From positions 5,449 through 46,377 of the forward strand of contig JAYEKL010000063.1 of NCBI GenBank assembly GCA_034660995.1: 40,929 bases of DNA, in the 5' to 3' direction. The stretch comes from Patescibacteria group bacterium. Its GTDB lineage: Bacteria; Patescibacteriota; Minisyncoccia; JAHIHE01; JAGLIN01. Of the stretch, positions 1 through 40,929 are shown one piece after another (positions within the stretch are counted from its first letter, which is position 1; each line of letters starts with the position of its first letter). The notes below the pieces were generated by a model that saw nothing but the letters and a program-made list of their open reading frames with translations, searched no databases and was not told where the DNA came from. Made by a program: the position numbers and the translations under genes.

Positions 1-30
1 AACATTGATTCAAATGTTTGTTTTTATGTA

Positions 31-301
31 AGTCACAACTATACTAGAAATAAGAAAGGTTTCGGTGAGATTTAAGTAGTCTACGGATCTCTCCATTTCG
101 TTATCACTCCAGTCGAGATGACAGCTACACATTCCTTCGAGATGACAAGTTTGTTTTATTTTCATTCCAAGTATAGTTGTCATTTCGAATCCCGATAGGG
201 TGAGAAATCTGTAAGCGGATGAAATGTATTTTTTTAAAACAGGTATAGTGTGTTTTCAGATCTCTCCATTTCGTTATCACTCCAGTCGAGATGACAGCTA
301 T
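31..301 (+). repeat. Family-B composite hairpin-repeat cluster, copy B1 (possibly truncated by window start)
   Basis: Two identical units gatctctccatttcgttatcactccagtcgagatgaca (86-123, 259-296) plus an opposed unit tgtcatttcgaatcccgatagggtgagaaatctgtaagcgga (178-219). The same unit order and linker sequence recur at 34353-34686 (same orientation) and 24653-24962 (reverse complement). Confidence 0.85.
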
Positions 302-310
302 CAAAATTTT

Positions 311-1582
311 TTACGTTCCTTCTTGCCAGCTTTCTAGATAATTTTTTTGCGCTTCGGTAAGTTTGTCAATTTTAATATCCATTGATCTAAGTTTTAAATT
401 CGCGACCACATTTTCAATTTCTTCACTAACGTTGTAAACTTTTGGTTCAAGTGTTGCTTTATTTTTAGCTACCCATTCTCCTGCAAGAGCTTGTGTTGCA
501 AAACTCATATCCATAACAGAAGCAGGATGTCCTTCAGCAGCTGAAAGGTTAATAAGTCTTCCTTCAGCTAGAACAAATATTCTTTTTTTTATTCCGTCTT
601 TATTTTTTAGGCTATATTCATCAACGAAGTTTCTGATATTTTTTGTTACATTTTCTGATATTTTTTCAAGACTTTTTAAATTTATTTCACAATCAAAGTG
701 ACCTGAATTGCAAATAGATACTCCATCTTTCATAACTTTAAAATGTTGTTCGTCTATAACATTTATATCGCCTGTAATCGTGCAAAATAAATCTCCTTTT
801 TTAGCAGCTTCAATCATTGGAGAAACTTCGAATCCGTCCATTGCTGCTTCAAGAGCCTTGATTGGATCTATTTCTGTTACAATAACTTTTGCTCCTATTC
901 CTCTTGCTCGGTCTGCAAATCCGCGTCCGCACCAGCCATAGCCGGCGACAACTACATTTTTTCCAGCAATCAACATATCAGTTGCTCTGATTATTCCATC
1001 TAGTGTTGATTGTCCAGTTCCATAACGATTGTCAAACATATTTTTTGTTTTAGCATCGTTAACTGCGACAATTGGAATTTTTAAGGCGCCGTCTTTTTCC
1101 ATTGCTCGAAGACGGATTACGCCAGTTGTTGTTTCTTCCATGCTACCGATAATTTGTTTTATAAGTTCAGGATGTTCTTTATGAACTGTAGAAATTAAAT
1201 CTGCTCCGTCGTCCATCGTTATATTAGGGCTATGAGCTATAACTGCTTTTAAATGTTTATAAAAAGTATTTGTGTCTTCTCCTTTAATGGCAAAAACAGA
1301 AATACCATAATTTTCAACTAAACTTGCCACTACATCATCTTGAGTAGAGAGGGGATTGGAAGCGCATAATGCGACATCTGCTCCTCCTTCTTTTAGGGTT
1401 CTAGCTAAATTTGCAGTTTCTGCAGTCATATGAAGACAAGCTGACATTTTTAGTCCTTCAAATGGTTTTTCTTTTGCAAATCTTTCACGAACTTGAGTTA
1501 AAACAGGCATATCGTTACTTGCCCACTCAATTCTTTTTTTGCCCGCTTGAGCAAGATTTTTATCTTTGATGTCACATTCCAT
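311..1582 (-). CDS. ahcY: Adenosylhomocysteinase (SAH hydrolase)
   Basis: 423-aa ORF. Family hallmarks read directly: N-terminal [26 protein letters not shown]-binding [13 protein letters not shown]-terminal [11 protein letters not shown]. Confidence 0.95.
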
Positions 1583-1634
1583 AATTTTTAATTAAGTTAG
1601 TTGTTTATACTTATTAAACCTCTTACAATACTAA

Positions 1635-2570
1635 TTATGCAAGAGATTTGTTAAAATTTTCTTCGTATCTTTTTTTAGTCTGATTAAAGTCAAATTTATG
1701 GTTTTGAGTTCCATGATTTTCAATTGCATAACAGGAAATAACCCCAGCAAATTCACCAGTAGTTTGGAGTGGCCAATCGTTTATAATTCCTTTTATAAGT
1801 CCTGCTCGATACGCGTCTCCCGCGCCTGTCGGGTCGGTTATACTTTTTGGTTTTGCTGGTTTTATTTTTAAAGTTTCATTTTTTGTTTTTATAATAGACC
1901 CTTGTTCTCCTAAAGTTGTTACTAAAATTTCAACTTTATTGATAATATCTTCTTCACTGTAACCTGTTTTTTTTAAAACCATACTTAGTTCATAGTCATT
2001 AGAAACAAAGATTTTCGCATTCTCAATACAATATTTTAAGTCGGTAGCGTCTAAAACTGGTATTTGTTGTCCAGGATCAAAAATATAAGGTATCTTATGT
2101 TTAGTATAAAATTTTGAAAAATAAATCATATCTTCCATAAGTCCTGGAGCTACTATCGCAAATGAATCTTTAAATTCATTTTTATATTTAACAGTTGATG
2201 AATTTAACATAGCTCCTGGGCAAAAAGCAGAAATTTGGTTATCTGTTTTATCTGTAATTATTGTTGCTAATGCTGTTCTGTCGTTATCAATAGAAGTTAA
2301 ATTATTTAAATCAATTTTGTGTTTTAGAAGCCATTCTTTGTATGGGGTAAAATCATTTCCAATAGCAGAGAATACGGTGGATCTTTCGTCTAAGAGCGCT
2401 AAATTATATGCAATATTACCTGCTGTTCCACCAAAATTTTCATTAACTTTTTCAATAAAAAAACTGACATTAATATTATGAATTTTATTTGGCAGAATAT
2501 GGTCTTTAAAATATCCTGGGAAATTCATTATTTTGTCATAAGCGATAGATCCTGACACTAAAATTTTCAT
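1635..2570 (-). CDS. PfkB/ribokinase-family sugar or nucleoside kinase (adenosine-kinase-like by context)
   Basis: 311-aa ORF with GGTAGNIA (di-Gly) and DPTGAGDAYRAG (PfkB signature 2). It lies 52 nt upstream of ahcY on the same strand; substrate is inferred from that pairing only. Confidence 0.8.
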   Translation of the reverse strand: MKILVSGSIAYDKIMNFPGYFKDHILPNKIHNINVSFFIEKVNENFGGTAGNIAYNLALLDERSTVFSAIGNDFTPYKEWLLKHKIDLNNLTSIDNDRTALATIITDKTDNQISAFCPGAMLNSSTVKYKNEFKDSFAIVAPGLMEDMIYFSKFYTKHKIPYIFDPGQQIPVLDATDLKYCIENAKIFVSNDYELSMVLKKTGYSEEDIINKVEILVTTLGEQGSIIKTKNETLKIKPAKPKSITDPTGAGDAYRAGLIKGIINDWPLQTTGEFAGVISCYAIENHGTQNHKFDFNQTKKRYEENFNKSLA

Positions 2571-2586
2571 AAATTATTCTAATTAT

Positions 2587-2663
2587 ATTATTCGACTTTA
2601 TGGAGAACTATGCGCGAATATAGTCTCTCTGCGCACAACTTCTCCACAAGGTCGAAGAATATT
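2587..2663 (-). repeat. Family-D core element, copy D1 (reverse orientation)
   Basis: The reverse complement reads aatattcttcgaccttgtggagaagttgtgcgcagagagactatattcgcgcatagttctccataaagtcgaataat. Arms ttcgaccttgtggagaa / ttctccataaagtcgaa pair, as does an inner stem tgcgc/gcgca. It ends 17 nt upstream of the kinase start codon, in sense with it. Confidence 0.8.
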
Positions 2664-2769
2664 ATGGGTCAAAGAATATTTAGTAAGAATATAATTTGAA
2701 AAGCGTAGGAGTATAACAATATTTCAATAATAACAATTAAAATTTTCATTGTCAATTTCAATTTAATCT

Positions 2770-2798
2770 TTGACAGAGTGTTTATTTCATTGTAATAT
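2770..2798 (+). promoter_or_regulatory. Putative sigma70-type promoter for tRNA-Tyr
   Basis: TTGACA (2770-2775), 17-nt spacer, TAATAT (2793-2798), about 30 nt upstream of the tRNA 5' end. Confidence 0.45.
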
Positions 2799-2828
2799 AT
2801 CTAAGTATAGAGAAAGTGAAAGTAATTT

Positions 2829-2910
2829 GGGTAGGTACCAAAGCGGTCAAATGGAACTGGCTGTAAACCAGTTGGCTCTGCCTTCGGGGGTTCGAATCCC
2901 TCCCTGCCCA
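2829..2910 (+). tRNA. tRNA-Tyr (anticodon GTA), class II with long variable arm, CCA not encoded
   Basis: The cloverleaf is readable. Acceptor GGGTAGG/CCTGCCC has one G-T pair. D stem is 3 bp (CCA/TGG). Anticodon stem ACTGG/CCAGT carries loop CTGTAAA. Variable arm is GGC-TCT-GCC. T arm is GGGGG-TTCGAAT-CCCTC. Discriminator is A. Confidence 0.85.
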
Positions 2911-2915
2911 CAGAC

Positions 2916-2954
2916 AGTATTAAGCATTTAGTATTGAGTATTAAGCCCAATATT
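2916..2954 (+). repeat. Solo family-D terminal arm (7-nt gtattaa-type repeats) abutting tRNA 3' end
   Basis: agtattaagcatttagtattgagtattaagcccaatatt resembles the left terminal arm of D copies (agtattaagtattaagtattaagcatcccacttaatatt). Confidence 0.6.
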
Positions 2955-3013
2955 AAAACATTATAAAAAATATTATTTTATCTTAGTATCTAAACAACAA
3001 ACTGATAATTATA

Positions 3014-3730
3014 ATGGAAAAAAATAAAAATCTACCAACTCACATTGCCATCATTCCTGATGGAAATCGTAGATGGGCAAAAAAGCACAAGTTAGACGCA
3101 TGGCTTGGGCATAAGAAAGGGGCAGAAAGTTTAGATATGCTAGCAGATGTTATAGTTGAATTAAGCATTCCGCATATTTCTTTTTGGGGGTCTTCAATGG
3201 ATAATATAACAAAACGTTCTAAGGCAGAAGTAGAGTTTTTATTGAAAATGTTTAAAAAGAATTTTTTGGAATTATCTAAAAATAAAAAAATTCATGACAA
3301 TGAGATTAAAATTAATATATTTGGAGACTGGAGAGAACAATTTCCAAAGGAGGTTTGTTCGTCATTGAATACGGCAATAGATTCTACGAAAAATTATAGT
3401 AAGTTTTTTCTTAATTTTTTTCTTGCTTATAGTGGGACTAATGAGGTTTTAAGCGCTATAAAATGTATTGTAAAAAGAGCAAGGGAAGATATGTCTTTAA
3501 AAATTGATAAAGATCTTTTAAAACATTGTCTTCTAACTAGTGATCTGCCTGCGGTAGATCTAATGATAAGAACAGGAGGAGAACCGCATCTAAGTGATGG
3601 ATTTATGATGTGGGACACCGCCAATGCTCAATTGTATTTTTCTGAAAAACTTTGGCCAGATTTTGATCAGAATGATCTTAAAGAGGCAATAAAAGATTAT
3701 ACAAATAGAAGTAGAAGATTTGGTGGATAA
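3014..3730 (+). CDS. uppS: Undecaprenyl-diphosphate synthase (cis-prenyltransferase)
   Basis: 238 aa with HIAIIPDGNRRWA, IRTGGEPHLSDGFMMW and C-terminal RSRRFGG. Confidence 0.93.
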   Translation: MEKNKNLPTHIAIIPDGNRRWAKKHKLDAWLGHKKGAESLDMLADVIVELSIPHISFWGSSMDNITKRSKAEVEFLLKMFKKNFLELSKNKKIHDNEIKINIFGDWREQFPKEVCSSLNTAIDSTKNYSKFFLNFFLAYSGTNEVLSAIKCIVKRAREDMSLKIDKDLLKHCLLTSDLPAVDLMIRTGGEPHLSDGFMMWDTANAQLYFSEKLWPDFDQNDLKEAIKDYTNRSRRFGG

Positions 3731-3775
3731 GTATGGCGATTTATATAGTAGGTTCTATATTTGATTTATAATATT

Positions 3776-4813
3776 ATGAAAAAAAAGAAATTGTTTTTAG
3801 CTTTTATTATTTTTGTATTTGCACTCGTTTTTATTGTAGTAGGGAGTTATTTTTATATTCAAAATGTTATTGAGAATCCTTATAATATTGAAGACAGCGA
3901 AAAACGAGAATTTATAATTCAAAATGGAGAGAGCGTAGAGCAAATTGCTGTTAATTTAGAGAGAGATGGACTTATAGTTGGAAAAGATTTTTTCAAGATC
4001 TGTGTGTGGGAGAAAAAAATAGCAAGTGATCTTCAAGCTGGAAGCTATGAGTTGTCTCCATCAATGACAATTATGCGGATAACAGATCTTTTTATTGGGG
4101 GAAAAATAAAAGGAAATGAAATTTGGGTCACTATACCAGAAGGATTTTCTAGCGAAGAAATAGATGAGAGACTTGCTGAGAGTGGTCTTATTAACAAAGA
4201 AGAATTTATAAATTTCGATAACAATATCCCACAAGATTTTTTGAATAAATATGAATTTTTAGAAGATGCTAGAGATGGTGAAAGTCTTCAAGGATATTAT
4301 TTTCCTGATACATATAAGTATTATAGTGATTCATCAATAGAAGAAATTGCATCAAAAATGCTTAATAACTTTGATTTAAAATTAACAGATGATTTGAGAG
4401 CAGAGATTAAAAGTCAAAATAGAACTATTTTTGAAGTTATAATTTTAGCAAGTATTATTGAGAAAGAGGTTGGAGATTCCAAAGATATGAAAAATGTATC
4501 TAGTGTTTTTTTGAATAGATTAGAAATTGGGCAAGCGCTTGAATCTGATGCTACTATAAATTATGTAACAAAAACAGGTAGGGCACGGTCAACTTATGAA
4601 GATTTAGAAATTGAATCACCTTATAACACATATAAATATACTGGTTTTACCCCTACGCCAATCTCAAACCCAGGATTAGAAGCGATTAAGGCGGCAATAA
4701 GTCCAGAAAAAACTGATTATTTTTATTTTCTTACAAAGGAAGATGGTGGTGCGATTTTTAGCAAGACCTATCAGGAGCATTTAAAAAATAAATATAAATA
4801 TTTAGGACCTTAA
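3776..4813 (+). CDS. mltG: Endolytic murein transglycosylase MltG (YceG-like)
   Basis: N-terminal TM helix (LFLAFIIFVFALVFIVVG), LASIIEKE catalytic-Glu motif and YNTYKYTGFTPTPISNPG. I place the start at ATG 3776 (MKKKK) rather than the TTG at 3761 used by the ORF track. Confidence 0.85.
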   Translation: MKKKKLFLAFIIFVFALVFIVVGSYFYIQNVIENPYNIEDSEKREFIIQNGESVEQIAVNLERDGLIVGKDFFKICVWEKKIASDLQAGSYELSPSMTIMRITDLFIGGKIKGNEIWVTIPEGFSSEEIDERLAESGLINKEEFINFDNNIPQDFLNKYEFLEDARDGESLQGYYFPDTYKYYSDSSIEEIASKMLNNFDLKLTDDLRAEIKSQNRTIFEVIILASIIEKEVGDSKDMKNVSSVFLNRLEIGQALESDATINYVTKTGRARSTYEDLEIESPYNTYKYTGFTPTPISNPGLEAIKAAISPEKTDYFYFLTKEDGGAIFSKTYQEHLKNKYKYLGP

Positions 4814-4860
4814 TGTTTATTCATAAGAGTTTATTATAATAATTATTAATTACAAATATT

Positions 4861-5424
4861 ATGCTTAAAGAAAAAAGACTAAGTCAAAAAAAAGTTTTAT
4901 TTATAGTTGGAAGTAAAAATTTTAGAGATGAAGAATATTTTATTCCATTTGGAATACTACAAAAAGAAGGCGCAACAATTATCACTGCTAGTTCAGTAAA
5001 AGGTGGAGTGATTGGCATTGAGGGAGGAGAAGCTAGATCAACGCTAACGCTAGAAGAGGTAGTTGTGAAAAATTTTGATGTAATCATTTTTGTTGGTGGA
5101 GACGGAGCTAATGAATACTTTGAAAATAATGAGGCTCATAAGATTATAGGAAAAGCAGTAGTAAAGCGCAAAGTTTTAGCTGCGATATGTATTGCTCCAG
5201 TAATTTTGGCAAAAGCAGGAATTCTTAGAGGCAAAAAGGCTACAGTATGGTCAAGTCTTATGAATAAAAGTGGAGCAGAAGCATTGAAAGAAGCTGGATG
5301 TACTGTAGAGGAAAAAAGAGTTGTTGTTGACGGTAGAATTGTTACGGCTGACGGTCCAGCAGTTGCTAAAGAATTTACAGAAGCTATAATTGAAACTCTT
5401 TTAAAGAAAAATGAGGAGGAATAG
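4861..5424 (+). CDS. DJ-1/PfpI family protein
   Basis: 187 aa. Nucleophile-elbow motif LAAICIAPVILAKAG and VIIFVGGDGA are typical of the class I glutamine-amidotransferase-like DJ-1/PfpI fold. Confidence 0.85.
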   Translation: MLKEKRLSQKKVLFIVGSKNFRDEEYFIPFGILQKEGATIITASSVKGGVIGIEGGEARSTLTLEEVVVKNFDVIIFVGGDGANEYFENNEAHKIIGKAVVKRKVLAAICIAPVILAKAGILRGKKATVWSSLMNKSGAEALKEAGCTVEEKRVVVDGRIVTADGPAVAKEFTEAIIETLLKKNEEE

Positions 5425-5433
5425 GTAAGTTAG

Positions 5434-5589
5434 GTATTAAGTATATAGTATTAAGTATTAAGTATATGGTATTAAGTATTAAGCATCCCACTTAATATTT
5501 TTCGATTTACAATATTCTTCAACCTTGTGGAGAAGTTGTACGCATAGAAGTTATTATATGCAAAAGTTCTCCATAAAGTCGAACAATAT
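5434..5589 (+). repeat. Family-D element, copy D2 (left 7-mer arm + core)
   Basis: (gtattaa)n arm ending in hairpin tattaag-catccca-cttaata, followed by the core ttcaaccttgtggagaagttgtacgcatagaagttattatatgcaaaagttctccataaagtcgaacaatat. Confidence 0.8.
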
Positions 5590-5656
5590 AAATTGAATGT
5601 AGCAGACTATATATGTTAAAATGTTAGTATGTTAAAATGACTAGGGGATTGACCCC

Positions 5657-5750
5657 GTTACAAATTTTACATTACTGTTTCGTTGATATTAACTATCCTA
5701 TTCGCTTGGGATAATTAATTTCCATTATACTTTCTTGTAAAATTTGGAAC
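5657..5750. repeat. Single-copy nested inverted repeat (two-level stem-loop) just upstream of rplJ promoter
   Basis: Outer arms gttacaaattttaca (5657-5671) / tgtaaaatttggaac (5736-5750) match 14 of 15. Inner arms attaactatcc (5688-5698) / ggataattaat (5709-5719) match 10 of 11. It is preceded by hairpin gggg-attga-cccc (5644-5656). Confidence 0.5.
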
Positions 5751-5754
5751 GTGG

Positions 5755-5782
5755 TTGACACAATCTTGATTGTGTATATAAT
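5755..5782 (+). promoter_or_regulatory. Putative sigma70-type promoter of rplJ-rplL
   Basis: TTGACA (5755-5760), 16-nt spacer, TATAAT (5777-5782). Confidence 0.55.
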
Positions 5783-5796
5783 ATAGTTAAGTTATT

Positions 5797-5869
5797 CACA
5801 GACAGTAGGCAATCATTAAGTCCTGCCGAGAATAAATCAAATGTATTTGATTTGCTGTTGTCTGTGAGA
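5797..5869 (+). promoter_or_regulatory. Candidate L10 (rplJ) autoregulatory leader structure
   Basis: Located between the promoter and rplJ. Outer stem tcacagaca/tgtctgtga (5797-5805 / 5861-5869) encloses ggca...tgcc and a perfect 9-bp hairpin aaatcaaat-gt-atttgattt. Position and multi-stem shape fit an r-protein leader; homology was not verified. Confidence 0.4.
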
Positions 5870-5900
5870 TTGCAGTTTTTTTATTTTTAAAAACATATTT

Positions 5901-6425
5901 ATGTCAATTACAAAACAAGATAAAGAAAAAATAGTTAAAAATCTTAGTGATAAGTTTTCAAAAGCTAAATCTATTATTTTTTTGGGATTTAAAGGATTAA
6001 CAGTTAAAGAGGATAATGAGTTAAGAAATAAGCTTAGAGGTGAAGATATTGATTATAAGGTTGCCAGAAAAACCTTAATTAAAAGAGGTCTAAAGGATGT
6101 AAATATTGAAGGTGCTGAGGATTTGGAGTTAGAAGGTCCAATTAGTATGGCTGTTTCTTACGATGATGAAGTGGCTCCAGCAAGATTAGCTAATGAATAT
6201 GCTAAAACAAATAAAAAGTTAAAATTGCTTGGAGGATATGTTTCAAATAAATATTTAGATGTGGTGGAAATAAAGGCTTTATCGCTTTTGCAGGGAAAGG
6301 ATCAATTGAGGGCTCAATTAGTAGGAACAATAAATGCTCCTGTGTCTGGTTTTGTAAATGTTCTAGCTGGCAATATTCGTGGATTAGTTAATGTCCTAAA
6401 AGCAATTGAGGATAATAAAAAATAA
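5901..6425 (+). CDS. rplJ: 50S ribosomal protein L10
   Basis: 174 aa with an L10-like pattern (KVARKTLIKRGL, LLGGYV), immediately upstream of rplL as is universal in bacteria. Confidence 0.9.
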   Translation: MSITKQDKEKIVKNLSDKFSKAKSIIFLGFKGLTVKEDNELRNKLRGEDIDYKVARKTLIKRGLKDVNIEGAEDLELEGPISMAVSYDDEVAPARLANEYAKTNKKLKLLGGYVSNKYLDVVEIKALSLLQGKDQLRAQLVGTINAPVSGFVNVLAGNIRGLVNVLKAIEDNKK

Positions 6426-6469
6426 TAATTTATTAATAAATTTTAATTTTAAAAGAAAGGAAAATAGTT

Positions 6470-6928
6470 ATGTCAGATGAAAAAAAAGAAGTTGAAGCTA
6501 AAGAAGAGAAAGAAGTTTCAACAGAAGATAAAAAAGAAGTAGAAGTTCCTAAAAAGTTTCAAGATTTAGTAAAGCAGATTGAAGAACTTAGCGTTCTTGA
6601 ACTTTCTGAGCTTGTTAGCGTTCTTGAAGATAAATTTGGAGTTTCTGCTGCAGCTCCCGCCATGATGGCTGCAATGCCACAGGCTGGTGGCGCGGGAGAA
6701 GCTGAAGAAGAAGAAAAATCAGAATTTGATGTAGAGCTTGTCGCTCCTGGGGACGCAAAAATTGCTATCATCAAAATTGTTAGAGAAGTAACTGGAAAAG
6801 GATTAAAAGATGCAAAGGATATTGTTGATGCTGCTCCTGTAGTTGTTAAAGAAAAAGCTCCAACAGCTGAAGCTGAAGAATTAAAGAAAAAATTAGAAGA
6901 TGCTGGAGCAACAGTAAATCTAAAGTAA
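6470..6928 (+). CDS. rplL: 50S ribosomal protein L7/L12 with Lys/Glu-rich N-terminal extension
   Basis: Canonical dimerisation helix (LVKQIEELSVLELSELVSVLEDKFGV), Ala-rich hinge and C-terminal domain (IAIIKIVREVTGKGLKDAKDIVD...LEDAGATVNLK). About 27 extra N-terminal residues (MSDEKKEVEAKEEKEVSTEDKKEVEVP). Confidence 0.93.
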   Translation: MSDEKKEVEAKEEKEVSTEDKKEVEVPKKFQDLVKQIEELSVLELSELVSVLEDKFGVSAAAPAMMAAMPQAGGAGEAEEEEKSEFDVELVAPGDAKIAIIKIVREVTGKGLKDAKDIVDAAPVVVKEKAPTAEAEELKKKLEDAGATVNLK

Positions 6929-6951
6929 GCTCATTTGTATTTTAGAGATAT

Positions 6952-6984
6952 AAAAACAAGGGATTAAACCTCCCTTGTTTTTTG
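6952..6984 (+). terminator. Rho-independent terminator after rplL
   Basis: Stem acaaggga/tcccttgt (6956-6963 / 6971-6978), 7-nt loop, followed by a T run. Confidence 0.75.
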
Positions 6985-6990
6985 TGATTT

Positions 6991-7088
6991 TAGGTATGGC
7001 CTTTTCTTATAATTCCCCTCTAGAGAGGGGGTTGGGGGTGTGTTAAAAAGCTTGTTACACACCCCTTACCCCTCTCAAGAGGGGAATA
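6991..7088 (+). repeat. Family-A GC-rich triple-hairpin element, copy A1
   Basis: ttttcttataattcccctctagagagggggttgggggtgtgttaaaaagcttgttacacaccccttacccctctcaagaggggaata. Hairpins are cccctct/agagggg, ggggtgtgt/acacacccc and cccctc/gagggg. Termini are inverted (aattcccctctagagagggg vs cccctctcaagaggggaata). Confidence 0.85.
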
Positions 7089-7143
7089 GTCTCCTGGATG
7101 GCCATCTGGATATTGCTGTTTTGTATAAGGTCACATTTATTAT

Positions 7144-9450
7144 TTAAATCTCAATTTCAACTTCAAAAATTTTATCTCCATTTAATATATAAATCTTTTT
7201 ATTTTTTTCATCTACAATGATGTTTTTTAGATTATCAAACTTATTGCTAATGTATTGTCCTAATAGTTCTCCGCTTATCTTGTTAAAAAGTACGATTCTG
7301 TTTTTGGCTGAATCTGTAATATAAAGATATTCAAATTCTGGTTTGGTGTAAATTTCTGATGAGCTAGAGATTAATTCGCTTGGACTTTCTGTTGAAAATC
7401 CTATTACTTTTCTGCCACGATTAAACTTATCAATTAATCCATTTGAATTTAAAAGATAAATAGATCCGTCAATTGCCATTGATATAACATCTTCAATATT
7501 TTCATTTTCTTTTTCAAACCAGGTTTTTCCTGATGCAAAACTATTTGTTAGTTTTTTGTATTTGTAAATTTGGTTTGAATCTAATAGATATAGAAAATTA
7601 CTATAAGCGCTTAAATCTTTTAGTTTAGATATGTTTTCTGGAAGTTCTATCTCTATAGTTGAAAATGTTTCTTTGCTAATATCAAATATTCCCATTTTGT
7701 TAGAGTCTGTGGCGAATATAATTTCTTTGGTTTTTTCCATTGAAGTTGAAGCACTGCTTAGGTTTGCATTATCTTTAATTTTAATTTTAAAATCGGTTAT
7801 ATCTTTTTTAGTAAAGCTTATTCCGTTTAATGTTCCATTTTTTGAGTCAAATACAAAATACTTTTTGTTATCTTTAAATATTTTTTTAGGATCTTTAATA
7901 TCTTCTATTTGATTAAAATCAATTATTACTATTGGGTCTTCTATTCTGCTTACAAGATCAATTATGTCTAATTGTTTTTGGATTTCTTCTAATAAAACAG
8001 AAGCTTTAGCAGACAGTTGTTTATATCTCTCTTTATCGTCTAGTGAGATATTTCTTGTATTTATTATATTTTTTGCTTCAATCAAAGATTTTCTTGCCTC
8101 TGGTTGATTACTTATTGAATCTATTTCTGCTTTTTCTATTTTGTTTTCAGCTTGAATTAATAAACTAGCATAAGCGCTAAATTTTTCATTTTCACTGTCT
8201 GTATAATTTTTGAATATTAATCCTCCTATAAAGACAAATGCAATAAGTACAAATGTGACTAGTATCAATTTTTTTCTATTAGAGGATACCTTTACTTGTT
8301 GTGGAGATTCATCTTCAGATTTTGATTTTCTGACAAATTTAAAAATTGGAAGTATAATTTTATTTTTTATCAAAACAAAAATTTCTTTCAGCTTTTTTAG
8401 TAAATATTCAATTTTAGTTTCAGATTCTTCATCAAGTGAATCCATAAAATTGTTAGTTCTACTTTTTTCGTTTTGATGTTTTTCTTTAAATAATTCTAAA
8501 TTTTTGTCCACTTCTTTTTTTACTTCTATTTTATCCGATGGTTCTTTTTTTTCATACTTATCTATAATATCTTCAAGACTGAGTTTTTCTTTTTTTGTGG
8601 TTGTTTTTGATGGTTGCAGAATTTCTTTTTCAGTTTTATTAAAATTTGCTGGATCTTCAAGTTTTTCTTGTAGGATTGGAATAGCTTCTTTTTCTTCTCT
8701 TTTCTTCTCGACATTTTTTCTTTGTGGTTTTATTTTAATTTGAGTAAGCTTTTCTTCACTTTCTTTTCCAATTTTCATAAGCAATAAGCCCATTGTTTTA
8801 ATATCACTTTCTTTTTCAATGGAATCTTGAATAGTTTTTGCTAAATCTTCAATGGTCAAGGAGAAGGCTAGCTGTTTTAATTTTTCTATTGGAAATATTT
8901 CGAAAAGTTTAGGAGTGGCAAATAAAACAAGATCACCATCTTCTAATTCTCCATTGGCAATGTTAGTAAATGTTTTAAAAGGATGAGGTTTTTCTTCGTT
9001 GGTTATGTTCTTTCCTATGTCGGTAATTTGTTCATCTCTAATAAGGATAGTTTTGATTTTACCTGTTTGACTTATATGAAGTTCATTATTCATATACGCG
9101 CAGTATGTCATATTCAAATTTCCAATCCAATCTACATTTCCTTGTTCAGCAAGTTTGGAAAGTGTTGAATTTACTTTATGCAAGCTTGATTCCAAGCTTT
9201 CCATAGTTGATTTTCCTAAATTAGAGTTGGAATAAAACTCTTTCTTGGCAATTGAAACAAGAAGATTTATAAGATAGGAAGAATTTTCTGAAAAATCTAC
9301 GATTTCTCCAACGATATATAAATTTCCCAATGATTGCTCTTCAATATTTTCGGGTTCATAAATAAATATATCACAAAAAGATTTTCTTTCTTCACTTGAA
9401 AAAACAATTTCTTTCAAGTCTATTTTTATTTTCTTATTTAAACTTGCCAT
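7144..9450 (-). CDS. Large single-pass membrane protein of unknown function
   Basis: 768-aa uninterrupted ORF. It has a central TM helix (LILVTFVLIAFVFIGGLIF), a Lys/Glu-rich linker and an N-terminal domain of about 230 aa. That domain has a faint PP2C/SpoIIE-like pattern (weak). The C-terminal ~350 aa carries repeated beta-strand-like motifs (IYLLNSNG, LYITDSAKNRIVLF, IYILNGDKIFEV) suggesting a propeller. Confidence 0.6.
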   Translation of the reverse strand: MASLNKKIKIDLKEIVFSSEERKSFCDIFIYEPENIEEQSLGNLYIVGEIVDFSENSSYLINLLVSIAKKEFYSNSNLGKSTMESLESSLHKVNSTLSKLAEQGNVDWIGNLNMTYCAYMNNELHISQTGKIKTILIRDEQITDIGKNITNEEKPHPFKTFTNIANGELEDGDLVLFATPKLFEIFPIEKLKQLAFSLTIEDLAKTIQDSIEKESDIKTMGLLLMKIGKESEEKLTQIKIKPQRKNVEKKREEKEAIPILQEKLEDPANFNKTEKEILQPSKTTTKKEKLSLEDIIDKYEKKEPSDKIEVKKEVDKNLELFKEKHQNEKSRTNNFMDSLDEESETKIEYLLKKLKEIFVLIKNKIILPIFKFVRKSKSEDESPQQVKVSSNRKKLILVTFVLIAFVFIGGLIFKNYTDSENEKFSAYASLLIQAENKIEKAEIDSISNQPEARKSLIEAKNIINTRNISLDDKERYKQLSAKASVLLEEIQKQLDIIDLVSRIEDPIVIIDFNQIEDIKDPKKIFKDNKKYFVFDSKNGTLNGISFTKKDITDFKIKIKDNANLSSASTSMEKTKEIIFATDSNKMGIFDISKETFSTIEIELPENISKLKDLSAYSNFLYLLDSNQIYKYKKLTNSFASGKTWFEKENENIEDVISMAIDGSIYLLNSNGLIDKFNRGRKVIGFSTESPSELISSSSEIYTKPEFEYLYITDSAKNRIVLFNKISGELLGQYISNKFDNLKNIIVDEKNKKIYILNGDKIFEVEIEI

Positions 9451-9513
9451 TTTTTATTTTGTTATCACTATTAATGATTCACTTTTTTTATTATAATACT
9501 TTTAGATGTTTTA

Positions 9514-9730
9514 GACAAGGGAAAGGGAATTAGTATTAAGTGAACTAGTATTAAGTATTAAGTATTAAGCATCCCACTTAATATTCTTCGACCTTGTGGA
9601 GAAGTTGTACGCATAGAACCTTATTTCGCGCAAAAGAATATTATATACAATATTCCTTGACTCACAATATCTTTCTGTGACGCTAGTGCTTAATACTTAA
9701 TACTGCATACTTAATACTAGTTCCCTTGTC
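9514..9730 (+). mobile_element. Family-D element, copy D3: complete MITE-like unit with both terminal inverted arms
   Basis: The left end gacaaggga...ctagtattaagtattaagtattaagca and right end tgcttaatacttaatactgcatacttaatactagttcccttgtc are inverted repeats built from 7-nt units. The core ttcgaccttgtggagaagttgtacgcatagaa lies inside. There is no ORF. Confidence 0.8.
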
Positions 9731-9754
9731 ATACTAATCCAAAAATTGTATAAT
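9726..9754 (+). promoter_or_regulatory. Putative promoter of the wHTH gene, -35 contributed by the D3 terminus
   Basis: TTGTCA (9726-9731, the last bases of D3), 17-nt spacer, TATAAT (9749-9754) preceded by TG. Confidence 0.5.
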
Positions 9755-9850
9755 GAAGACACGGTGCGATTTGGCTTGCTGTTTGGTAGTGGAATAAAAG
9801 AACGTTCAAACATTTCTAATCTCCAACCCCTAACTCCTAACCCAATATGT

Positions 9851-10429
9851 ATGTCTGAAGTTTTAGAAAAACTATTTCGTTCAAAAGCCGAAGTTAAACT
9901 TCTTCGTCTTTTTATGAACAATCCCAATGAAAGGTATTTAATTTCTGAAGTAGCTAAAAAGTCAAAAGTAAACGTTTCCACAGTGCGAAAAGAAATTAAT
10001 AATCTTGTGAAAATTAAATTTTTAGTTCAACGGAAAAAATCTGGAAAAACATATTATTATGCTAATCAAGATTTTGGTTTTTATGATGAATTAAAGAAAT
10101 TGATTTTTAAGGCGAGTCCCACATCAGCTGATAGACTTGTATCTTTGGCAATGAGATTAGGACAGATAAGGTTTGTGCTTGTTTCTGGAGTTTTTTTAAA
10201 TTCCGAAAAGAGTAAAATTGATATTTTAATTGTTGGTGAGCAGATAAACAGAAGTAAATTAAAAAGTTTTTTATCTAACACTGAAGCAGAGGTGGGTAAA
10301 GGAATTAATTATGTTTGCATGAGTACAGATGAATATCGATATAGAAAAGGAATGTTTGATAAATTTATAGTGAATATTTTTGAGAATCCGCATAAAATAT
10401 TAATAGATAGAATGAAAAAAGATATCTAA
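9851..10429 (+). CDS. Winged-helix DNA-binding protein with C-terminal uncharacterised (nucleotidyltransferase-like?) domain
   Basis: The N-terminus SKAEVKLLRLFMNNPNERYLISEVAKKSKVNVSTVRKEINNLVKIKFLV has an ArsR/MarR-like wHTH pattern. The start is moved to ATG 9851, because 9746-9850 overlaps the promoter and the repeat edge. Confidence 0.6.
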   Translation: MSEVLEKLFRSKAEVKLLRLFMNNPNERYLISEVAKKSKVNVSTVRKEINNLVKIKFLVQRKKSGKTYYYANQDFGFYDELKKLIFKASPTSADRLVSLAMRLGQIRFVLVSGVFLNSEKSKIDILIVGEQINRSKLKSFLSNTEAEVGKGINYVCMSTDEYRYRKGMFDKFIVNIFENPHKILIDRMKKDI

Positions 10430-10430
10430 T

Positions 10431-10480
10431 TAGGGTCCCTCTCTCCGAAAATACGGGACGCGGCAAGAGTAAGTAAATAG
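10431..10480 (-). repeat. Family-A variant half-element (reverse orientation)
   Basis: ggtccctctctccgaaaatacgggacgcggc is the near reverse complement (about 28 of 31) of gccgtgtcccgtattttcggggagagagggcg at 12031-12062. Confidence 0.65.
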
Positions 10481-10588
10481 TATTAAGTATTAAGTATTAA
10501 GCATCTCACTTAATATTCTTTGACCTTGTGGAGAAGTCGTACGCATAGAAGTAATTACATACAATAGTTCTCCATAAAGTCGAAGAAT
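10479..10588 (+). repeat. Family-D element, copy D4 (left arm + core)
   Basis: agtattaagtattaagtattaagcatctcacttaatattctttgaccttgtggagaagtcgtacgcatagaagtaattacatacaatagttctccataaagtcgaagaat. Confidence 0.8.
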
Positions 10589-10697
10589 GTAATAAGTAGA
10601 GTCTGAATTTTCAATTTGGTATTTTCTCACTCAAGAAACTAATAATATTTGACTTGGGAGAGGACCAGTCTAATGCTGGGAATTTTAAGTTTAATAA

Positions 10698-11942
10698 ATG
10701 AGTGTTTTTTTAAAAATGGCCAGGAGAAATAAATCTAAAGATGATTATTTTATTTCTCTTGATATTGGTTCGGAAGCTGTAAAGGCTTTAATTTTGCGAG
10801 TTGATAAAAAACAGGAAAAAGCTTTTATTATTGGTGTTGGCCAAGAATGTCAAAAACAATCAAATATACAAGGAAGTAGCATAAATGATGTTGCCGGTGT
10901 TGTTTTTGCTTGTAAAAAAGCGATAGATAGCGCTGTTGCAATGGCAAAAACAAGACCTACTAAAGTGATTATTGGGATGGGCGGAGAGTTTATAAAAACT
11001 ATGACAGTAGAGGTTAATTATATTAGAAAGAATTTTAGATCCAAGATAGACACGAAAGAAATAAAAGATGTTGTTTGTCAGGCGAAACTTGATTCATCTA
11101 AAGAGATTGCAAAAAGAATGACGGAAGAAGATGGTCGTAATTCAGATATCAAGATTGCTAGCGCTGTTATTGCAGATGTTTGTATTGACGGATATATGGT
11201 GATGAGTCCCGTTGGTTTTAGAGGAACTGAAATAGAGTTGAGAATATTCAATTCTATTTTATCTGAAAAGAATCTTAAAATAATAAAAGGTATTGCAAAA
11301 AAACTAAATTTGAACATTATTAATATAATAGCTGAACCATATGCAGTTGCGATGTCAATAGGAATTAAGGAAATAATTAAATTTAACGCGATTCTTGTTG
11401 ATATCGGAGGTAAGACGACTAATATAACTGTTATCAGTGAAGGAAATGTTAAAAAAGTAAAGACATTTGATATTGGAGGTAGAACTATTACAAAGGATTT
11501 AGCCAAAGAGCTCAATTTAAAATTTTCCGAAGCTGAAGATCTAAAAATAAATTATTCAAGCAAGCAAAATCAAAAAGACTTTTTAGATAAAATTAAAAAA
11601 GTATTTAATCGTGATTTTAGTACTATATTTTCTGGTATAGAGTTGTCTCTGGGAGAGTTTTCAGATTCTGGTTTATTGCCATTTAAAATTTTGTTTTACG
11701 GAGGGACAAGTCAGATTTTAAGTGAAAATGATATGGTAGACAAGTCTGTTTTGAAGAAAAAATTATCATTTCTTTCAAAAACAAAGTCAAGTTTTATAAA
11801 TATTAGTGATATTTCTAATATTATTGATGAAACTAAAAAGGCAGGCAATTTACAATATGTGAATTCTATTAGTCTTGCTAGTTTTACATTTGATTTATCA
11901 ACAGAGGAAGATTTGCTGAATAAAATATTAAGAGATGCTTAA
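10698..11942 (+). CDS. ftsA: FtsA-like actin-fold cell-division ATPase
   Basis: 414 aa with actin-fold phosphate/adenosine motifs DIGSEAVKALI, VDIGGKTTNITV and FDIGGRTITKDLA. Confidence 0.75.
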   Translation: MSVFLKMARRNKSKDDYFISLDIGSEAVKALILRVDKKQEKAFIIGVGQECQKQSNIQGSSINDVAGVVFACKKAIDSAVAMAKTRPTKVIIGMGGEFIKTMTVEVNYIRKNFRSKIDTKEIKDVVCQAKLDSSKEIAKRMTEEDGRNSDIKIASAVIADVCIDGYMVMSPVGFRGTEIELRIFNSILSEKNLKIIKGIAKKLNLNIINIIAEPYAVAMSIGIKEIIKFNAILVDIGGKTTNITVISEGNVKKVKTFDIGGRTITKDLAKELNLKFSEAEDLKINYSSKQNQKDFLDKIKKVFNRDFSTIFSGIELSLGEFSDSGLLPFKILFYGGTSQILSENDMVDKSVLKKKLSFLSKTKSSFINISDISNIIDETKKAGNLQYVNSISLASFTFDLSTEEDLLNKILRDA

Positions 11943-12002
11943 AAAAATAAATCTTGATAAAGTAGGGATGAGGTATTGTTTTATTTCTACAGTACTTATG
12001 CT

Positions 12003-12066
12003 CTACTGATTTTCTTATAATTCTCTTCTAGCCGTGTCCCGTATTTTCGGGGAGAGAGGGCGTGTT
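12003..12066 (+). repeat. Family-A variant (5' module + alternative hairpin)
   Basis: ctactgattttcttataattctcttctag shares the A-family 5' module. It is followed by ccgtgtcccgtattttcggggagagaggg instead of the ggggtgtgt hairpin. Confidence 0.65.
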
Positions 12067-12112
12067 AAATATTATCAAAAATTTATATAATTTTAAATCC
12101 TAAATAATAAAT

Positions 12113-13873
12113 ATGGAGAATGACAATCAAAATAAAATATATATAAGAGAGGATGAAGAAATTCCATCTATTGTAAGCAAAATCAAAAGGTGTTCAGAAA
12201 AAGATGTAGTATTAATAGTGCCTCGTAATGCGTTGATTTTAAATAACGTATTAAATCTTAAGATACTTAAAAAAGAAGCGGAGAGTTTGAGTAAAGAGAT
12301 TTCAATAATAACAGCTGATGATGAGAGTGAGACGGAAGAAGAGAGCATCGGAATAAATTTTGATGTTGCTGGAAATGAAAAAAAGAGTTCTATTGATCCC
12401 ATTGTAGAACCTGATGATCTTTTGAGAAGTAAAAAAGAAGATAAAACTAATTTCAATTCGTTGAATAATAAAAGGAATATTAAGGCAAGTCATAGAGGTA
12501 AGATTAAAATGTTTGATATAGTGAAAAAAGTAAATAATGTAGGGAGAGTTGATAATATGGTTCGTGAGCCTGATATCGAGAAAATGGATGATGAAAAGAT
12601 AAATAATTACCAAGAAGACATTAAAAATAGTAGTGATAACGCTAAATTTCAAGTAAGGGAAGAAATAGTAAATTCTACAAAAAAAACAAAAAAGAAAAAA
12701 ATAACTATTCTCTCATCATTAAACTCAAAAATGGTCGCGCTTTTTATTTTTATAAGTCTTGTTGCTGTTTCATTGGCAATGGCTATTATTCTTCCAAAGG
12801 CAGATGTAGGTATAATTTTAAAAAAGGAAGTCGCTGTATATGACTTTGAATTTATGGCTGATAAGTCTTTGAGCGAAATTGATATTGCTAATAATAAAGT
12901 TCCATTAAAGAAAATAGAAGTTAGTAGTGAAGAATCTGGAAGTTATTCAACTACTGGAATAAAGCATGTACAGGAAAAGGCGAGCGGAGAGATTACAATT
13001 TTCAATGAATATTCTTCAAGTCCATACAGGATAGTTGCAACTACAAGATTTTTGTCGAAAGAAAGCAATAAACTCTTTAGAATTGCAGAAGCTGTTACGA
13101 TTCCTGGGTTTTCAAGAGTAGAAGGAGTGGATGTTCCTGGTCAAGTTACAATAAAAATTTATGCTGATGAAATAGGAGAAGAATATAATATTGGTCCTGA
13201 TTCTTTTCAATTGCCAGGTTTGCAAGGATCAGCTAAATATACATCAGTTTATGCTAGATCAGTTAAAGCGATGTCTGGTGGAATGGACAAGGAAGTTACA
13301 TATTTTTCAGAGAGTGATTATGCAAATGCCGAAGAAGAGCTTGCAAAACTAGTTGAGAAAAAAAATGAGAAAGATTTTTCGGAAAAAGTTTCTGAAAATG
13401 ACTTTTTATTAGAAAATACAAAAAAAGAAGAGAAATTAGATGTTAGCGCTGATGTTAAGGTTGGGGATATTGTTGACAATTTTCAAATAAGCGTTAAGGC
13501 GAAAACAAGTATTTCTCTGATATCAATATCTGATTTAGATAAAATAATAAATGAAAAGATCAATTCAAGATTAGACACTAATAAAGAGCTTTTGGATGAT
13601 AGTAGAAGCTATGAGGTTGGTGACATTATGGTAGGTGAGGATGAAAAAATAATAATGCCAATCCATATTAATCAAGGTTTAATTGTAAAAATTGATATTG
13701 ATAATTTAAAAGAGAATATAGCTGGAAAAAGTGAAGCAGAATTGAATAGCTATTTTAGCAATATGGACGGAGTAAAATCTACAGATATTTGTCTTTGGCC
13801 TTTTTGGGTAAAAAATATTCCTTCGTCATATGAAAAAATCAATATAGCTATTGACATAAATAACCCTGTGTAG
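12113..13873 (+). CDS. Membrane-anchored protein of unknown function (acidic/Lys-rich N-terminus, one TM, large extracytoplasmic domain)
   Basis: 586-aa ORF with TM MVALFIFISLVAVSLAMAIIL. The segment GEITIFNEY...ATTRFLSKESNKLFRI...VTIKIYADEIGEEYNIGP...MSGGMD recalls baseplate-J/gp47-like proteins (memory only, weak). Confidence 0.55.
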   Translation: MENDNQNKIYIREDEEIPSIVSKIKRCSEKDVVLIVPRNALILNNVLNLKILKKEAESLSKEISIITADDESETEEESIGINFDVAGNEKKSSIDPIVEPDDLLRSKKEDKTNFNSLNNKRNIKASHRGKIKMFDIVKKVNNVGRVDNMVREPDIEKMDDEKINNYQEDIKNSSDNAKFQVREEIVNSTKKTKKKKITILSSLNSKMVALFIFISLVAVSLAMAIILPKADVGIILKKEVAVYDFEFMADKSLSEIDIANNKVPLKKIEVSSEESGSYSTTGIKHVQEKASGEITIFNEYSSSPYRIVATTRFLSKESNKLFRIAEAVTIPGFSRVEGVDVPGQVTIKIYADEIGEEYNIGPDSFQLPGLQGSAKYTSVYARSVKAMSGGMDKEVTYFSESDYANAEEELAKLVEKKNEKDFSEKVSENDFLLENTKKEEKLDVSADVKVGDIVDNFQISVKAKTSISLISISDLDKIINEKINSRLDTNKELLDDSRSYEVGDIMVGEDEKIIMPIHINQGLIVKIDIDNLKENIAGKSEAELNSYFSNMDGVKSTDICLWPFWVKNIPSSYEKINIAIDINNPV

Positions 13874-14060
13874 TAGACTAGATAAGTGAGTAATTGATTA
13901 TCTTTACTCTTCTTGTTTTATCTTTAGATAATCGAAAAATTTTAATAACAAAATCTTATTAAAAAATAGTTTATTAAAAAAATCATCAATGATAGACTAA
14001 CTAATTGGTACTAGTTACTTTTTTGGTTGTTAGTTTGTGATGTGTTTATATTAAGTATTT

Positions 14061-14270
14061 ATGAAGGAAATAGTACAAGTAGAAGGAACTGTTATGGAAA
14101 CACTTCCTGGGACAAAATTTAAAGTTAAAATTGATGAAGGTCATGAATTATTGGCCCATATTTCTGGTAAGATGAGAATGAATTATATAAAGATATTGCC
14201 GGGAGATGATGTTATTGTAGAAATGAGTCCTTACGATCTAACGAAAGGAAGAATTGTAAAAAGAGGATGA
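14061..14270 (+). CDS. infA: Translation initiation factor IF-1
   Basis: 69 aa. The S1-like IF-1 sequence [60 protein letters not shown]. Confidence 0.93.
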
Positions 14271-14353
14271 TTTTATAATAACTGCAGGTTAAGGCTAGTA
14301 TCAAAGTTAAGAGCCTAATCTAAATTCTTATTGTTTTATAAATGTTTTTTTAT

Positions 14354-14420
14354 TGTCAAACTGTTAAATTGTTAAATTGCCACAAGCGAGTAAAATGCGT
14401 GACAATTTAACAATTTGACA
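14354..14420. repeat. Family-C element, copy C1 (inverted arms of 8-nt ttaaattg / caatttaa units)
   Basis: The left arm tgtcaaactgttaaattgttaaattgccac pairs with the right arm gtgacaatttaacaatttgaca around a loop of about 15 nt. It lies between infA and rpmJ. Confidence 0.8.
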
Positions 14421-14516
14421 CTGTGTTGATTTTTATTTCTATTATCAATGGAATTAAAATCTATGATATTTCGATTTTATGCAAGCCTTAATCATATAAT
14501 TATTTAAATATAAAAA

Positions 14517-14630
14517 ATGAAAGTTAGAACTTCAATAAAGAAATTTTGTGATAAATGTAAAATAGTAAAACGCAAAAGAAGACTTTATGTTACTTGTGAG
14601 AATCCCAAGCATAAACAGAGACAAGGGTAA
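14517..14630 (+). CDS. rpmJ: 50S ribosomal protein L36
   Basis: Not in the supplied ORF track because it is under 60 aa. ATG 14517 to TAA 14628-14630 gives [37 protein letters not shown] (37 aa). This shows the CxxC...C...H zinc-ribbon pattern, in the canonical position between infA and rpsM. Confidence 0.9.
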
Positions 14631-14695
14631 CGCAAGTACAAGGCTTAAGTATTTTCTTATGCCCTTTTGTGTTTTATATTTTTAGTGTGTAAATT

Positions 14696-14793
14696 AGGCT
14701 CTGCTGATTTTCTTATAATTCCCCTTTAGAGAGGGGGTTGGGGGTGTGTTAAGAAGCTTGTTACACACCCCTTGCCCCTCTCAAGAGGGGAAT
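14696..14793 (+). repeat. Family-A element, copy A2 (inside the ribosomal operon, between rpmJ and rpsM)
   Basis: aggctctgctgattttcttataattcccctttagagagggggttgggggtgtgttaagaagcttgttacacaccccttgcccctctcaagaggggaat. It is followed at 14797-14820 by a D-arm-like cttaaatactaaatacta. Confidence 0.85.
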
Positions 14794-14823
14794 CCCTACT
14801 TAAATACTAAATACTATAAGTGT

Positions 14824-15210
14824 ATGCCAAGAATTTTAGGAGTTAATATCCCAGAAGAAAAGAGAATAGAGTTTGCTCTTACTTACTTAAGAGGTATTGG
14901 AGTTTTTTCTAGTAGAAAAATTTTAAAAGAAGCTGATATTGATATTAATAAGAGAGCAAAAGACATTACTTCTGAGGAAGTGGGAAAAATTCAAGGAATT
15001 ATTGAAAAAAGCTATAAAGTAGAAGGAGAACTGAAAAGAATTGTTATGATGAATATAAAAAGGCTGAAAGAAATAGGATGTTATCGTGGAACAAGGCATG
15101 CAAAAGGTTTGCCTACTAGAGGACAAAGGACAAAAACTAATAATAGAACTGTAAGAGGTAATATAAGAAGAACTGCTGGTAGTGGAAGATCAAAACTTGA
15201 GAAAACATAG
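14824..15210 (+). CDS. rpsM: 30S ribosomal protein S13
   Basis: MPRILGVNIPEEKRIEFALTYLRGIGVFSSRKIL... The ORF-track start at 14746 translates repeat A2, so the start is moved to in-frame ATG 14824. Confidence 0.93.
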   Translation: MPRILGVNIPEEKRIEFALTYLRGIGVFSSRKILKEADIDINKRAKDITSEEVGKIQGIIEKSYKVEGELKRIVMMNIKRLKEIGCYRGTRHAKGLPTRGQRTKTNNRTVRGNIRRTAGSGRSKLEKT

Positions 15211-15305
15211 AATTAAATTGTTAAATTGTTACGCGTAAAAACTGTTTTTATTGCGCGATAACAGCTATAAGCAATTTAACAATTTAACAGTTTAGCAATT
15301 TAATT
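15211..15305. repeat. Family-C element, copy C2 (fills the whole rpsM-rpsK spacer)
   Basis: The left arm aattaaattgttaaattgttacgcg and right arm gcaatttaacaatttaacagtttagcaatttaatt (4 tandem 8-mers of caatttaa type) flank an inner gttacgcg...cgcgataac pairing. Confidence 0.8.
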
Positions 15306-15314
15306 TAAAAATAT

Positions 15315-15755
15315 ATGGGAAAAAGAAGAGTAATAACAATCGGCGGAAAAGAAAAGGGAGGTTCAAAGACCTCAAAGTCGGGAGTGCCTAAAAAAATCAA
15401 AAGAAAGAATATGCCTAAAGGGCAGGTTCATATTAAATCTACTTATAACAATACTATTGTAACCTTAACAGATTTAAACGGTAATGTGGTTGCTTGGTCA
15501 AGCGCTGGACTTTTAGGTTTTAAAGGAGCAAAAAAGGCAACACCTTATGTTGCAACTACTATCGTTGGTTCTTTATTGGAAAAAATAAAGAAGATAGGGC
15601 TAAGAGAAGTTGAGGTGTTTGTAAAAGGTATTGGAAGTGGAAGAGAATCTGCGGTTAGAGCAATTGTTGCCAACAGTATTGATATTGTTTCTATAACTGA
15701 TATAACTCCAATTCCTCATAACGGTTGCAGACCTCCGAAGCCGAGAAGAGTATAA
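15315..15755 (+). CDS. rpsK: 30S ribosomal protein S11
   Basis: 146 aa with NNTIVTLTDLNGNVVAWSSAGLLGFKGAKKATPYVA and C-terminal HNGCRPPKPRRV. Confidence 0.93.
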   Translation: MGKRRVITIGGKEKGGSKTSKSGVPKKIKRKNMPKGQVHIKSTYNNTIVTLTDLNGNVVAWSSAGLLGFKGAKKATPYVATTIVGSLLEKIKKIGLREVEVFVKGIGSGRESAVRAIVANSIDIVSITDITPIPHNGCRPPKPRRV

Positions 15756-15840
15756 TAGTAGAATTTGGAATAATGTTTAAAAATTAGAAATTTAATTATT
15801 ATTTAAAAATTACAAAATTAAAAATTAAAAATTTTCAATT

Positions 15841-16467
15841 ATGGCCAGAGATTTAAGTCCAAAATGTAAAAGATGTAGAAGGGAAGGAAAAAAACTTTTT
15901 CTGAAAGGAGATCGTTGTTTTAGTATAAAATGCGCTATGATAAAAAGACCTTATGCTCCCGGACAGCATGGACAAGCTAGAAAAATGGGTTTGTCTGAAT
16001 TTGGTATTCAATTAAGAGAAAAGCAAAAGGTTAAAAGAACTTATGGCATTTTAGAAAAACAGTTTAGAAAATATTATGAAATGGCCAGTAGAATGAATGG
16101 TGACGCCGGAGTTTTATTATCTACTCTTCTTGAAAGAAGGCTAGATAATGCTGTTTATCGTCTTGGTTTGGCTAGCTCTAGAAATCAGGCTAGACAGCTT
16201 GTTAATCATGGACATTTTTTGTTAAATGGAAAAAAAGTAGATATAGCATCTTGTCTTGTTAAGGAAGGTGATGTTATTTCGTTTAAAAAAGAAAAAGGAT
16301 TTCATTTTGAAGAAATAAAAAAAATATTAAAAAATCATCAGGCTCCTTCTTGGATGTCTTTGGACGCGCAGAAGGTTCAGGGAAAGATTGTTTCTAGCCC
16401 GGTTTTAAGTGAAATTGACACTAATGTTGATGTTCATTTGATTATTGAATATTATTCTAAGTCATAA
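15841..16467 (+). CDS. rpsD: 30S ribosomal protein S4
   Basis: 208 aa with an N-terminal Cys cluster (PKCKRCRREGKKLFLKGDRCFSIKCA) and S4 domain (LERRLDNAVYRLGLASSRNQARQLVNHGHFLLNGKKV). Confidence 0.93.
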   Translation: MARDLSPKCKRCRREGKKLFLKGDRCFSIKCAMIKRPYAPGQHGQARKMGLSEFGIQLREKQKVKRTYGILEKQFRKYYEMASRMNGDAGVLLSTLLERRLDNAVYRLGLASSRNQARQLVNHGHFLLNGKKVDIASCLVKEGDVISFKKEKGFHFEEIKKILKNHQAPSWMSLDAQKVQGKIVSSPVLSEIDTNVDVHLIIEYYSKS

Positions 16468-16494
16468 ATTTAATAAAATAAAACAAACAAAAAT

Positions 16495-17517
16495 ATGCAA
16501 AAAATAACATTACCAGAAAAACCAATAATAATAAAACAAGATGGAAATTTTGCAATTTTTGAAATAAGGGCTTGCTATCTTGGCTATGGATCAACTATTG
16601 GGAATGCTTTGCGTAGAGTTTTACTTTCTAGTTTGGTTGGATCTGCTATAACATCAGTTAAGATCTCAAATGTAAACCACGAATTTTCTACAATTCCTGG
16701 AGTGGTTGAAGATGTTGTTGAGATAATTCTTAATCTAAAAAGAATAAAATTTAAAATGCACACTAACGAACCTGTAAAACTGAGTTTGAAAGTAGACAAA
16801 GAAGGCAAAGTAAAAGCTTCTGATATAAAAATGAATAGTGATGTAGAAATAGCTGATAAAAATGCTTATATAGCAACTGTAACTGATAAGAATGCTAAGT
16901 TGGAGATGGAACTAAAAGTAGAAAATGGTGTTGGCTATATGCCAATTGAACAGCAAGGTGATGACAAGCTTGAGATCGGCAATATAGCGATAGATGCGAT
17001 ATTTTCTCCAATAAAAAAAGTAGTTTATCATGTAGAGAATATGCGTGTTGGAAAAATGACAAATTATGAAAAATTAATTTTTGAAATAGAGACTGATGGG
17101 AGTATGGCGCCAGAAGAAGCTTTTAAAGAGGCGACAAGATTGCTCGTAGAACATTTTAATTTATTTAGAGAAGTAATTGATCAAAAGACAGAGATAAAGA
17201 ATAAAAAAGCAGAAACAGAAAAAAATGAATTATTAGAGGAAGAAGAGGCTGCAAAGAAAGAAATTGAAAAGAAAAAGAAAGAAGATAAAGATCAACAACG
17301 AAAAGAAGGTAGCGAAGAAATTCTAAAAACACTTATTGAAGATTGTGGTATATCTGCTAGGATTTCAAGGATTTTAACTGAAAATAAAATAAAAACTATT
17401 AGCAAAATATCCAAAAAGTCAGAAGATGATTTAAAGACATTGCCAGGAATGGGAGATAAAGGAATCAAAGAAATTAAAAAAGTTTTAGGAAAGCTAGGGT
17501 TAACTTTAAAGAAATAA
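16495..17517 (+). CDS. rpoA: DNA-directed RNA polymerase alpha subunit with long Lys/Glu-rich inter-domain linker
   Basis: NTD motif GNALRRVLLSSLVGSA and a CTD helix-hairpin-helix (LKTLPGMGDKGIKEIKKVL). A charged linker of about 50 aa (KTEIKNKKAETEKNELLEEEEAAKKEIEKKKKEDKDQQRKEG) separates them. Confidence 0.93.
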   Translation: MQKITLPEKPIIIKQDGNFAIFEIRACYLGYGSTIGNALRRVLLSSLVGSAITSVKISNVNHEFSTIPGVVEDVVEIILNLKRIKFKMHTNEPVKLSLKVDKEGKVKASDIKMNSDVEIADKNAYIATVTDKNAKLEMELKVENGVGYMPIEQQGDDKLEIGNIAIDAIFSPIKKVVYHVENMRVGKMTNYEKLIFEIETDGSMAPEEAFKEATRLLVEHFNLFREVIDQKTEIKNKKAETEKNELLEEEEAAKKEIEKKKKEDKDQQRKEGSEEILKTLIEDCGISARISRILTENKIKTISKISKKSEDDLKTLPGMGDKGIKEIKKVLGKLGLTLKK

Positions 17518-17559
17518 TTATCAGACTCACTGAATCTAACATAAATTTAATAAATAGCT

Positions 17560-17907
17560 ATGAAACATAAGTCAAAAGGAAGACAATTTAAAAGAAATAA
17601 ATCGCAAAAAAAAGCTTTGATGAAACATTTATCAGAAGCAATTATATTGCAGGAAAAAATTACGACTACTACAGCTAAAGCGAAGGAGCTTTCTTCGTAT
17701 GTGGAAAAATTAATAACAGTAGCAAAGAAGGATAATCTTTTAGCAACTAAGGCTATTCACAGTAAGTTATCTGATGAGGCATCTAAGAAGATATTGCGGG
17801 AAATTGCCAGCAAATATAAAGATAGAAACGGAGGATATACAAGAATTATAAAAATAGGTGAAAGAAATAGTGATATCGCTAAAATGTCCGTTATAGAGTT
17901 TGTTTAG
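17560..17907 (+). CDS. rplQ: 50S ribosomal protein L17
   Basis: 115 aa with RNGGYTRIIKIGERNSDIAKMSVIEFV at the C-terminus. Canonical position after rpoA. Confidence 0.9.
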   Translation: MKHKSKGRQFKRNKSQKKALMKHLSEAIILQEKITTTTAKAKELSSYVEKLITVAKKDNLLATKAIHSKLSDEASKKILREIASKYKDRNGGYTRIIKIGERNSDIAKMSVIEFV

Positions 17908-18024
17908 GCTCTGCTGATTTTCTTATAATTCCCCTCTAGCCTTGTCCGCCTTGGGAGGGAGAGGGGGGTTAGTTGGTGTGTTAAAAGCTTGTTACACATC
18001 CCTTGCCCATCTCGAGAGGGGAAT
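17905..18024 (+). repeat. Family-A element, copy A3 (with extra insert in first hairpin); begins at the rplQ stop codon
   Basis: taggctctgctgattttcttataattcccctctag + ccttgtccgccttgggagggagag + gggggttagttggtgtgttaaaagcttgttacacatcccttgcccatctcgagaggggaatag. The first three bases (TAG, 17905-17907) are the rplQ stop. Confidence 0.8.
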
Positions 18025-18083
18025 AGCCATTATTTGAGGAAAATAACGAATCTGTCTGTAGTAATACTGTATATATTTTTTAA

Positions 18084-18110
18084 GACAATTTAGCAGTTTA
18101 GCAATTTAAT
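18084..18110 (+). repeat. Family-C solo right arm (C3), 10 nt upstream of rplM
   Basis: gacaatttagcagtttagcaatttaat, i.e. three 8-mers of caatttaa type. Confidence 0.6.
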
Positions 18111-18120
18111 ATTAATCTTT

Positions 18121-18540
18121 ATGTCAAAAGAAAAAAACGACAAAGTAGAAAAATCAACTCAAGGAAATTGGCATATTTTTGACGCGTCTGAAGAGAATTT
18201 TGGTAGGATGGCATCAAAGATCTCAATTCTGCTTAGAGGAAAAAATAAGGCAAGTTATACGCCTCATATTGATGATGGGGATTATGTTGTAGTTATTAAT
18301 ACCGATAATTTAAAGTATTCAGGAAATAAAAAAGACGGAAAAATTTATTATAGTCACAGTTGGTATCCTGGAGGATTGAAAGAAATTACATTGGGAAATC
18401 AAATTAAAAAAGATTCAAGGATAGTTATTAAAAAAGCGGTTTATGGAATGTTACCTAAGAATAAATTGAGGGATCAAATGATAAAAAGACTAAGAATATA
18501 TAAAGATAAAAATTATTTAGAAAAAGATAAATTTAAATAA
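18121..18540 (+). CDS. rplM: 50S ribosomal protein L13
   Basis: WHIFDASEENFGRMASKISILLRGKNKASYTPHIDDGDYVVVINTD. Confidence 0.9.
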   Translation: MSKEKNDKVEKSTQGNWHIFDASEENFGRMASKISILLRGKNKASYTPHIDDGDYVVVINTDNLKYSGNKKDGKIYYSHSWYPGGLKEITLGNQIKKDSRIVIKKAVYGMLPKNKLRDQMIKRLRIYKDKNYLEKDKFK

Positions 18541-18553
18541 ATTTAAATAAATT

Positions 18554-18973
18554 ATGAGTGAAGACAATAAAAAAAATGGCAAGTATATTTACGCAACTGG
18601 AAGAAGAAAGTCTGCAGTCGCGAAGGTTAGACTTTATCAGAATGTTAAAAAGGATAAGATATCAGTAAATGATAAGGACTACAAAAAATATTTTTCAGAT
18701 AATAGCGTTCTTATTAAAAAAGTTTATTCTCCAATAAAACTTCTTGGTTTAGAAGATAAATTTGATATTTCAGTAAAGGTTTCTGGTGGTGGAATAAATG
18801 GGCAAGCTGAAGCAATAAGACTTGGGATAGCAAGGACTTTACTTATTTTAGATGAAGAATATAAAAAAGAATTAAGAGCCTCTGGTTTTCTTACAAGAGA
18901 TCCAAGAAAAGTTGAAAGAAAGAAACCAGGATTGAAAAAAGCAAGAAGAGCTCCGCAATGGAAGAAGAGATAA
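18554..18973 (+). CDS. rpsI: 30S ribosomal protein S9
   Basis: ATGRRKSAVAKVRL, GGGINGQAEAIRLGIARTL and C-terminal RDPRKVERKKPGLKKARRAPQWKKR. Confidence 0.93.
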   Translation: MSEDNKKNGKYIYATGRRKSAVAKVRLYQNVKKDKISVNDKDYKKYFSDNSVLIKKVYSPIKLLGLEDKFDISVKVSGGGINGQAEAIRLGIARTLLILDEEYKKELRASGFLTRDPRKVERKKPGLKKARRAPQWKKR

Positions 18974-18992
18974 TTTGTTTCATTTTCTTATT

Positions 18993-19036
18993 AAAAAAAC
19001 AAAAACCATTTTATATGAAAATGGTTTTTGTTTTTT
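18993..19036 (+). terminator. Rho-independent terminator after rpsI
   Basis: Long stem aaaaaaacaaaaaccatttt / aaaatggtttttgtttttt with a 5-nt loop (atatg), followed by T-rich sequence. Confidence 0.8.
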
Positions 19037-19050
19037 CATTTTAAGTCTAA

Positions 19051-19213
19051 TGATTCACAATATCCTTCAACCCACAATATACTTCAACCTGAAATATTTT
19101 TCGACCTTGTGGAGAAGCTTGTTCGCGCATAACAGTATTGAAGTACGCTGTACAAAATATCGCTAAGATAAGTAATATATTAGCTTAGCGTTTTGCTTAA
19201 TACTTAATACTAG
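19051..19213 (+). repeat. Family-D element, copy D5 (core + right arm)
   Basis: ttcgaccttgtggagaagcttgttcgcgcataac core, with the right terminal arm gcttaatacttaatactag (19195-19213). Confidence 0.7.
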
Positions 19214-19236
19214 CTACTTGATATTAATATGTAAAG

Positions 19237-19264
19237 TTGACCAAAACCAGATAAAAGCTATAAT
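19237..19264 (+). promoter_or_regulatory. Putative promoter for the 19380 gene
   Basis: TTGACC (19237-19242), 16-nt spacer, TATAAT (19259-19264). Confidence 0.45.
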
Positions 19265-19379
19265 AAGAATAAGGATAAAATCCTTTTTTGAAATTTGGTT
19301 TTTGAAAGAAAAATTAACAGAATTTATTCAATAAACAAAAAATTCATAATTTATAATTCATAATTTTTTATTCATTTTC

Positions 19380-20270
19380 ATGACAAGCGGACAGCGAAAA
19401 ATAAAAAAAGCATTTATTGTTTTAATAATTTTGTCTTTTTTAATTGTTACTTATAAAATAATTTTTCCAAAAGTTCCTGAACCGTGTTTTAATGGAGTTT
19501 TCGATATTGGAGAAGAGAAGGTTGATTGTGGGGGATTTTGTACTAAAGAATGTCCTCCGCCTCTAACACCTCCGAATGTTGATGAGATTGAAGTTGAGTG
19601 GGTAGAATTTATAAAGGATGGTGATGATAACTATGATTTAATTGCGAAAATTACAAATAAAAATTCTTCTTGGGGTATTTCTTCAATGAATTATATATTT
19701 GTAATTTATGGTGACAATAATAAAATAGTAAGAACGTCAAAAAATGAAACTTATATAATGCCAAAAGGATTTTTAAAAGAAAAAGGAGCAAAATATATAA
19801 TTGAGGATAATTATAAATCGGATTTTGATATTAAGAAAGTTGACATTAAACTATCTAAATATAATTGGAAAGAAATAAAAGATCCACGAGATCTTTCTGA
19901 TTTTGGTGCGAAAATTATAAATGTTAAAGATAAAAAAAGTGGGTTTGTCACAGATGGGTCAGGGTTCTACTATGTGTTTGGGGTGACTAAAAATACTTCT
20001 AAATACAGTTTTTATAGGGTTGACATTGATGTTATTATATATGACACAAGTGGTAAGCCACTTGCAGTTGGAAAAACAAATCAATGGACTGTGCCTGGTG
20101 GAGAAGGATGGGAATTCAAAATTTTTTGGAATGAGCCGTTTTTAGAGAATGTTAATCGTTCTGATTACAATATTGAACAGATTGATTATGAAGCTCAAAC
20201 AAATATTTTTGATTCAGAGAACTTTATGAAAGATTTTGGAACTGGAGAGAAATATATGACTCCAATGTAG
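19380..20270 (+). CDS. Membrane-anchored secreted protein with 4-Cys motif, unknown function
   Basis: 296 aa with an N-terminal TM (AFIVLIILSFLIVTY), then CFNGVFDIGEEKVDCGGFCTKEC, then a beta-rich domain. Confidence 0.55.
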   Translation: MTSGQRKIKKAFIVLIILSFLIVTYKIIFPKVPEPCFNGVFDIGEEKVDCGGFCTKECPPPLTPPNVDEIEVEWVEFIKDGDDNYDLIAKITNKNSSWGISSMNYIFVIYGDNNKIVRTSKNETYIMPKGFLKEKGAKYIIEDNYKSDFDIKKVDIKLSKYNWKEIKDPRDLSDFGAKIINVKDKKSGFVTDGSGFYYVFGVTKNTSKYSFYRVDIDVIIYDTSGKPLAVGKTNQWTVPGGEGWEFKIFWNEPFLENVNRSDYNIEQIDYEAQTNIFDSENFMKDFGTGEKYMTPM

Positions 20271-20276
20271 AAATTA

Positions 20277-20575
20277 GTGTTAAGTATTAAGTATTAAGGT
20301 TTTTGTTGCATGAATATTTGAATTTAACTTATTTGAACCATTTTTGCAAATTAATATTTTTTTAAAAATTGCTTAAACAAACTAGGATTTATTATTCATA
20401 TAATAAAGTAAATAAAGTCTGCTGATTTTTTTATAATTCCCCTCTAGAGAGGGGGTTGGGGGTGTGTTAAAAAGCTTGTTACACACCCCTTGCCCCTCTC
20501 AAGAGGGGAATAATCGGTAGTCCCTAAGTATAAAATATTAGGCTTAATACTTGATACTAAATACTTAATACTAAT
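20277..20575 (+). mobile_element. D-type terminal arms enclosing unrelated cargo that includes A4
   Basis: Left arm agtgttaagtattaagtattaagg (20277-20298) and right arm ggcttaatacttgatactaaatacttaatactaat (20541-20575) are inverted. The interior lacks the D core but contains A4. Confidence 0.55.
20419..20512 (+). repeat. Family-A element, copy A4
   Basis: ctgctgatttttttataattcccctctagagagggggttgggggtgtgttaaaaagcttgttacacaccccttgcccctctcaagaggggaata. Confidence 0.85.
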
Positions 20576-20577
20576 CC

Positions 20578-21696
20578 GTGATGAATTTCAATCCATTCGG
20601 GAAAATAGATAAAATATTGTTTATTGCTGTTGTAATTTTAATCTCTATAGGCTTAATAATAATTTTTAGTACATCCTATAGTTCTACCGGAACGGATTTT
20701 ATGAATTTCAGAAAGCAATTTGTTTTTTCGGTGTTTGGAATTTTTTTAATGATGGGCGCAAGTTTTTTTGACTATAGAGCATTAAAAAACTATACAGGTA
20801 TTTTTTATATTTCTGCCTGTTTTATTTTATTTGCAGTCTTGTTTTTCGGATCATCAATTCGAGGTACGACTAGTTGGTTTAGCCTTGGTTCTTTTAATTT
20901 TCAACCTGCTGAATTTGTAAAAATAGTTGTTATAATTATAATGGCAAAATATCTTGCTAAAGAAAATAATTTTTTTAATAATTTTAAAAAAATAATAATT
21001 TCTGGGATATATATATTTTTACCTGTTTCGCTTATTCTTTTTCAACCTGATTTTGGTAGTGCTCTGGTTTTGATTTTTATTTGGTTCTCTATGCTTTTTG
21101 TGGCTGGAGTAAACAAGAAATATATGATGTCAGTTTTGTTTGTCGGATTATTATTATTTACGGCTAGTTGGTCATATACCTTAGAAGATTATCAAAAAGA
21201 TAGAATTACAACCTTTATTAATCCTCAATCAGATCCGTACGGAGCTGGATACAATGTTATTCAGTCAGTGATAGCAACAGGTTCTGGAAGAATTTGGGGT
21301 AAGGGCTTGGGATATGGTTCGCAAAGTCAGTTAAATTTTCTTCCTGAAAAACATACAGATTTTATTTTTGCTGTTGTTGCCGAAGAGATGGGTTTTATAG
21401 GAGTTTTATTTGTTTTTGGACTTTTTGGAATTATTTTTTATCGTCTTTTTAAAATTGTTCGTGAATCACAAAATAATTTTGGAAAGTTATTAGTTTTAGG
21501 AATAATACTTACGCTTGTGTTTCATATAGTTATAAATACTGGAATGAATATGGGTATTATGCCTGTGACTGGAATTCCACTTCCTTTTATAAGCTACGGC
21601 GGAAGTTCGCTTATAAGCTTTTTAATTATGATAGGGTTATCTCAAAGCGTCTATATAAAAGGAATAGGGTATAAAATTGAGAAAGAAGATTCATAG
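20578..21696 (+). CDS. SEDS-family peptidoglycan glycosyltransferase (FtsW/RodA)
   Basis: Polytopic hydrophobic ORF with QPAEFVKIV, NFLPEKHTDFIFAVVAEEMGFIG and PVTGIPLPFISYGGSS. GTG 20578 or ATG 20581 could be the start. Confidence 0.9.
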   Translation: MMNFNPFGKIDKILFIAVVILISIGLIIIFSTSYSSTGTDFMNFRKQFVFSVFGIFLMMGASFFDYRALKNYTGIFYISACFILFAVLFFGSSIRGTTSWFSLGSFNFQPAEFVKIVVIIIMAKYLAKENNFFNNFKKIIISGIYIFLPVSLILFQPDFGSALVLIFIWFSMLFVAGVNKKYMMSVLFVGLLLFTASWSYTLEDYQKDRITTFINPQSDPYGAGYNVIQSVIATGSGRIWGKGLGYGSQSQLNFLPEKHTDFIFAVVAEEMGFIGVLFVFGLFGIIFYRLFKIVRESQNNFGKLLVLGIILTLVFHIVINTGMNMGIMPVTGIPLPFISYGGSSLISFLIMIGLSQSVYIKGIGYKIEKEDS

Positions 21697-21698
21697 AT

Positions 21699-21722
21699 AA
21701 TTGTTATATTGTTAAATTGTTG
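21699..21722 (+). repeat. Family-C solo left arm (C4)
   Basis: aattgttatattgttaaattgttg (ttaaattg-type 8-mers), immediately after the SEDS gene stop. Confidence 0.5.
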
Positions 21723-21871
21723 TTCTGTTTACTGGTTTAGGAGCAGAGTTTTTTTATGTATTCTGATAACCCACAATTTCTAATCCCTAATTTCTAGTTT
21801 ACACGCTCAGTCTCTTGACATAATCTTATTTATAGTGTACGATAAATCGTTATTCTTAACGAATTAATATT

Positions 21872-24613
21872 ATGAAAAAAGTTTTTAAATTGGTAATATT
21901 TTTAGTTTTAGTGGTTTTAATATGTAATACTGCTAAAGCTGTTAATATAGTTCCTTCTGCTATTATAGGGAATACTATTCAAGATGAAAATGATACTATT
22001 GTTATCACTTTTAATGAGTCAGTAACAGCTGCAGATGGAAATTGGTCTAGTAATGAGTTTACTTCTATTAAGAGTCCAATCGGAGTGTCTTTATCTTTGA
22101 CTAACGCATCTTTTGCTTATAGTGGCAATGTTTTAACAATTACACTGGATTTAAATACGGATAACGCCTATCTTAAAAATGGAAATATTATTGCTGTAAC
22201 TCCCGCTCTAGAAGCTATAGTTGACAGTACTTCTAATTTTTTACCAAATAATGAAGTACGAGGAACAATGGCAGTAACTGGAGATACTAGCGCTCCAATG
22301 GTAGCTTTGACTTATGACCCAGATAGAATAGTGGAATATACTGATTTTATAACCATAACTGCAACTTTTAGTGAGAGCTTGGAAGAATCTTCTCCATGTC
22401 CGTCAATTGCAATTAATACAGAAGGAGATGGAAGTCTAAGCAGTACAAATATGTCTAAGGTTTCTGAAACGGTTTGGACATATATCTGGGAAGTCCCAAA
22501 TGGTATTGACGAAAATGGAGTTGCTACTATTAATATTAATGCTACTGACTTAGCTGGAAATTATAGTCAAGTTGCTGCAAATAACACAAGAAATGTTAGT
22601 AATAGTTATGATGCGGTCAGTCCCAATATTATTGATGATTTGGAAGTTTATGCCACTACTAGCAACACTGCGACTTTAATTTGGAAGGCGCCGGGAGATG
22701 ATGGTGATATTGGCGTAGCCTCAAATTATGATATTAGATATGCATTATCGCAAGCTGAAATTTTGAATTGGTATGCTGCCACTCAGGTTAATAATGAGCC
22801 AAAACCTCAAATTGCCGGAACAAATCAAACTATAACTGTAACTAATCTTGATTCAGACGCGACCTATTATTTTGCTATAAGAACTTCAGACGAAGCGTTA
22901 AATATATCGTCACTGTCCAATATTGCTGATGGAATTACGCTAAAACCGTTAGACGAGACTGCTCCAGATGTTGTGACAGATCTAATAGTTTCTTATGTTA
23001 CTTCAAATTCTGCTGTTTTAAGCTGGATAGCGCCGGGAGATGATCGTGATATTGGAACTGCAACGAGCTATGATATTAGATATTCATCTTCGCGTTTGTC
23101 AACTTTAAATTGGTATGCCGCGACACAAATTAACAACGAACCACAACCGCAAATTGCCGGAGCTAATCAAACTGTAACAGTAAACGGACTTGATGCTAAT
23201 GCGACTTACCATTTCGCTATGAAAACTTATGATGAAGTAGAAAATGTTTCCGCAATATCTAACATAGTCAATGGTACTACCTTAGAGTTAGTAGATACTG
23301 TTACTCCTGATGTCATTACAAATTTAAAAGTTTCTCGTGTTACTTCAAACTCTGCTGTTTTAATTTGGACAGAGACTGGCGATGACGAGGATATTGGAAC
23401 TGCTTCAAGCTATGATATTAGATATTCAGAAAAGCCTATTAACGAAGTTGTTTGGTCGTCTGCGAATAGACTTAATCGTTCGATTAATCCATACATTGAT
23501 GGGGCAAATCAGACTGTTACTGTTACTGGACTTGATCCAGACACAATTTATTATTTCGCCATAAAAGTTTCCGATGAAGCATCAAATGTTTCAGAGTTAT
23601 CTAATATTGCAACAGGGACTACTTTAAAATATCTTGATAGAGTTGCGCCAGAAAGAGTGCGTGAATTTAATATAACAAGCTTATCAAAAATAAATAGCAC
23701 TGCTGTTATAACATGGGTAAATCCTGCTAATAAGGATTTTTCTAATGTGTTATTGATTAGAAGTGAAGATAAATATCCTTCACATATTGATGACGGAACT
23801 GTAATCTATAAAGGAAAAGGTAGTATTTTTAAAGATACTAAAACAGAAGATGAAAAAGTCTATTATTATAATATTTATTCTTTTGATAATGACGATAATT
23901 ATTCATTACCAGCGCAGAAAGTGTTTTTTTCTAATAATACGCTTGTAAAAAAACGCTATGAAGATAAAATTTATGTCGTGATTAACAGTGAAAAGCGCTG
24001 GATTCCAACGCCGGGAGTATTTAATAGAAATAGATATAAATGGGAAAATATTTATGAATTTTATGATAATATTATTGATACTATAAAAACTGGTGAACAT
24101 ATAGAGGATGATGAAGAAATAAAACTTGTTAAAAGTATGAACAGTTCGCGAGTTTATCTTATCAAAGGATACAGAAAAATATGGATTAAGACTATGAACG
24201 CATTTGTTGGCAGTGGATATGAATGGAAAAATATTATTGATATGGATATAAACGAGATAAGGGCTCACAATGATATAAAATTAATAAAGGAAGAGAATGA
24301 TTATCGTATTTATTATGTTCATAGTGAAATTGGAATGAAAAGACTTATTCCAAATATGATAACGTTTTTGTCGTATCCTTCAAGTAAGTGGGAAGATATT
24401 GAAATAGTAAGTAGAGCAATAGCGGATAGTTATGAAAATATAAATCTAATTAGAAGATTTGATGATTGTAATGTTTATCTTCTTGAGAATGGAGTTAAAA
24501 GACGTATTATGTCGCAAGAGGTTTTCAATGCAATGGGTTTTGATTGGAATAAAATAGCGGAAATAAATAATACCGAATTTAGCCAATACGAAACAGGTCA
24601 GAGTATTTATTAG
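21872..24613 (+). CDS. Secreted surface protein with tandem fibronectin-type-III-like domains and C-terminal repeats
   Basis: Signal peptide MKKVFKLVIFLVLVVLICNTAKA. Three 114-aa tandem units have an FN3-like pattern (TSNSAVLxWxAPGDDxDIGTAxSYDIRY...ATYYFAIKxxDE). Four C-terminal repeats follow, of the type VYLIxxGxKRxIxxxxxFxxxGxxWxxI. Confidence 0.8.
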   Translation: MKKVFKLVIFLVLVVLICNTAKAVNIVPSAIIGNTIQDENDTIVITFNESVTAADGNWSSNEFTSIKSPIGVSLSLTNASFAYSGNVLTITLDLNTDNAYLKNGNIIAVTPALEAIVDSTSNFLPNNEVRGTMAVTGDTSAPMVALTYDPDRIVEYTDFITITATFSESLEESSPCPSIAINTEGDGSLSSTNMSKVSETVWTYIWEVPNGIDENGVATININATDLAGNYSQVAANNTRNVSNSYDAVSPNIIDDLEVYATTSNTATLIWKAPGDDGDIGVASNYDIRYALSQAEILNWYAATQVNNEPKPQIAGTNQTITVTNLDSDATYYFAIRTSDEALNISSLSNIADGITLKPLDETAPDVVTDLIVSYVTSNSAVLSWIAPGDDRDIGTATSYDIRYSSSRLSTLNWYAATQINNEPQPQIAGANQTVTVNGLDANATYHFAMKTYDEVENVSAISNIVNGTTLELVDTVTPDVITNLKVSRVTSNSAVLIWTETGDDEDIGTASSYDIRYSEKPINEVVWSSANRLNRSINPYIDGANQTVTVTGLDPDTIYYFAIKVSDEASNVSELSNIATGTTLKYLDRVAPERVREFNITSLSKINSTAVITWVNPANKDFSNVLLIRSEDKYPSHIDDGTVIYKGKGSIFKDTKTEDEKVYYYNIYSFDNDDNYSLPAQKVFFSNNTLVKKRYEDKIYVVINSEKRWIPTPGVFNRNRYKWENIYEFYDNIIDTIKTGEHIEDDEEIKLVKSMNSSRVYLIKGYRKIWIKTMNAFVGSGYEWKNIIDMDINEIRAHNDIKLIKEENDYRIYYVHSEIGMKRLIPNMITFLSYPSSKWEDIEIVSRAIADSYENINLIRRFDDCNVYLLENGVKRRIMSQEVFNAMGFDWNKIAEINNTEFSQYETGQSIY
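22610..23635 (+). repeat. Three exact-length 342-bp tandem coding repeats (FN3-like units)
   Basis: Unit starts (Asp codons of DAVSPN / DETAPD / DTVTPD / next DRVAPE) fall at 22610, 22952, 23294 and 23636, each 342 nt apart. Confidence 0.85.
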
Positions 24614-24652
24614 AGACTAGAAATATAGTTTTAGATTGTAGAAAAACGTTTT

Positions 24653-24962
24653 TGTCATCTCAATCCGCCGGCTGGCGGAGAGAGATCTATAAGCTAAACA
24701 AGTCTCATTTAAACCTTTCTTATTTCCTGTATAGTATAGCTTACAGACCTGCCTGTCCGGCAGGCAGGTTTCTCACCCTATCGGGATTTGAAATGACAGT
24801 TACAAAAACTTGTCATCTCGACTGGAGCGATAGCGAATCTCGAAAAAATGCGTTGATGTCATCTCGACTGGAGCGATAGCGGAATGGAGAGATCTGTGAA
24901 CTGATTAAATCTCACATAGCATAGTTCTTAAATTTCTCACCCTATCGGGATTCGAAATGACA
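24653..24962 (-). repeat. Family-B composite hairpin-repeat cluster, copy B2 (reverse orientation)
   Basis: Contains tgtcatctcgactggagcgatagcg... twice, ttctcaccctatcgggatt(c/t)gaaatgaca twice, and tgtcatctcaatccgccggctggcggagagagatct. The reverse complement matches the B1/B3 order, including the linker ctatacaggaaataagaaaggtttaaatgagacttgttta. Confidence 0.85.
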
Positions 24963-24990
24963 GTTATGAAAAGTGTTCTTTTACACCCTA

Positions 24991-25024
24991 AGTCTATTTT
25001 GCAACGGCCGTTGCAAAATAGACT
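24991..25024. repeat. Perfect 34-bp palindrome
   Basis: agtctattttgcaacgg|ccgttgcaaaatagact: 17-bp arms with no spacer and a GC-rich centre (cggccg). Confidence 0.9.
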
Positions 25025-25055
25025 ATATTTATGAAAGTTTTGGGTATAAAGCAAT

Positions 25056-25083
25056 AAAAGACGATTATGAATCGTCTTTTTTG
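25056..25083 (+). terminator. Rho-independent terminator (ends the FN3-protein transcription unit)
   Basis: Stem gacgatt/aatcgtc (25060-25066 / 25070-25076), 3-nt loop, then tttttt. Confidence 0.7.
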
Positions 25084-25156
25084 TTTTACAATAACGATAG
25101 TTTGTGCTATTGTGAAAACGTTGTATGATTAAAATTAATTCAATATATCAAAAAAT

Positions 25157-26548
25157 ATGACACAAAAAAACGAAGATTTAATGGACAAAATAGTTTCACT
25201 TGCTAAAAGAAGAGGTTTTGTTTTTTCTGGAAGCGAAATTTATGGCGGTTTGGCGAATACTTGGGATTACGGACCTGTCGGGGTTGAATTGAAAAATAAC
25301 ATCAAGCAGGTTTGGTGGAAGTTTTTTGTTAAGAGTAGAGAAGATGTTGTCGGAATAGACGCTGCGATCTTAATGAATAGTCGTGTTTGGAAAACATCTG
25401 GGCATGTGGCTGGATTTAACGATGCTCTTGTTGACTGTCGGGCTTGTAAAGCAAGAATCAGAGTTGATCATTTAATTGAAGACAGTTTGAATATGAAGGC
25501 TGAAGGGATGACCACTGAAGATATGACGAAATTAATAGAAGAAAATGATATTAAGTGTCCAGTTTGTGGAAAAAAAGATTTTACAGATGCCAGAAAATTT
25601 GGTCTTATGTTTAAAACTTATCAGGGAGTGACGGAAGAAGATAAAAATATAATTTATCTTCGTCCTGAAACAGCGCAGGCGATGTTCGTAAATTTTAAAA
25701 ATGTTTTAAATTCTACACACAAAAAAATTCCATTTGGCATAGCGCAAATTGGGAAAGCATTTCGCAATGAAATAACACCTGGAAATTTTATTTTTAGAAC
25801 AGTTGAATTTGAGCAGATGGAACTTGAGTATTTTATTGATGAAAAGAATTGGGAAGAATCGTTTAAATATTGGCAAAAAGAAATGGCAAGTTGGCTTGAT
25901 CATATTGGCATAAAAAAAGAAAATTATTCAATAAGAGAGCATGATAAAGACGAGCTTTCGCATTATAGTAAAAAGACAATTGATTTTGAATACGATTTTC
26001 CATTTGGAACAAAAGAGCTTTATGGACTTGCGTATCGGACTAATTTTGATCTAACAAGTCATCAAAATTCAAGCGGGCAAAATATGGAATATTTTGATAC
26101 AGAAGGTAATAGAAAATATATCCCACATGTTATTGAGCCGACATTCGGAGTTGATAGAACTATTCTCGCGGCAATGGTTGATGCTTATTGCGAGGAAGAA
26201 GTATCAACGGCAAATGAAAAAACAGAGACACGAGTGGTAATGAAATTCAATAAAAATATCGCGCCAGTAAAGGTCGCAATTCTGCCTCTTAGCAAAAAAG
26301 AAAATTTAAGCAAAAAGGCAAAATATATTTTTGATTTACTAAAGACAGAATTCGCCTGCCAATACGACGAATCACAAAGCATTGGCAAGCGCTACCGTCG
26401 ACAAGATGAGATCGGCACGCCGTATTGTGTGACGGTTGATTTTGAGTCGTTAGAAGATGATGCGGTGACGGTGAGAGATAGAGATACGATGGAGCAGGAA
26501 AGGGTGAAAGTTGAGGAATTGGTAGGATGGTTGAAAGATGTTTTTTAG
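25157..26548 (+). CDS. glyQS: Glycine--tRNA ligase (alpha2-type class II)
   Basis: 463 aa with RRGFVFSGSEIYGGLANTWDYGPVGVELKNNIKQVWW, YLRPETAQAMFVNF, GIAQIGKAFRNEITP and EPTFGVDR. The last ~195 nt are visibly more GC-rich than the rest of the gene. Confidence 0.93.
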   Translation: MTQKNEDLMDKIVSLAKRRGFVFSGSEIYGGLANTWDYGPVGVELKNNIKQVWWKFFVKSREDVVGIDAAILMNSRVWKTSGHVAGFNDALVDCRACKARIRVDHLIEDSLNMKAEGMTTEDMTKLIEENDIKCPVCGKKDFTDARKFGLMFKTYQGVTEEDKNIIYLRPETAQAMFVNFKNVLNSTHKKIPFGIAQIGKAFRNEITPGNFIFRTVEFEQMELEYFIDEKNWEESFKYWQKEMASWLDHIGIKKENYSIREHDKDELSHYSKKTIDFEYDFPFGTKELYGLAYRTNFDLTSHQNSSGQNMEYFDTEGNRKYIPHVIEPTFGVDRTILAAMVDAYCEEEVSTANEKTETRVVMKFNKNIAPVKVAILPLSKKENLSKKAKYIFDLLKTEFACQYDESQSIGKRYRRQDEIGTPYCVTVDFESLEDDAVTVRDRDTMEQERVKVEELVGWLKDVF

Positions 26549-26598
26549 AGTGTAAGTTTTTGGTTTCTTAGAGTTTTAGAGTCATTAAAATGTGTTAA

Positions 26599-26660
26599 TG
26601 TCATTCAGTATGAAATAAATTCAGAGTCTGTCCTGAATTCAGTTCAGGAATGACAACTAT
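26599..26660 (+). repeat. B-type hairpin unit (ctgaattcag subtype)
   Basis: tgtcattcagtatgaaataaattcagagtctgtcctgaattcagttcaggaatgacaactat. Its 3' half is nearly identical to 29625-29666. Confidence 0.8.
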
Positions 26661-26710
26661 ACTTTTCGATTAAATTGAAAACTTAATAATCATAATATAA
26701 TATTAATATT

Positions 26711-26845
26711 ATGAAGAAAGATAAAACATACTATATTTATATTATAGCAAACATTACTAACAATGTTTTGTATAATAGTAGAAAAATAATTTACATTGAT
26801 GATCTGGAATTTAATTCGCAAGGCTGTTTTTGCCAGAAGAAGTAA
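26711..26845 (+). pseudogene. Truncated GIY-YIG nuclease gene (only the first ~22 codons are homologous)
   Basis: MKKDKTYYIYIIANITNNVLY matches MKTDRAYYIYITTNITNNVLY of the intact gene at 29206. A 27-nt identical run (caaacattactaacaatgttttgtata) ends at about 26776, after which the frame runs into unrelated sequence. Confidence 0.7.
26779..26794 (+). repeat. Left copy of perfect 16-bp direct repeat tagaaaaataatttac
   Basis: Identical 16-mer at 28310-28325. It lies 2-3 nt after the point where GIY-YIG homology stops. Confidence 0.9.
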
Positions 26846-26848
26846 AAA

Positions 26849-26876
26849 TTGACTTCTTTCTAAAATTTAGTATAAT
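26849..26876 (+). promoter_or_regulatory. Putative promoter of the ATPase gene (inside the cassette)
   Basis: TTGACT (26849-26854), 16-nt spacer, TATAAT (26871-26876). Confidence 0.5.
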
Positions 26877-26913
26877 TTAAATTAGGATAATCAGGATTAG
26901 GATAATTCAAATT

Positions 26914-28269
26914 ATGAAATTTATAAACAGGGAAAGAGAATTAGAAGCGATAAAGGAAAAATTAAATTCTGAGAATTTTGAATTTTATGTTATTTATGGG
27001 CGAAGAAGAATTGGCAAAACAGCTCTTTCTCTAATAAGTGTGAAAAATAAAAAAGCCATTTATTATCTAGCGACCGAAGAAAACAATTTGAGAAGATTCA
27101 AAGAAGTTGCTTCTAAATTAATTCCAGAAGTAAAATACGCCGAAGAAGATTTGGAAGCGATTTTTAGTTTTTTGAAAAATAAGACAATAATTATAGACGA
27201 GTTTCCAAATTTGATAAAAGAAAATCCAAAAGTTGTTTCGGAAATGCAAAGGATTATAGACCTTGTCCTAAGGGAAACAAAAACGAAACTGGTTATTTTA
27301 GGGTCGTCTATATCTATGATGGAAAGCAAGGTTTTGAGCTATCGCTCTCCTTTGTATGGAAGAAAGACCGGACAGATAAAACTGAAACCTTTGAAATTTT
27401 CGCAAATGAGAAAGTTTTTTCCCAAAGCGTCCGCGGAGAGAGCGGTTGAAATTTTCGGTTTTGCCGACGGAGTTCCTTTTTATTTGGAAAAAACAAAGTA
27501 TCCCTTTTGGAAATATTTGGATAAAGAATTAAAAAGCGTAGATAGCTTTTTAAAAACAGAAGTTGATTTTTTAATGAAATATGAATTTTCAGAAACAAGA
27601 ACTTATAAAAAGATTTTAGAAGCGATTGCTCTTGGGAATACCAAGTCAGGTGAAATTAAAAATCAAATCGGATTTAAAAAAACAGATATAACTCCGTATT
27701 TAAAAAATTTAATAGAAACGGAGTTCATTGAAAGAGATGTTCCTCTCTTAGAATCCGCAAAATCAAGAAAGGGAAGATATTATATCAAAGATAATTTTGT
27801 GAATTTTTGGTTTAAATTTATTTATCCAAATCGCAGTTTTATGGAAGAGGGAATTTTTTCCGCTGGTGAAATAAAAGAAAAGTATAACGCTTATCTCGGC
27901 TTTGTTTTTGAAAAAATTTGCCGAGAATTCTTAATTGAAAAAAGGAAAAAATTACCGGTTAATTTTTCAAAAATCGGTAGACAGTGGGGCGCGATTCCCG
28001 GCGCTGAAAAAAGAAAGAATCAATATGAAATTGATCTGCTTGCTTTAAACGATAAAACAAAGCAAATTATTTTTATAGAATGCAAGTGGCAGAATTTAAG
28101 AAAAGGGCAAGCGAGAAATATTTTAGAAGAATTAAGAGAGAAAAGCGGTGTTATTGAATGGAACAATAAAAAGCGGAAAGAATATTTCTGTTTAATGGCG
28201 AAGAAAATTGAAAATAAAAAAGAGCTGAGAAAAGAAGGATTTTTAGTTTTTGATTTGGAGGATTTTTGA
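26914..28269 (+). CDS. AAA-type ATPase of the archaeal-ATPase/DUF234 type with PD-(D/E)xK-like C-terminus
   Basis: 451 aa with Walker A GRRRIGKT and Walker B TIIIDEF. A central wHTH-like segment (KKILEAIALGNTKSGEIKNQIG) follows. The C-terminal YEIDLLAL...IIFIECKW resembles a restriction-endonuclease-fold D...ExK motif. Confidence 0.8.
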   Translation: MKFINRERELEAIKEKLNSENFEFYVIYGRRRIGKTALSLISVKNKKAIYYLATEENNLRRFKEVASKLIPEVKYAEEDLEAIFSFLKNKTIIIDEFPNLIKENPKVVSEMQRIIDLVLRETKTKLVILGSSISMMESKVLSYRSPLYGRKTGQIKLKPLKFSQMRKFFPKASAERAVEIFGFADGVPFYLEKTKYPFWKYLDKELKSVDSFLKTEVDFLMKYEFSETRTYKKILEAIALGNTKSGEIKNQIGFKKTDITPYLKNLIETEFIERDVPLLESAKSRKGRYYIKDNFVNFWFKFIYPNRSFMEEGIFSAGEIKEKYNAYLGFVFEKICREFLIEKRKKLPVNFSKIGRQWGAIPGAEKRKNQYEIDLLALNDKTKQIIFIECKWQNLRKGQARNILEELREKSGVIEWNNKKRKEYFCLMAKKIENKKELRKEGFLVFDLEDF

Positions 28270-28309
28270 TTTTTGTTAAAATATGTTTTCCAAATTGGAA
28301 AAAAAATGA

Positions 28310-28325
28310 TAGAAAAATAATTTAC
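28310..28325 (+). repeat. Right copy of perfect 16-bp direct repeat tagaaaaataatttac
   Basis: Identical to 26779-26794. Its last bases run directly into the glyQS 3' remnant. Confidence 0.9.
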
Positions 28326-28522
28326 CTGCCAATATGACGAATCACAAAGCATTGGTAAGCGCTATCGCCGTCAAGATGGAATTAGCACGCCCGTATTGTG
28401 TGATGATTGATTTTAAAAGTTTAGATGATAACGCAGTAACAGTGAGAGATAGAGATACGATGGAGCAGGAGAGGGTGGGGATTGGGGAGATAAAAAAATA
28501 TTTAGAAGAAAAATTAAGATAG
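28324..28522 (+). pseudogene. Displaced, frameshifted 3' remnant of glyQS
   Basis: Hand alignment to 26354-26548 gives about 123 of 146 identical nt up to ggagcagga, plus a 1-nt indel (gcacgcccg vs gcacgccg) that breaks the frame. It encodes ...CQYDESQSIGKRYRRQD then, after the shift, ...PYCVMIDFKSLDDNAVTVRDRDTMEQERV. It has its own stop at 28520-28522. Confidence 0.85.
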
Positions 28523-28526
28523 ATGT

Positions 28527-29186
28527 ATGAGCGAAATAATTATAGTTAAATTATTGTTTGTCATTGGTCCTATTATGCTTATTACCATGGTAGTGTTTTT
28601 AGCTGGAGTATGGCGCAATAAAAAAGCAAACTATTATAAAGAATTGATGATAAATAATATAATTTGTACGACAAACTTTGAAAAAAACAAATATGGAAAT
28701 TTAAAAGGCATTTATAATAATAAGAAAATATTAATAAAGTTTTATTTATTTGATATATATGCTATGCCAGAAAATTCATTTACAATAAATATTGAAACTA
28801 ATTTTTATGATGCGTCAAAACAAGCATTTGTTCCTAAAACATATTTTATTTTAAAGCAAAAAGAGTCATTTTTTAATTTGAAGAAAAAATCAAATGTAAA
28901 TTCTAATGATTTTGAAAATAGTTTTAATGTGAATAATAAGTATAATTTATCATTTGATAATAAAATTAAACAAAAATTAGAAATTCTTTTAAAAAACAAA
29001 TATTTTAACGCTTATACAAAATTAAAAGTTCAATCACCATCTAAAAGTCATGTTCAAAATAGAGGAAAAGTTGTTTTTGAAAAAATAAACAGTAAAATCA
29101 GTAAAAATTCTGATTCTCTTAAAATGGCTATGGATATTGTGGTTGATATAGCGAAACAGATGGACGAGATGAAAATGGGGAGGTGA
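28527..29186 (+). CDS. Hypothetical N-terminally anchored Asn/Lys-rich protein
   Basis: 219-aa ORF starting 4 nt after the glyQS-remnant stop. It has a TM (LLFVIGPIMLITMVVFLAGVW) and no recognisable motif. Very AT-rich, so its coding status is moderate. Confidence 0.45.
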   Translation: MSEIIIVKLLFVIGPIMLITMVVFLAGVWRNKKANYYKELMINNIICTTNFEKNKYGNLKGIYNNKKILIKFYLFDIYAMPENSFTINIETNFYDASKQAFVPKTYFILKQKESFFNLKKKSNVNSNDFENSFNVNNKYNLSFDNKIKQKLEILLKNKYFNAYTKLKVQSPSKSHVQNRGKVVFEKINSKISKNSDSLKMAMDIVVDIAKQMDEMKMGR

Positions 29187-29205
29187 AAATTAGGATTAAA
29201 GTGTT

Positions 29206-29496
29206 TTGAAAACAGACAGAGCATATTATATTTATATCACAACAAACATTACTAACAATGTTTTGTATATTGGAATAACTAATAATTTACCAAAAAGAAT
29301 ATACGAACATAAAAACGGTTTGGTAAAAGGTTTTTCTAAAAAATATAAAGTTAACAAATTAGTATATTATGAGAATACAAACGATGTAAATTCTGCTATT
29401 GCGAGAGAAAAGCAATTAAAAAATTGGCATCGGGAGTGGAAAATGAATTTAGTAGAAGCTAAAAATCCAGGATTTGTCGAGTTATTTATAAGTTGA
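29206..29496 (+). CDS. Small stand-alone GIY-YIG nuclease (UPF0213/YhbQ-like)
   Basis: 96 aa (TTG start) with YYIYITTNITNNVLYIGITNNLPKRIYEHK (GIY...YIG...R...E), KLVYYE and AIAREKQLKNWHREWK. Confidence 0.85.
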   Translation: MKTDRAYYIYITTNITNNVLYIGITNNLPKRIYEHKNGLVKGFSKKYKVNKLVYYENTNDVNSAIAREKQLKNWHREWKMNLVEAKNPGFVELFIS

Positions 29497-29507
29497 TATG
29501 TTATGCT

Positions 29508-29666
29508 TGTCATTCTGAACTTGTTTCAGAATCTATAGTATATTACAGTAAATTAACCTACAAATCACAGACTAAGTGTAGCAGTCAAAAGATCCTGAAA
29601 CCCGCTATCCAGCAGGCACGGCAAGTTCAGAGCCTGTCCTGAATTCAGTTTAGGGATGACAACTAT
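29508..29666 (+). repeat. B-type hairpin units directly downstream of the GIY-YIG gene
   Basis: tgtcattctgaacttgtttcagaatct ... agatcctgaaacccgctatccagcaggcacggcaagttcagagcctgtcctgaattcagtttagggatgacaactat. Confidence 0.8.
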
Positions 29667-29667
29667 G

Positions 29668-29793
29668 TTTGAGTTGAGCCTAGGTTGTACTATCCAAAGA
29701 TTGGGGGGAGTAAGAATTGAGGATTTGGTTGTAGTAACAAAAACTGGATGCAAAAATCTTACAAAATTTCCGAAGTTTTTGGAGATAAAATAG
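29668..29793 (+). pseudogene. 3' remnant of an M24-family Xaa-Pro peptidase gene
   Basis: The frame ending at TAG 29791-29793 reads F-ELSLGCTIQRLGGVRIEDLVVVTKTGCKNLTKFPKFLEIK. GGVRIED...VT..G...LT..PK.L is the conserved C-terminus of PepP/PepQ-type enzymes. No upstream part of the gene is present. Confidence 0.55.
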
Positions 29794-29817
29794 AACAAAT
29801 AATTTCTACCCGGTTTT

Positions 29818-30125
29818 AGCTGATTTTCTTATAATTCCCCTCTAGAGAGGAGGTTGGGGGCAGGGTAATTCACTCTTGACAAAATAAACCTGTCATTCCG
29901 ACCGGAGCAAGCGAGGCACGAGCGAGCGGAGTGGAGGAATCTGTAAACACAATTATGTTTTGCTTATTTAGCAAATTACATTTTATCCGCTCACAGATCC
30001 CTCGGCTCCTATCGTTGCTCGGGATGACAAAAATGAGAAGATTTTAGGAGGAGTGAATTACCCTGGGGTTGGGGGTGTGTTAAAAAGCTTGTTACACACC
30101 CCTTGCCCCTCTCAAGAGGGGAATA
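29818..30125 (+). repeat. Family-A element, copy A5, split by insertion of another element
   Basis: The left part tagctgattttcttataattcccctctagagaggaggttggggg (to 29860) and right part gggttgggggtgtgttaaaaagcttgttacacaccccttgcccctctcaagaggggaata (from 30066) together reconstitute an A copy. Confidence 0.85.
29861..30065 (+). mobile_element. 205-bp MITE with perfect 15-bp terminal inverted repeats, inserted into A5
   Basis: TIRs cagggtaattcactc / gagtgaattaccctg. It is flanked by duplicated ggttggggg (29852-29860 and 30067-30075). The interior holds two opposed B-type units (tgtcattccgaccggagc...ggaggaatctgt and cagatccctcggctcctatcgttgctcgggatgaca). Confidence 0.85.
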
Positions 30126-30161
30126 ATTGGTAAAATAAATTTATAATTAATTTAAAAAACA

Positions 30162-31130
30162 ATGACAAAGAAAACAAACACAATGACAGTTAAACAAATT
30201 TATGATCTGGCGGTTAAGATGGGCGTTAAAACGGATTTTAGATCTAAGGAGGATATGGAAGATCTTCTAAAAAGAGAAAAAGATAGTTATAATAATCTTA
30301 AGAAGGAAGAGAAAAAAGATTATAATATGGAAAGATTGGTAAATCCATATTTGGATTCTGGTATTCTTAATTTAAGTTCAGACAAACCAGTTAAAAGAAT
30401 ATTATCTGGAATAGATATGGATGAGGCAGAAATATTACTAGCGGATAGGCTTGGTAATATTGACCTTGCTTTAGGACATCATCCTCTTGGCAAGAACCTT
30501 GCGAATTTAGATTCAGTAATGCATCTCCAAGCAGATCTTCTTAGCCAATATGGTGTTCCGATAAATATTGCTGAAGGACTTTTGAAAGAAAGGATTTCAG
30601 AAGTTAGCAGGGGAGTTTCCCCGATAAATCACAATAAGCCCGTTGATATGGCTAGGATTTTAAAAATTAACTTAATGAACACTCATACTCCTTGTGATAA
30701 TATGGTTGCAAAATTTTTGGACGATAAAATTAAAGGGGCAAAAATAAAGTATGTATCTGATTTGCTTAAATTATTAAAATCAATTCCTGAATATAATATT
30801 GCTATAAAAAATGGAGCTGGACCACGCCTTTTTTCTGGAAGCGAAGATAATCGGGTTGGTAAAATTGCTTTAACTGAAATTACTGGAGGCACTTCGGGGT
30901 CAGCAAAAATTTATGAAAAAATGGCTCAGGCTGGAATTGGAACAATTATTGGAATGCATATGTCCGAAGAACATAAAAAAGAAGCAGAAAAAGCTCATAT
31001 AAATGTTGTAATTGCTGGTCATATTTCTAGTGATTCTATTGGAATGAATTTATTTTTAGATGAATTAGAAAAGAACGGTATTAAAGTTATTCCTTGTTCA
31101 GGATTAATTAGGGTTAAAAGATTTAAATAA
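30162..31130 (+). CDS. NIF3-family (DUF34) dinuclear-metal protein
   Basis: 322 aa with metal-ligand style motifs GHHPLG, THTPCDN and AGHISSDSIG. Confidence 0.7.
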   Translation: MTKKTNTMTVKQIYDLAVKMGVKTDFRSKEDMEDLLKREKDSYNNLKKEEKKDYNMERLVNPYLDSGILNLSSDKPVKRILSGIDMDEAEILLADRLGNIDLALGHHPLGKNLANLDSVMHLQADLLSQYGVPINIAEGLLKERISEVSRGVSPINHNKPVDMARILKINLMNTHTPCDNMVAKFLDDKIKGAKIKYVSDLLKLLKSIPEYNIAIKNGAGPRLFSGSEDNRVGKIALTEITGGTSGSAKIYEKMAQAGIGTIIGMHMSEEHKKEAEKAHINVVIAGHISSDSIGMNLFLDELEKNGIKVIPCSGLIRVKRFK

Positions 31131-31137
31131 TATACAA

Positions 31138-32946
31138 ATGAAAAAACTAAAAATTAAACAAACTACTTGGAATCTAAAGCCATTATTTAAAAGTGATAAT
31201 GATCCTCAAATCAAAAAGCGGAGAAAAATTGTTGATAGTGAGAGTTATAAGTTCATAAATAAATGGAAAAATAGGAACGATTATCTAAAAGATCCAAAAA
31301 TTTTAAAGCAAGCTTTAGACGAATATGAAAAGTGGCTATATCAATATGGCGCAATGGGTGATGAAGAGGTATATTTTGCTTTACGCTATTATCAAGAACA
31401 AAATAATCCAAAATTAAAAGCTGGACTTAGTATCGCGCAAGATCTAGGAAGTAAAATCTCAAATGATATCCGGTTCTTTATGTTGGGAATTGCAAGAATT
31501 CCGAGTAAGAAACAGAATAAATTTTTAGAATACGAAGGGTTGAAAGACTATAAGCATCTTCTTGAAAAAATATTTAGTGAATCTGAATACTTGTTAAGTG
31601 AAGAAGCAGAAAAGATCTTAAATTTAAAATCAGGACCTGCTTATACAAATTGGGTTAATATGACCGAAGGGATCTTATCAAAGGAAACTAGGAAAATATT
31701 TGATGAAAATGGCAAAAGAAAAAATAAGAATTTTTCAGAAATATTAAGCTTAACAACTAATAAAAAAAAGAATGTGCGTGATGAAGCGGCGAAAGCGTTA
31801 AATGATATATTCTGTAAAAACGGTGATGTTATTGAAGCTGAAATGAATTCTATAATGGCTGATAAAAAAATAGATGATGAATTGAGAGGTTTTTCTAGGC
31901 CAGATTCAGCTATGCATCTTAGTGATGATGTTGATAGTAAAATAGTTGACAATCTTGTTTCTGTTTCTGCTAAAAGATTTGATATCTCAAAAAGATATTA
32001 TCGCTTAAAGGCCAAATTGTTCAAGGTTAAAAAACTTCAATATCACGATTGTAATGTTGAATATGGAAACGCAATAAAGAAATATTCATATAGAGAAGCA
32101 GTCAACATTGTGTTTGATGTTTTTTCTAAAACCGATCAGGAATTTGCTAACATTTTTCAAAAATTTATTGAAAATGGTCAGGTAGATGTTTATCCAAGAA
32201 AAGGAAAAGGCGGAGGAGGTTTTTGTTTTCATCATTTAATGTCTCAGCCTACTTTTATATTGTTAAATTATACCGGAGAATTAACAGATGTATTTACTTT
32301 GGCGCATGAATCAGGACATGGAATAAATAATGAATTAATGAAGAAACAGAATAACGCTCTAAATTTTGGCGGTCCTCTTTTTACGGCAGAAATTTCAAGC
32401 AAGCTGATGGAAGCTATTTTGTTTGAAGAAATATTGAATGAAGAAGATGAAGAATTGCGTTTAGCCGCAATGATGATGAAGCTAAACGATCAGATCAGGC
32501 ATGTCTTTGTGTCAGCAGCTAAAAACAGATTTGAATCTGAATTGCATTATAAATTTAGGGATAAAGGATATTTAGCAAAAGAAGAAATAGGTCAACTACA
32601 TAAAAAGCATGCAATGGAATATATGGGAAATTATGTTAAACAAACACCAGGTTCAGAAAACTGGTGGATGCACATTTCTCATTTAAGAGTATTCTTTTAT
32701 AACTATCAATATAGTTCTGGTATTTTAATAGCAGAAACGTTAAAAAGTCGTCTTAAAAAAGATCCAAATTTTATTAAACAAATAAAGGAATTTTTATCTA
32801 CTGGTTCTGCATTTTCTCCTAGCTACATATTTAAAAATATGGGAATAAACATTGAGAATAAAAATTTTTGGAATAAGGGGATCAATGAAATTGAGGAATT
32901 GCTTGATAGGACAGAAAAATTAGCAAAAAAAATAGGAAAAATATAA
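31138..32946 (+). CDS. pepF: M3B oligoendopeptidase F
   Basis: 602 aa with the zinc motif HESGHGI (HExxH). Length and C-terminal helical pattern are typical of PepF. Confidence 0.85.
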   Translation: MKKLKIKQTTWNLKPLFKSDNDPQIKKRRKIVDSESYKFINKWKNRNDYLKDPKILKQALDEYEKWLYQYGAMGDEEVYFALRYYQEQNNPKLKAGLSIAQDLGSKISNDIRFFMLGIARIPSKKQNKFLEYEGLKDYKHLLEKIFSESEYLLSEEAEKILNLKSGPAYTNWVNMTEGILSKETRKIFDENGKRKNKNFSEILSLTTNKKKNVRDEAAKALNDIFCKNGDVIEAEMNSIMADKKIDDELRGFSRPDSAMHLSDDVDSKIVDNLVSVSAKRFDISKRYYRLKAKLFKVKKLQYHDCNVEYGNAIKKYSYREAVNIVFDVFSKTDQEFANIFQKFIENGQVDVYPRKGKGGGGFCFHHLMSQPTFILLNYTGELTDVFTLAHESGHGINNELMKKQNNALNFGGPLFTAEISSKLMEAILFEEILNEEDEELRLAAMMMKLNDQIRHVFVSAAKNRFESELHYKFRDKGYLAKEEIGQLHKKHAMEYMGNYVKQTPGSENWWMHISHLRVFFYNYQYSSGILIAETLKSRLKKDPNFIKQIKEFLSTGSAFSPSYIFKNMGINIENKNFWNKGINEIEELLDRTEKLAKKIGKI

Positions 32947-32985
32947 TTGTCATATAAATGTTTTTAATATGTTAATAAATTTATT

Positions 32986-34032
32986 ATGAATATCCCAGAA
33001 ATGCCAACAAAAATGCCAACAAACGAGATTTTCAACAAAGAGCTTAATGAGCGTGTTGGTATAGGCGAAAGAATAAGTTTAGAATTGAGGGATGTACCTG
33101 AAATAGATTATGAAAACTTTGATTCTATAAAAGATGAGATGATTCAAAAGATTGGAATTGAAAATGAGGAAGATTTTGTGTTGCTTGAATCAATGATGGG
33201 ATTGAGACTGAATATAAGTAGAAATATTGAAAGAGTTAAGATGATTAATGGCAATAATAAAGATAAAGATATTTTTAGGAACTATGCGATAGAAGATGCG
33301 GAGTGGATGGATTTAATTGCAGAACATATTACATCTATTAACAACGATTCAAGTTTAAAGAAAAAAGAGAAACTGGATAAAATTCACTTATTTTGGAAAG
33401 ATTTAGAAAGAGCGTATAAGGATTTTGAAATATATTATAAGGATTTTACTGCCTCGTTAAAAGAAGATAATCTTGATTTTGATTGCAAAAAAAATGGAAT
33501 ATTGGGTCAAGTGGCAGCTGAAGATCTGGTGAATGGTATAAACGAAATTTCTGAAGAACTAAATATAAAAGAAATTAGCATAAGATCGTCAACTTCTAAA
33601 GAAGATGTTGATGAAAAAATTGATTTTTATGTTAGCATTGAATATCTTAATGGTTTAACCAATACAATGCCATGTCAGGTTAAAGCGCATAAAAATACGT
33701 CTTATACTGGAAGATTTATACTTGATAATCTGATAACCAAGGTTACAAAGATATCTAATGACGAGTTGAAATTATCGCGCGATATAAAAGTTCCCTCTGC
33801 TGCCGAAGAGCAAATAATTAAGGATTTAGAAATATTTAAGGAGAGGGCTTTAACAGAACATAAAGAAGGTTTATTTATTATAATTCCATATGGAAAGGCG
33901 GTTTATAGAAAAACAAAGAGAAAGGTGGAAGAAGTAGATCTGTTAGGGGAAAATGGTCAAGCTCACGAACGTTTAAAAGAAGCGTTTGTGTCACAATTAA
34001 AAGAAAGAAAGGTTTTAGATCTTAAGATTTAG
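32986..34032 (+). CDS. Hypothetical acidic protein
   Basis: 348-aa uninterrupted ORF with no motif I can recognise. Confidence 0.55.
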   Translation: MNIPEMPTKMPTNEIFNKELNERVGIGERISLELRDVPEIDYENFDSIKDEMIQKIGIENEEDFVLLESMMGLRLNISRNIERVKMINGNNKDKDIFRNYAIEDAEWMDLIAEHITSINNDSSLKKKEKLDKIHLFWKDLERAYKDFEIYYKDFTASLKEDNLDFDCKKNGILGQVAAEDLVNGINEISEELNIKEISIRSSTSKEDVDEKIDFYVSIEYLNGLTNTMPCQVKAHKNTSYTGRFILDNLITKVTKISNDELKLSRDIKVPSAAEEQIIKDLEIFKERALTEHKEGLFIIIPYGKAVYRKTKRKVEEVDLLGENGQAHERLKEAFVSQLKERKVLDLKI

Positions 34033-34067
34033 CGCGCAAGTTTTAAATTTAAGACAGTGTGAAAATA

Positions 34068-34095
34068 TTGACAAGATTGGCTAGTGTGATAAAAT
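34068..34095 (+). promoter_or_regulatory. Near-consensus extended -10 promoter
   Basis: TTGACA (34068-34073), 16-nt spacer containing TG, then TGaTAAAAT (34087-34095). GGAGGTG (34114-34120) follows, 3 nt before ATG 34124. Confidence 0.6.
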
Positions 34096-34123
34096 ATTAA
34101 TCTCAACCAAAGTGGAGGTGAAA

Positions 34124-34306
34124 ATGAAAAAAAATGATGATGTACTAGAGCTTAATTGTTCGCAAGCGTTAGAAATTATTGAAGAAATCGGTGAAGGGCG
34201 TGTTGTAATGCATCCTTTAAGTTTTAGTGCGTTGAACAACCATATAAGTGGCTGTTCAGAATGCGCCAAAAGATTAATCGAAGCCACAAAAAAACAGAGA
34301 GAATAA
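34124..34306 (+). CDS. Small zf-HC2-like (anti-sigma-factor-type zinc finger) protein
   Basis: 60 aa. LNCSQALEIIEE...HISGCSECAKRL fits the C...H-x3-C-x2-C anti-sigma zinc-finger pattern. It has a strong SD and its own promoter and terminator. There is no TM segment and no sigma factor gene nearby. Confidence 0.55.
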   Translation: MKKNDDVLELNCSQALEIIEEIGEGRVVMHPLSFSALNNHISGCSECAKRLIEATKKQRE

Positions 34307-34325
34307 CTCTCTGTCTTATTTTTAT
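34294..34325 (+). terminator. Rho-independent terminator
   Basis: Stem acagagag/ctctctgt (34294-34301 / 34307-34314) with the stop codon in the loop, followed by T-rich sequence. Confidence 0.65.
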
Positions 34326-34352
34326 CTGTTTAGGATAACAGTTATATGTGGT

Positions 34353-34686
34353 TGTCATTTCGAACGGAGAGAGAAATCTATAAACTATACTATGCCAGAA
34401 ACGAGGAAGGTTTAAGTGAAACTTGTTTAATTCATAGATCTCTCCATTTCGCTATCGCTCCAGTCGAGATGACAAGTTTGTTTTATTCTTATTCCAAACA
34501 TAGTTGTCATTTCGAATCCCGATAGGGTGAGAAATCTGTAAGCGGATAAAATGGTTTGTTAGGAATAAATTAACTTGAAAACAGAGGTATAGTGTGCTTA
34601 CAGATCTCTCCATTCCGCTATCGCTTCAGTCGAGATGACATCTACGCGTTCCTTCAAGATACGCTATCACTCCAGTTGAGATGACA
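34353..34686 (+). repeat. Family-B composite hairpin-repeat cluster, copy B3
   Basis: Units present, in order: tgtcatttcgaacggagagagaaatct; agatctctccatttcgctatcgctccagtcgagatgaca; tgtcatttcgaatcccgatagggtgagaaatctgtaagcgga; cagatctctccattccgctatcgcttcagtcgagatgaca; plus a partial unit. It ends 32 nt from the leuS stop. Confidence 0.85.
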
Positions 34687-34717
34687 TCTACGCACTCCTA
34701 ACTTCTAACCTTCTAAT

Positions 34718-37700
34718 TCAAACTACCACATTAATTAATCTTCCTTTTACGAATATAATTTTTTTAATTTCTTTTTCCTCAATCCATTTTTTTAATTTTT
34801 CACTTTCAAGAGCGATTTTTTTTGCTTCCTTCTCTGAAATATCTGCTGGGACTTTAATTTGGTCGCGGAGTTTTCCGTTGACTTGAATTACGAGCTGAAT
34901 TTCACTATTTTTGGTAAGCTCAGGATCAAATTCTGGCCAAGATTGCAGATGAATACTTTCTTTTTCTCCAGATAATTTCCATAGTTCTTCTGTAATATGC
35001 GGAGCAAAGGGGGAGAGGAGAATTAAAAATATTGGATATTGGATATTGGATATTGTTTTTTGTTTTTCCATTCCATTTGCAAGAATCATCAATGAACTAA
35101 TTGCTGTGTTGAATTTTAAATTTTCTATATCTTCAGTAACTTTTTTTATTGTTTGATGTAATAATTGTTCTATATTTTTATCTTGTAGGGGCGCAAGATT
35201 TTGCGCTCTCTCATTGTTTGTAGCAACAAGTAGGGACGCAAAATTTTGCGTTCTCGTTTTATCGGGGAACACAAGATTTTGTGTTCCTACTTTGCTTTGC
35301 ATTCCCCAAACTCTTTCTAGAAATCTGTTCATTCCAATTAAACTATGTGTGTTCCATGGAATTGCATCGCCATATGGACCCATAAACATCTCATAGAGTC
35401 TAATTGTGTCTGCTCCATATTCTTTGATAACTTCATCGGGATTTACGACGTTACCGCGCGATTTGCTCATTTTTTGTCCATCTTCGGAAAGTATCATTCC
35501 ATGCGATCTCCTTTTTATGTATGGCTCAGCGGTATTCACATATTTTAGATCAAATAAAAACTTGTGCCAAAAACGAGAATAAAGAAGATGCAAAGTTGTA
35601 TGTTCCATTCCGCCGTTATATAGATCAATAGGCATCCAGTGTTTTAATTTTTTAGACGAAGCAAATTCTTTATTATTTTTAGAATCTATATATCGCAAAA
35701 AATACCAGCTTGATCCAGCCCAATTTGGCATTGTATCAGTTTCTCTTTTTGCGCTATTACCACATTTTGGACATTTCACATTTACCCATTTATCAATTTT
35801 TGCAAGAGGGGATTCACCCGTATCCGTCGGTTCGTAATTTTTTACTTCTGGTAATTCAAGCGGCAAGTCTTTTTTAGATAATGAGATATTTTCAGTTATA
35901 TTTATTTTTTCAAATTCCCAGCCAACAAGTCCGTTTTTTTGAATTCTATCAACGTAATCTTTTGTAAAACTGTAAGTTTTTTTCAAGTCATCTAATTTAT
36001 TTATTTTGATTTCCGGAATAATATTTTTTATTAAATCTTTTTTTTCAAACAGCTCTTCCAGATTTTTGAAATTATAAACTGTCTTTATTTTTACAATTTC
36101 AAAATCATCCGTGTTTTTATTATTTATCTTTATCAGATCACCAATTTTTATGTCTCCGAAATATCTTTCTTTTTCTTCAGGATTTAAAGCTCTGGTTTCT
36201 ACGGTTTTTCTGTCTGCGATGATTTGATTCCAAACATTATCATCTCTAAAATTAAGCTCCATCTTAATTTTAAATCTCCTTGAACCACATTCTTTACACT
36301 TCACAATCGGAATCGGTTCGCCCCAATAATGCTGTCTCGAAAAAACCCAATCTCTTAATTTATAATTTACCGCCTTTTTGCCGAGTTTATTTTTTTCCAG
36401 CCATTCGGTTATTTCTTTTTTAAATTCAGCTGTTGTAAGTCCATTAAATTGTTCTGAATTTATGGCAATTCCGTCTTCTGATAAAAATTTTTCCCCATTT
36501 TGAAAAATATCCCAATGAATTTCTAATTCCGACAAATTTATAAAATCCTTTACCTTTTCTTTTTCTAGCCAAATGCCATTATGGTTTTTTACCTCCTCTT
36601 TTTTTGGTTCTATAAAACTGTTGTCTAATAATTCTATGTAAATACAATTTCTTTTCAAATCGCAACGATTAACATCTTTATGCGCCGCAAAAAAACGACT
36701 GTAAATTGTATTTCCAATTCTTTTAACAACACGCATATTTTGATAACCGGATTCTTCTTTTGCTTCTCTAAGAGCTGCTTCTTCAGCACTTTCTCCTTTT
36801 TCAATGCCACCGACTACAAAAGTTTTCCAATCATTTTTACTTTTACTCCAGTCTAAGCAAAAATATTCATCTTTTTCCCAGTGTTTAATAATTACATCCA
36901 CAACTTCTCTTTTTGTATTTTTTTTGTCTTTCCTGATTTTATTTTTACCCTCACCAATAAATAATGGCGCTATAACTTGTCTTATCTCCAACCCAAATTT
37001 TTTCGCAAACTCAAAATCCCTTTCATCATGCGCCGGCACCGCCATAATCGCGCCCGTGCCATAAGAAGCCAAAACATAATCCGCGATCCAAATTGGAATT
37101 TCTTCGTTATTAATCGGATTTATCGCTTTAATCCCTTTCAATTCAACCCCCGTTTTTTCTTTTGCCAAATCAGTCCTGTCTAAATCAGATTTTTGCTTAG
37201 CTTTTTCAATATATTTTTTCACTTCTTCCAAATTCAAAATTCTAGATTCCAAATTCTTTATCAAATTATGTTCAGGAGACAAAACCATATAAGTACATCC
37301 AAATAAAGTATCGGGTCTGGTGGTGAAAACTTCAATAAATTTTGAATTTTGAATTTGTAATTTTGAATTTATTTGTAATTTGGAATTTGTAATTTGGAAT
37401 TTAATAGTCGCTCCTTCCGATTTACCAATCCAGTTAATCTGCTGTGTTTTAATTTTATCTAAATAGTCAACTGTTTCTAGGTCTTTAATCAATCTGTTTG
37501 CGTATTTTGTTATTCTAAGCATCCATTGTTTCATAGTCTTCTTTTCTGTTGGCGCGCCGCATCTTTCGCAAGCATCATTGACAACTTCTTCGTTTGCTAA
37601 TCCTATTTTACAGTCGGGACACCAATTGATTGACATTTCCGCTTCATAAGCCATTCTTTGATTATCAATGTATTCTTTTTTCTCATTGTCGTTTAAATCT

Positions 37701-38194
37701 TTTGGAATTTTCAATTCTTCAATTGGACATGCTTTGTCTAATTTTTCATCATAAAAACTGTTAAACAATTTTAAAAAGATCCATTGTGTCCATTTATAAT
37801 ATTGTGGATCAGTTGTATTGATTTCACGCGACCAATCAAAACTAGGACCATAGCTTTTGATTTGACGAGTGAAGTTTTTAATATTATTTTTTGTTACGAT
37901 TTTTGGATGAGTTTTTGTTTTAATCGCAAAATTTTCTGTTGGCAAGCCAAAAGCGTCCCAGCCGATTGGGTACATAACATTATGTCCGTCCATCCTTTTT
38001 TTTCGCGCGACAATATCAATCGCAATATGACTTCTCAAATGTCCAACATGAAGCCCAGCTCCAGATGGATAGGGAAACTCAATTAAACAATAAAACTTTT
38101 TCTTTTTAGAAAAATCTTCCGCTTTATAAATGTTACTCTTGTCCCATTCTTTTTGCCATTTTCCTTCAATTTTTTGAGGGTTATATTTTTGCAT
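34718..38194 (-). CDS. leuS: Leucine--tRNA ligase with two large in-frame domain insertions and three repeat-derived insertions
   Basis: 1158 aa. Canonical landmarks in order: PYPSGAGLHVGH, WCPDCKIGLANEEV..CERCG, TTRPDTLFGCTYMVLSPEH, AVPAHDERDFEFAKKFGL, YKLRDWVFSRQHYWGEPIPI, RETDTMPNWAGSSWYFLRY, KMSKSRGN. Confidence 0.95.
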   Translation of the reverse strand: MQKYNPQKIEGKWQKEWDKSNIYKAEDFSKKKKFYCLIEFPYPSGAGLHVGHLRSHIAIDIVARKKRMDGHNVMYPIGWDAFGLPTENFAIKTKTHPKIVTKNNIKNFTRQIKSYGPSFDWSREINTTDPQYYKWTQWIFLKLFNSFYDEKLDKACPIEELKIPKDLNDNEKKEYIDNQRMAYEAEMSINWCPDCKIGLANEEVVNDACERCGAPTEKKTMKQWMLRITKYANRLIKDLETVDYLDKIKTQQINWIGKSEGATIKFQITNSKLQINSKLQIQNSKFIEVFTTRPDTLFGCTYMVLSPEHNLIKNLESRILNLEEVKKYIEKAKQKSDLDRTDLAKEKTGVELKGIKAINPINNEEIPIWIADYVLASYGTGAIMAVPAHDERDFEFAKKFGLEIRQVIAPLFIGEGKNKIRKDKKNTKREVVDVIIKHWEKDEYFCLDWSKSKNDWKTFVVGGIEKGESAEEAALREAKEESGYQNMRVVKRIGNTIYSRFFAAHKDVNRCDLKRNCIYIELLDNSFIEPKKEEVKNHNGIWLEKEKVKDFINLSELEIHWDIFQNGEKFLSEDGIAINSEQFNGLTTAEFKKEITEWLEKNKLGKKAVNYKLRDWVFSRQHYWGEPIPIVKCKECGSRRFKIKMELNFRDDNVWNQIIADRKTVETRALNPEEKERYFGDIKIGDLIKINNKNTDDFEIVKIKTVYNFKNLEELFEKKDLIKNIIPEIKINKLDDLKKTYSFTKDYVDRIQKNGLVGWEFEKINITENISLSKKDLPLELPEVKNYEPTDTGESPLAKIDKWVNVKCPKCGNSAKRETDTMPNWAGSSWYFLRYIDSKNNKEFASSKKLKHWMPIDLYNGGMEHTTLHLLYSRFWHKFLFDLKYVNTAEPYIKRRSHGMILSEDGQKMSKSRGNVVNPDEVIKEYGADTIRLYEMFMGPYGDAIPWNTHSLIGMNRFLERVWGMQSKVGTQNLVFPDKTRTQNFASLLVATNNERAQNLAPLQDKNIEQLLHQTIKKVTEDIENLKFNTAISSLMILANGMEKQKTISNIQYPIFLILLSPFAPHITEELWKLSGEKESIHLQSWPEFDPELTKNSEIQLVIQVNGKLRDQIKVPADISEKEAKKIALESEKLKKWIEEKEIKKIIFVKGRLINVVV
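35039..35065 (-). repeat. In-frame 7-nt tandem repeat (atattgg x about 3.9) inside leuS
   Basis: Plus strand atattggatattggatattggatattg. It encodes ISNIQYPI within the C-terminal anticodon-binding region. Confidence 0.85.
35183..35293 (-). repeat. Three in-frame palindromic units inside leuS
   Basis: gcgcaagattttgcgc (35191-35206), acgcaaaattttgcgt (35236-35251, perfect) and ggaacacaagattttgtgttcc (35266-35287). Centres are 45 and 33 nt apart. They translate as RAQNLAP / RTQNFAS / GTQNLVF. Confidence 0.85.
35870..36283 (-). other. ASCH/PUA-like module of about 138 aa inserted between the two halves of a LeuRS zinc knuckle
   Basis: Residues ~638-775 lie between KCKECG and KCPKCG. The pattern WNQIIADRKTVETRAL...IKIGDLIKI...FEIVKIKTV...LVGWEFEKI resembles ASCH domains such as E. 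coli YqfB (ILAGRKTITIRD...FKTGDVLRV...YVIEFKCL, recalled from memory). Confidence 0.5.
36494..36952 (-). other. Nudix hydrolase module of about 155 aa inserted after the LeuRS editing domain
   Basis: Residues ~415-567. The Nudix box GGIEKGESAEEAALREAKEESGY fits G-x5-E-x7-R-E-U-x-E-E-x-G-U exactly. Confidence 0.8.
37339..37401 (-). repeat. In-frame 7-nt-period repeat tract inside leuS
   Basis: Plus strand attttga attttga atttgta attttga ... atttgga atttgta atttgga. It encodes QITNSKLQINSKLQIQNSKF just before the editing-domain entry IEVFTTRPDT. Confidence 0.8.
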
Positions 38195-38217
38195 ATAAAT
38201 TCAAATATTATAATAAG

Positions 38218-38976
38218 CTATCTAATGTTTTCTATATCTTTATACCTGGTTATTTTATCTAAAATTTTATCTTTAGTTTTATTTATTTTTTTAAATGGAA
38301 GATCAATATCATTTTTTATTATTGCCAAATCAAAATAATATCGTAAAGTGCCCAAAACTCCCACCTTTTCCAGTTTACGAGAAGATGTAATTACTTTTTT
38401 TTCTGGTAAATATTTAACTTTGCCTAATAAATTAATGTCTTTGCTCAGCTGAACATCTTCCAGCATACTGTCTTTAAAGCCTCCGACTTTTTCAAATTTG
38501 TCTTTTAAAATGCAAGTATTAAATCCAGGAAGGGTCGCGCAATCAAGCTGAGAACGCATTAACAAATAACTGTTAGTTATCTCTTCGGCGAAAATAAGAT
38601 TCGGTGACTGTCTAGAAAATTTAAAACTCGTTGAAAGTCCTACGAGATGTGGAATTTTTCTAAATTTTCTAAAAATAAATTCAATATAGTCTGGTAAAAT
38701 TTTAGTATCGGCATCAATAAAAACTAATATTTTTCCTTTGGCGATCAAAGTGCCGGTATTTCTTGCGCAGGAGGGAGTTCTTTTTTTCGAAATGATTATT
38801 TTATCAGCGTATTTTTTGGCAATTTCAATTGTTTTATCACTGCTTTTACAATCAGAAACGATTATCTCATAATTCAAACCTGTTTTTTGGTTTTTAATTG
38901 ATTTTAAAGTTGTCTCAACATATTTTTCTTCGTTATATGTTGGAACAATAACTGAAATATCTGTTTTTATTCTCAT
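38218..38976 (-). CDS. Family-2 glycosyltransferase
   Basis: 252 aa with VIVPTYNEEKY and DADT (DxD) motifs of the GT-A fold GT2. Confidence 0.88.
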   Translation of the reverse strand: MRIKTDISVIVPTYNEEKYVETTLKSIKNQKTGLNYEIIVSDCKSSDKTIEIAKKYADKIIISKKRTPSCARNTGTLIAKGKILVFIDADTKILPDYIEFIFRKFRKIPHLVGLSTSFKFSRQSPNLIFAEEITNSYLLMRSQLDCATLPGFNTCILKDKFEKVGGFKDSMLEDVQLSKDINLLGKVKYLPEKKVITSSRKLEKVGVLGTLRYYFDLAIIKNDIDLPFKKINKTKDKILDKITRYKDIENIR

Positions 38977-39011
38977 TTGTTATTTATTTTAAAATATATT
39001 ATATGTATTTT

Positions 39012-39815
39012 TTAAAGAGAATCTTTTATTTTTTGCAGATTAAATAATCTAATTGCGTTCTCACTTGTCGCTTTCTCAATTTCCTCAAAATTTGTATTTC
39101 TAATATGCGCGATCTTTTCGGCAACATATTTAACAAGAAGCGGTTCGTTTCTTTCTCCTCTGTCGGGAACTGGCGCAAGATACGGACAATCTGTTTCAAT
39201 AAGGATTTTATTAAGTGGCATATTTTCTATGACACGATATATCTCTGGTTTGTTTCCTAGTTTAGATTTATCCTTGTAATAAGTGATAATTCCTGTAAAA
39301 CCGACATAAAATCCAAGCTCTAAAAATTTTTCCGCAATTTTTTGGCTAGCTGTAAAACAATGAATAACGCCACGCCAATTATCTGTTTGATAGCTTTTTA
39401 AAATATCTATCAGGTCGTTATAGGCATCTCGGCAGTGAATAATAAGTGGCATATTGTGATTATCAGCTAATTCAAGTTGTGATCTAAACGCTTCTATTTG
39501 TTTTTTTTGTGGTGATAAATTTCTAAAATAATCAAGACCAATTTCTCCGACAGCAATAACTTTGTAATGTTGAACCAAATCTTCTAGTTTTTTTAAGCTA
39601 TTTTTATCAACCGAATCTGCGTCGTGCGGATGAATACCTGCGGAAGCGAAAATATTTTCATTGTCATTGGCAAGCTTACAGCTTCTGATACTTGATTTTA
39701 AATCACATCCAACATTGATCATTTTTTCTCCACCAGCCTTAAAAAACCGTTTTATAACTTCTTTACGGTCATCATCAAATTCTTTAAAGTCTATATGAAC
39801 ATGGCTATCTATCAT
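39012..39815 (-). CDS. tatD: TatD-family metal-dependent hydrolase/DNase
   Basis: 267 aa with IDSHVHID, GEIGLDY, IIHCR and ETDCPYL. It lies downstream of metG, as in many bacteria. Confidence 0.9.
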   Translation of the reverse strand: MIDSHVHIDFKEFDDDRKEVIKRFFKAGGEKMINVGCDLKSSIRSCKLANDNENIFASAGIHPHDADSVDKNSLKKLEDLVQHYKVIAVGEIGLDYFRNLSPQKKQIEAFRSQLELADNHNMPLIIHCRDAYNDLIDILKSYQTDNWRGVIHCFTASQKIAEKFLELGFYVGFTGIITYYKDKSKLGNKPEIYRVIENMPLNKILIETDCPYLAPVPDRGERNEPLLVKYVAEKIAHIRNTNFEEIEKATSENAIRLFNLQKIKDSL

Positions 39816-40089
39816 AATTGGTTTAATTTATTATTTAATTAAATCTTCTTTGCTTCACATATTTTCTGGATTCATTTCTTCTTTTGTCATGATTTAATTA
39901 TAGTTGATTTAAAGCTTGATCTTTATTATTGTAAATCTACTTGGCAAACATTGTCAATTTCTATTCTTATGCTATATTGGTTTTAAAGAGGGATTCTTTA
40001 TGAGTAAAAAGAAAATAATAAGTTTAAGAAGCATAAAAGACACTTTGATTTTTCGTGTAATAGCACCAAATTTGCCAACAATAGCATTT

Positions 40090-40929
40090 TTAATTGTTAT
40101 TGCATTCATTATTGCTTACATTACCAGAAGTTAAGCGCGGGAACAAAATCTCGCCTTTTTTTATTTTTATTCCAGATTTTAATCCGCCCCATATTTGCGC
40201 TTCTTTTAAGGTTTTATTTAATTCTCCTTTTTTTTCTTTTTCGTCCGCAAATAATTGCGCAAAAATTTTCATTGCAGTTTCTGGCATAAACGGATATATC
40301 ATCCAAGCGATATGGCGCAGGCTTTCTAATAAATTACAAATAATCTCATCTTTTTTCTTTCCTTCTAATTGCCATGGTTTTTCTTCTTCAATATATTTAT
40401 CGCAAACACTAATAAATTTCCAAATAGCATTTAAAGTTTCGTTTAATCTAAATTTATTTAAAGCATCTTCATATTCTTCCCAAGTTTTATTTGTGGTTGT
40501 TTGAAAATTAGAAATTGAAAATTGATTGGAAATTGGAAATTGGAAATTGGAAATTTTAGCCATTGATATAATCCTTGCTGTCAGATTTCCTAGTCCATTT
40601 GCTAAATCTGCCTGATAAACTTCTTCAAATCTTTCATAAGAAAAATTACCATCGCCATTAGAAGGAATTTCTTTCAGTAAATAATATCGCAAAGCGTCTA
40701 CTCCATATTTATCAATAACTTCAAATGGATCAACAATGTTGCCAAGTGACTTGCTCATTTTTTGTCCGTCAGATGTGATAAAGCCGTGAATAAATATTTT
40801 TTGAGGTAGTGAAAGACCAATAGACATTAGCATTGCTGGCCAGATAGCTGCATGAAAACGCAAAATGTCTTTGCCGATGACGTGGATATCGGCAGGCCAA
40901 AAATCAAGTAGAGGCTTAGCCTCCAGGTT
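40090..40929 (-). CDS. metG: Methionine--tRNA ligase, C-terminal part (N-terminus lies beyond the window end)
   Basis: The reading frame stays open to the window edge (…DFWPADIHVIGKDILRFHAAIWPAMLMS…GQKMSKSLGN). It includes the KMSKS loop and the anticodon-binding helical domain. Confidence 0.9.
   Translation of the reverse strand, partial: NLEAKPLLDFWPADIHVIGKDILRFHAAIWPAMLMSIGLSLPQKIFIHGFITSDGQKMSKSLGNIVDPFEVIDKYGVDALRYYLLKEIPSNGDGNFSYERFEEVYQADLANGLGNLTARIISMAKISNFQFPISNQFSISNFQTTTNKTWEEYEDALNKFRLNETLNAIWKFISVCDKYIEEEKPWQLEGKKKDEIICNLLESLRHIAWMIYPFMPETAMKIFAQLFADEKEKKGELNKTLKEAQIWGGLKSGIKIKKGEILFPRLTSGNVSNNECNNN
40501..40553 (-). repeat. In-frame 7-nt tandem repeat inside metG
   Basis: Plus strand ttgaaaa ttagaaa ttgaaaa ttga, then ttggaaa x4 (40526-40553). 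It encodes ISNFQFPISNQFSISNFQ with a 7-aa period. Confidence 0.85.

Follow-up and report, generated by a model that had tools for sequence, protein, structure and literature searches.

At the Rhs, CdiA and T6SS effector loci the arrival of a new module leaves orphan 3' ends downstream (Jackson et al. 2009; V. cholerae, PMC5361080). A constant 5' part then carries one in-frame 3' end, and a 3' end that has no start lies further along beside its old neighbour. The mechanism proposed there too is homology-facilitated illegitimate recombination (HFIR; de Vries & Wackernagel 2002; Prudhomme et al. 2002; reviewed in PMC3240628), in which a single homologous anchor is combined with a single illegitimate join over a short stretch of microhomology, DNA of a diverged relative is inserted, resident sequence is lost and a recombinase gene is unnecessary. 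Both HFIR (PMC3240628) and the displacement of 3' ends (PMC5361080) are documented precedents. Experiments have also shown that single crossovers of circular DNA leave duplications of a homology arm, of 109–950 bp, beside the inserted DNA (PMC3240628). Two further comparisons are the islands with attL and attR sites that enter tRNA or protein genes at the 3' end and bring a surrogate end, where direct repeats of that end flank the insert and the gene stays intact, and the hotspots for defence and other cargo, where a fixed interval flanked by core genes holds cargo that varies by strain.

The window analysed here, a stretch of 40,929 nucleotides from a Patescibacteria group bacterium, contains an intact glyQS gene (25157–26548; all features described are on the + strand) encoding a glycine--tRNA ligase of 463 aa. 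The protein has Pfam tRNA-synt_2b and full-length HGTP_anticodon domains and is 88–93% identical to its Patescibacteria homologues. The 3' end of this gene, codons 399–463 at 26351–26548, aligns to a second copy about 2 kb downstream at 28321–28522. An earlier sequence-only reading had reported this duplication, and its hand count of 123 identical nt in 146 up to GGAGCAGGA was exact, with one gap; across the full gene end 153 of 198 nt agree. The two ends are diverged alleles (75–84% identity), and the identical blocks of 20 and 29 nt that they share are internal conserved coding sequence. That reading had called many of the differences synonymous, and most of them are: third-position changes make up 17 of the 28 within the first 159 nt, and dN/dS is 0.13 with dS about 0.8. 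The in-frame copy is indeed the richer in GC, with a GC3 of 0.52 against 0.26 for the body of glyQS, 0.37 for the downstream copy and 0.33–0.42 for the gene ends of relatives. Since a dS of about 0.8 was reached under purifying selection, the two ends originate from different lineages, where both diverged while functional; they did not arise by duplication in place.

The active end finishes with a W-type tail (...GWLKDVF) and agrees with W-type reference tails at the diagnostic sites over its whole length. The downstream remnant finishes with a Y-type tail (...KYLEEKLR), and its match to Y-type references extends from the first bases (positions 3, 4 and 15) to the end. Its frame is broken by the single-nucleotide insertion noticed earlier, one extra C in the run 28390–28392 (ACGCCCGTA versus ACGCCGTA), and an in-frame TAA (28318–28320) lies immediately 5' of the homology. 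Six singleton substitutions were found in the remnant, mostly GC to AT, and five fall on residues that are invariant elsewhere; the active end has one singleton, which is synonymous. The decay is asymmetric between the copies and the remnant is a decaying pseudogene; the essential function would be carried on by the glyQS copy with the complete reading frame. Annotators should be aware that the gene called downstream of the ATPase as a 62-aa 'HGTP_anticodon' protein is a fragment of a pseudogene.

The remnant keeps its own stop codon (28520–28522), and 4 nt further, at 28527, ORF219 starts. This had been described as a retained operon-like junction, a description which comparison with related loci (numbered L001 and so on) bears out. 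In L095 and L096 a homologue of ORF219 begins 4 nt after an intact glyQS, and in L002 a distant homologue follows after 6 nt. The remnant and ORF219 are collinear with the intact arrangement of L095 (80.6%) and L096 (81.2%), and likewise with that of L142. By these comparisons the boundary is an ancestral-type operon junction, and the remnant stands before the neighbour of its intact counterparts as a displaced end does at the Rhs, CdiA and T6SS loci. The further claim that the remnant predates the active end of this glyQS is not established: the active W type is carried by all nine of the closest GlyRS relatives, and the Y type of the remnant occurs in more distant ones.

The left edge of the remnant is an illegitimate join of non-homologous sequences at a short microhomology. 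Abutting the remnant is a 5' fragment of an M24 peptidase gene (28294–28325, codons about 30–39), 90% identical to the M24 gene of L002 (E 5e-4). The local alignment of this fragment to M24 outscored 500 of 500 shuffles, and the fragment gave no match to upstream glyQS. It is alike at 19 of 21 nt to another M24 5' fragment in the window (26776–26815, codons about 34–47; 95% identical to M24 of L002 and 88% to that of L001). Comparison with this second fragment and with the intact glyQS of L095 and L004 placed the junction at 28319–28325, where the 7 nt AATTTAC are common to M24 (ATAATTTACATT) and glyQS (AGAATTTACCTG) and M24 codon ~39 is fused to glyQS codon 399. A 7-nt overlap is insufficient in contigs built with k=31, so the joint was not made by the assembler. 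Because of the M24 fragments and their joint with glyQS, the 'insert' is a piece of another strain's homologous locus, and this points to ordinary recombination. The sequence-only reading had supposed that some 2 kb of foreign DNA entered the gene; it was right in that the gene ends come from different lineages but missed both M24 fragments and the joint.

A tandem duplication inside a single genome would classically leave such a novel joint of M24 5' with glyQS 3' sequence too; the segment doubled by unequal exchange at AATTTAC would reach from glyQS codon 399 to M24 codon 39. In each unit a glyQS end does occur together with a hairpin repeat, the start of a GIY-YIG gene and debris of M24. 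However, the dS and dN/dS given above imply divergence under purifying selection, to which a duplicate without function could not have been subject, and the units differ in content (ATPase versus ORF219) and in the order of their elements. An extra replacement event would be required as well, in which one of the copies was afterwards replaced, through homologous recombination, by the version of a diverged strain, and we regard this history as very unlikely. The same end points could be reached by way of a circle: a fragment that begins at glyQS codon 399, takes in the ATPase cassette and stops at M24 codon 39 would close on itself at AATTTAC and enter a recipient by a single, Campbell-type crossover. 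In a recipient with the glyQS-ORF219 arrangement, this crossover would sit within the 3' end of glyQS and double the 200-nt arm, and partial arm duplications are the observed mark of such events (PMC3240628). The recipient-type arrangement has no M24 5' arm, which made a normal two-arm replacement impossible, and the overlapping M24 fragments around the ATPase would fit an earlier event of this kind. A crossover inside the arm predicts reciprocal hybrid copies, but one copy is W-type and the other Y-type throughout, so that the exchange would need to fall within about 3 nt of the arm edge. With hybrid structure lacking in both copies, the single crossover is disfavoured and appears improbable.

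Between the active end and the remnant lie a hairpin repeat (26617–26660), a truncated GIY-YIG gene of which only the N-terminal 21 codons are left (26711–26773), the M24 fragment at 26776–26815, and an ATPase cassette (26844–28274) identified by Pfam, PADLOC and a promoter scan. A second copy of the hairpin repeat at 29623–29666 is 91% identical, differing at 4 of 44 positions and having no 31-mer in common with the first. The GIY-YIG stub is 81% (nt) and 71% (aa) identical to the start of the gene at 29206. The cassette has a predicted promoter, TTGACT-16-TATAAT at 26849–26876, and a coding sequence (26914–28269) with ATPase_2 and DUF234 domains, the latter with a PD-(D/E)XK-like motif. Residues 2–435 of the protein match positions 3–455 of the 474 in the PADLOC profile PDC-S27 (E 1.1e-44), and this full-length family match makes it a candidate single-gene defence ATPase. 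The ATPase is flanked by the two overlapping M24 5' fragments. These fragments, the fusion of the GIY-YIG stub to M24 codon 34 and a filler of 28 nt are scars of the left half's own for which a single event does not account, and the history therefore comprised more than one.

To the right of the remnant, ORF219 (28527–29186) encodes a membrane-anchored protein that is normally the first after glyQS; its homologues are 59–70% identical and it gave no Pfam or PADLOC match. It is followed by a full-length GIY-YIG gene (29206–29496; 96 aa, catalytic domain only; PF01541, E 1e-18), a dispersed intergenic repeat (29507–29600) that L001 and L002 also carry, at sites unrelated to this one, and a 3' remnant of the M24 gene (29672–29792) comprising the last ~40 codons with a 1-nt insertion, 82–84% identical to the M24 ends of L001 and L002. 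A comparable M24 3' remnant follows ORF219 in L095. A NIF3-like gene (30162–31130; Pfam DUF34_NIF3), syntenic in L001, L002 and L004, forms the conserved right flank.

The arrangement had been taken as the signature of an integrative element or homing cassette that targets the glyQS terminus and brings a surrogate end. The topology does resemble the attL/attR duplication made by islands which enter genes at the 3' end, GIY-YIG genes lie nearby, and the ATPase bears the PD-(D/E)XK-like DUF234 domain. Against this, 26549–28320 holds no integrase or recombinase domain, its ORFs being a 44-aa chimera and the ATPase_2 + DUF234 protein; the absence of an integrase had already been remarked on. The repeat edges have no identical att core: differences between the two ends set in at their third base, and the left edge is the M24 fusion. 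The GIY-YIG gene adjacent to the active end, the one piece of a nuclease-family gene in the 2 kb, is a 21-codon stub, and the intact one has no DNA-binding domain. Homologues were found only in contigs of the same population, with one weak match in L108, and no GIY-YIG–glyQS linkage was present in about 130 other loci. A second 3' end of glyQS is absent from all of these ~130 loci, so occupation of the site is not recurrent, and the ATPase cassette occupies unrelated contexts with no glyQS repeats. The same unit was found in other settings in L011 (96%), L007 (85%) and L010 (75%). With integrase, att core, intact adjacent nuclease and recurrence all lacking, such an element is largely refuted and scarcely credible.

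Judged from the related loci compared, glyQS and the M24 peptidase gene enclose an islet whose cargo varies within this Patescibacteria lineage. The islet is empty in L217. It holds ORF219-like genes in L002, ORF219 and AbiEii in L096, AbiEii in L004 and a 385-aa gene in L218. This resembles the hotspots flanked by core genes, with glyQS and M24/NIF3 as the fixed borders and a cargo that includes AbiEii and the PADLOC candidate ATPase. It differs from known hotspots in lying in a small candidate-phyla genome and in its unusually legible junction scar. The interval is a place to seek candidate defence genes in this lineage.

Both half-arrangements of the window occur naturally in relatives, glyQS-x-ATPase-M24 in L007 and glyQS-ORF219 in L095 and L096. 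We consider it probable that the window is a fusion of two diverged islet versions by HFIR. The left half, L007-like, would have supplied the W-type glyQS, hairpin, GIY-YIG stub, M24 fragment, ATPase cassette and M24 5' end. The right half, L095/L096-like, would have supplied glyQS from codon 399 to its Y-type stop, ORF219, GIY-YIG, the M24 3' remnant and the NIF3-like gene. DNA of a related strain (about 80–85% identical) would have recombined homologously on one side and been joined illegitimately on the opposite side at the 7-nt AATTTAC. An unrecombined, promoterless glyQS 3' end would result, which later would have gained the frameshift and several damaging substitutions. If the ATPase half was incoming, the anchor would lie on the left, in agreement with the sequence-only reading; if the ORF219 half was incoming, it would lie on the right and the remnant would never have been part of this genome's own glyQS. 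The recombination pathway itself we infer. The anchor crossover was not located, as sliding identity to L001, L002 and L004, relatives only about 85–90% identical, shows no clear step in either flank. Neither parental arrangement was found in a near-identical genome.

An alternative is that the contig was mis-threaded through the multicopy hairpin at 26617–26660, in which case glyQS and the ATPase-remnant-ORF219 segment would not be neighbours or would come from separate strains. Three Logan contigs (L012, L013 and L014; k=31) from two sequencing runs reproduce 26630–29534 at 99.9–100%, and because of this the ATPase-remnant-ORF219 junctions are real DNA. All three start at 26630, inside the hairpin repeat, and two end at 29534; both breaks are in repeats, as expected if the assembly graph branches there, and the link from the glyQS stop at 26548 to 26630 is on the window contig only. 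On the other hand, the two hairpin copies have no common 31-mer, and synteny puts glyQS, ATPase, ORF219, M24 and NIF3 at one locus in relatives. Even with a wrong link the displaced glyQS end fused to M24 would remain. An artefact of assembly is thus decidedly unlikely.

The proposed fusion of islet versions departs from described HFIR in being read from a natural scar rather than directly observed, with the anchor-side crossover not located, and in that donor DNA and resident locus are homologous, which leaves an unrecombined copy of the gene end in place. Unlike the Rhs, CdiA and T6SS loci, the gene here is an essential housekeeping aminoacyl-tRNA synthetase and not a polymorphic toxin; no toxin or immunity content was found at the locus, which has a glycine--tRNA ligase and an ORF219 of no family match. 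There is a single remnant rather than an array, it is not recurrent, and the two ends are functionally equivalent, so a diversifying role is not evident. Most likely the locus is an ordinary recombination scar and not a new class of mobile element or mechanism.

A more speculative reading, which we hold to be rather unlikely when its two parts are taken jointly, combines integrase-free exchange of cassettes on homology arms with retention of the remnant as a leader for ORF219. The 62-codon reading frame at 28334–28522 reaches the native stop 4 nt before ORF219, and a Thr-to-Met change has created an in-frame ATG at 28402; the remnant may be retained as the ribosome-loading and translational-coupling leader of that gene, ORF219. 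The last ~200 nt of glyQS and the first ~100 nt of M24 may serve as homology arms in these candidate-phyla bacteria, and cargo cassettes (PDC-S27 ATPase, AbiEii, ORF219) would move between strains on those arms. If this is true, the window records the outcome when a recipient misses one homology arm. The window offers a clean natural example of how integrase-poor, small candidate-phyla genomes swap cargo at a hotspot that lies between core genes; the joint at the microhomology, the homology arm that did not recombine and the remains of the adjacent gene can all still be read.

The last 198 nt of glyQS (26351–26548) were found again at 28321–28522, as the sequence-only reading had proposed, and its hand count of 123 identical nt of 146 up to GGAGCAGGA, with one gap, was exact. 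One surplus C in the run at 28390–28392 accounts for the gap and breaks the frame of the downstream copy, the remnant. The remnant retains its own stop codon, with the start of ORF219, a gene for a membrane-anchored protein (28527–29186), 4 nt further on, and a TAA lies in frame directly 5' of the homology. The window belongs to a Patescibacteria (candidate phyla radiation) genome. The complete glyQS product is 88–93% identical to GlyRS labelled Pacebacteria, Parcubacteria or Patescibacteria, and the matches listed in a GlyRS scan of the genome contigs were Firmicutes GlyRS of 57–60% identity.

The differences between the copies are largely synonymous, 17 of 28 lying at third positions in the 53 conserved codons once the frameshift is repaired, and over these codons dS is ∼0.8 and dN/dS 0.13. 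Given that a start-less duplicate cannot diverge under purifying selection, both must have served as functional gene ends in separate genomes for most of their divergence, and the origin lies in two lineages rather than in duplication in place. Six substitutions in the remnant, most of them GC to AT, are absent from 12 of 12 reference gene ends and five of these alter otherwise invariant residues (QDEIGTPYCVTVDFE to QDGISTPYCVMIDFK), while the active, in-frame copy has one singleton against the same references and this is synonymous. Only the remnant has decayed since that time, by these substitutions and by the insertion. Gene conversion between the copies was considered and rejected, as the apparently ‘private’ synonymous variants which they share (GAC, CCG) also occur in loci L112, L143 and L156. 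In the public annotation of L012, a Logan contig, the remnant reading frame 28334–28522, ending at the native stop 4 nt before ORF219, is a gene call of 62 aa matching HGTP_anticodon; this is a pseudogene fragment. An in-frame ATG at 28402 arises from a Thr-to-Met change.

The left edge of the remnant was located by comparison with the M24 (Xaa-Pro) peptidase gene which follows glyQS in relatives. The segment 28294–28325 is a second 5' piece of this gene (codons ∼30–39), 90% identical to the M24 gene of L002 (E 5e-4), scoring above 500 of 500 shuffles in local alignment and matching 19 of 21 nt of another M24 fragment at 26776–26815. A tblastn hint that the spacer 28270–28320 derives from glyQS was rejected since p in local alignment was <0.002 for M24 and ∼0.5–0.7 for upstream glyQS, the latter giving no signal against the remnant-adjacent spacer. 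The M24 gene reads ...ATAATTTACATT, the intact glyQS of L095 reads ...AGAATTTACCTGCC and the window reads ...ATAATTTACCTGCC. On this evidence the M24 5' end is joined illegitimately to glyQS codon 399 through the 7-nt microhomology AATTTAC, and this joint forms the left edge of the remnant. M24 is intact in L001, L002, L007, L096 and L217. In the window it is present as three fragments (26776–26815, 28294–28325 and 29672–29792), two overlapping 5' pieces bracketing the ATPase cassette and the third being a frameshifted 3' piece, and this lineage, like L004 and L095, has lost the gene.

Between the two copies, a 68-nt spacer runs from the glyQS stop to a hairpin repeat, H1, whose partner H2 (29623–29666) is 91% identical; the fold is unexceptional (z = -1.8). 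A GIY-YIG N-terminal stub of 21 codons, 81% identical to an intact 96-aa gene at 29206, is fused to the 40-nt M24 fragment at 26776–26815 (codons ∼34–47), followed by 28 nt of filler (26816–26843); neither the filler nor the spacers have matches elsewhere. The ATPase cassette (26844–28274) has a near-consensus promoter (TTGACT-16-TATAAT) and encodes a 451-aa ATPase_2+DUF234 protein whose match in PADLOC is PDC-S27, a candidate defence family (E 1e-44). Apart from a few bacterial relatives, the best matches to this protein are archaeal, with Methanotorris 60% identical over the full length. Most homologues beyond ∼66% identity come from archaea (Methanocaldococcus and Thermococcus, 52–60%), and this suggests inter-domain transfer. 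The promoter and gene have sharp edges and different neighbours in the window, L011, L007 and L010, a distribution indicating that the cassette moves as a promoter-plus-gene unit. No Rfam family was found in 24500–30300 and no tRNA nearby. A dispersed palindromic repeat of 60–95 nt (GGGGTTGGGGGTGTGTTAAAAAGCTTGTTACACACCCCTT...) is found at 6994–7089, 14700–14795, 17964–18026, 20418–20513, 29816–29909 and 30031–30126, its family occupying many intergenic regions of the window; further families lie at 63–300/34414–34699/24811–24968 and 2584–2664/5511–5591/9580–9660/10512–10592. Upstream of glyQS, a 913-aa fibronectin-III-repeat surface protein (21872–24613) contains three 342-nt internal tandem repeats of 62–81% identity.

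Logan contigs from two runs, which are independent assemblies, match 26630–29534 at 99.9–100%, so the remnant, the M24 joint and the ORF219 junction are real DNA. Each of these contigs starts at 26630, a point within the hairpin repeat, and the 82-nt link from intact glyQS to the ATPase-remnant block therefore rests on the window assembly. Synteny with relatives makes this link plausible.

In relatives the interval between glyQS and M24 is a variable islet. It is empty in L217 (29 nt) and holds nothing more than a repeat in L001, two ORF219-like genes in L002, and ORF219, a 189-aa gene and AbiEii in L096. L007 has an 89-aa gene and the same ATPase cassette (85% nt identity), with intact M24 12 nt on. 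L004 lacks M24 and has the 189-aa gene with AbiEii, L095 has ORF219 and an M24 3' remnant, and in L218 a 385-aa gene is followed by M42 instead of M24. The 189-aa gene with AbiEii, an abortive-infection toxin family, fills the islet in L004–L006 and L096, and its occurrence in other strains supports the view of the interval as a defence and cargo hotspot. In L095 and L096 an intact glyQS stops 4 nt short of ORF219, and the remnant with ORF219 in the window aligns collinearly with both at ∼81% identity; L142 is arranged alike at 75% identity. With the ATPase half as in L007 and the remnant and ORF219 as in L095/L096, the locus in the window consists of two halves meeting at the M24|glyQS joint, L007-like on the left and L095/L096-like on the right.

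The proposal of an integrative element or homing cassette did not survive these comparisons. There is no integrase or att core between the copies, no intact endonuclease gene beside glyQS, and no recurrent linkage of GIY-YIG with glyQS; a second gene end was found in 0 of ∼130 other glyQS loci from metagenomes. The likeliest pathway combines the one illegitimate joint with one homologous exchange, the DNA coming from a strain ∼80–85% identical; such a combination is by definition homology-facilitated illegitimate recombination (HFIR) (PMC3240628). In the C-terminal displacement of Rhs and T6SS loci a start-less 3' end is likewise left beside its former neighbour, as the remnant is beside ORF219, and HFIR has been proposed for these loci as well (PMC5361080). 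A circularised fragment entering by a Campbell-type single crossover would also duplicate a homology arm (PMC3240628), but reciprocal hybrid repeats are then expected, and the remnant matches references of the Y type (tail ...KYLEEKLR) from positions 3–15 to its end while the active copy is W-type (tail ...GWLKDVF) along its whole length.

Under HFIR either half may be the newcomer. The active end may be incoming DNA, as first suggested from its higher GC content, which was borne out: at 0.52 its GC3 stands out against 0.26 in the gene body and 0.33–0.42 in relatives' gene ends, and the closest gene end (L112, 86%) sits on a more distant glyQS body. Alternatively, the active end may be native and the ORF219 half incoming, given that W-type ends are found on 9 of the 9 closest GlyRS bodies, that the remnant and ORF219 resemble more distant lineages, and that the ORF219-like genes of the close relative L002 are only 35% identical. 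Tail type is not strictly tied to ORF219, L142 being W-type with it and L004 Y-type without it. High local identity in the distant L007/L096 lineage was not taken as a transfer of the glyQS end, since amino-acid conservation accounts for it and the L007 tail is the farthest in the identity matrix. A mosaic breakpoint, suggested by a fall in identity to L001/L002 from 0.90–0.95 to ∼0.80 past nt ∼1000 of glyQS, was also discarded, as L001 against L002 falls alike. Sliding comparison of the flanks with available relatives (identity 0.75–0.91) gave no usable step. One GlyRS, P0030, has a body of the P0036 clade and a C-terminal third identical to P0008, reflecting either glyQS recombination among co-occurring strains or a chimeric assembly. 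To the right, a 25-nt stretch (30154–30178) spanning the ribosome-binding region and codons 1–6 (MTKKTN) of the NIF3-like gene is identical to the beginning of an M42-peptidase gene, unrelated to it, in L011 (1487–1511), and 83% identical to the beginning of that M42 gene in L095 (5969–6010). Such a shared 5' start module could be where recombination bounds the islet on its right-hand side.

The duplicated gene end is real, and for the most part it can now be understood as the scar of recombination at a cargo hotspot. Events of this kind are already known; the host and the gene are what is unusual, and the locus adds a new instance rather than a new system.

Follow-up and report, generated by a model that had tools for sequence, protein, structure and literature searches.

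A 40,929-nt stretch of Patescibacteria DNA (the window) carries an intact gene for a 96-aa GIY-YIG protein, a 5' fragment of a second such gene, hairpin repeats of the form TGTCAT...ATGACA and 3' remnants of housekeeping genes (Table 1). The original prediction read these as a recurrent architecture, in which the nuclease serves a mobile unit bounded by the hairpins. This raises the question of whether nuclease and hairpins are true partners, and whether either accounts for the remnants. In our view the 96-aa protein and its adjoining hairpins probably constitute an Ssn/SRM system in Patescibacteria (CPR), with the gene remnants unrelated to element targeting. The GIY-YIG/hairpin partnership is real, yet it is already in print (Chenal et al. 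2025, PMC11893778). The sequences first listed were all present and genuine repeats, and all exceeded chance (0 of 500 shuffles for M24; 15 SRM-like hairpins in the window against 1.2 expected).

Table 1. Coordinates of features in the window.
Feature	Position	Strand	Remarks
T1/T2-type TGTCAT-ended MITE copies	86..296	.	
T1/T2/T4-type TGTCAT-ended MITE cluster	24653..24962	.	between fn3 and glyQS
Intact glyQS (glycine-tRNA ligase, 463 aa)	25157..26548	+	Pfam tRNA-synt_2b, HGTP_anticodon
Reduced SRM doublet (mini-MITE)	26599..26660	.	truncated TGTCATTC head and right-end SRM ...TTCAGAGTCTGTCCTGAATTCAGTTCAGGAATGACA-ACTAT
Resident ssn unit remains	26661..26773	+	last ~50 nt of conserved leader and ssn codons 1-21
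M24 (Xaa-Pro peptidase) fragment, nt 100-141	26774..26815	+	40/42 nt match L108 M24; 0/500 shuffles reach score
ATPase_2/DUF234 ORF (451 aa)	26914..28269	+	Pfam ATPase_2 1.8e-32, DUF234 1e-27
Second M24 fragment, nt 89-119	28294..28324	+	28/31 nt match L108 M24; 0/500 shuffles reach score
glyQS' 3' remnant, nt ~1199-1392, one frameshift	28325..28522	+	HGTP_anticodon 2.8e-10; contiguous with ORF219
ORF219, hypothetical protein	28527..29186	+	follows glyQS in relatives
Intact ssn gene	29206..29496	+	96-aa single-domain GIY-YIG, Ssn type; TTG start, 20 nt past ORF219
ORF-less SRM doublet (MITE)	29508..29666	.	left SRM, ~52 nt ssn-unit leader, right SRM
M24 3' remnant, nt 993-1112, frameshifted	29672..29793	+	ancestral position upstream of NIF3
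TGTCAT...ATGACA doublet	29891..30029	.	nested in two larger palindromic elements (29824-30134)
T1/T2/T7-type TGTCAT-ended MITE copies	34353..34686	.	

Family identity of the nuclease

The predicted intact GIY-YIG gene was borne out, with Pfam GIY-YIG (9.6e-19) as the sole domain of its product. Most of the 1776 homologues are 94-100 aa long, and protein identity across phyla is 56-72%. Residues Y21, R31, H35 and E68 are invariant and Y10 is at least 90% conserved; Y10, Y21 and E68 of the window protein have the spacing of Y6, Y17 and E64, the catalytic residues mutated in N. meningitidis SsnA (PMC11893778). The AF2 model (pLDDT 92.8) has as its top PDB matches the single-domain UPF0213 GIY-YIG protein 1zg2 (best), Slx1 and the UvrC N-terminal domain. 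The protein is also 59% identical to that of L008, whose gene flanks carry TGTCATTCCCGCGAAAGCGGGAATCCAG, at most two mismatches from the NTS consensus.

These features agree with the Ssn and NTS/SRM system (Chenal et al., Nat Commun 2025, PMC11893778), which pairs a single-domain GIY-YIG protein of ~94-96 aa with an inverted repeat pair around its gene and further repeats dispersed in intergenic DNA. Within that family, site-specific ssDNA cleavage beside a hairpin has been demonstrated, and hairpin binding and cleavage are published for four members; characterised enzymes leave dsDNA uncut and cleave the GTC-first strand only, and the GTC of the NTS is required for cutting and the C for binding (PMC11893778). 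By homology with the characterised Neisseria and Wolbachia enzymes (PMC11893778), the 96-aa protein is predicted to bind the hairpin repeat in ssDNA only, nicking a few nucleotides 5' of the GTC head; its predicted substrate is TGTCATTCTGAACTTGTTTCAGAATC in the GTC-first orientation. Whereas the published members are characterised biochemically, the window member is known from sequence. Its host belongs to the Patescibacteria, unmentioned in the main text of that paper.

The GIY-YIG fold, in a small, selfish-looking gene between host genes, is equally a feature of free-standing homing endonucleases (phage T4 Seg, I-TevI). These occur in phages, have a DNA-binding domain at the C terminus and cleave a particular host gene as dsDNA. 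Here such an enzyme would cut glyQS or M24 alleles lacking the gene, leaving duplicated and diverged ends as co-conversion tracts, a picture that would suit the mosaic glyQS 3' end described below. An NCBIfam group I intron endonuclease match points the same way, weakly (1.5e-4; 21.9 bits against a cut-off of 56). Unlike homing enzymes, however, the window protein is a bare catalytic domain with no DNA-binding module, and characterised members of its family do not cleave dsDNA. Its homologues lie in many unrelated intergenic contexts, not beside one target gene, and their conserved partner is the flanking hairpin rather than a host gene. We therefore consider homing extremely improbable.

Structure of the hairpin repeats and their link to ssn

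The hairpins consist of a GTC head, an 8-bp palindrome beginning with AT, a 5-nt loop and then C. This is the NTS layout, with its GTC, AT-starting palindrome and C past the stem (PMC11893778). A further match is with the CGTC/TGTC-tagged REPs (Di Nocera et al., BMC Genomics 2013, PMC3733652), which have an unpaired TGTC tag, an 8-bp stem with AT first, a 5-nt loop, a short tail and, commonly, inverted dimers. Judged by layout, the window hairpins are the SRM repeats of the ssn product, and these are TGTC-tagged REPs. Their stems are AT-rich (ATYCTGAA) and fall outside the degenerate pattern published for SRMs, which found none of the window hairpins and matched 1 of 24 related loci. Support for the hairpin-SRM link thus comes from the layout and from the near-canonical NTS of L008, and AT-rich hairpins missed by the published search motif take the system beyond PMC11893778.

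Intact ssn lacks an upstream hairpin of its own, a point against the Ssn/SRM reading. In the doublet that follows it, the left SRM, TGTC-ATTCTGAA-cttgt-TTCAGAAT-C, folds into a stem of 8 bp around a 5-nt loop (-5.3 kcal/mol, z -3.0), and the right SRM terminates in ATGACA-ACTAT. The reduced doublet past glyQS folds as ssDNA at -10.7 kcal/mol (z -3.5), and a pair of right-end copies in L002 match it at 91-93% identity. The two hairpins are alike, as originally noticed: 26599-26660 and 29623-29666 have 44 nt in common at 91% identity.

Could this adjacency be incidental, the hairpins being REP-like structural or regulatory elements (terminators, mRNA stabilisers) spread by some other enzyme? A survey of CGTC/TGTC-tagged REPs in five phyla reported 'no dedicated transposase' and found no dedicated enzyme (Di Nocera et al. 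2013, PMC3733652). The window holds one intact ssn gene in 41 kb against ~12-15 hairpin ends, and the commonest TGTCAT-ended elements neither lie beside ssn nor fold as single hairpins. Against this stands the association found across 23 independent ssn-homologous loci from many phyla. A hairpin lies within 250 bp of the gene in 21 of the 23, 16 have an inverted pair with one hairpin on either side, and the surroundings of the gene hold 5.33 hairpins/kb, compared with 0.34/kb in other sequence (16-fold, P ~3e-50). In addition, ORF-less copies contain ssn leader and trailer sequence, hairpin cleavage by four family members is published, and no hairpin is followed by a T-run terminator or matches an Rfam family. 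Incidental adjacency is accordingly very unlikely, and the original proposal of functionally linked partners holds. Unlike the surveyed REPs, the window repeats are tied to ssn, and some have long loop insertions (T4, T5) or act as long imperfect TIRs (T1/T2).

Origin of the gene remnants

The remnants were attributed to landing of the unit at the 3' ends of conserved genes, which prompts comparison with relatives. Gene order there is glyQS-(spacer)-M24-NIF3-M3, and the cargo between glyQS and NIF3 varies (ORF228/428, AbiEii in L111, ORF135 with ssn, or ORF221). From one lineage to another, M24 itself is intact, frameshifted, cut down to a 3' stub or missing. The left edge of this variable spot is the last ~194 nt of glyQS, a gene 85-87% identical over its full length to that of L108/L110. 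These 194 nt are hypervariable and mosaic in all relatives; L108 and L110, for example, are 93.9% identical over nt 1-1198 and 80.4% thereafter.

The ssn remains downstream were correctly recognised as a GIY-YIG 5' fragment: 26709-26794 is 81.6% identical over 87 nt to 29204-29290 of the intact gene, and the protein match (tblastn, 71%) covers residues 1-21 only (26711-26773). This copy is non-functional and has no catalytic core. Its identity is 80-81% to the leader and ssn of L024/L025, and 89% to the L113/L115 unit, which sits between glyQS and M24, whereas for glyQS the identity to L113 reaches only 77-80%. In L113 the unit stops short of the M24 start by ~50 nt; in the window, a resident ssn unit preceding M24 was probably fused at codon 21 to M24 nt 100 by a deletion of perhaps ~450 bp.

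The glyQS remnant was thought to follow this fragment directly once the ATPase cassette is removed; instead, M24 sequence comes next. The supposed 16-bp repeat bounding the cassette, tagaaaaataatttac, is M24 nt ~104-120, within the overlap (nt ~100-120) of two M24 fragments; a reading of tagaaaaataatttac as GIY-YIG sequence was rejected on the same match. The ATPase ORF lies between these overlapping fragments. It matches PADLOC PDC-S27 (1.1e-44), follows a near-consensus promoter-like site at 26849-26876 and has the same arrangement in the 99%-identical strain contig L106. We regard it as variable-spot cargo and a candidate defence gene, outside the Ssn system.

The second M24 fragment meets glyQS' inside an AATTTAC microhomology, where L116 glyQS reads ttaaaaacagaatttacctgcc at the equivalent place (14/17 nt matching). 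The glyQS 3' end is indeed present twice (26349-26506 and 28319-28477, 83.6% over 159 nt), and the remnant is closest to the L111 glyQS 3' end (83%). Window positions 28307-29182 align in one piece with L116 glyQS-ORF221 (80.6% over 876 nt). ORF219, which matched nothing in Pfam, NCBIfam or PADLOC, shares 69% amino acid identity with L116 ORF221 and 35-36% with L108 ORF228/ORF428. Since glyQS' is contiguous with ORF219 as in L116, it belongs to a second block copy rather than to a nuclease element. This ~81%-identical block, glyQS(3' end)-ORF219-ssn-MITE, would have been joined to M24 nt ~120 through the microhomology, the likely route being homology-facilitated illegitimate recombination and the likely partner DNA from a related lineage. 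The same topology would result had the block been duplicated in tandem and the copies then diverged. Mismatches between the glyQS copies fall 11, 8 and 20 at codon positions 1, 2 and 3, weakly favouring a xenologous copy; given the hypervariable 3' end in all relatives, neither copy can be confidently assigned as native. We infer both the order and the mechanism of these rearrangements.

The M24 3' remnant was correctly identified (29672-29792 corresponds to nt 993-1112 of M24 in relatives). Its identity to M24 of both L108 and L113 is 84% (0/500 shuffles reach its score), and it matches positions 312-341 of 346 in NCBIfam PepQ. It had been called displaced, but the ancestral gene order in relatives places it where M24 ends in syntenic genomes, directly upstream of NIF3, and hence in its original place.

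These observations bear on the possibility that the hairpin-bounded unit is an autonomous transposon, with the nuclease as transposase, a preference for 3' ends of conserved genes, and displaced remnants left behind. One of the four novel junctions suits this, a MITE end abutting M24 nt ~993 at the hairpin terminus, about the predicted Ssn nick position. The other three lie away from hairpins, synteny accounts for the remnants, and a similar M24 stub occurs in the L116 lineage, where ssn is missing. Remnants are confined to the glyQS-NIF3 spot, the window's ~10 other hairpin elements having none beside them, and the L024/L025 units are clean and intergenic. The neighbouring gene fragments are rearrangement debris of one variable spot, not an element signature, and what looked like two instances of an architecture is a single scrambled locus. 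Neither landing at gene ends nor a causal link between nuclease and remnants is supported.

The full unit, its derivatives and its spread

In relatives the canonical unit spans ~490 bp and comprises a left hairpin, a ~115-nt leader, ssn, a ~85-nt trailer and an inverted right hairpin. Internal deletion of this unit gave rise to the ORF-less doublets adjoining ssn (~210 bp and ~110-160 bp). They keep its leader and trailer; an L024 copy is 79.6% identical to the concatenated unit ends of the same locus, and 29508..29666 can be aligned both to the non-coding sequence at either end of full units and to MITEs of L022, L108 and L110. This series (490 to ~210 to ~110-160 bp) sets the window apart from the published Ssn/SRM repeats and goes beyond PMC11893778. 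Among orthologous spacers of relatives, the derivatives are present in some and absent from others. Together, deletion derivatives and variable presence indicate the behaviour of an autonomous/non-autonomous repeat family.

Such behaviour would suit a transposon. Its IS-like inverted ends, the two units of L015 (89% identical to each other), proteins 81-84% identical in unrelated contexts, the identity retained across phyla and an ORF apparently split by the unit in L011 and L013 could all be read that way. Yet GIY-YIG enzymes are hydrolytic nickases, and no strand-transfer chemistry is known among them. Cutting of the GTC-first strand only leaves one cleavable site per unit strand, so that strand excision is impossible. 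The compared units and spacers showed neither target-site duplications nor a common target, and units are stably syntenic within lineages (L024/L025; L113-115). Ssn is unlikely to be a true transposase, and the autonomous-transposon reading is improbable. Under the preferred Ssn/SRM reading, nicks made in ssDNA, either at replication forks or on DNA entering by transformation, may stimulate recombination and copying of the repeats.

The original analogy to REP/RAYT had already been drawn, along with an IS-like one, by Chenal et al. (PMC11893778). REP/RAYT and REPIN systems (Nunvar 2010; Bertels & Rainey 2011) likewise have a single-copy enzyme gene between inverted hairpin repeats. Many ORF-less inverted doublets in intergenic DNA and a lack of target-site duplications are further points in common. 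RAYT is a HUH/Y1 transposase whose covalent intermediate can rejoin DNA and whose repeats have a GTAG head, whereas the window enzyme, a GIY-YIG protein, would nick by hydrolysis and has repeats headed by GTC; the two systems cannot spread by identical chemistry. 'Peel and paste' by IS200/IS605 resembles Ssn in ssDNA hairpin recognition, cleavage at a distance from the hairpin and absence of target-site duplications. There, TnpA cuts both ends on one strand, whereas the two Ssn hairpins are inverted, with one cleavable end per strand and no Y1 transposase.

The original suggestion that ORF-less MITEs depend on the gene unit holds for the doublets next to ssn; for T1/T2 elements the link is unproven, their ends forming no individual hairpin when folded singly. 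Among TGTCAT-ended elements of the window, T1/T2 are the most numerous; they share with the SRM hairpins only the TGTCAT head and ATC tail. In L108 and L110 the orthologous spacer lacks the 24653..24962 cluster. The T1 and T2 ends form long imperfect TIRs by pairing with one another, and these MITEs may have a partner other than the ssn nuclease.

The window Ssn and its family

The protein encoded by the intact ssn gene is built as a single domain. The Pfam GIY-YIG match spans residues 7-81 of the 96, no second domain was found by Pfam or in the AF2 model, and the model itself is one compact domain (pLDDT 92.8). Its best structural match in the PDB is the single-domain UPF0213 protein 1zg2, with Slx1 and the UvrC N-terminal domain also among the top matches; a PDB sequence search found no solved Ssn relative, the sole match (NuoH) being spurious. 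Among 56 homologues Y21 and E68 are invariant and Y10 is at least 90% conserved, and their spacing (11 and 47 residues) equals that of Y6, Y17 and E64, the catalytic residues mutated in SsnA of Neisseria meningitidis (PMC11893778), the residues being mapped by spacing and not by alignment. The window protein is 59% identical to that of an Atribacteria locus (L008) whose gene has hairpins on both sides, at most two mismatches from the consensus of the Neisseria repeat NTS. Judged by catalytic spacing, fold and similarity to L008, it appears to be an Ssn-type nuclease and a putative member of cd10448.

We also considered a GIY-YIG homing endonuclease. Such enzymes combine a catalytic domain with a sequence-specific DNA-binding domain and serve one target gene or intron, whereas the window Ssn has no second (DNA-binding) domain and the contexts of its homologues are mutually unrelated, which argues against this assignment. 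The NCBIfam TIGR01453 match reached 21.9 bits against a cut-off of 56 bits.

The N. meningitidis enzyme, SsnA, has 94 aa and a single GIY-YIG domain and belongs to cd10448 (Chenal et al. 2025, PMC11893778). It binds NTS, CGTCATTCCCGCGMAVGCGGGAATCYRG, solely as ssDNA and cuts a few nucleotides upstream, leaving the complementary strand uncut; the trinucleotide 5′ of the palindrome is important in cutting, and the C that follows the palindrome in binding (PMC11893778). Binding and cutting of hairpins as ssDNA is known for four family members, and at least one of the published hairpin repeats (SRMs) lies near 71% of Ssn homologues, with SRMs on both sides in 42% (PMC11893778). In their discussion the authors liken NTS-ssnA-NTS to an insertion sequence and to REP/RAYT; Patescibacteria are not mentioned in the main text (Chenal et al. 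2025, PMC11893778). By homology with these enzymes, the window Ssn would bind ssDNA only and nick 5′ of the GTC head, its predicted substrate being hairpin ssDNA TGCTTGTCATTCTGAACTTGTTTCAGAATCTATAG in the GTC-first orientation.

Two further features of the family were seen. Ssn identity between the window bacterium and Syntrophaceae, WOR-3 and Atribacteria (L003, L004, L006, L008) is 59-67%, unusually high for 96 aa across phyla, and would be compatible with horizontal spread or very strong constraint. In several homologues (L010, L015, L019) the 3′ end of the ssn frame overlaps the downstream hairpin, giving a ...GDPETSSG terminus whose stop codon comes from the ATGACA end of the repeat, which explains the many 100-136-aa 'long' homologues in the protein search.

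Hairpins flank ssn across phyla

Twenty loci with relatives of the window Ssn were taken from GTDB species representatives, and CPR groups, Syntrophaceae, WOR-3, Atribacteria, KSB1, Nitrospirota, Bacteroidales and Flagellimonas are represented among the fetched loci. Nearly all have GTCAT-stem-loop-stem-ATC upstream of the gene, such as tgtcatcctgaacttgtttcaggatc, and the inverse, gatcctgaaacaagttcaggatgaca, downstream. The published SRM pattern, HGTCWYN(0-2)YYVSBRHN(0-5)WNVSBRGN(0-2)RNCYNB, which as printed demands G+C-rich stems, had no match in the window and matched one of 24 related ssn loci (L008). Based on these misses, the AT-rich CTGAA-type hairpins form a subfamily outside that search motif. 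We therefore used a layout detector (GTCA[TC], followed by two complementary 5-nt stems, the first starting at AT, around a loop of 3-40 nt, and a C after the second stem), which placed a hairpin within 250 bp of the gene in 21/23 loci. The arrangement is polar: a forward hairpin lies upstream in 17/23, a reverse hairpin downstream in 20/23, and the two occur together in 16/23. Hairpin density is 5.33/kb near the gene against 0.34/kb elsewhere in the same loci (P ~3e-50), and the window holds 15 SRM-like sites where 1.2 are expected (maximum 5 in 200 simulations). No hairpin matched a known RNA family in an Rfam scan, and a tRNA scan gave no tRNA integration site near the locus.

Within the window, the intact ssn has a doublet (an ORF-less hairpin pair) 12 nt downstream and no hairpin upstream, and the ssn 5′ fragment has a reduced doublet upstream. 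The left hairpin at 29508-29533, TGTC-ATTCTGAA-CTTGT-TTCAGAAT-C, folds with an 8-bp stem and a 5-nt loop. It has the SRM/NTS layout of an (H)GTC head, a palindrome starting AT and a C right after the stem. The same layout is shared exactly with the CGTC-tagged REPs, in which the tag is often TGTC, the 8-9-bp stems start AT and the loops are 4-5 nt (Di Nocera et al. 2013, PMC3733652); that study described these REPs as elements that 'lack a dedicated transposase' (PMC3733652). The nuclease-hairpin partnership that the original prediction likened to REP/RAYT is borne out by the association in 23 loci, but had already been published in 2025. The likeness is one of arrangement: REP/RAYT-REPIN systems use an HUH/Y1 tyrosine transposase and a GTAG head, whereas the window system has a GIY-YIG enzyme and a GTC head, and none of the window ORFs scanned with Pfam matched Y1_Tnp.

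The ssn unit and its ORF-less derivatives

Units of hairpin-ssn-hairpin form occur in two relatives (L024 and L025). Each is clean, 488-492 bp long, and lies between two glycosyltransferase genes, in the order left hairpin, ~115-nt leader, ssn, ~85-nt trailer and right hairpin; protein identity is 81-82%. Shorter copies without the ORF (see Table) share both termini and subterminal sequence with these units. From these common ends, the 490-bp unit, the ~210-bp copies and the ~110-160-bp copies trace an autonomous-to-non-autonomous deletion series.

Several observations fit a dynamic repeat family. One relative (L015) has two units, 89% identical, within 8 kb, and Ssn proteins 81-84% identical are found in unrelated contexts. 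Orthologous spacers also differ in content: L108/L110 have filled FtsW-fn3 and NIF3-M3 spacers where those of the window are nearly empty, and for fn3-glyQS it is the window spacer that is filled and the L108/L110 spacer that is empty. No target-site duplication and no common flank or target was found at seven element ends or at filled-versus-empty orthologous spacers, and these spacers differ by more than the element itself.

A separate arrangement was noted in Bacteroidales (L011, 1640-2680, and L013), where six right-end hairpins stand in tandem in the unit, which appears to split one ORF at an identical position in L011 and L013. The whole is flanked in L011 by 85-nt direct repeats (1398-1482 and 2680-2764) that are themselves palindromic; the split ORF had no Pfam match.

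Features of the window, ORF-less copies and the glyQS-NIF3 spot in relatives (L numbers denote loci or contigs of relatives; M24, Xaa-Pro peptidase gene; glyQS′, second, 3′-only copy of the glycine-tRNA ligase gene)
Feature	Position or source	Second copy or size	Identity, evidence or composition
44-nt hairpin repeat	26617-26660	29623-29666	91% identity
GIY-YIG 5′ fragment	26709-26794	29204-29290	81.6% identity
Duplicated glyQS 3′ end	26349-26506	28319-28477	83.6% identity
ATPase_2/DUF234 ORF	26914-28269		Pfam
Intact ssn (GIY-YIG) ORF	29206-29496	96 aa	Pfam PF01541, 9.6e-19
M24 C-terminal stub	29656-29793		NCBIfam PepQ positions 312-341 of 346
Segment 1, glyQS
Segment 2, reduced doublet	26599-26660
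Segment 3, leader + ssn codons 1-21	26661-26773
Segment 4, M24 nt 100-141	26774-26815		40/42 nt
Segment 5, promoter-like spacer
Segment 6, ATPase
Segment 7, M24 nt 89-119	28294-28324		28/31 nt
Segment 8, glyQS′ 3′ end	28325-28522
Segment 9, ORF219 (hypothetical protein)	28527-29186
Segment 10, ssn
Segment 11, MITE
Segment 12, M24 nt 993-1112
Segment 13, NIF3
Two ORF-less copies flanking ssn	L022	209-211 bp	leader and trailer kept, ORF gone
ORF-less copy ~1 kb downstream of unit	L024	~220 bp	79.6% identity with the joined ends of the unit
ORF-less copies	29508-29666; L108, L110	~110-160 bp	left and right hairpins, with the leader's first ~52 nt between them
T1/T2-type TGTCAT-ended elements (most numerous)	86-296, 24653-24962, 34353-34686
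Spot in relative	L110	glyQS protein 92% identical to window	FtsW-fn3-glyQS-[118-bp TGTCAT..ATGACA element]-M24(370 aa)-137 aa-NIF3-M3
Spot in relatives	L108/L109	glyQS 91%	glyQS-ORF228-ORF428-[38-bp hairpin]-M24-NIF3-M3
Spot in relatives	L111/L112	glyQS 87%	glyQS-189 aa-AbiEii-NIF3
Spot in relatives	L113-L115	glyQS 81%	glyQS-[hairpin]-ORF135-[full ssn unit]-50 nt-M24 (frameshifted)-NUDIX-NIF3-M3
Spot in relative	L116	glyQS 79% (N-terminal part)	glyQS-ORF221-~190 nt-M24 3′ stub

The glyQS-NIF3 spot

The window has ~31% G+C and its proteins are closest to those of Pacebacteria, Parcubacteria and Minisyncoccia MAGs. Contigs of the close relatives in the Table reveal the ancestral gene order, and both flanks of the spot are common to these relatives at 85-90% identity. 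Based on their gene order and these flanks, the window M24 stub (29672-29792) lies where M24 ends in the relatives, the glyQS-NIF3 spacer is a variable spot, and M24 decayed independently in several lineages. A single truncation shared by the window and L116 was considered and is not supported, the breakpoints being ~20 nt apart. A metagenome scan with glyQS gave only ~58%-identical proteins of unrelated bacteria and no empty sites.

Compared with the gene body, the last ~194 nt of glyQS (window 26355-26548) have diverged much further, and this holds for close relatives too; L108 and L110 are 93.9% identical before nt 1198 and 80.4% after. At least three C-terminal tail types (WLKxAF, WLRxKLx, YLxEKLx) occur among L108, L110, L111, L113 and the window, and their distribution departs from the gene-body phylogeny. 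This hypervariability suggests that the exchange spot has its edge within the end of glyQS, and it suggests recurrent recombination at the glyQS end bordering the spot.

Gene fragments and junctions in the window

All the features named in the original prediction are present: the hairpins, ssn and its fragment, the glyQS duplicate, the M24 stub and the ATPase ORF. Two further pieces of M24 (segments 4 and 7) were found by tblastn and alignment, and in neither case did any of 500 shuffles reach the score. The '16-bp repeat' once taken as the boundary of the ATPase cassette turns out to be the overlap of these two pieces. It corresponds to M24 nt ~104-120, and we rejected it both as a target-site duplication of the cassette and as ssn sequence.

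In L113 the ssn unit lies just upstream of M24, and the leader and ssn fragment of the window shares 89% identity with it, whereas window glyQS and that of L113 are only 77-80% identical, which marks the fragment as what is left of a resident unit. A deletion estimated at roughly 450 bp would then have fused this remnant to M24 nt 100.

Further downstream, glyQS′-ORF219 aligns in one piece with glyQS-ORF221 of L116 (80.6% over 876 nt) and is a second copy of the block that normally follows the glyQS body. The block meets M24 nt ~120 within an AATTTAC microhomology, and L116 glyQS reads ...acagaatttacctgcc at the equivalent place. ORF219 and the corresponding ORFs of relatives had no Pfam match. 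The arrival of the block fits recombination with related-lineage DNA, anchored by homology at one end and illegitimate at the other. An old tandem duplication followed by divergence gives the same topology and could also lie behind it. The glyQS 3′ pair and the ssn 5′ pair are each ~81-84% identical, and differences within the glyQS pair fall 11, 8 and 20 by codon position, a third-position excess that lends weak support to a xenologous copy. A C-terminal comparison and an identity profile, used to judge which glyQS 3′ copy is native, favoured neither, the last 194 nt of glyQS being hypervariable in every relative. The scrambled glyQS-NIF3 locus would have arisen in a hot spot, by a deletion, the insertion of cargo and a single illegitimate recombination.

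The original prediction also had the unit landing at the 3′ ends of conserved genes and leaving remnants there, which our results do not bear out. Only one of four novel junctions is at a hairpin terminus, where the MITE end ...ATGACAACTAT abuts M24 nt ~993, close to the place at which Ssn would nick the bottom strand. A search with relatives' ORFs found no gene remnants elsewhere in the intergenic DNA of the window, and M24 itself is in place. Gene fragments beside a repeat thus need synteny checks before being read as an insertion signature.

The ATPase ORF matches the PADLOC candidate defence family PDC-S27 (1.1e-44) and, with AbiEii in the same spot of L111, this points to cargo typical of variable or defence islets. 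The ATPase, with a promoter-like site at 26849-26876, sits between the overlapping M24 fragments, nt 100-141 upstream and nt 89-119 downstream, an arrangement reminiscent of an insertion that duplicated ~50 bp of target, or of a circularly permuted segment.

Possible mechanism and implications

GIY-YIG enzymes are hydrolytic, and the two hairpins are inverted and so leave one cleavable site per strand, from which we infer that ssn units would spread by nick-stimulated recombination or copying and not by transposase chemistry. Tentatively, and with more doubt than confidence, we propose that hairpin-ssn-hairpin units are a truly mobile class driven by a hydrolytic ssDNA nickase with no transposase, in which nicks 5′ of the outward GTC heads on the two strands would prime copying or recombination and yield ORF-less doublets. 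If so, Ssn would be the long-sought 'missing enzyme' of the CGTC-tagged REPs, and spacers such as glyQS-NIF3 would be turned into hot spots at which streamlined CPR genomes exchange cargo, defence genes included.

What is new here is modest: a host from the CPR, a subfamily of AT-rich hairpins that the published motif does not pick up, and the evidence for deletion derivatives. The Ssn/SRM system described in 2025 is extended to candidate-phyla-radiation bacteria, and the published motif misses a cross-phylum AT-rich subfamily, ATYCTGAA-CTTGT. The deletion series gives concrete evidence for descent of CGTC/TGTC-tagged REP doublets from a nuclease-bearing unit, to which presence and absence between close relatives adds. 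At glyQS-NIF3, a small variable spot in a reduced genome gathers cargo and destroys a housekeeping-type M24 in several lineages.

Other repeats in the window

The T1/T2-type elements share only the head and tail with the ssn hairpins. Their ends do not fold individually as hairpins and pair with each other as long imperfect terminal repeats. With the resemblance limited to head and tail, they are at most putative partners of the window Ssn.

A second palindromic family, ATTCCCCTCTAGAGAGGGGGTTGGGG ... CCCCTTGCCCCTCTCAAGAGGGGAAT, occurs at no fewer than four sites (at least 29824-30134, 7012-7087, 14718-14793 and 20433-20514). At 29824-30134 it encloses an inverted repeat (29861-29885 and 30041-30065) that in turn encloses a TGTCAT...ATGACA doublet (29891-30029), and these three levels look as if elements had inserted into the loops of earlier palindromes. 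Units of a third inverted-repeat family, of AGTATTAAGTATTAAG type, flank 120-250-bp segments at 9538-9727 and 20268-20575, and one such segment encloses the 20433-20514 copy of the ATTCCCCTCTAGAGAGGGGGTTGGGG/CCCCTTGCCCCTCTCAAGAGGGGAAT family.

Short TTAGRR-type repeat runs (ttagaatattagaaaattagagattagg...) are found in many spacers of the window and its relatives, beside hairpin elements and upstream of genes (L110 7400-7460 and 10130-10190; L108 9420-9440, 9490-9600 and 11720-11790; window 26560-26590 and 26880-26905), and are present even where there is no hairpin element. Tandem repeats of ~340 nt (66-69% identity) lie at 22664-23626 within a 913-aa fn3-domain ORF (21872-24613). Upstream of glyQS, at 24991-25024, is a perfect 17+17-nt palindrome, AGTCTATTTTGCAACGG/CCGTTGCAAAATAGACT; similar TTTGCAA-centred hairpins occur in the L116 spacer (5250-5290 and 5370-5400), and these palindromes may form another small hairpin family.

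Follow-up and report, generated by a model that had tools for sequence, protein, structure and literature searches.

How did a perfect 16-nt direct repeat come to stand on either side of a single ATPase gene, in the genome of a CPR (Pacebacteria-like) bacterium? We analysed a stretch of 40 929 nt (hereafter, the window) in which this repeat coincides with two points where homology to other genes breaks off. A sequence-only reading of the same DNA had left three options open: an att-like core, a long target duplication made by a mobile cassette of one gene, or a scar of recombination.

The direct repeat and its junctions

The 16-mer TAGAAAAATAATTTAC does occur as two exact copies on the plus strand, at 26779-26794 and 28310-28325, as had been read from the sequence; on the minus strand there is a single match with two mismatches, located within the ATPase gene. 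If two mismatches are allowed, the direct repeat lengthens to 21 nt (AAT[AG/GA]TAGAAAAATAATTTAC). By itself such a repeat is weak evidence in DNA of roughly 30% GC: an identical 16-mer pair within 3 kb turned up in 31% of the windows simulated under a first-order Markov model, and the window carries a second pair (27902/29071) of the kind expected by chance. The earlier argument, that an exact 16-nt repeat at both junctions is hardly a matter of chance, holds with regard to position: both copies fall at homology breakpoints, and it is this placement at both junctions that makes the pair non-random.

On the left, homology of a truncated GIY-YIG gene ends at ∼26774, a distance of 4 nt from the 16-mer, slightly more than the 2-3 nt given earlier. 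On the right, the repeat runs straight into a glyQS remnant starting at 28326, exactly as had been described. All junctions recur base for base in two independent Logan assemblies made from two sequencing runs (contigs L001 and L002), which rules out an assembly chimera. In 1.3 Mb of fetched loci, the 16-mer was seen elsewhere only in contigs of the same population; copies that might have marked other insertion sites were absent from all the other loci fetched.

Remnants of a peptidase gene and an empty site

The closest syntenic relative, L142 (92% amino acid identity in GlyQS), is colinear with the window over the genes for ribosomal proteins L13/S9, FtsW, a fn3 protein, glyQS, pepM24, NIF3 and M3 peptidase, with 86% nucleotide identity on either flank; rpoA and L17 sit further upstream in L142. 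Its gene order is glyQS, a 203-nt spacer, an intact pepM24 and NIF3, and none of the ATPase, orf219 and GIY-YIG genes is present at this empty site. We found there a single homologous copy of the repeat core (13/16 positions) inside the intact pepM24, flanked by pepM24 sequence and by neither the GIY-YIG gene nor glyQS. By this alignment, the 16-mer is coding sequence (codons R-K-I-I-Y) of a destroyed Xaa-Pro peptidase gene, pepM24.

In the window pepM24 survives as three colinear fragments (nt 100-141, nt ∼43-120 and the C-terminus), all on the plus strand. The first, at 26774-26815 and left of the ATPase gene, corresponds to pepM24 nt 100-141 and matches L142 9695-9736, inside pepM24, with 88% identity (E = 3e-7). 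It comprises the left repeat copy (26774-26794, with the perfect 16-mer at 26779-26794; pepM24 nt ∼100-120, codons N-S-R-K-I-I-Y), whose peptide NSRKIIYIDDLEFN aligns with NGKKIIYVDDLEYN of L137, and its continuation at 26795-26815 (nt 121-141, IDDLEFN), identical to L142 pepM24 at 20/21 nt and 81% identical to L003 3288-3324. The next 29 nt (26816-26844), between this fragment and the cassette, are filler absent from L136 and L003. An extension of the pepM24 fragment through these nucleotides to the promoter was considered and rejected, the alignment being no better than with shuffled sequences (P = 0.38).

The second fragment, at 28279-28325 and right of the ATPase gene, matches pepM24 nt ∼43-120. 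Its first part (28279-28309; nt ∼43-53 followed by ∼85-99, with internal deletions) adjoins the ATPase gene as in L003. Within it the 11-mer AAATATGTTTT matches pepM24 of L142, L137 and L003, and the residues WKKND are in frame with LEKNG of L142 and contiguous with the right repeat. Taken alone, this decayed part is not significant in comparison with shuffles (P = 0.22); we call it pepM24 because it is colinear with the repeat. The right repeat copy itself (28310-28325) corresponds to pepM24 nt ∼105-120 (R-K-I-I-Y). The third fragment, at 29672-29792, retains the last ∼40 codons and the stop codon, with 82% nucleotide identity to L142 10588-10707; a run of 29 residues, GGVRIEDLVVVTKTGCKNLTKFPKFLEIK, is identical in L003 pepM24.

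When the right flank, one copy of the repeat and the left flank are joined, the product is KKNDRKIIYIDDLEFN, which aligns without gaps to EKNGKKIIYVDDLEYN of L137. By these alignments the direct repeat is a 16-21-nt overlap of two pepM24 5′ pieces, permuted around the ATPase gene. The pepM24 sequence runs inward from both copies (26795-26815 on the left, 28279-28309 on the right), whereas a target duplication would show the opposite layout. Moreover, each copy of the 21-nt repeat is one substitution away from the GGT codon of L142, as expected of diverged or heterologous copies rather than of a fresh target duplication.

The ATPase gene and the limits of the cassette

The interval between the repeats was earlier said to hold a promoter and one gene alone. 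It has indeed one ORF and a promoter-like site, but also the two pepM24 pieces (26795-26815 and 28279-28309) and the 29 nt of filler. The gene (26914-28269, plus strand) encodes a protein of 451 aa in which an ATPase_2 domain is followed by a winged helix and a DUF234 (PD-(D/E)xK) domain. Both Pfam domains score above their gathering cut-offs and in this order: ATPase_2 (PF01637) with 113.4 bits at residues 3-193 (cut-off 33.2), DUF234 (PF03008) with 96.9 bits at residues 299-403 (cut-off 22.5); a match to PDDEXK_11 remained sub-threshold. Walker A (G29-T36), Walker B (D95/E96) and the motif E372-I-D374 ... E389-C-K391 are present. Among 38 homologs, G29, R31, R32, G34, K35, T36, D95 and E96 are invariant and R30 is conserved in ≥90%; E372, D374, E389 and K391 are also invariant in the homolog alignment.

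The full-length AF2 model (pLDDT 91.6) found its best folds in 2qen, 2fna, ORC/Cdc6 and STAND ATPases. For the C-terminal domain (pLDDT 80.6) the best PDB matches were NucS/EndoMS, VC1899, AF1548, McrC and the nuclease domains of Can2/Card1; their scores are marginal (E from 7e-4 to 1e-2, TM 0.35-0.49), and nearly all of the top ∼15 are known PD-(D/E)xK-type nuclease folds. The initial call of an AAA-type ATPase with a DUF234/PD-(D/E)xK part agrees with the Pfam domains, the motifs and the fold matches, and the nuclease-fold similarity of the C-terminal part, marginal as it is, proved to be present.

The protein matches the PADLOC profile of PDC-S27 (PDLC04984) over residues 2-435 of 451 with E = 1.1e-44. 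PDC-S27 has been presented as a fusion of an ATPase with a PD-(D/E)xK domain, a candidate whose validation is pending (PMC12988326). By its profile match, then, the gene belongs to an already known defence candidate, and its defence label is that of a candidate. Most likely the protein senses DNA in a nucleotide-dependent, ORC/STAND-like manner, and its C-terminal PD-(D/E)xK domain would cut DNA in defence. A defence role, called pure speculation at first, is more than that given the PDC-S27 match and the AbiE genes found at the same spot in relatives (see below), though the role is a candidate one.

Upstream of the gene, the 5′ region of the cassette (26845-26913) has a predicted promoter TTGACT-16-TATAAT at 26849-26876 (−35 box 26849-54, −10 box 26871-76; 11/12 matches in a promoter scan) and three TTAG(G/T)ATAAT repeats at 26867, 26882 and 26897. 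The window is identical to L136 from AAAAATTGAC through the ATG of the ATPase gene. The TTAG(G/T)ATAAT motif stands upstream of the gene in 8/8 loci, with no further occurrence on that strand in the seven other loci. A stretch after orf219, AAATTAGGATTA (∼29187-29198), was considered as a relic of the ATPase operator; it is too short for evidence.

The unit conserved over the eight loci is 26845-28277 only: homology to L136, L003 and L006-L010 begins at 26845-26881 and ends at 28266-28281. The cassette therefore ends ∼50 nt inside the left repeat copy and ∼32 nt inside the right one. At the seven other copies the longest flanking direct repeats are 0-9 nt, within the range of shuffles. No terminal inverted repeats were found for the cassette, and no recombinase gene was seen among the surrounding ORFs examined (22-34 kb; ORF list and Pfam), the neighbours of the one-ORF interval being glyQS, orf219 and the GIY-YIG gene.

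Bacteria as well as archaea carry the cassette, in contexts unrelated to one another. In L003 the ATPase gene is followed directly by pepM24, and in the short contig L136, whose ATPase is 95% identical at the amino acid level, the C-terminus of orf219 lies directly upstream of the same promoter. The best matches to the ATPase in a genome collection were 66-70% identical and came from unrelated MAGs (Nanohalarchaeota, Cloacimonadota), with relatives of the host absent among them; no relative was found in the viral contigs searched. A metagenome scan with glyQS returned relatives at ≤60% identity only, mostly gut and bioreactor organisms. These comparisons characterize the ATPase gene as a probable stand-alone accessory gene travelling with its own promoter and operator-like repeats.

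Foreign glyQS fragment and flanking genes

The intact glyQS (glycine-tRNA ligase; 25157-26548, plus strand; NCBIfam NF003211, E = 1e-202), with the tail ...VGWLKDVF, is resident: the region 25007-26605 has 85.7% nucleotide identity to L142, through the stop codon. Import of the ...VGWLK tail together with the ATPase gene, suggested by L003 versus L137, was rejected; the closest homologs have ..WL(K/R)xAF tails and L142 is colinear through the stop. The same two facts make the displaced remnant the foreign copy. This remnant (28326-28522, plus strand) is a pseudogene of the glyQS 3′ end, with one frameshift caused by a 1-nt indel and the tail ..VGIGEIKKYLEEKLR. It is 77-84% identical to 26356-26548; its identity is 83% to glyQS of L143/L144 versus 77% to the resident copy. 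The differences from the resident copy are mostly synonymous or conservative, and the remnant's tail differs from the resident one with the ORF still preserved.

Four nucleotides further on lies orf219 (28527-29186, plus strand), a membrane-anchored product encoded after glyQS in donor-type genomes; it adjoins the glyQS 3′ end in L137 and L138 with the same 4-nt gap, and all 12 homologs found are CPR-like. At the right junction (28325/28326), pepM24 thus passes into a glyQS 3′ fragment of foreign origin, which arrived with orf219. The joint is a 7-nt microhomology, AATTTAC, formed by the last 7 nt of the right repeat copy and the donor glyQS; at the homologous point, glyQS of L138, L143 and L144 reads ..AAAACAGAATTTAC|(C/T)TGCCA and matches the 16-mer at 12/16 positions, seven of them contiguous. 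It was rightly cautioned that the flanks do not make up the two halves of a single gene.

On the left, a 5′ fragment of a second GIY-YIG gene (26709-26774, plus strand) keeps the start codon and 21 codons, with 81% nucleotide identity to 29204-29270 (tblastn, 71% over 21 aa); the YIG motif is lost after ...NNVLY. The intact GIY-YIG nuclease gene (29206-29496, plus strand; 96 aa; PF01541, E = 1e-18) carries AATAATTTAC, a 10-nt match to pepM24, at a distance of ∼10 nt from its counterpart of the left junction. We rejected this match as the exact left crossover, since the preceding six bases in the left copy are pepM24-like, not GIY-like, which places the left joint ∼5-15 nt further left; even so, the match may have helped the strands to pair, a hint that resemblance to this pepM24 segment steered the left joint as well.

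A short MITE-like repeat (TGTCATTC...GGAATGACAACTA; 26599-26658) occupies the spacer downstream of glyQS, and both Logan contigs break at it. Its part 26617-26660 is 91% identical to 29623-29666, which lies at a full-length MITE-like element (29510-29662) adjoining the pepM24 C-terminal remnant; 29508-29599 is 86% identical to L142 4903-4994. The resident right flank continues with the NIF3-like gene (30162-31130, plus strand; Pfam DUF34_NIF3), 86% identical to L142 11122-12128. Rfam and tRNA scans gave nothing in the region.

Relatives differ in what they carry at this spot: AbiEi/AbiEii in L137, L143 and L144, the PDC-S27 ATPase in L003 and, directly after orf219, in L136, and nothing in L142. 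Such variation indicates a hotspot.

Proposed history of the locus

We consider it probable, with some reservation, that the locus is a recombination scar made when foreign DNA was patched into a defence-gene hotspot, successive one-sided or illegitimate events having trimmed two copies of pepM24. The scar reading was among those first offered, and the pepM24 fragments, the empty site of L142 and the microhomology fit it.

The ancestral order would have been that of L142. A foreign promoter and PDC-S27-type ATPase cassette, with a 5′ part of pepM24 attached at its 3′ side as in L003, would then have been added to the resident locus through homology on one side (pepM24) and an illegitimate joint on the other, i.e. 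by Campbell-type integration or homology-facilitated illegitimate recombination. This would have duplicated the first ∼140 nt of pepM24, leaving one copy on each side of the ATPase gene. Subsequently, a GIY-YIG insertion and deletion would have removed nt 1-99 from the upstream copy, while a related genome could have supplied a block (the 65 final glyQS codons, orf219 and a GIY-YIG gene) that was joined via AATTTAC to nt ∼120 of the downstream copy, the middle of pepM24 being lost. What the two remaining pieces share, pepM24 nt 100-120, would be the 16-21-nt direct repeat, without a function.

Donor-like arrangements are found separately in L003, L136, L137 and L138. No intermediate genome with a long pepM24 duplication (e.g. 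spacer, pepM24 nt 1-141, ATPase, full pepM24) was present among the genomes searched; hence the order of events given here is a reconstruction, and their number is likewise inferred. At least three events are required, including two independent trimmings with breakpoints only ∼20 nt apart in pepM24; one event would be neater. The ∼20-nt spacing is not fine-tuned, however, as the overlap might have had any length between 0 and 140 nt.

Alternative explanations

A circular or tandem intermediate would account equally well for the permuted topology (repeat, pepM24 nt 121-141, ATPase, pepM24 5′ part, repeat). A circle of ∼1.53 kb with the ATPase cassette and pepM24 nt ∼1-141, possibly also glyQS′-orf219, could have come from a donor with the order glyQS′-orf219-ATPase-pepM24, been opened at the 16-mer, either through a staggered break or through a crossover at short homology, and entered the chromosome between the GIY-YIG fragment and foreign glyQS′. 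The repeat would then mark where that single event crossed over or was filled in, and would serve no dedicated att function. We regard this as unlikely, though worth keeping in mind. The topology is exactly that of a circle linearised at the repeat, and both junctions would result from one event. With orf219 directly upstream of the same promoter in L136, ATPase...glyQS′-orf219 is a circular permutation of a plausible donor, and AATTTAC at the pepM24/glyQS′ joint could be the circle-closing joint. Yet the repeat copies differ at 2/21 positions just outside the perfect 16, an odd GIY fragment/glyQS′ junction must have pre-existed in the chromosome, and the GIY-YIG genes and the lost middle of pepM24 still call for extra events. 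That the ATPase, its promoter and a stub of a neighbouring gene generally move as a recombinase-less circle of ∼1.5 kb, re-entering CPR genomes at AT-rich matches of the AATTTAC type and leaving a permuted stub with a 16-21-nt repeat, is a long shot; if true, it would be a minimal route by which single defence genes hop between genomes devoid of classical mobile elements.

Tandem duplications are common and unstable, and duplication in situ of the ATPase gene and the pepM24 5′ part in an L003-like ancestor would predict the same permuted order and the same junction of pepM24 nt ∼141 to the cassette start. Two later deletions or replacements would have taken most of the first copy and everything beyond pepM24 nt 120 of the second. 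We think this improbable: the two breakpoints must hit the same 21 nt, one in each copy, there is no trace of a second ATPase copy, and foreign DNA is required regardless for glyQS′-orf219.

The repeat as an att-like core, or as a target-site duplication due to a dedicated recombinase or transposase supplied in trans, with 26779-28325 as a self-contained single-gene mobile cassette, is very improbable. A perfect 16-nt repeat at both breakpoints, the partial copies of its 3′ half at homologous points of glyQS and the GIY-YIG gene, and the spread of the cassette over unrelated contexts in bacteria and archaea speak for it. Against it, the 16-mer is pepM24 coding sequence, with colinear pepM24 flanks that lie outside one copy but inside the other, the conserved cassette ends 32-50 nt inside the repeats, the seven other cassette copies lack flanking repeats and the other loci the 16-mer, and the two flanks do not add up to one split target. 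With no recombinase in the ORFs examined and no terminal inverted repeats, neither of these two readings is supported by the sequence comparisons.

That the repeat is no more than an AT-rich word repeated by chance, or that the assembly joined two strain alleles into a chimera, is hardly credible: for all the frequency of 16-mer pairs in simulated windows of the same composition and the additional pair in the window, both copies stand exactly at independent homology breakpoints, colinear with pepM24, and contigs of separate runs give identical junctions, and 16 nt is likely below the overlap length joined by short-read assemblers.

Comparison with known systems

A perfect direct repeat at two homology breakpoints may be the leftover overlap of successive patch-ins, not necessarily an att site, and one empty-site relative resolves the question of att versus scar. 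The locus illustrates, down to single bases, how a CPR bacterium in which no integrase is visible swaps single-gene defence candidates, AbiE or PDC-S27 ATPase, beside an essential gene, at the price of a housekeeping-type peptidase gene. Current views are not overturned by these findings.

Defence-island hotspots are flanked by core genes, and the interval downstream of glyQS, holding AbiE, a PDC-S27 ATPase or nothing, resembles them. The site differs in being tiny, with one or two genes and no integrase, and in that its turnover left debris (fragments of pepM24, glyQS and GIY-YIG, and MITEs) rather than clean swaps. Integrative elements targeting 3′ ends of genes and bringing a substitute 3′ end come to mind as well, given a diverged glyQS 3′ end downstream of an intact glyQS with accessory genes between them; here, however, the intact glyQS including its 3′ end is resident, the extra fragment is hitch-hiking donor DNA that came with orf219, and there is neither an integrase nor an att repeat within glyQS.

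Homology-facilitated illegitimate recombination and Campbell-type additive integration of transforming DNA have been described in Acinetobacter, Pseudomonas stutzeri and pneumococcus. The locus shares with them a one-sided homology anchor, a short microhomology joint, fragments of donor core genes and a duplicated anchor; the incoming DNA carries truncated donor neighbours, the glyQS′ 3′ end on orf219 and the pepM24 5′ piece on the ATPase gene as in L003. The difference is that the process is inferred here from a natural genome in which several successive events are superimposed. We know of no case in which such events have been dissected in CPR bacteria.

For the protein, the best structural matches to residues 1-∼295 are PAB2304 (PDB 2qen) and SSO1545 (PDB 2fna), archaeal Walker-type/AAA+ ATPases of the ATPase_2 family (Foldseek E = 2e-13 and 6e-11, TM 0.52-0.65), which, like it, have a helical and winged-helix module after a P-loop domain; ORC/Cdc6 and STAND/NLR ATPases are more distant. 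The matched chains are ∼350 residues long, and the matches exclude the C-terminal ∼155 residues of the query, which model as a PD-(D/E)xK fold. The full-length HMM match, both Pfam domains, the single-gene organisation and the ATPase-PD-(D/E)xK fusion agree with PDC-S27, an example of which, MJ_ECL04 from the large plasmid of Methanocaldococcus jannaschii, is 61% identical to the window ATPase at the amino acid level. Most of the named homologs come from archaea; the present copy belongs to a CPR bacterium and has a conserved upstream array of three TTAG(G/T)ATAAT repeats. These repeats accompany PDC-S27 genes across bacteria and archaea and could serve for studying the regulation of an abundant family.

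The repeat and its two junctions

The 16-mer TAGAAAAATAATTTAC occurs exactly twice on the + strand of the window, at 26779–26794 and 28310–28325, in agreement with the sequence-only reading. That reading placed the left copy at a GIY-YIG breakpoint, correctly, though 2–3 nt after it; the match of a 66-nt 5′ fragment (26709–26774) to the intact GIY-YIG gene (29206–29496) stops 4 nt before the copy. The right copy runs, as had been noted, directly into a decayed glyQS copy, glyQS′ (28326–28522; last ∼65 codons, one frameshift). Between the copies lie a promoter-like site (TTGACT-16-TATAAT) and one 451-aa ORF, but not these only, since pieces of the Xaa-Pro peptidase gene pepM24 are also inside (26795–26815 and 28279–28309). 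The junction structure is not an assembly chimera, because all junctions recur in two contigs that come from independent assemblies of two sequencing runs: L002 matches the window exactly across them, and L001 spans them with its two mismatches elsewhere (29168, 29407).

The repeat had been considered unlikely to arise by chance. For a bare pair of 16-mers this does not hold: in 31% of windows simulated with a first-order Markov model, some 16-mer recurs identically within 3 kb, and the window itself has a second such pair. At ∼30% GC the repeat by itself is weak evidence; its location at two independent breakpoints is the non-random part, and to this extent the argument stands.

Origin of the repeat in pepM24

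In L142, the closest syntenic relative (glyQS 92% identical at the amino acid level, both flanks 86% at the nucleotide level), glyQS is followed by a 203-nt spacer, an intact pepM24 (370 aa), orf137 and NIF3; the ATPase, orf219 (a membrane-anchored protein gene) and the GIY-YIG gene are all absent from this locus. Window positions 26774–26815 correspond to nt 100–141 of L142 pepM24 (88%, E = 3e-7), 28279–28325 to nt ∼43–53 plus ∼85–120, and 29672–29792 to the final ∼120 nt. The order in L003, a CPR relative with an 89% identical ATPase, is glyQS, orf89, ATPase, pepM24, orf195, NIF3. Its pepM24 matches window 26778–26814 at the DNA level, the C-terminus of pepM24 matches 29638–29790, and the gene next after the pepM24 region matches the NIF3-like gene of the window.

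The 16-mer encodes pepM24 codons R-K-I-I-Y. When the right flank, one repeat copy and the left flank are rejoined, the resulting KKNDRKIIYIDDLEFN aligns to EKNGKKIIYVDDLEYN of L137, another CPR relative. Since the pepM24 fragments are colinear and this alignment is gapless, the two copies are the ends at which two fragments of the pepM24 5′-region, permuted around the ATPase, overlap. The true overlap is 21 nt; immediately 5′ of the perfect 16, the left copy has the codon AGT and the right copy GAT, each one change away from GGT of L142. The gene is wrecked in the window (29668–29792) and missing from this locus in the CPR relatives L143 and L144; these reduced genomes either can do without pepM24 or encode it at another locus.

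Limits of the conserved cassette

We compared eight loci with close or distant ATPase homologs. In the closest copies, similarity to the window starts at 26845 (AAAAATTGAC...), and in distant ones at ∼26860–26880; it stops within a few bases of the ATPase stop codon. In L136, a CPR relative with a 95% identical ATPase, the stop codon of an orf219 homolog immediately precedes the shared block and a different gene is found downstream. The conserved unit therefore lies inside both 16-mers, with its ends ∼50 nt in from the left copy and ∼32 nt in from the right copy.

At the seven other cassette copies, no flanking direct repeat exceeds shuffle expectation, a search for terminal inverted repeats of the cassette detected none, and no recombinase gene was found at the locus. 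A search of 1.3 Mb of fetched loci found the 16-mer only in contigs of the same population. With the cassette ending inside the repeats and the 16-mer being pepM24 coding sequence, these observations argue against the att-like core or target duplication initially proposed.

The glyQS remnant and the right joint

The intact glyQS is the resident copy, because the window is colinear with L142 through the glyQS stop codon and 57 nt beyond, and because most of the closest homologs share its ..WL(K/R)xAF ending. The remnant glyQS′, with the ORF still preserved, has a different tail (..KYLEEKLR) and differs from the resident gene mostly by synonymous or conservative changes; its nearest match is the glyQS of L143/L144 (83%, versus 77% to the resident copy). 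In L137 and L138, CPR relatives with the same glyQS type as the remnant, orf219 follows glyQS after 4 nt. Because the gap in the window is identical, glyQS′ came in together with orf219, on a piece of a related genome.

Where donor-type glyQS genes align with the joint, they read ..AAAACAGAATTTAC|(C/T)TGCCA; AATTTAC and 12 of the 16 positions are common to them and the pepM24 16-mer, making this a microhomology joint. This joint and the overlap of pepM24 fragments support the recombination scar that the sequence-only reading had offered as an alternative.

L003 and its closest relative L137 have different glyQS tails (..VVGWLKEKFK and ..LKEYFKEKIT, respectively), with the rest of the gene ∼90% identical (90.5% overall at the amino acid level, 54% in the last 40 alignment columns), suggesting that island swaps at the site also recombine within the glyQS 3′-end. 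Right after the orf219 stop codon, AAATTAGGATTA (29184–29200) is similar to the operator region of the ATPase, AAATTAGGATAAT; in L136 the promoter of that gene begins straight after orf219. The sequence, too short for significance, may have been left by an earlier cassette that the GIY-YIG gene replaced.

Proposed order of events

The most likely sequence of events is as follows. The ATPase cassette with an attached 5′ part of donor pepM24, as in L003, would have been added to the resident locus by way of homology to pepM24 at one end and an illegitimate joint at the opposite end, leaving a copy of approximately pepM24 nt 1–140 on either side of the ATPase. GIY-YIG insertion and deletion would then have removed nt 1–99 of the upstream copy. 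Finally, the glyQS′-orf219-GIY-YIG block would have become attached to the downstream copy at nt ∼120, the middle of pepM24 being lost. The repeat would thus be a functionless remainder of a longer pepM24 duplication.

No genome intermediate between the proposed stages was found in searches of relatives. The same is true of a circle of cassette and stub, perhaps with glyQS′-orf219, opened at the repeat sequence in a single event; it yields the same topology, and we regard it as unlikely. In-situ tandem duplication followed by deletions also yields this topology, equally with no intermediate found among relatives, and is more improbable still.

Other repeats and genes in the window

Copies of a MITE-like element (TGTCATTC ... 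GGRATGACAACTAT), a break point of short-read assemblies, occupy two borders of the rearranged region (26599–26658 and 29510–29662) and positions 4903–4994 of L142; the element is ∼155 nt at full length and 60 nt in a deleted form. GC-rich palindromic intergenic repeats (GGGGGTTGGGGGTGTGTTAAAAAGCTTGTTACACACCCC..CCCCTCTCAAGAGGGGAAT) recur after many genes (6994–7089, 14700–14795, 17964–18026, 20418–20513, 29816–29909 and 30031–30126); they have no Rfam match and may be terminator-like or REP-like elements. A composite intergenic repeat of ∼250–300 nt (38–300, 24680–24970 inverted, 34389–34700) contains 46-nt tandem units (TGTCATCTCGACTGGAGCGATAGCG). Leucyl-tRNA synthetase (34718–38194, − strand) carries a NUDIX domain inserted at residues ∼451–547, also seen in L142, with a Ham1p-like match, and in L143; it is an unusual fusion conserved in the lineage. 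The 913-aa fn3 surface protein has three internal 342-nt repeats (22620–23622; 62–81% identity).

The ATPase family and the site downstream of glyQS

The initial gene call (ATPase with DUF234/PD-(D/E)xK) was correct. The product scores far above the thresholds of Pfam ATPase_2 and DUF234, and matches the PADLOC candidate PDC-S27 over the full length (E = 1e-44). It has >5000 homologs, the named ones mostly archaeal ‘ATP-binding proteins’; the family is found on 166 plasmid records, including the large plasmid of M. jannaschii (61% identity). In the AlphaFold model (pLDDT 91.6) the N-terminal part is nearest to archaeal ATPases 2qen and 2fna, then to ORC/Cdc6 and STAND/NLR ATPases. The C-terminal 156 residues, modelled separately, match, at marginal scores, PD-(D/E)xK-type nuclease folds almost throughout the top matches (nuclease domains of NucS/EndoMS, VC1899, AF1548, McrC and Can2/Card1), in line with the suggested nuclease fold; E372, D374, E389 and K391 are invariant across 38 homologs.

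Three 10-nt repeats TTAG(G/T)ATAAT with a 15-nt period (26867, 26882 and 26897; span 26867–26906) are located at −47, −32 and −17 relative to the ATPase ATG. At least one copy is present upstream of the ATPase in all eight loci (the window, L136, L003 and the distant loci L006–L010), archaeal and Cloacimonadota MAGs included; elsewhere on the same strand none was found in the seven other loci, and the window minus strand has one extra match. These repeats may be an operator for the winged-helix domain of the ATPase protein itself.

In a 2026 survey, PDC-S27 is described as a fusion of an ATPase with a PD-(D/E)xK domain, abundant in bacteria and archaea, validation of most such defence candidates being pending (PMC12988326). 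Given these matches and the survey entry, the gene is a member of an already catalogued candidate defence family.

At the site following glyQS, whether orf219 is present or not, three related CPR genomes carry a complete AbiEi/AbiEii pair (L137 5509–6757, L143 1651–2833, L144 1501–2683), L003 the ATPase and L138 a small ORF of no known identity, while the site is empty in L142; in L136, a short contig without glyQS, the ATPase is next to orf219. Because AbiE, the ATPase, another ORF or nothing is found at the same spot, it is a small hotspot for defence genes that lacks an integrase, and the locus a tidy example of integrase-free turnover of defence genes in a CPR genome.

Follow-up and report, generated by a model that had tools for sequence, protein, structure and literature searches.

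Few enzymes have been studied as thoroughly as leucyl-tRNA synthetase (LeuRS), whose editing site is a drug target. The CP1 editing domain has been described as a module of the aminoacyl-tRNA synthetases (aaRSs) that is found solely as an insertion (PMC13114784), and a curated NCBIfam family, NF040702, is defined as 'isoleucine--tRNA ligase, N-acetyltransferase domain-containing'. ASCH proteins deacetylate N4-acetylcytidine (ac4C) according to two reports (PMC6972931; bioRxiv 10.64898/2026.02.27.708502); the latter also shows the motif Lys and Glu of TthASCH to be essential, and reports that the family acts on tRNA.

Full-text searches of the literature recovered no paper in which LeuRS is described as carrying a Nudix, ASCH or HAM1 module. 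In the window, i.e. the whole stretch of 40,929 nucleotides of Patescibacteria DNA that was analysed, leuS encodes a LeuRS in which residues 410-567 are a complete Nudix protein lodged in a loop that the CP1 editing domain exposes to solvent, so that the Nudix domain sits in the editing domain, which in turn sits in the Rossmann fold. The earlier note on this DNA had been aware of no described LeuRS with such an architecture; this agrees with the outcome of those searches, but the arrangement is no one-off, being present in hundreds of database LeuRSs that pipelines name 'class I tRNA ligase family protein' or 'RdgB/HAM1 family...'. The insertion of interchangeable house-cleaning enzymes into LeuRS is widespread in Patescibacteria and apparently undescribed. 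One practical consequence concerns annotation, as such a LeuRS is currently misnamed by pipelines, for example as 'RdgB/HAM1 family non-canonical purine NTP pyrophosphatase', and leuS can seem absent from these genomes.

The host LeuRS and the nested Nudix module

The leuS reading frame is open over 1158 codons, and its product scores 944.5 bits against the TIGR00396 (leuS_bact) profile (cut-off 548.4), i.e. as a bacterial leucine--tRNA ligase, in agreement with the earlier identification of a leuS of 1158 aa with canonical landmarks at 34718-38194 on the minus strand. T. thermophilus (Tth) LeuRS (1h3n) aligns with it in five collinear blocks (E = 3e-194). Together with the HIGH and KMSKS motifs (Table 1), both Zn sites and the Thr-rich and Asp motifs of the editing domain are retained, the landmarks including the CPDC/CERC Zn site, TTRPDT (residues 291-296), AVPAHDERDFEFA (385-397) and a 20-residue landmark at 611-630. 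The leucine-specific domain of the Tth enzyme has no counterpart in this alignment. The genes upstream lie on the same strand with gaps of 23 and 35 nt, and metG-tatD-GT2-leuS probably form one operon. An Rfam scan of the window returned a tRNA-Tyr as its only match.

Table 1. Features of leuS and its upstream neighbors, in window coordinates
Feature	Residues	Position	Strand	Evidence
leuS CDS, host protein, 1158 aa		34718..38194	-	uninterrupted ORF; TIGR00396
HIGH motif (HVGH)	49-52	38039..38050	-	sequence
Clade-specific 34-residue segment, missing in Tth LeuRS	146-179	37658..37759	-	alignment to 1h3n
CP1 editing domain, N-terminal part, with TTRPDT and AVPAHDERD	254-409	36968..37435	-	PF13603
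Nudix module, nested in CP1 editing-domain loop	410-567	36494..36967	-	alignment gap versus Tth LeuRS; AF2; Foldseek
Pfam NUDIX (PF00293) match	452-548	36551..36841	-	profile search
Nudix box GGIEKGESAEEAALREAKEESGY, metal-binding REx2EE	462-484	36743..36811	-	sequence
CP1 editing domain, C-terminal part	568-610	36365..36493	-	PF13603 after insert removal
ASCH (PUA-like) module, between the two CxxC knuckles of ZN2	638-772	35879..36283	-	AF2; Foldseek
KMSKS motif	908-912	35459..35473	-	sequence
Site D scar, three tandem G+C-rich palindromes with 'LLVATNN' (35213-35233)	~969-1002	35189..35287	-	strand-matches, none expected by chance
Glycosyltransferase-2 (GT2), upstream of leuS		38218-38976	-	Pfam
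tatD, upstream of leuS		39012-39815	-	Pfam
metG 3' part, upstream, to window end		40090..40929	-	Pfam

In the alignment with 1h3n query residues 409 and 568 correspond to Tth 363 and 374, and ~158 residues replace a connector of ~10 residues. The earlier note had counted about 155 extra residues and put the connector of E. coli LeuRS at about 20. The interval to which it had assigned the insert, 36494-36952, contains the Nudix domain and is in frame (residues 415-567) with no stop or frameshift, as it had claimed, though the true extent is residues 410-567 (36494-36967). Relatives carry an insertion of ~148-150 aa at the same alignment column. A placement between the exit from the editing domain and its re-entry, as had been proposed, has to be abandoned: in the intact protein PF13603 (203.8 bits) matches residues 254-411 as profile positions 2-143, and once residues 410-567 are deleted in silico it becomes contiguous at 13-185 of 185 (195.7 bits), which places the insert inside CP1. 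Likewise, the excess of ~300 aa over canonical LeuRS is not the product of one module, since the Nudix module explains half of it, and the remainder comprises an insertion of 131-135 aa at residues 638-772, the ASCH module described below, and the segment at 146-179 (query blocks 1-145 and 180-409 align to 1h3n 1-145 and 147-363).

The PF00293 profile, a check suggested with the original observation, scores 39.6 bits against the whole protein and 43.6 bits against the excised segment (cut-off 21.1), identifying a member of the Nudix superfamily. Compared with the consensus GX5EX7REUXEEXGU, the box keeps every fixed letter (G/E/R/E/E/E/G), with Ala and Tyr standing in for Ile/Leu/Val at the U positions; the description 'letter-perfect' hence applies to the invariant residues, and the claim of an intact in-frame Nudix module with its catalytic residues in an otherwise complete LeuRS is borne out by box and profile. 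In an alignment of 33 modules from diverse LeuRSs the box G, the Glu of RE, the two Glu of EE and the box Gly are invariant, with the box R and the Gx5E Glu at least 90% conserved. No other columns of the module are as conserved as these catalytic residues, and the box is kept in the large majority of relatives. A degenerate box occurs in some of them (Gx5E to Q and RE to ME in one subclade; elsewhere a one-residue deletion), and judging by these substitutions the chemistry may be altered or lost in that subclade.

Structure prediction of the excised segment, also foreseen in the earlier note, yielded an AF2 model (pLDDT 95.1, pTM 0.87) with which Foldseek recovered 494 PDB Nudix structures at E <= 1e-3, the top matches all being Nudix proteins; the predicted structure displays the alpha/beta/alpha Nudix fold. 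Beyond the box, the module is typified by conserved features of its own, namely an L-x-W before the box, an HK-x-NR ~20 residues past it and an H...W near the C terminus. It is a distinct Nudix subfamily that also exists as free-standing genes of ~160-200 aa with the same box. These align with the insert end to end, the N-terminal extension as well as the C-terminal Trp helix being covered, indicating that a whole gene was inserted. No foreign composition was seen, the G+C content being 0.30 in the module, 0.32 in leuS and 0.31 in the window. Flanking repeats or hairpins were absent from the Nudix and ASCH borders other than A+T-rich chance matches, and one 22-nt 'repeat' (D4) simply represents the two CxxC knuckles of ZN2.

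Companion modules and their exchange between lineages

The earlier note overlooked the ASCH insertion, a HAM1 scar and the combinations of modules in the wider family. The AF2 model of the second insert (pLDDT 91.9) has ASCH proteins as its top Foldseek matches (2z0t, 1.7e-8; YqfB 9kyf, 1.4e-5; 3s9x, 1.6e-3; further 1s04, 1xne and 1t62), and profile searches also recovered 2z0t and 1xne. The model thus points to a PUA-like beta-barrel with a GxKxxExR-type motif (DRKTVETR, residues 661-668), in which Lys, Glu and Arg are kept and Gly is replaced by Asp. Pfam, including PF04266, gave no match to this insert at E <= 10; PF04266 was found in some free-standing relatives and in one related LeuRS (P0055). 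An ASCH module occupies the same LeuRS site in 31 of 121 close homologues.

At site D, further toward the C terminus, the window LeuRS carries the deletion scar of a third, palindrome-flanked module of the HAM1/RdgB type. 'LLVATNN' represents the opening residues of the HAM1/RdgB cassette carried at this site by relatives, in which identical 20-nt palindromes stand on both sides of the cassette and one copy remains at empty sites; the scar shows six strand-matches against a chance expectation of 0. HAM1 (PF01725) was detected in related LeuRSs by Pfam. Across the relatives, Nudix, ASCH, HAM1/RdgB, alpha/beta-hydrolase and nuclease-like modules are combined at four LeuRS hot spots, with the nuclease-like ones (PDDEXK_3, DUF559) filling another of these hot spots.

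A survey of LeuRS insertions, as the earlier note had recommended, showed that 73 of the 120 closest homologues have the Nudix module at the equivalent position, and overall the family occupies this loop in ~60% of related Patescibacteria LeuRSs from many independent assemblies. Nested Nudix modules occur in ~48 of 80 GTDB species representatives, all of them named as or resembling Patescibacteria. Among 1.84e9 representative proteins, 155 matched at E <= 1e-30, and ~105 of the 149 best matches newly listed contain LeuRS. In one clade of probable DPANN archaea, class II ProRS harbors a module of this family; hosts other than aaRSs were not seen among the best 150 representatives, and no relatives were found in phages, plasmids or IMG/VR.

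Some free-standing members end up just 2-3 nt upstream of leuS, which in one case is itself free of inserts. One copy lies between argS and ileS, and one in the related metG...leuS cluster L094, where it follows tatD and leuS is again insert-free. Others are located 4 nt past fpg with ruvA and polA close by, near udg and another Nudix gene, near tmk, dut and another Nudix gene, or clustered with tatD and a yfbR-like HD gene. At the 80 GTDB loci no free-standing family member lies within 5 kb of leuS (a weak generic Nudix is found downstream in six), suggesting that a free Nudix gene beside leuS is real but uncommon in this clade.

Comparison with five relatives that carry the same type of module gave a dN/dS of 0.06-0.13 for the Nudix module and 0.08-0.11 for the LeuRS core, and a pN of 0.046-0.092 versus 0.098-0.131; by these estimates purifying selection constrains the module as strongly as the core. 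Relatedness of module and core is uncorrelated (Spearman 0.08 over 2628 pairs): the window protein and P0001 are 0.80 identical in the core and 0.44 in the module, versus 0.63 and 0.73 for P0011 and P0091. These comparisons indicate that Nudix modules are swapped between lineages and that their phylogeny is decoupled from that of the host. Within one narrow clade every combination of presence and absence of modules is found, the Nudix family occurs at several sites, and some LeuRSs contain two or three diverged copies of it (21-46% identical), as would be expected for a battery of specificities. The swapping, the free copies upstream of leuS, the palindrome-flanked HAM1 cassette and the scar in the window together suggest a mechanism, as yet undescribed, by which domains are gained and lost in frame.

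Candidate functions of the nested Nudix module

Profile and fold matches of the module are all at about E = 1e-7 across the RppH, Ap4A, CTP, MutT, ADPR and DIPP subfamilies in the PDB, and its NCBIfam matches are below threshold; homology does not single out a substrate. An interpretation with about an even chance of being correct is that the module is a passenger enzyme, autonomous though tethered to LeuRS, that sanitises nucleotides. The nested domain would fold on its own and act as a Mg2+-dependent pyrophosphohydrolase, without any part in leucine activation, transfer or editing, and would most likely sanitise the nucleotide pool by hydrolysing non-canonical or by-product nucleoside polyphosphates. 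Tethered in this way, it would be made one-to-one with an essential, constitutively produced protein, which would suit organisms that depend on salvaged nucleotides and possess hardly any regulators. This theme also fits the ASCH module beside it, of the N4-acetylcytidine amidohydrolase type, and the lost HAM1 module, of the ITP/XTP pyrophosphatase type; as both are sanitisers of nucleotides or nucleosides, general house-cleaning is at least as strongly indicated as a role specific to aaRSs. The free-standing members beside fpg, udg, dut, tmk, yfbR and tatD also favor sanitation. Against it count the nearest folds and sub-threshold NCBIfam matches, which are RppH and Ap4A hydrolases and not MutT-type NTPases (the MutT structures 4v14 and 3a6s are mid-list in Foldseek, and the family gene 4 nt past fpg speaks for a MutT-type enzyme indirectly). 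Moreover, a pure passenger model leaves unexplained why the great majority of the family lies within aaRS genes or beside them (LeuRS, the ProRS clade, upstream of leuS, argS/ileS).

That last distribution lends some support to the roles suggested in the earlier note (clearing misactivated adenylate or Ap4A, or acting on capped RNA), and above all to an enzyme coupled to aaRS chemistry, which would destroy Ap4A/Ap3A-type by-products of aminoacyl-adenylate and ATP where they are made. The copies immediately upstream of leuS (once an insert-free one), between argS and ileS and in the metG...leuS cluster, the presence of the family inside a class II ProRS and the rank of the lupin (1f3y, E = 2.1e-7) and Aquifex (3i7u, E = 7.4e-7; TM 0.68-0.75 in Foldseek) Ap4A hydrolases among the best matches in sequence and fold agree with such a role. 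These hydrolases, however, match no better than unrelated Nudix subfamilies such as RppH, CTP pyrophosphatase or uncharacterised MutT-like proteins, several free-standing members lie in DNA-repair or dNTP contexts with no aaRS gene, and neither of the co-inserted modules, HAM1 and ASCH, is known to be connected with the chemistry of adenylates. The aminoacyl-adenylate is itself an acyl-phosphate rather than a Nudix-type diphosphate, and LeuRS is, to our knowledge, not among the strongest Ap4A producers; on balance we consider this coupling rather unlikely. More doubtful still is an RNA-directed enzyme, i.e. an RppH-like 5'-triphosphate pyrophosphohydrolase or an NAD/Np4N decapping enzyme acting on LeuRS-bound tRNA or serving as the general RppH of the cell. 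E. coli RppH (6vck, 4s2x) is the top Foldseek match (E ~1e-7, 18% identity), though with TM-scores of just ~0.6, and the RppH equivalogs (PRK00714) are the only NCBIfam Nudix matches, but the best of these, NF001936, reaches 26.7 bits against a cut-off of 118, and an identification as RppH was rejected on this score. The decapping enzymes AvrM14 and Dcp2 among the profile matches, and the adjoining ASCH module, whose family is reported to act on tRNA (bioRxiv 10.64898/2026.02.27.708502), lend themselves to an RNA target; mature tRNA, on the other hand, bears a 5' monophosphate, and no RNases occur in the gene contexts of free-standing members.

A non-catalytic Nudix fold, serving LeuRS as a nucleotide-sensing or regulatory, structural or tRNA-binding domain, might account for the degenerate boxes of some relatives, and purifying selection by itself is no proof of catalysis; yet all catalytic residues are present in the window protein and most relatives, they are the most conserved columns, and free-standing members share the box, making this quite improbable. 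Slightly less probable again is a mobile in-frame cassette, selfish or neutral and akin to an intein in spirit, that would spread between leuS alleles by virtue of tolerant loops and bring the cell no benefit. The decoupled phylogenies, the patchwork of presence, absence, sites and copy numbers, the palindromes bracketing the HAM1 cassette of relatives (single copy when empty) and the nuclease-like PDDEXK_3 and DUF559 at another hot spot are all in keeping with mobility, which does not in itself preclude usefulness. Nevertheless, the low dN/dS and conserved catalytic residues signify selection on the encoded enzyme, the Nudix borders lack repeats and hairpins, and phage, plasmid or IMG/VR relatives were not found. 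An intein or intron proper was rejected given the borders (...QVIAP/LFIGEG... and ...DIFQNG/EKFLSE...), devoid of splice-junction residues, the continuous frame, the selection at the protein level and the Nudix fold. An assembly chimera or frameshifted fusion artefact was likewise rejected, its probability being negligible: the same module recurs in the same loop in dozens of independent assemblies (NCBI, JGI, ENA, Logan), with an uninterrupted frame, uniform composition and purifying selection.

Beyond the sanitising passenger, a broader and more tentative proposal, which we regard as a minority prospect, is that aaRSs of ultra-small symbionts (LeuRS in Patescibacteria, ProRS in DPANN) are docking platforms for plug-in enzymes that act on substrates delivered by the synthetase. 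Modules would shuttle between free genes beside aaRSs and nested sites and be swapped across lineages, perhaps across domains of life, with at least one hot spot using palindromic DNA sites; the Nudix module would act on Ap4A-type by-products and ASCH on ac4C or other marks of the bound tRNA. If so, LeuRS would be a multi-enzyme hub of tRNA and nucleotide quality control. Irrespective of this, a CP1 domain that holds a whole foreign enzyme is a plastic scaffold, and other LeuRS loops accept up to three more modules; protein engineers could use these sites as natural positions that tolerate insertion. In Patescibacteria, and seemingly in DPANN as well, welding to an essential protein may be one way of expressing sanitising activities with almost no regulation, which fits their dependence on salvaged nucleotides.

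Comparison with known systems

Canonical bacterial LeuRSs (T. thermophilus 1h3n/2byt, E. coli 4aq7) share with the window protein all core blocks in collinear order, including HIGH, KMSKS, ZN1, ZN2, CP1 with its Thr-rich and Asp motifs, the anticodon-binding domain and the C-terminal domain. The window protein differs in the ~158-aa Nudix module in the CP1 loop at Tth 363-374, the ~135-aa ASCH module after the first CxxC of ZN2, the 34-aa segment, the lack of the leucine-specific domain and the palindrome/HAM1 scar that precedes the anticodon-binding domain. The free-standing RppH, asymmetric Ap4A-hydrolase and MutT-like Nudix proteins (6vck, 4s2x, 3i7u, 1f3y, E. faecalis 2azw, B. thuringiensis 3smd) have the same fold as the module, a box with all metal-binding Glu residues and a similar size of ~140-160 aa; the module shows just 15-21% identity to them, falls under every NCBIfam family cut-off, has its own conserved features and is nested in another enzyme. 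Similarly, the ASCH module shares the PUA-like beta-barrel and the K-x-x-E-x-R ('GKER'-type) motif with PH0355 (2z0t), E. coli YqfB (9kyf) and T. thermophilus TthASCH, from which it is set apart by the lack of a PF04266 match, Asp for the motif Gly, an additional helical segment and its nesting in ZN2.

Inteins are likewise patchy in-frame insertions at conserved sites of essential proteins. Unlike them, the Nudix insert has neither the N-terminal Cys/Ser/Thr border nor the C-terminal His-Asn plus Cys/Ser/Thr border, and is a housekeeping enzyme under purifying selection that is presumably kept in the mature protein. With CP1 itself and the NF040702 proteins the LeuRS-Nudix architecture shares the insertion or fusion of an enzyme domain in a class Ia synthetase, and synthetases are known as preferred hosts of domain insertion. 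However, CP1 serves translation fidelity and NF040702 is a single fixed fusion, whereas in the LeuRSs described here hydrolases with no relation to one another occupy four sites in varying combinations, pass from lineage to lineage and are encoded by free genes nearby as well.

Layout of the LeuRS and its nested domains

The leuS product is recovered by the TIGR00396 profile with 944.5 bits (cut-off 548.4) and, judged from its sequence, is unambiguously a bacterial leucine--tRNA ligase. A phmmer comparison with the leucyl-tRNA synthetase (LeuRS) of Thermus thermophilus (structure 1h3n; E = 3e-194) yielded five collinear alignment blocks (see table), and the LeuRS landmarks listed in an earlier note, made from the sequence alone, were found as a complete set in the order claimed. 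That note had also recognized a Nudix hydrolase embedded in leuS. This stood, the interval proposed for it (36494-36952) translating in frame as residues 415-567, but the alignment to 1h3n exposed further features that had been overlooked, namely a gap of ~135 residues at 638-772, a clade-specific 34-residue segment missing from the T. thermophilus protein and from many Patescibacteria LeuRS, and the absence of the leucine-specific domain (the region aligned to T. thermophilus residues 593-636).

Features of the LeuRS and of the surrounding window
Feature	LeuRS residues	Window position (strand)	T. thermophilus LeuRS residues	Basis or remark
leuS ORF		34718-38194 (-)		1158 open codons
LeuRS block 1	1-145		1-145	
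LeuRS block 2	180-409		147-363	
LeuRS block 3	568-637		374-443	
LeuRS block 4	773-916		448-592	
LeuRS block 5	908-1158		637-876	
Clade-specific segment	146-179	37658-37759 (-)		alignment vs 1h3n
Nudix box GGIEKGESAEEAALREAKEESGY	462-484	36743-36811 (-)		read from sequence; REx2EE site at residues 476-481
ASCH (PUA-like) domain	638-772	35879-36283 (-)		AF2 model and structure matches
Three tandem G+C-rich palindromes in leuS	~969-1002	35189-35287 (-)		hot spot D
metG (cut by window end), tatD, family-2 glycosyltransferase		38218-40929 (-)		followed by leuS as last gene; gaps 23-35 nt
Region downstream of leuS		34033-34717		685 bp; short ORFs only (<= 68 aa); no Rfam match
Strong promoter-like site		34068-34095 (+)		downstream of leuS
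Terminator-like hairpin		34294-34314		downstream of leuS
Intergenic perfect palindrome		24991-25024		16-bp stem; upstream of class II aaRS gene (25157-26548)
Intergenic perfect palindrome		6952-6982		12-bp stem
Large ORF		7144-9450 (-)		768 aa; no Pfam match at E <= 1e-3
Large ORF		12113-13873 (+)		586 aa; no Pfam match at E <= 1e-3
Large ORF		32986-34032 (+)		348 aa; no Pfam match at E <= 1e-3

The Nudix segment (residues 410-567) stands where 1h3n has a loop of ~10 residues. It had been placed after the CP1 editing domain, but the Pfam profile PF13603 locates it within CP1: residues 254-411 match profile positions 2-143, and after in silico removal of 410-567 a single continuous match extends over positions 13-185 of 185 (195.7 bits). 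The Pfam NUDIX profile scores 39.6 bits against the whole protein and 43.6 bits against the excised segment (cut-off 21.1). The box, described earlier as letter-perfect, has every fixed residue of GX5EX7REUXEEXGU, but its two 'U' positions are Ala and Tyr. An AF2 model of the module, built from 33 homologous inserts, reached a pLDDT of 95.1 and matched Nudix structures in the PDB (494 chains at E <= 1e-3). In the alignment of these inserts the positions that never vary are the box G, the RE Glu, the two EE Glu and the box Gly, with the Arg of RE and the Glu of Gx5E being conserved in at least 90%. Nei-Gojobori dN/dS values from comparison with five relatives whose module is of the same type are 0.06-0.13 for the module and 0.08-0.11 for the LeuRS core, ratios that are rough because dS is near 1, while pN is 0.046-0.092 and 0.098-0.131, respectively. 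The G+C content of the module (0.30) is like that of the leuS gene (0.32); its borders (VIAP/LFIG and FQNG/EKFL) showed no intein residues, and no flanking repeats or hairpins were found. What is nested in this intact LeuRS is an intact Nudix fold with its catalytic residues under selection and, taken with the model, it is a real, folded and maintained enzyme domain whose activity is predicted.

The second insert lies in frame within the ZN2 module, directly behind its first CxxC, with the junctions ECG/SRRF and ISL/SKKD. Pfam gave no match on residues 638-772; a confident structure model of this segment (pLDDT 91.9) recovered ASCH proteins, namely PH0355 (2z0t, E = 1.7e-8) and the E. coli ac4C amidohydrolase YqfB (9kyf, 1.4e-5), and further PF0455, PF0470, EF3133 and an ASCH domain from L. 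crispatus. The K-T-V-E-T-R of the insert is an ASCH octapeptide of the 'GKER' type (K-x-x-E-x-R), the kind of motif seen in ac4C-amidohydrolases, the tRNA ac4C 'erasers'. ASCH proteins are reported to remove tRNA ac4C, and the Lys and Glu of the octapeptide to be essential in TthASCH (2026 preprint, bioRxiv 10.64898/2026.02.27.708502). Free-standing relatives of the insert (116-135 aa) also exist; at loci L097-L099 (3253-5357) one lies directly behind a GNAT acetyltransferase gene, with a Nudix gene nearby, and the GNAT and ASCH genes could be an acetylation/deacetylation pair.

Recurrence, insertion hot spots and probable exchange of modules

Insertions of this kind recur family-wide. A Nudix module occupies exactly the window's CP1 loop in 73 of the 120 closest database proteins and in ~48 of 80 GTDB species-representative loci, nearly all of the latter labeled in their MAG records as Patescibacteria, Paceibacteria, Parcubacteria, Moranbacteria or Nomurabacteria. 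A module profile run against 1.84 billion representative proteins recovered 155 matches at E <= 1e-30, and LeuRS segments were present in ~105 of the 149 newly listed ones. Alignment against minimal LeuRS relatives of 837 aa defined four insertion hot spots that are filled in varying combinations: A, before CP1 (Nudix, HAM1, PDDEXK_3 or DUF559); B, the window's Nudix loop in CP1 (Nudix, Ser_hydrolase or nucleotidyltransferase); C, the ZN2 module (ASCH or alpha/beta-hydrolase); and D, before the anticodon-binding domain (HAM1/RdgB). Across the relatives P0039, P0040, P0054, P0056 and P0058, PD-(D/E)XK (PDDEXK_3) and DUF559/Vsr-like nucleases, nucleotidyltransferase, Ser_hydrolase and HAM1 domains stand at alternative hot spots, with P0054 reaching 1524 aa and four modules. 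Some LeuRS possess two or three copies of the window's Nudix family, with a mutual identity of 21-46%. The sole GTDB representative sharing the Nudix+ASCH architecture with the window (L001, CAYPQL010000002.1) has an in-frame TAA at a Glu codon position (6243-6245), 8 codons ahead of its Nudix insert, which could be a sequencing error or could mark a pseudogene or a split LeuRS.

When LeuRS with a Nudix module are compared in 2628 pairs, identity in the core hardly correlates with that in the module (Spearman 0.08). Between the window protein and the relative P0001 identity is 80% for the core and 44% for the module, the window's module being nearer to those of LeuRS with just ~60-64% core identity; conversely, P0011 and P0091 share 63% identity in the core and 73% in the module. 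Unlike Nudix, the identity of the ASCH module follows the core (64-76%). In the clade of LeuRS that share at least 76% core identity with the window, every combination was met: those without HAM1 are none, Nudix and ASCH, and those with it are Nudix+HAM1, ASCH+HAM1, Nudix+ASCH+HAM1 and hydrolase+ASCH+HAM1; the window itself has Nudix+ASCH, besides a HAM1 scar. These comparisons, which are of pairwise identities and not of trees, argue that the histories of the Nudix module and its LeuRS host are decoupled, with modules probably having been swapped. A module-free LeuRS of 887 aa (P0022, locus L010, JAYEHC010000055.1) matches the window protein at 99% identity in residues 1-145 and at 79-87% elsewhere, a pattern that suggests recent recombination between leuS alleles.

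The scar lies at site D. The chance expectation for its palindromes is none, and they include the sole perfect hairpins within leuS. Between the second and third stands 'LLVATNN', identical to the start of the HAM1 cassette in relatives (e.g. '...TRAQNLASLLVATNNQGKLKEL...' in L006). The lineage thus formerly carried a HAM1 module that was then deleted, and site D of the window LeuRS is the deletion scar of a HAM1/RdgB module. At locus L005 the HAM1 cassette has the same perfect 20-nt palindrome (AGACGCGATTTATCGCGTCT, translating as ETRFIAS) on either side, and the insertion-free alleles at L010 and L013 have one palindrome copy at the empty site; two palindrome types, AGACGCGATTTATCGCGTCT and GGAACACAAAATCTTGTGTTCC, were told apart. 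The site D palindromes are the sole DNA-level clue to cassette gain or loss and are not applicable to the window's Nudix and ASCH borders.

Free-standing members and other synthetase hosts

About 30 representatives of the Nudix family are complete proteins of 154-207 aa whose alignment to the insert runs from one end to the other, their nearest relatives being mostly LeuRS-embedded copies. Among eight sampled gene contexts, P0148 ends 2 nt ahead of a module-bearing leuS and P0161 3 nt ahead of an insert-free one. P0178 (locus L094) belongs to a cluster with the order metG-x-tatD-NUDIX-...-yfbR-like-...-Nudix-leuS, again with an insert-free leuS, which mirrors the metG-tatD-glycosyltransferase-leuS order on the minus strand of the window. 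P0204 is flanked by argS and an ileS with a His_Phos_1 insert, and adjoins tmk, dut and another Nudix gene; P0166 lies 4 nt behind fpg, in a context that includes ruvA, polA and a gene for a SpoU methylase; P0261 has udg and another Nudix nearby; and P0197 adjoins another Nudix. At locus L089 (5094-8498) an IleRS with a histidine phosphatase (His_Phos_1) nested in its catalytic domain is encoded beside a free-standing Nudix of the family, argS, dut and tmk. None of the 80 GTDB loci showed a free-standing family member at 5 kb or less from leuS.

The family also resides in a class II ProRS (P0226), between the anticodon-binding and C-terminal domains, an architecture common to four further clusters (P0270-P0273; loci L095, L096). 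The closest insert-free relatives of these ProRS are 70-80% identical and annotated as Nanoarchaeota or Woesearchaeota (DPANN archaea); the surrounding genes would fit archaea without settling the matter. The Nudix family is strongly associated, both physically and genomically, with aaRS genes.

Potential function and relation to known systems

The characterized relatives of the modules co-resident in LeuRS clean nucleotides or nucleosides. Patescibacteria do not make nucleotides de novo and depend on salvage, which would make a nucleotide-sanitizing activity valuable to them. With middling confidence we favor the Nudix module as a putative autonomous pyrophosphohydrolase sanitizing the nucleotide pool, for which LeuRS might serve as an expression and tethering scaffold. 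The main rival holds that the link between Nudix and synthetase is mechanistic, via Ap4A-type by-products; we consider it rather improbable, though it would explain the frequency of aaRS genes as hosts and neighbors. The best PDB neighbors of the module are RppH, Ap4A hydrolase, CTP pyrophosphatase and uncharacterized MutT-like proteins, all near E = 1e-7, and its NCBIfam RppH scores fall far under the cut-off; homology cannot separate the sanitizing reading from the Ap4A-type one.

Full-text literature searches found no description of LeuRS with Nudix, ASCH or HAM1 modules, and a 2026 survey of domain insertions (PMC13114784) has CP1 of synthetases only as a module that occurs solely by insertion. 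The sequences themselves are in public databases under automatic names, e.g. 'class I tRNA ligase family protein', 'RdgB/HAM1 family non-canonical purine NTP pyrophosphatase' or 'leucyl-tRNA synthetase/ASC-1-like (ASCH) protein'. The interest rests on the behavior of the family more than on the single leuS gene of the window, which is not categorically new and combines kinds already known, a Nudix hydrolase and an aaRS with extra domains.

Follow-up and report, generated by a model that had tools for sequence, protein, structure and literature searches.

Few enzymes are as conserved as the aminoacyl-tRNA synthetases, and the accessory domains they carry usually point to new links between translation and other processes. 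The closest described precedents for the domain reported here are the EMAPII/Trbp111 tRNA-binding domains and the GNAT domain of IleRS (curated as NCBIfam NF040702, 'ileS_w_GNAT'), in which, as in our case, an accessory domain with a known stand-alone form has been joined to several synthetase specificities. However, those domains are appended at a synthetase terminus, whereas the one studied here, which belongs to the known, poorly understood ASCH fold, is nested in the zinc-knuckle loop of a LeuRS, is optional between orthologues, and travels with nested Nudix, Ham1, Ser-hydrolase and His-phosphatase modules.

The ASCH side of the comparison is represented by the Pfam ASCH family (PF04266, of the PUA-like clan), or ASC-1 homology domain, whose founding description reportedly gives the signature motif GxKxxExR; by the PH0355 (2Z0T), PF0455 (1S04) and PF0469/PF0470 (1XNE) proteins, stand-alone, of about 110 aa, and deposited as hypothetical proteins; and by E. 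coli YqfB (PDB 1TE7 and 9KYF), a member of the same superfamily. On the synthetase side, the reference is the ZN-2 site of Thermus thermophilus LeuRS (PDB 1H3N and 2V0C), where two CxxC pairs are separated by a short loop. The insert shares with PF04266 the fold, the size and the KxxExR core; its host has in common with the ZN-2 site the two CxxC pairs, together with the YWGxPIP and LPxxLP...DTM motifs on either side, and differs from the latter in that a 132-residue domain stands between the first half of the knuckle and the next strand.

The DNA analysed (the window) is a stretch of 40,929 nucleotides from a Patescibacteria group bacterium, and the features on which the argument rests are the following.

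34718 to 38194, minus strand: host LeuRS gene, an open reading frame of 1158 aa, bacterial-type by its motifs, Pfam, NCBIfam leuS_bact and T. thermophilus LeuRS.
36494 to 36964, minus strand: Nudix cargo module, about residues 411-567 (Pfam NUDIX 6.4e-10, residues 452-548), falling in a gap against T. thermophilus residues 363-374.
36287 to 36298, minus strand: first half of the ZN-2 knuckle, C633-K-E-C636, directly upstream of the insert and aligned with CEAC of 1H3N.
35888 to 36283, minus strand: nested ASCH (PUA-like) domain of the 'ETRALNPEE' subfamily, S638-E769, established by indel comparison, AF2, Foldseek and profiles.
36137 to 36208, minus strand: conserved motif K663-T-V-E666-T-R668-A-L-N671-P-E-E674-...-F679-G-D-I-K-I-G685-D686, from the invariant and near-invariant columns of a 29-sequence alignment (A4).
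35762 to 35773, minus strand: second half of the ZN-2 knuckle, C808-P-K-C811, aligned with CPKC of 1H3N.
35183 to 35314, minus strand: remnant of a Ham1/RdgB module, residues 961-1004, from a three-way alignment with the LeuRS loci L081 and L082.

The host is a bona fide bacterial LeuRS and is otherwise complete. With NCBIfam leuS_bact (TIGR00396), whose equivalog cut-off is 548.4, it reaches 944.5 bits, and it matches Pfam tRNA-synt_1_2 at an E value of 2e-60 and T. thermophilus LeuRS at 3e-194 (phmmer). Its HIGH and KMSKS signatures are found as HVGH (residues 49-52) and at residues 908-912, respectively, with a CP1 editing domain at about residues 254-410 and an anticodon-binding domain at residues 1005-1122. 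The leucine-specific domain, which in T. thermophilus spans about residues 577-634, is absent from the host.

The alignment of this enzyme with 1H3N breaks precisely at the knuckle. Residues 568-637 pair with T. thermophilus residues 374-443, ending at CEACG, and residues 773-916 pair with residues 448-592, CPKCG included, so that the gap between both stretches leaves about 135 residues in place of four residues of the Thermus loop. Thus, the proposal that KCKECG and KCPKCG are the two halves of a four-Cys knuckle is supported, as both align with the T. thermophilus CxxC pairs and are present or absent jointly: 42 out of 48 ASCH-bearing LeuRSs have both pairs, five have neither, and the only one with a single pair is a sequence truncated by a contig end. 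The numbering given for the first half holds (residues 632-637; 36284-36301 of the window), whereas that of the second, 808-813, was one too high, and should read 807-812 (35759-35776). In a composite model of 257 residues the pLDDT is 91 to 98 at both halves (about 95 for the first and 91-93 for the second); this isolated fragment superposes badly on LeuRS, with an rmsd of 12.8 Å.

The limits of the insert could be fixed at single-codon resolution by comparison with an empty site. A related genome has the corresponding locus, L081, with the gene order MetRS-TatD-LeuRS-PepF and flanks that are 77-82% identical at the nucleotide level, and against L081 the insert is exactly S638 to E769, a clean in-frame indel of 396 nt, or 132 codons, bounded by '...KCxxCG' upstream and 'NISL..DLPLELP' downstream. 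The initial annotation, which placed about 138 residues at 35870-36283, was therefore essentially correct, and the peptide it quoted is present exactly in the host LeuRS. The insert has a GC content of 25.8%, against 33-36%, which we attribute to amino-acid composition, as GC3 is similar. Neither a target-site duplication nor flanking repeats beyond AT-rich chance were found at the junctions.

Identification of the insert was less direct. Taken alone or within the whole LeuRS, it yields no match to PF04266 even at E values of up to 10; no NCBIfam family matches it; and Pfam, NCBIfam and single-sequence phmmer searches against the PDB returned only noise (MreC, SAM_KIDINS220, Jo-In). For this reason its identity was reached through a family profile. 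As a query, the insert segment finds relatives at E values of 1e-13 to 1e-20 among 5.8 billion proteins, and the insert-family profile finds 102 proteins at E values of 1e-3 or lower among 1.84 billion representatives. Fifty-two relatives found with the profile are short stand-alone proteins, 37 of which match PF04266 (best E value, 2.5e-12) and 14 DUF3850. The profile built from alignment A4 in turn matches the PDB sequences of PH0355, PF0455 and PF0469/PF0470 over the full length (5.7e-8 to 3.3e-6). The insert by itself matches phrog_19935, labelled 'RNA-binding protein', at 2.5e-6, and many relatives bear the JGI label 'ASC-1-like (ASCH) protein', including one LeuRS named 'leucyl-tRNA synthetase/ASC-1-like (ASCH) protein'.

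These results agree with the predicted structure. The AF2 model of the insert (pLDDT 95.8, pTM 0.87) has PH0355 as its top Foldseek match (E value 2e-8, TM 0.77), together with PF0455 and PF0470, the three being the best structural matches overall (2e-8 to 4e-5, TM 0.68-0.77), and further matches to EF3133 (1T62), an ASCH domain of L. crispatus (3S9X) and 3IUW. In common with the three proteins, the insert has a K..E.R strand, a GD turn, a helical middle and a closing 'YG(V/I)xAIE' strand; it differs from them in being nested inside a synthetase and in an extra, strictly conserved 'ALNPEEPxRYFG' loop of about five more residues. The EVE and YTH reader folds were rejected, as the Foldseek matches to them were weak (E values above 0.2). 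We conclude that residues 638-769 make up an entire ASCH (PUA-like) domain that is modelled as folded with high confidence, belongs to a separate 'KT[IV]ETRALNPEEPxRYFGD' subfamily, and is nested in frame at the tip of the ZN-2 loop. The proposed ASCH/PUA-like nature of the insert thus stands on the family profile, the model and its structural matches, and phrog_19935, and lacks a direct Pfam or NCBIfam match; most synthetase-embedded copies likewise have no direct PF04266 match, and standard annotation has consequently overlooked them. These genes are also mislabelled at present: Pfam misses the domain, and NCBI calls several relatives 'RdgB/HAM1 family pyrophosphatase'.

The conserved motif combines the ASCH KxxExR core with the subfamily-specific NPEE..RYFG loop and GD. 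The KTxExR-type strand first recognized in the sequence is real, with K663, E666 and R668 invariant in the 29-sequence alignment; the signature starts with G in the family consensus and with D661 in the window (D661-R-K663-T-V-E666-T-R668). The further likeness to YqfB-like proteins did not survive comparison. Alignment of the insert with YqfB by hhalign has a probability of 37%, and sets K663, E666 and R668 opposite K21, T24 and R26 of YqfB (whose sequence was checked against 1TE7), such that the Lys and the Arg match while Glu666 takes the position of Thr24, reportedly a catalytic residue of the K-x-x-T-x-R strand. No conserved counterpart of the C-terminal acidic residue of YqfB was found in the insert family with hhalign. 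On these grounds a YqfB-type N4-acetylcytidine amidohydrolase was discarded.

A motif scan of genome representatives recovered at least 75 loci with an 'ETRALNPEE' ASCH domain, nearly all from CPR/Patescibacteria and a few from DPANN archaea. Among the loci listed about 72 are inside synthetases, namely, about 56 LeuRSs, 16 ValRSs and one ThrRS, and further hosts match AlaRS and class II Asp/Lys/Asn-type Pfam families; one apparent non-synthetase host looks like a CrtI-type oxidoreductase. Within their hosts the domains are found before CP1, in the zinc loop, at the N-terminus, or between the OB fold and the catalytic core, and the sites in ValRS and ThrRS include non-homologous ones. The subfamily is also represented by fusions with Nudix, Ser_hydrolase or GNAT domains, and by stand-alone proteins of 115-135 aa, one of them adjoining a MazG-like gene, although the neighbours of the stand-alone copies are inconsistent (MazG-like, POR subunits, Dus). 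Across hosts of about 37-43% identity nine residues are invariant and six near-invariant, and the family has a median pI of 6.8 and a median net charge of 0.

Among the 120 LeuRSs closest to that of the window, 30 carry the ASCH domain, which is intact in all 30, and the ZN-2 loop is short and Thermus-like when empty (16 aa) and measures 144-152 aa when filled. The domain is an optional cassette, since orthologous LeuRSs with cores that are 80-90% identical either have it or lack it. What had looked like a one-off graft on a synthetase is in fact recurrent, and optional, across CPR synthetases.

The same holds for other modules, with which the domain shares its hosts. In the window the Nudix module follows the editing domain in the same polypeptide, and co-occurrence was checked among the 120 closest LeuRSs: eight have both modules, 22 only ASCH and 69 only Nudix, so that the pairing is not obligate. 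Moreover, the window Nudix is 83-89% identical to those of ASCH-less relatives and 40-45% identical to those of ASCH-bearing ones; with nearest relatives that are discordant in this way, both modules assort independently. A third module, Ham1/RdgB, has been deleted from the window LeuRS leaving a remnant, as judged from the alignment: the remnant keeps 'SLLVATNN', which aligns with the start of the orthologue module, and at this site L081 and L082 have an additional segment, about 185 aa long, that matches Ham1 (one relative, P0005, matches Pfam Ham1p_like at 3e-58). Three palindromic repeats lie within the remnant region. Syntenic LeuRS orthologues therefore differ by clean indels of both ASCH and Ham1; in four LeuRSs the ZN-2 loop is filled instead by an alpha/beta Ser_hydrolase; and Nudix, Ham1 and Ser-hydrolase modules, which assort independently, combine in many ways.

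With moderate confidence, we infer that the ASCH insert is a dispensable, self-contained cargo module, either ligand-binding or a hydrolase. Under this proposal C633, C636, C808 and C811 would clamp the entry and exit strands of the insert, leaving the synthetase core free to fold as usual, with the ASCH domain standing out from it as an independent module, an autonomy suggested by the existence of stand-alone proteins, other fusions and non-homologous sites. Aminoacylation by LeuRS would be independent of the domain, as its natural presence and absence suggests. The domain itself would bind, and possibly hydrolyse, a ligand derived from a nucleotide or from RNA. This ligand would occupy the canonical ASCH cleft, whose lining consists of K663, E666, R668, N671, E674, F679 and Y747, all of them invariant; we favour such a pocket over a generic RNA surface because the same polar residues are invariant in all hosts, and because of the neutral pI and charge of the family. 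It may act alongside nucleotide house-cleaning cargo (Nudix, Ham1 and the MazG neighbour), outside the catalytic cycle of LeuRS and by a mechanism other than that of YqfB.

Against this cargo role stands the distribution of the subfamily, as pure hitch-hiking fails to explain a bias of about 72 out of at least 75 loci towards synthetases, which fits a tRNA-related role, and ASCH and PUA-like domains are generally tied to RNA, as the label of phrog_19935 also has it. It is possible, if doubtful, that the domain acts in cis on tRNA, contacting the bound or approaching molecule at its CCA/acceptor end or at an N4-modified cytidine, and raising affinity or reporting modification status, much as EMAPII/Trbp111-type domains assist other synthetases. 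The bias extends to hosts of AlaRS type and of class II Asp/Lys/Asn type; in our reading, the loop after 'SRQ..WG..IP' that holds the LeuRS site seems to correspond to that of one ValRS site; invariant residues that do not differ from host to host would be in keeping with a ligand shared by every tRNA; and the leucine-specific domain is missing from the window LeuRS. However, orthologues with 80-90% identical cores manage without ASCH, a serine hydrolase may fill the same loop, the several non-homologous positions imply differing geometries toward tRNA, the subfamily exists outside synthetases and as stand-alone genes, and it is not basic. The preference for LeuRS, ValRS, ThrRS and an AlaRS-type host, that is, for synthetases with editing, could instead be explained by a proof-reading or repair hydrolase of aminoacyl-tRNA derivatives, which would remove N-acyl groups, for example, or deacylate mischarged tRNA in trans. 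This is improbable: one ASCH family, that of YqfB (named N(4)-acetylcytidine amidohydrolase in 9KYF), is an amidohydrolase, and GNAT domains co-occur in some hosts, but Glu666 opposite Thr24 and the low hhalign probability speak against it, as does the class II Asp/Lys/Asn-type host, of a kind not known to edit, and any ester or amide substrate is purely putative.

That close relatives dispense with the domain, and that the nearby Ham1 module has decayed to a remnant, would also be expected of a decaying or purely structural filler tolerated by a permissive loop, a notion made very unlikely by the fifteen conserved positions, nine of them invariant, by the confidence with which the full-length domain is modelled, and by its integrity in all close carriers. 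Least credible is a selfish element, intein-like or with a homing endonuclease, spliced out or self-propagating; clean presence and absence at an identical site is what it would produce, and some related LeuRSs have precomputed Pfam entries PF13366 and PF04480, which we take to be nuclease-type families, yet the fold is that of ASCH rather than Hint or an endonuclease, and the junctions are free of repeats beyond chance. An intein as such was rejected, as the insert starts with Ser-Arg-Arg and ends with Ile-Thr-Glu, without His-Asn, before the Asn that follows, and shows no Hint fold, whereas an intein would combine that fold and a terminal His-Asn with Cys, Ser or Thr both as its own first residue and as that of the C-extein.

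The locus illustrates a known, poorly understood fold nested in a LeuRS zinc knuckle, and the same subfamily reaches into ValRS, ThrRS, AlaRS-type and class II Asp/Lys/Asn-type hosts among ultra-small symbiotic bacteria and archaea, next to nested nucleotide-sanitising enzymes. It is tempting to speculate, though only tentatively, that synthetase genes of CPR and some DPANN organisms may be landing pads for exchangeable in-frame cassettes, of the ASCH, Nudix, Ham1, Ser-hydrolase, His-phosphatase and GNAT kinds, which orthologues would acquire, lose and recombine, and that the 'ETRALNPEE' ASCH domain may be a previously unrecognised accessory module, specific to synthetases and acting on tRNA (at the CCA end, for instance, or at a cytidine modified at N4), in LeuRS, ValRS, ThrRS and others. 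Our literature search, on LeuRS with Nudix and on LeuRS of Patescibacteria, found nothing relevant, and an earlier description of the ASCH insert may exist. The clean presence or absence of each module among orthologues constitutes a natural experiment on the role of ASCH domains, which also bears on why reduced genomes pack extra enzymes into their synthetases.

At the tip of the zinc-knuckle loop of an intact leucyl-tRNA synthetase (LeuRS) is nested a complete ASCH fold, which is optional between orthologues. The host, a 1158-aa protein in the ORF list, is a bona fide bacterial LeuRS: it scores 944.5 bits against the NCBIfam model leuS_bact (cut-off, 548.4), matches the class I core, LeuRS editing and anticodon-binding domains of Pfam, and contains both the HVGH and KMSKS motifs. 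The features concerned are as follows.

34718-38194, minus strand: LeuRS ORF, 1158 aa
35888-36283, minus strand: ASCH insert, LeuRS residues S638-E769
35183-35314, minus strand: linker with Ham1 remnant, LeuRS residues 961-1004

In a phmmer comparison with PDB sequences, five blocks of the window LeuRS aligned to Thermus thermophilus LeuRS. The third block ends at G637, the end of Thermus 'CEACG' (residue 443), and the fourth, which includes Thermus 'CPKCG', starts at residue 773 (Thermus 448), so that about 135 window residues stand where the Thermus enzyme has four. The window motifs KCKECG (residues 632-637) and KCPKCG (residues 807-812) therefore align with the two Thermus CxxC pairs, which we take, from the Thermus structure, to be the ZN-2 zinc site. 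The loci of two relatives share the window gene order (MetRS, TatD and LeuRS, followed on the opposite strand by an M3 or M42 peptidase), and in LeuRS L081, from a related genome, the loop is empty. At the DNA level this comparison reveals a clean in-frame indel of 396 nt, with flanks 77-82% identical, which places the insert at 35888-36283. Thus, the initial annotation was right to put an insertion between the two CxxC halves, and its position, 35870-36283, needed little adjustment.

Among genome representatives of ASCH-bearing LeuRSs (n = 48), both CxxC pairs are kept in 42 and both are lost in five, and none of the full-length proteins has a single pair alone, the pattern that would be expected of one metal site. 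In a composite model of residues 591-847, an isolated fragment that does not superpose on LeuRS, the knuckles and the domain have pLDDT values of 91-98; we infer that the four cysteines converge on one site. Elsewhere, unlike the T. thermophilus and E. coli enzymes, the window LeuRS has no leucine-specific domain (Thermus ~577-634; window 35459-35590, residues ~869-912), and goes from 'HGMILSEDGQ' directly into KMSKS. It also has some 33 residues more than Thermus LeuRS at 37658-37759 (residues 146-179, 'SFYDEKLDKACPIEELKIPKDLNDNEKKEYIDNQ'), shared with L081 and L082, a second LeuRS from a related genome; this stretch has no domain assignment.

Scanned directly, the insert gave no match, either to a curated Pfam or NCBIfam model or to any single PDB sequence. 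However, a search among 5.8 billion proteins returned three relatives (1e-13 to 1e-20), and a profile built from these retrieved 102 proteins from 1.84 billion cluster representatives; of 52 short or stand-alone matches, 37 carry Pfam ASCH (PF04266) and 14 DUF3850. A profile of the close subfamily (29 sequences) matched the sequences of PH0355, PF0455 and PF0469/70 over their full length (5.7e-8 to 3.3e-6). These same proteins were the top Foldseek matches (E 2e-8, TM 0.77) of an AlphaFold2 model of residues 640-769 (mean pLDDT 95.8), followed by EF3133, an L. crispatus 'ASCH domain' and an 'activating signal cointegrator' structure, with YTH domains only at E>0.2. The insert by itself also matches phrog_19935, 'RNA-binding protein' (2.5e-6). 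Among JGI product names, 'ASC-1-like (ASCH) protein' is given to many relatives, and 'leucyl-tRNA synthetase/ASC-1-like (ASCH) protein' to one LeuRS. Since profile, model, PHROG and product names agree, the ASCH assignment, as first proposed from pattern, is well supported.

The strict subfamily motif is K663-T-[IV]-E666-T-R668-A-L-N671-P-E-E674-P-x-R-Y-F679-G-D...G685-D686, together with Y747 and G755, and its polar cleft motif is the same in all hosts and stand-alone copies; PH0355, in contrast, lacks about five residues that form the 'NPEE..YFG' loop. The likeness to YqfB initially suggested holds at the level of the superfamily, but the domain is not of the YqfB type: hhalign gave E. coli YqfB (sequence checked on 1TE7) a probability of only 37%, and in that alignment Glu666 faces Thr24, presumably one of the YqfB catalytic residues.

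A motif scan with one strict 9-residue pattern, ETR[AV]LNP[ED]E, in one genome per GTDB species, found at least 75 loci. Nearly all those listed are from Patescibacteria/CPR (Paceibacterota, Gracilibacteria, Absconditabacteria, Moranbacteria, Kerfeldbacteria, Uhrbacteria, Dojkabacteria and others), and five are from DPANN archaeal MAGs.

Hosts of the ASCH subfamily among the at least 75 motif loci.
LeuRS: ~56; always the ZN-2 loop
ValRS: 16; an apparent corresponding loop after 'SRQ.WFGHRIP', a second site ahead of the editing domain, or other positions
ThrRS: one; N-terminal ASCH with an adjoining RimI-like GNAT domain
CrtI/phytoene-desaturase-like: two; 'MGPSWYLMPDVFE...', identity read from sequence alone

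The ThrRS and CrtI-like contexts are represented by loci L049, L058 and L070 and protein P0007. Metagenome proteins add hosts matching the AlaRS and class II Asp/Lys/Asn-type Pfam families, fusions with Nudix, Ser_hydrolase and GNAT, and stand-alone copies of 115-135 aa. The domains mostly group by host and site (nearest neighbour in the same class for 63 of 86, the exceptions being mostly recoded LeuRSs), although identities within classes (43-56%) differ only slightly from those between classes (37-38%). The DPANN-labelled MAGs (L028, L033, L035, L043 and L044; Nanoarchaeota, Woesearchaeota, Pacearchaeota) encode bacterial-type LeuRSs with ASCH in the ZN-2 loop (L035, 918 bits against leuS_bact), which suggests CPR-DPANN gene transfer or mis-binning. 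In eight further LeuRS loci (L030, L031, L037, L041, L052, L059, L069 and L073) universally conserved Trp positions (DW.FSRQRYWGE, MPxWAGS) have CGA or CGG codons, with frequent in-frame UGA, which we take to be the recoding published for Absconditabacterales (UGA=Gly, CGA/CGG=Trp); 'Peribacteria' stands in the titles of several of the records.

Local HMMs were used to survey architectures in the 120 proteins closest to the window LeuRS, 30 of which carry ASCH.

Module architectures among the 120 closest LeuRSs.
Nudix only: 50
No insert: 15
Ser-hydrolase+ASCH+Ham1: 13
Nudix+Ham1: 9
Nudix+ASCH+Ham1: 5
ASCH+Ham1: 5
ASCH only, no other module: 4
Other module combinations: the remainder

An empty ZN-2 loop is 16 residues long and a filled one 144-152, and in four LeuRSs (P0160, P0174, P0180, P0188) an RBBP9/YdeN-type serine hydrolase of ~180-200 aa occupies exactly the position of ASCH. 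The co-occurrence with Nudix raised by the initial annotation is not obligatory, as both modules are present in eight proteins, ASCH without Nudix in 22 and Nudix without ASCH in 69. LeuRS core segments are 80-91% identical throughout. The window Nudix shares 83-89% identity with the Nudix of relatives that lack ASCH and only 40-45% with that of ASCH-bearing ones, whose ASCH domains are 65-77% identical to the window ASCH. Moreover, a three-way alignment shows that the window has lost a Ham1 module present in L081 and L082, where ~185 aa matching Ham1/RdgB stand at the linker 35183-35314; only 'SLLVATNN', aligning with the module start, is kept. Mixed architectures, discordant relatives and Ham1 loss together indicate that modules are gained, deleted or recombined independently. 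The linker is richer in GC (43%), and a palindromic, RCGCAAAATYTTGCGYCCC-like unit occurs there three times and nowhere else in the window. Related 7-nt tandem repeats occur in LeuRS (37338-37402, AATTTGG x9.7; absent or different in L081 and L082) and MetRS (40501-40555, TTGGAAA x8.3), encoding the peptide repeats 'NSKLQINSKLQIQNSKF' and 'ISNFQFPISNQFSISNFQ'. Three other ORFs, 7144-9450 (-), 12113-13873 (+) and 32986-34032 (+) (768, 586 and 348 aa), had no Pfam match at E<=1e-4.

Other precomputed Pfam entries in close relatives (P0141, P0142, P0158, P0205), namely PF13366, PF04480, PF18741, PF14907 and PF10706, which presumably include nuclease-like and nucleotidyltransferase-like families, imply that nested cargo extends beyond the modules analysed. 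NCBI automatic annotation, misled by the nested Ham1 module, calls four full-length LeuRS genes (P0111, P0120, P0125, P0135) 'RdgB/HAM1 family non-canonical purine NTP pyrophosphatase', and so systematically mislabels an essential gene. The ASCH fold and LeuRS are each already known; the nesting of one in the other, the existence of a distinct subfamily, its recurrence in CPR/DPANN synthetases and its cassette behaviour are apparently undescribed as far as checked, in a limited search that did not cover ASCH and found no relevant literature, the automated JGI product name being the only prior hint.

The main rival to a cargo role is that ASCH acts in cis as a tRNA accessory domain, for which PUA-CCA binding is general background. 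Synthetases are the hosts of ~96% of the motif loci listed, which favours this reading, but we regard it as doubtful, given that the domain is apparently dispensable, being absent from some orthologues, that alternative cargo fills the same loop, that insertion sites are non-homologous, and that the family, with a median pI of 6.8 and a median net charge of 0, is not basic. We lean instead, with some reserve, towards a self-contained ASCH module carried as cargo in LeuRS. The knuckle would tie the entry and exit of ASCH together, and so the synthetase would fold normally. ASCH itself would work autonomously, binding and possibly hydrolysing a ligand derived from a nucleotide or RNA; a stand-alone copy adjoins a MazG-like gene, and in LeuRS the domain would accompany other nested nucleotide house-cleaning enzymes, Nudix and Ham1.
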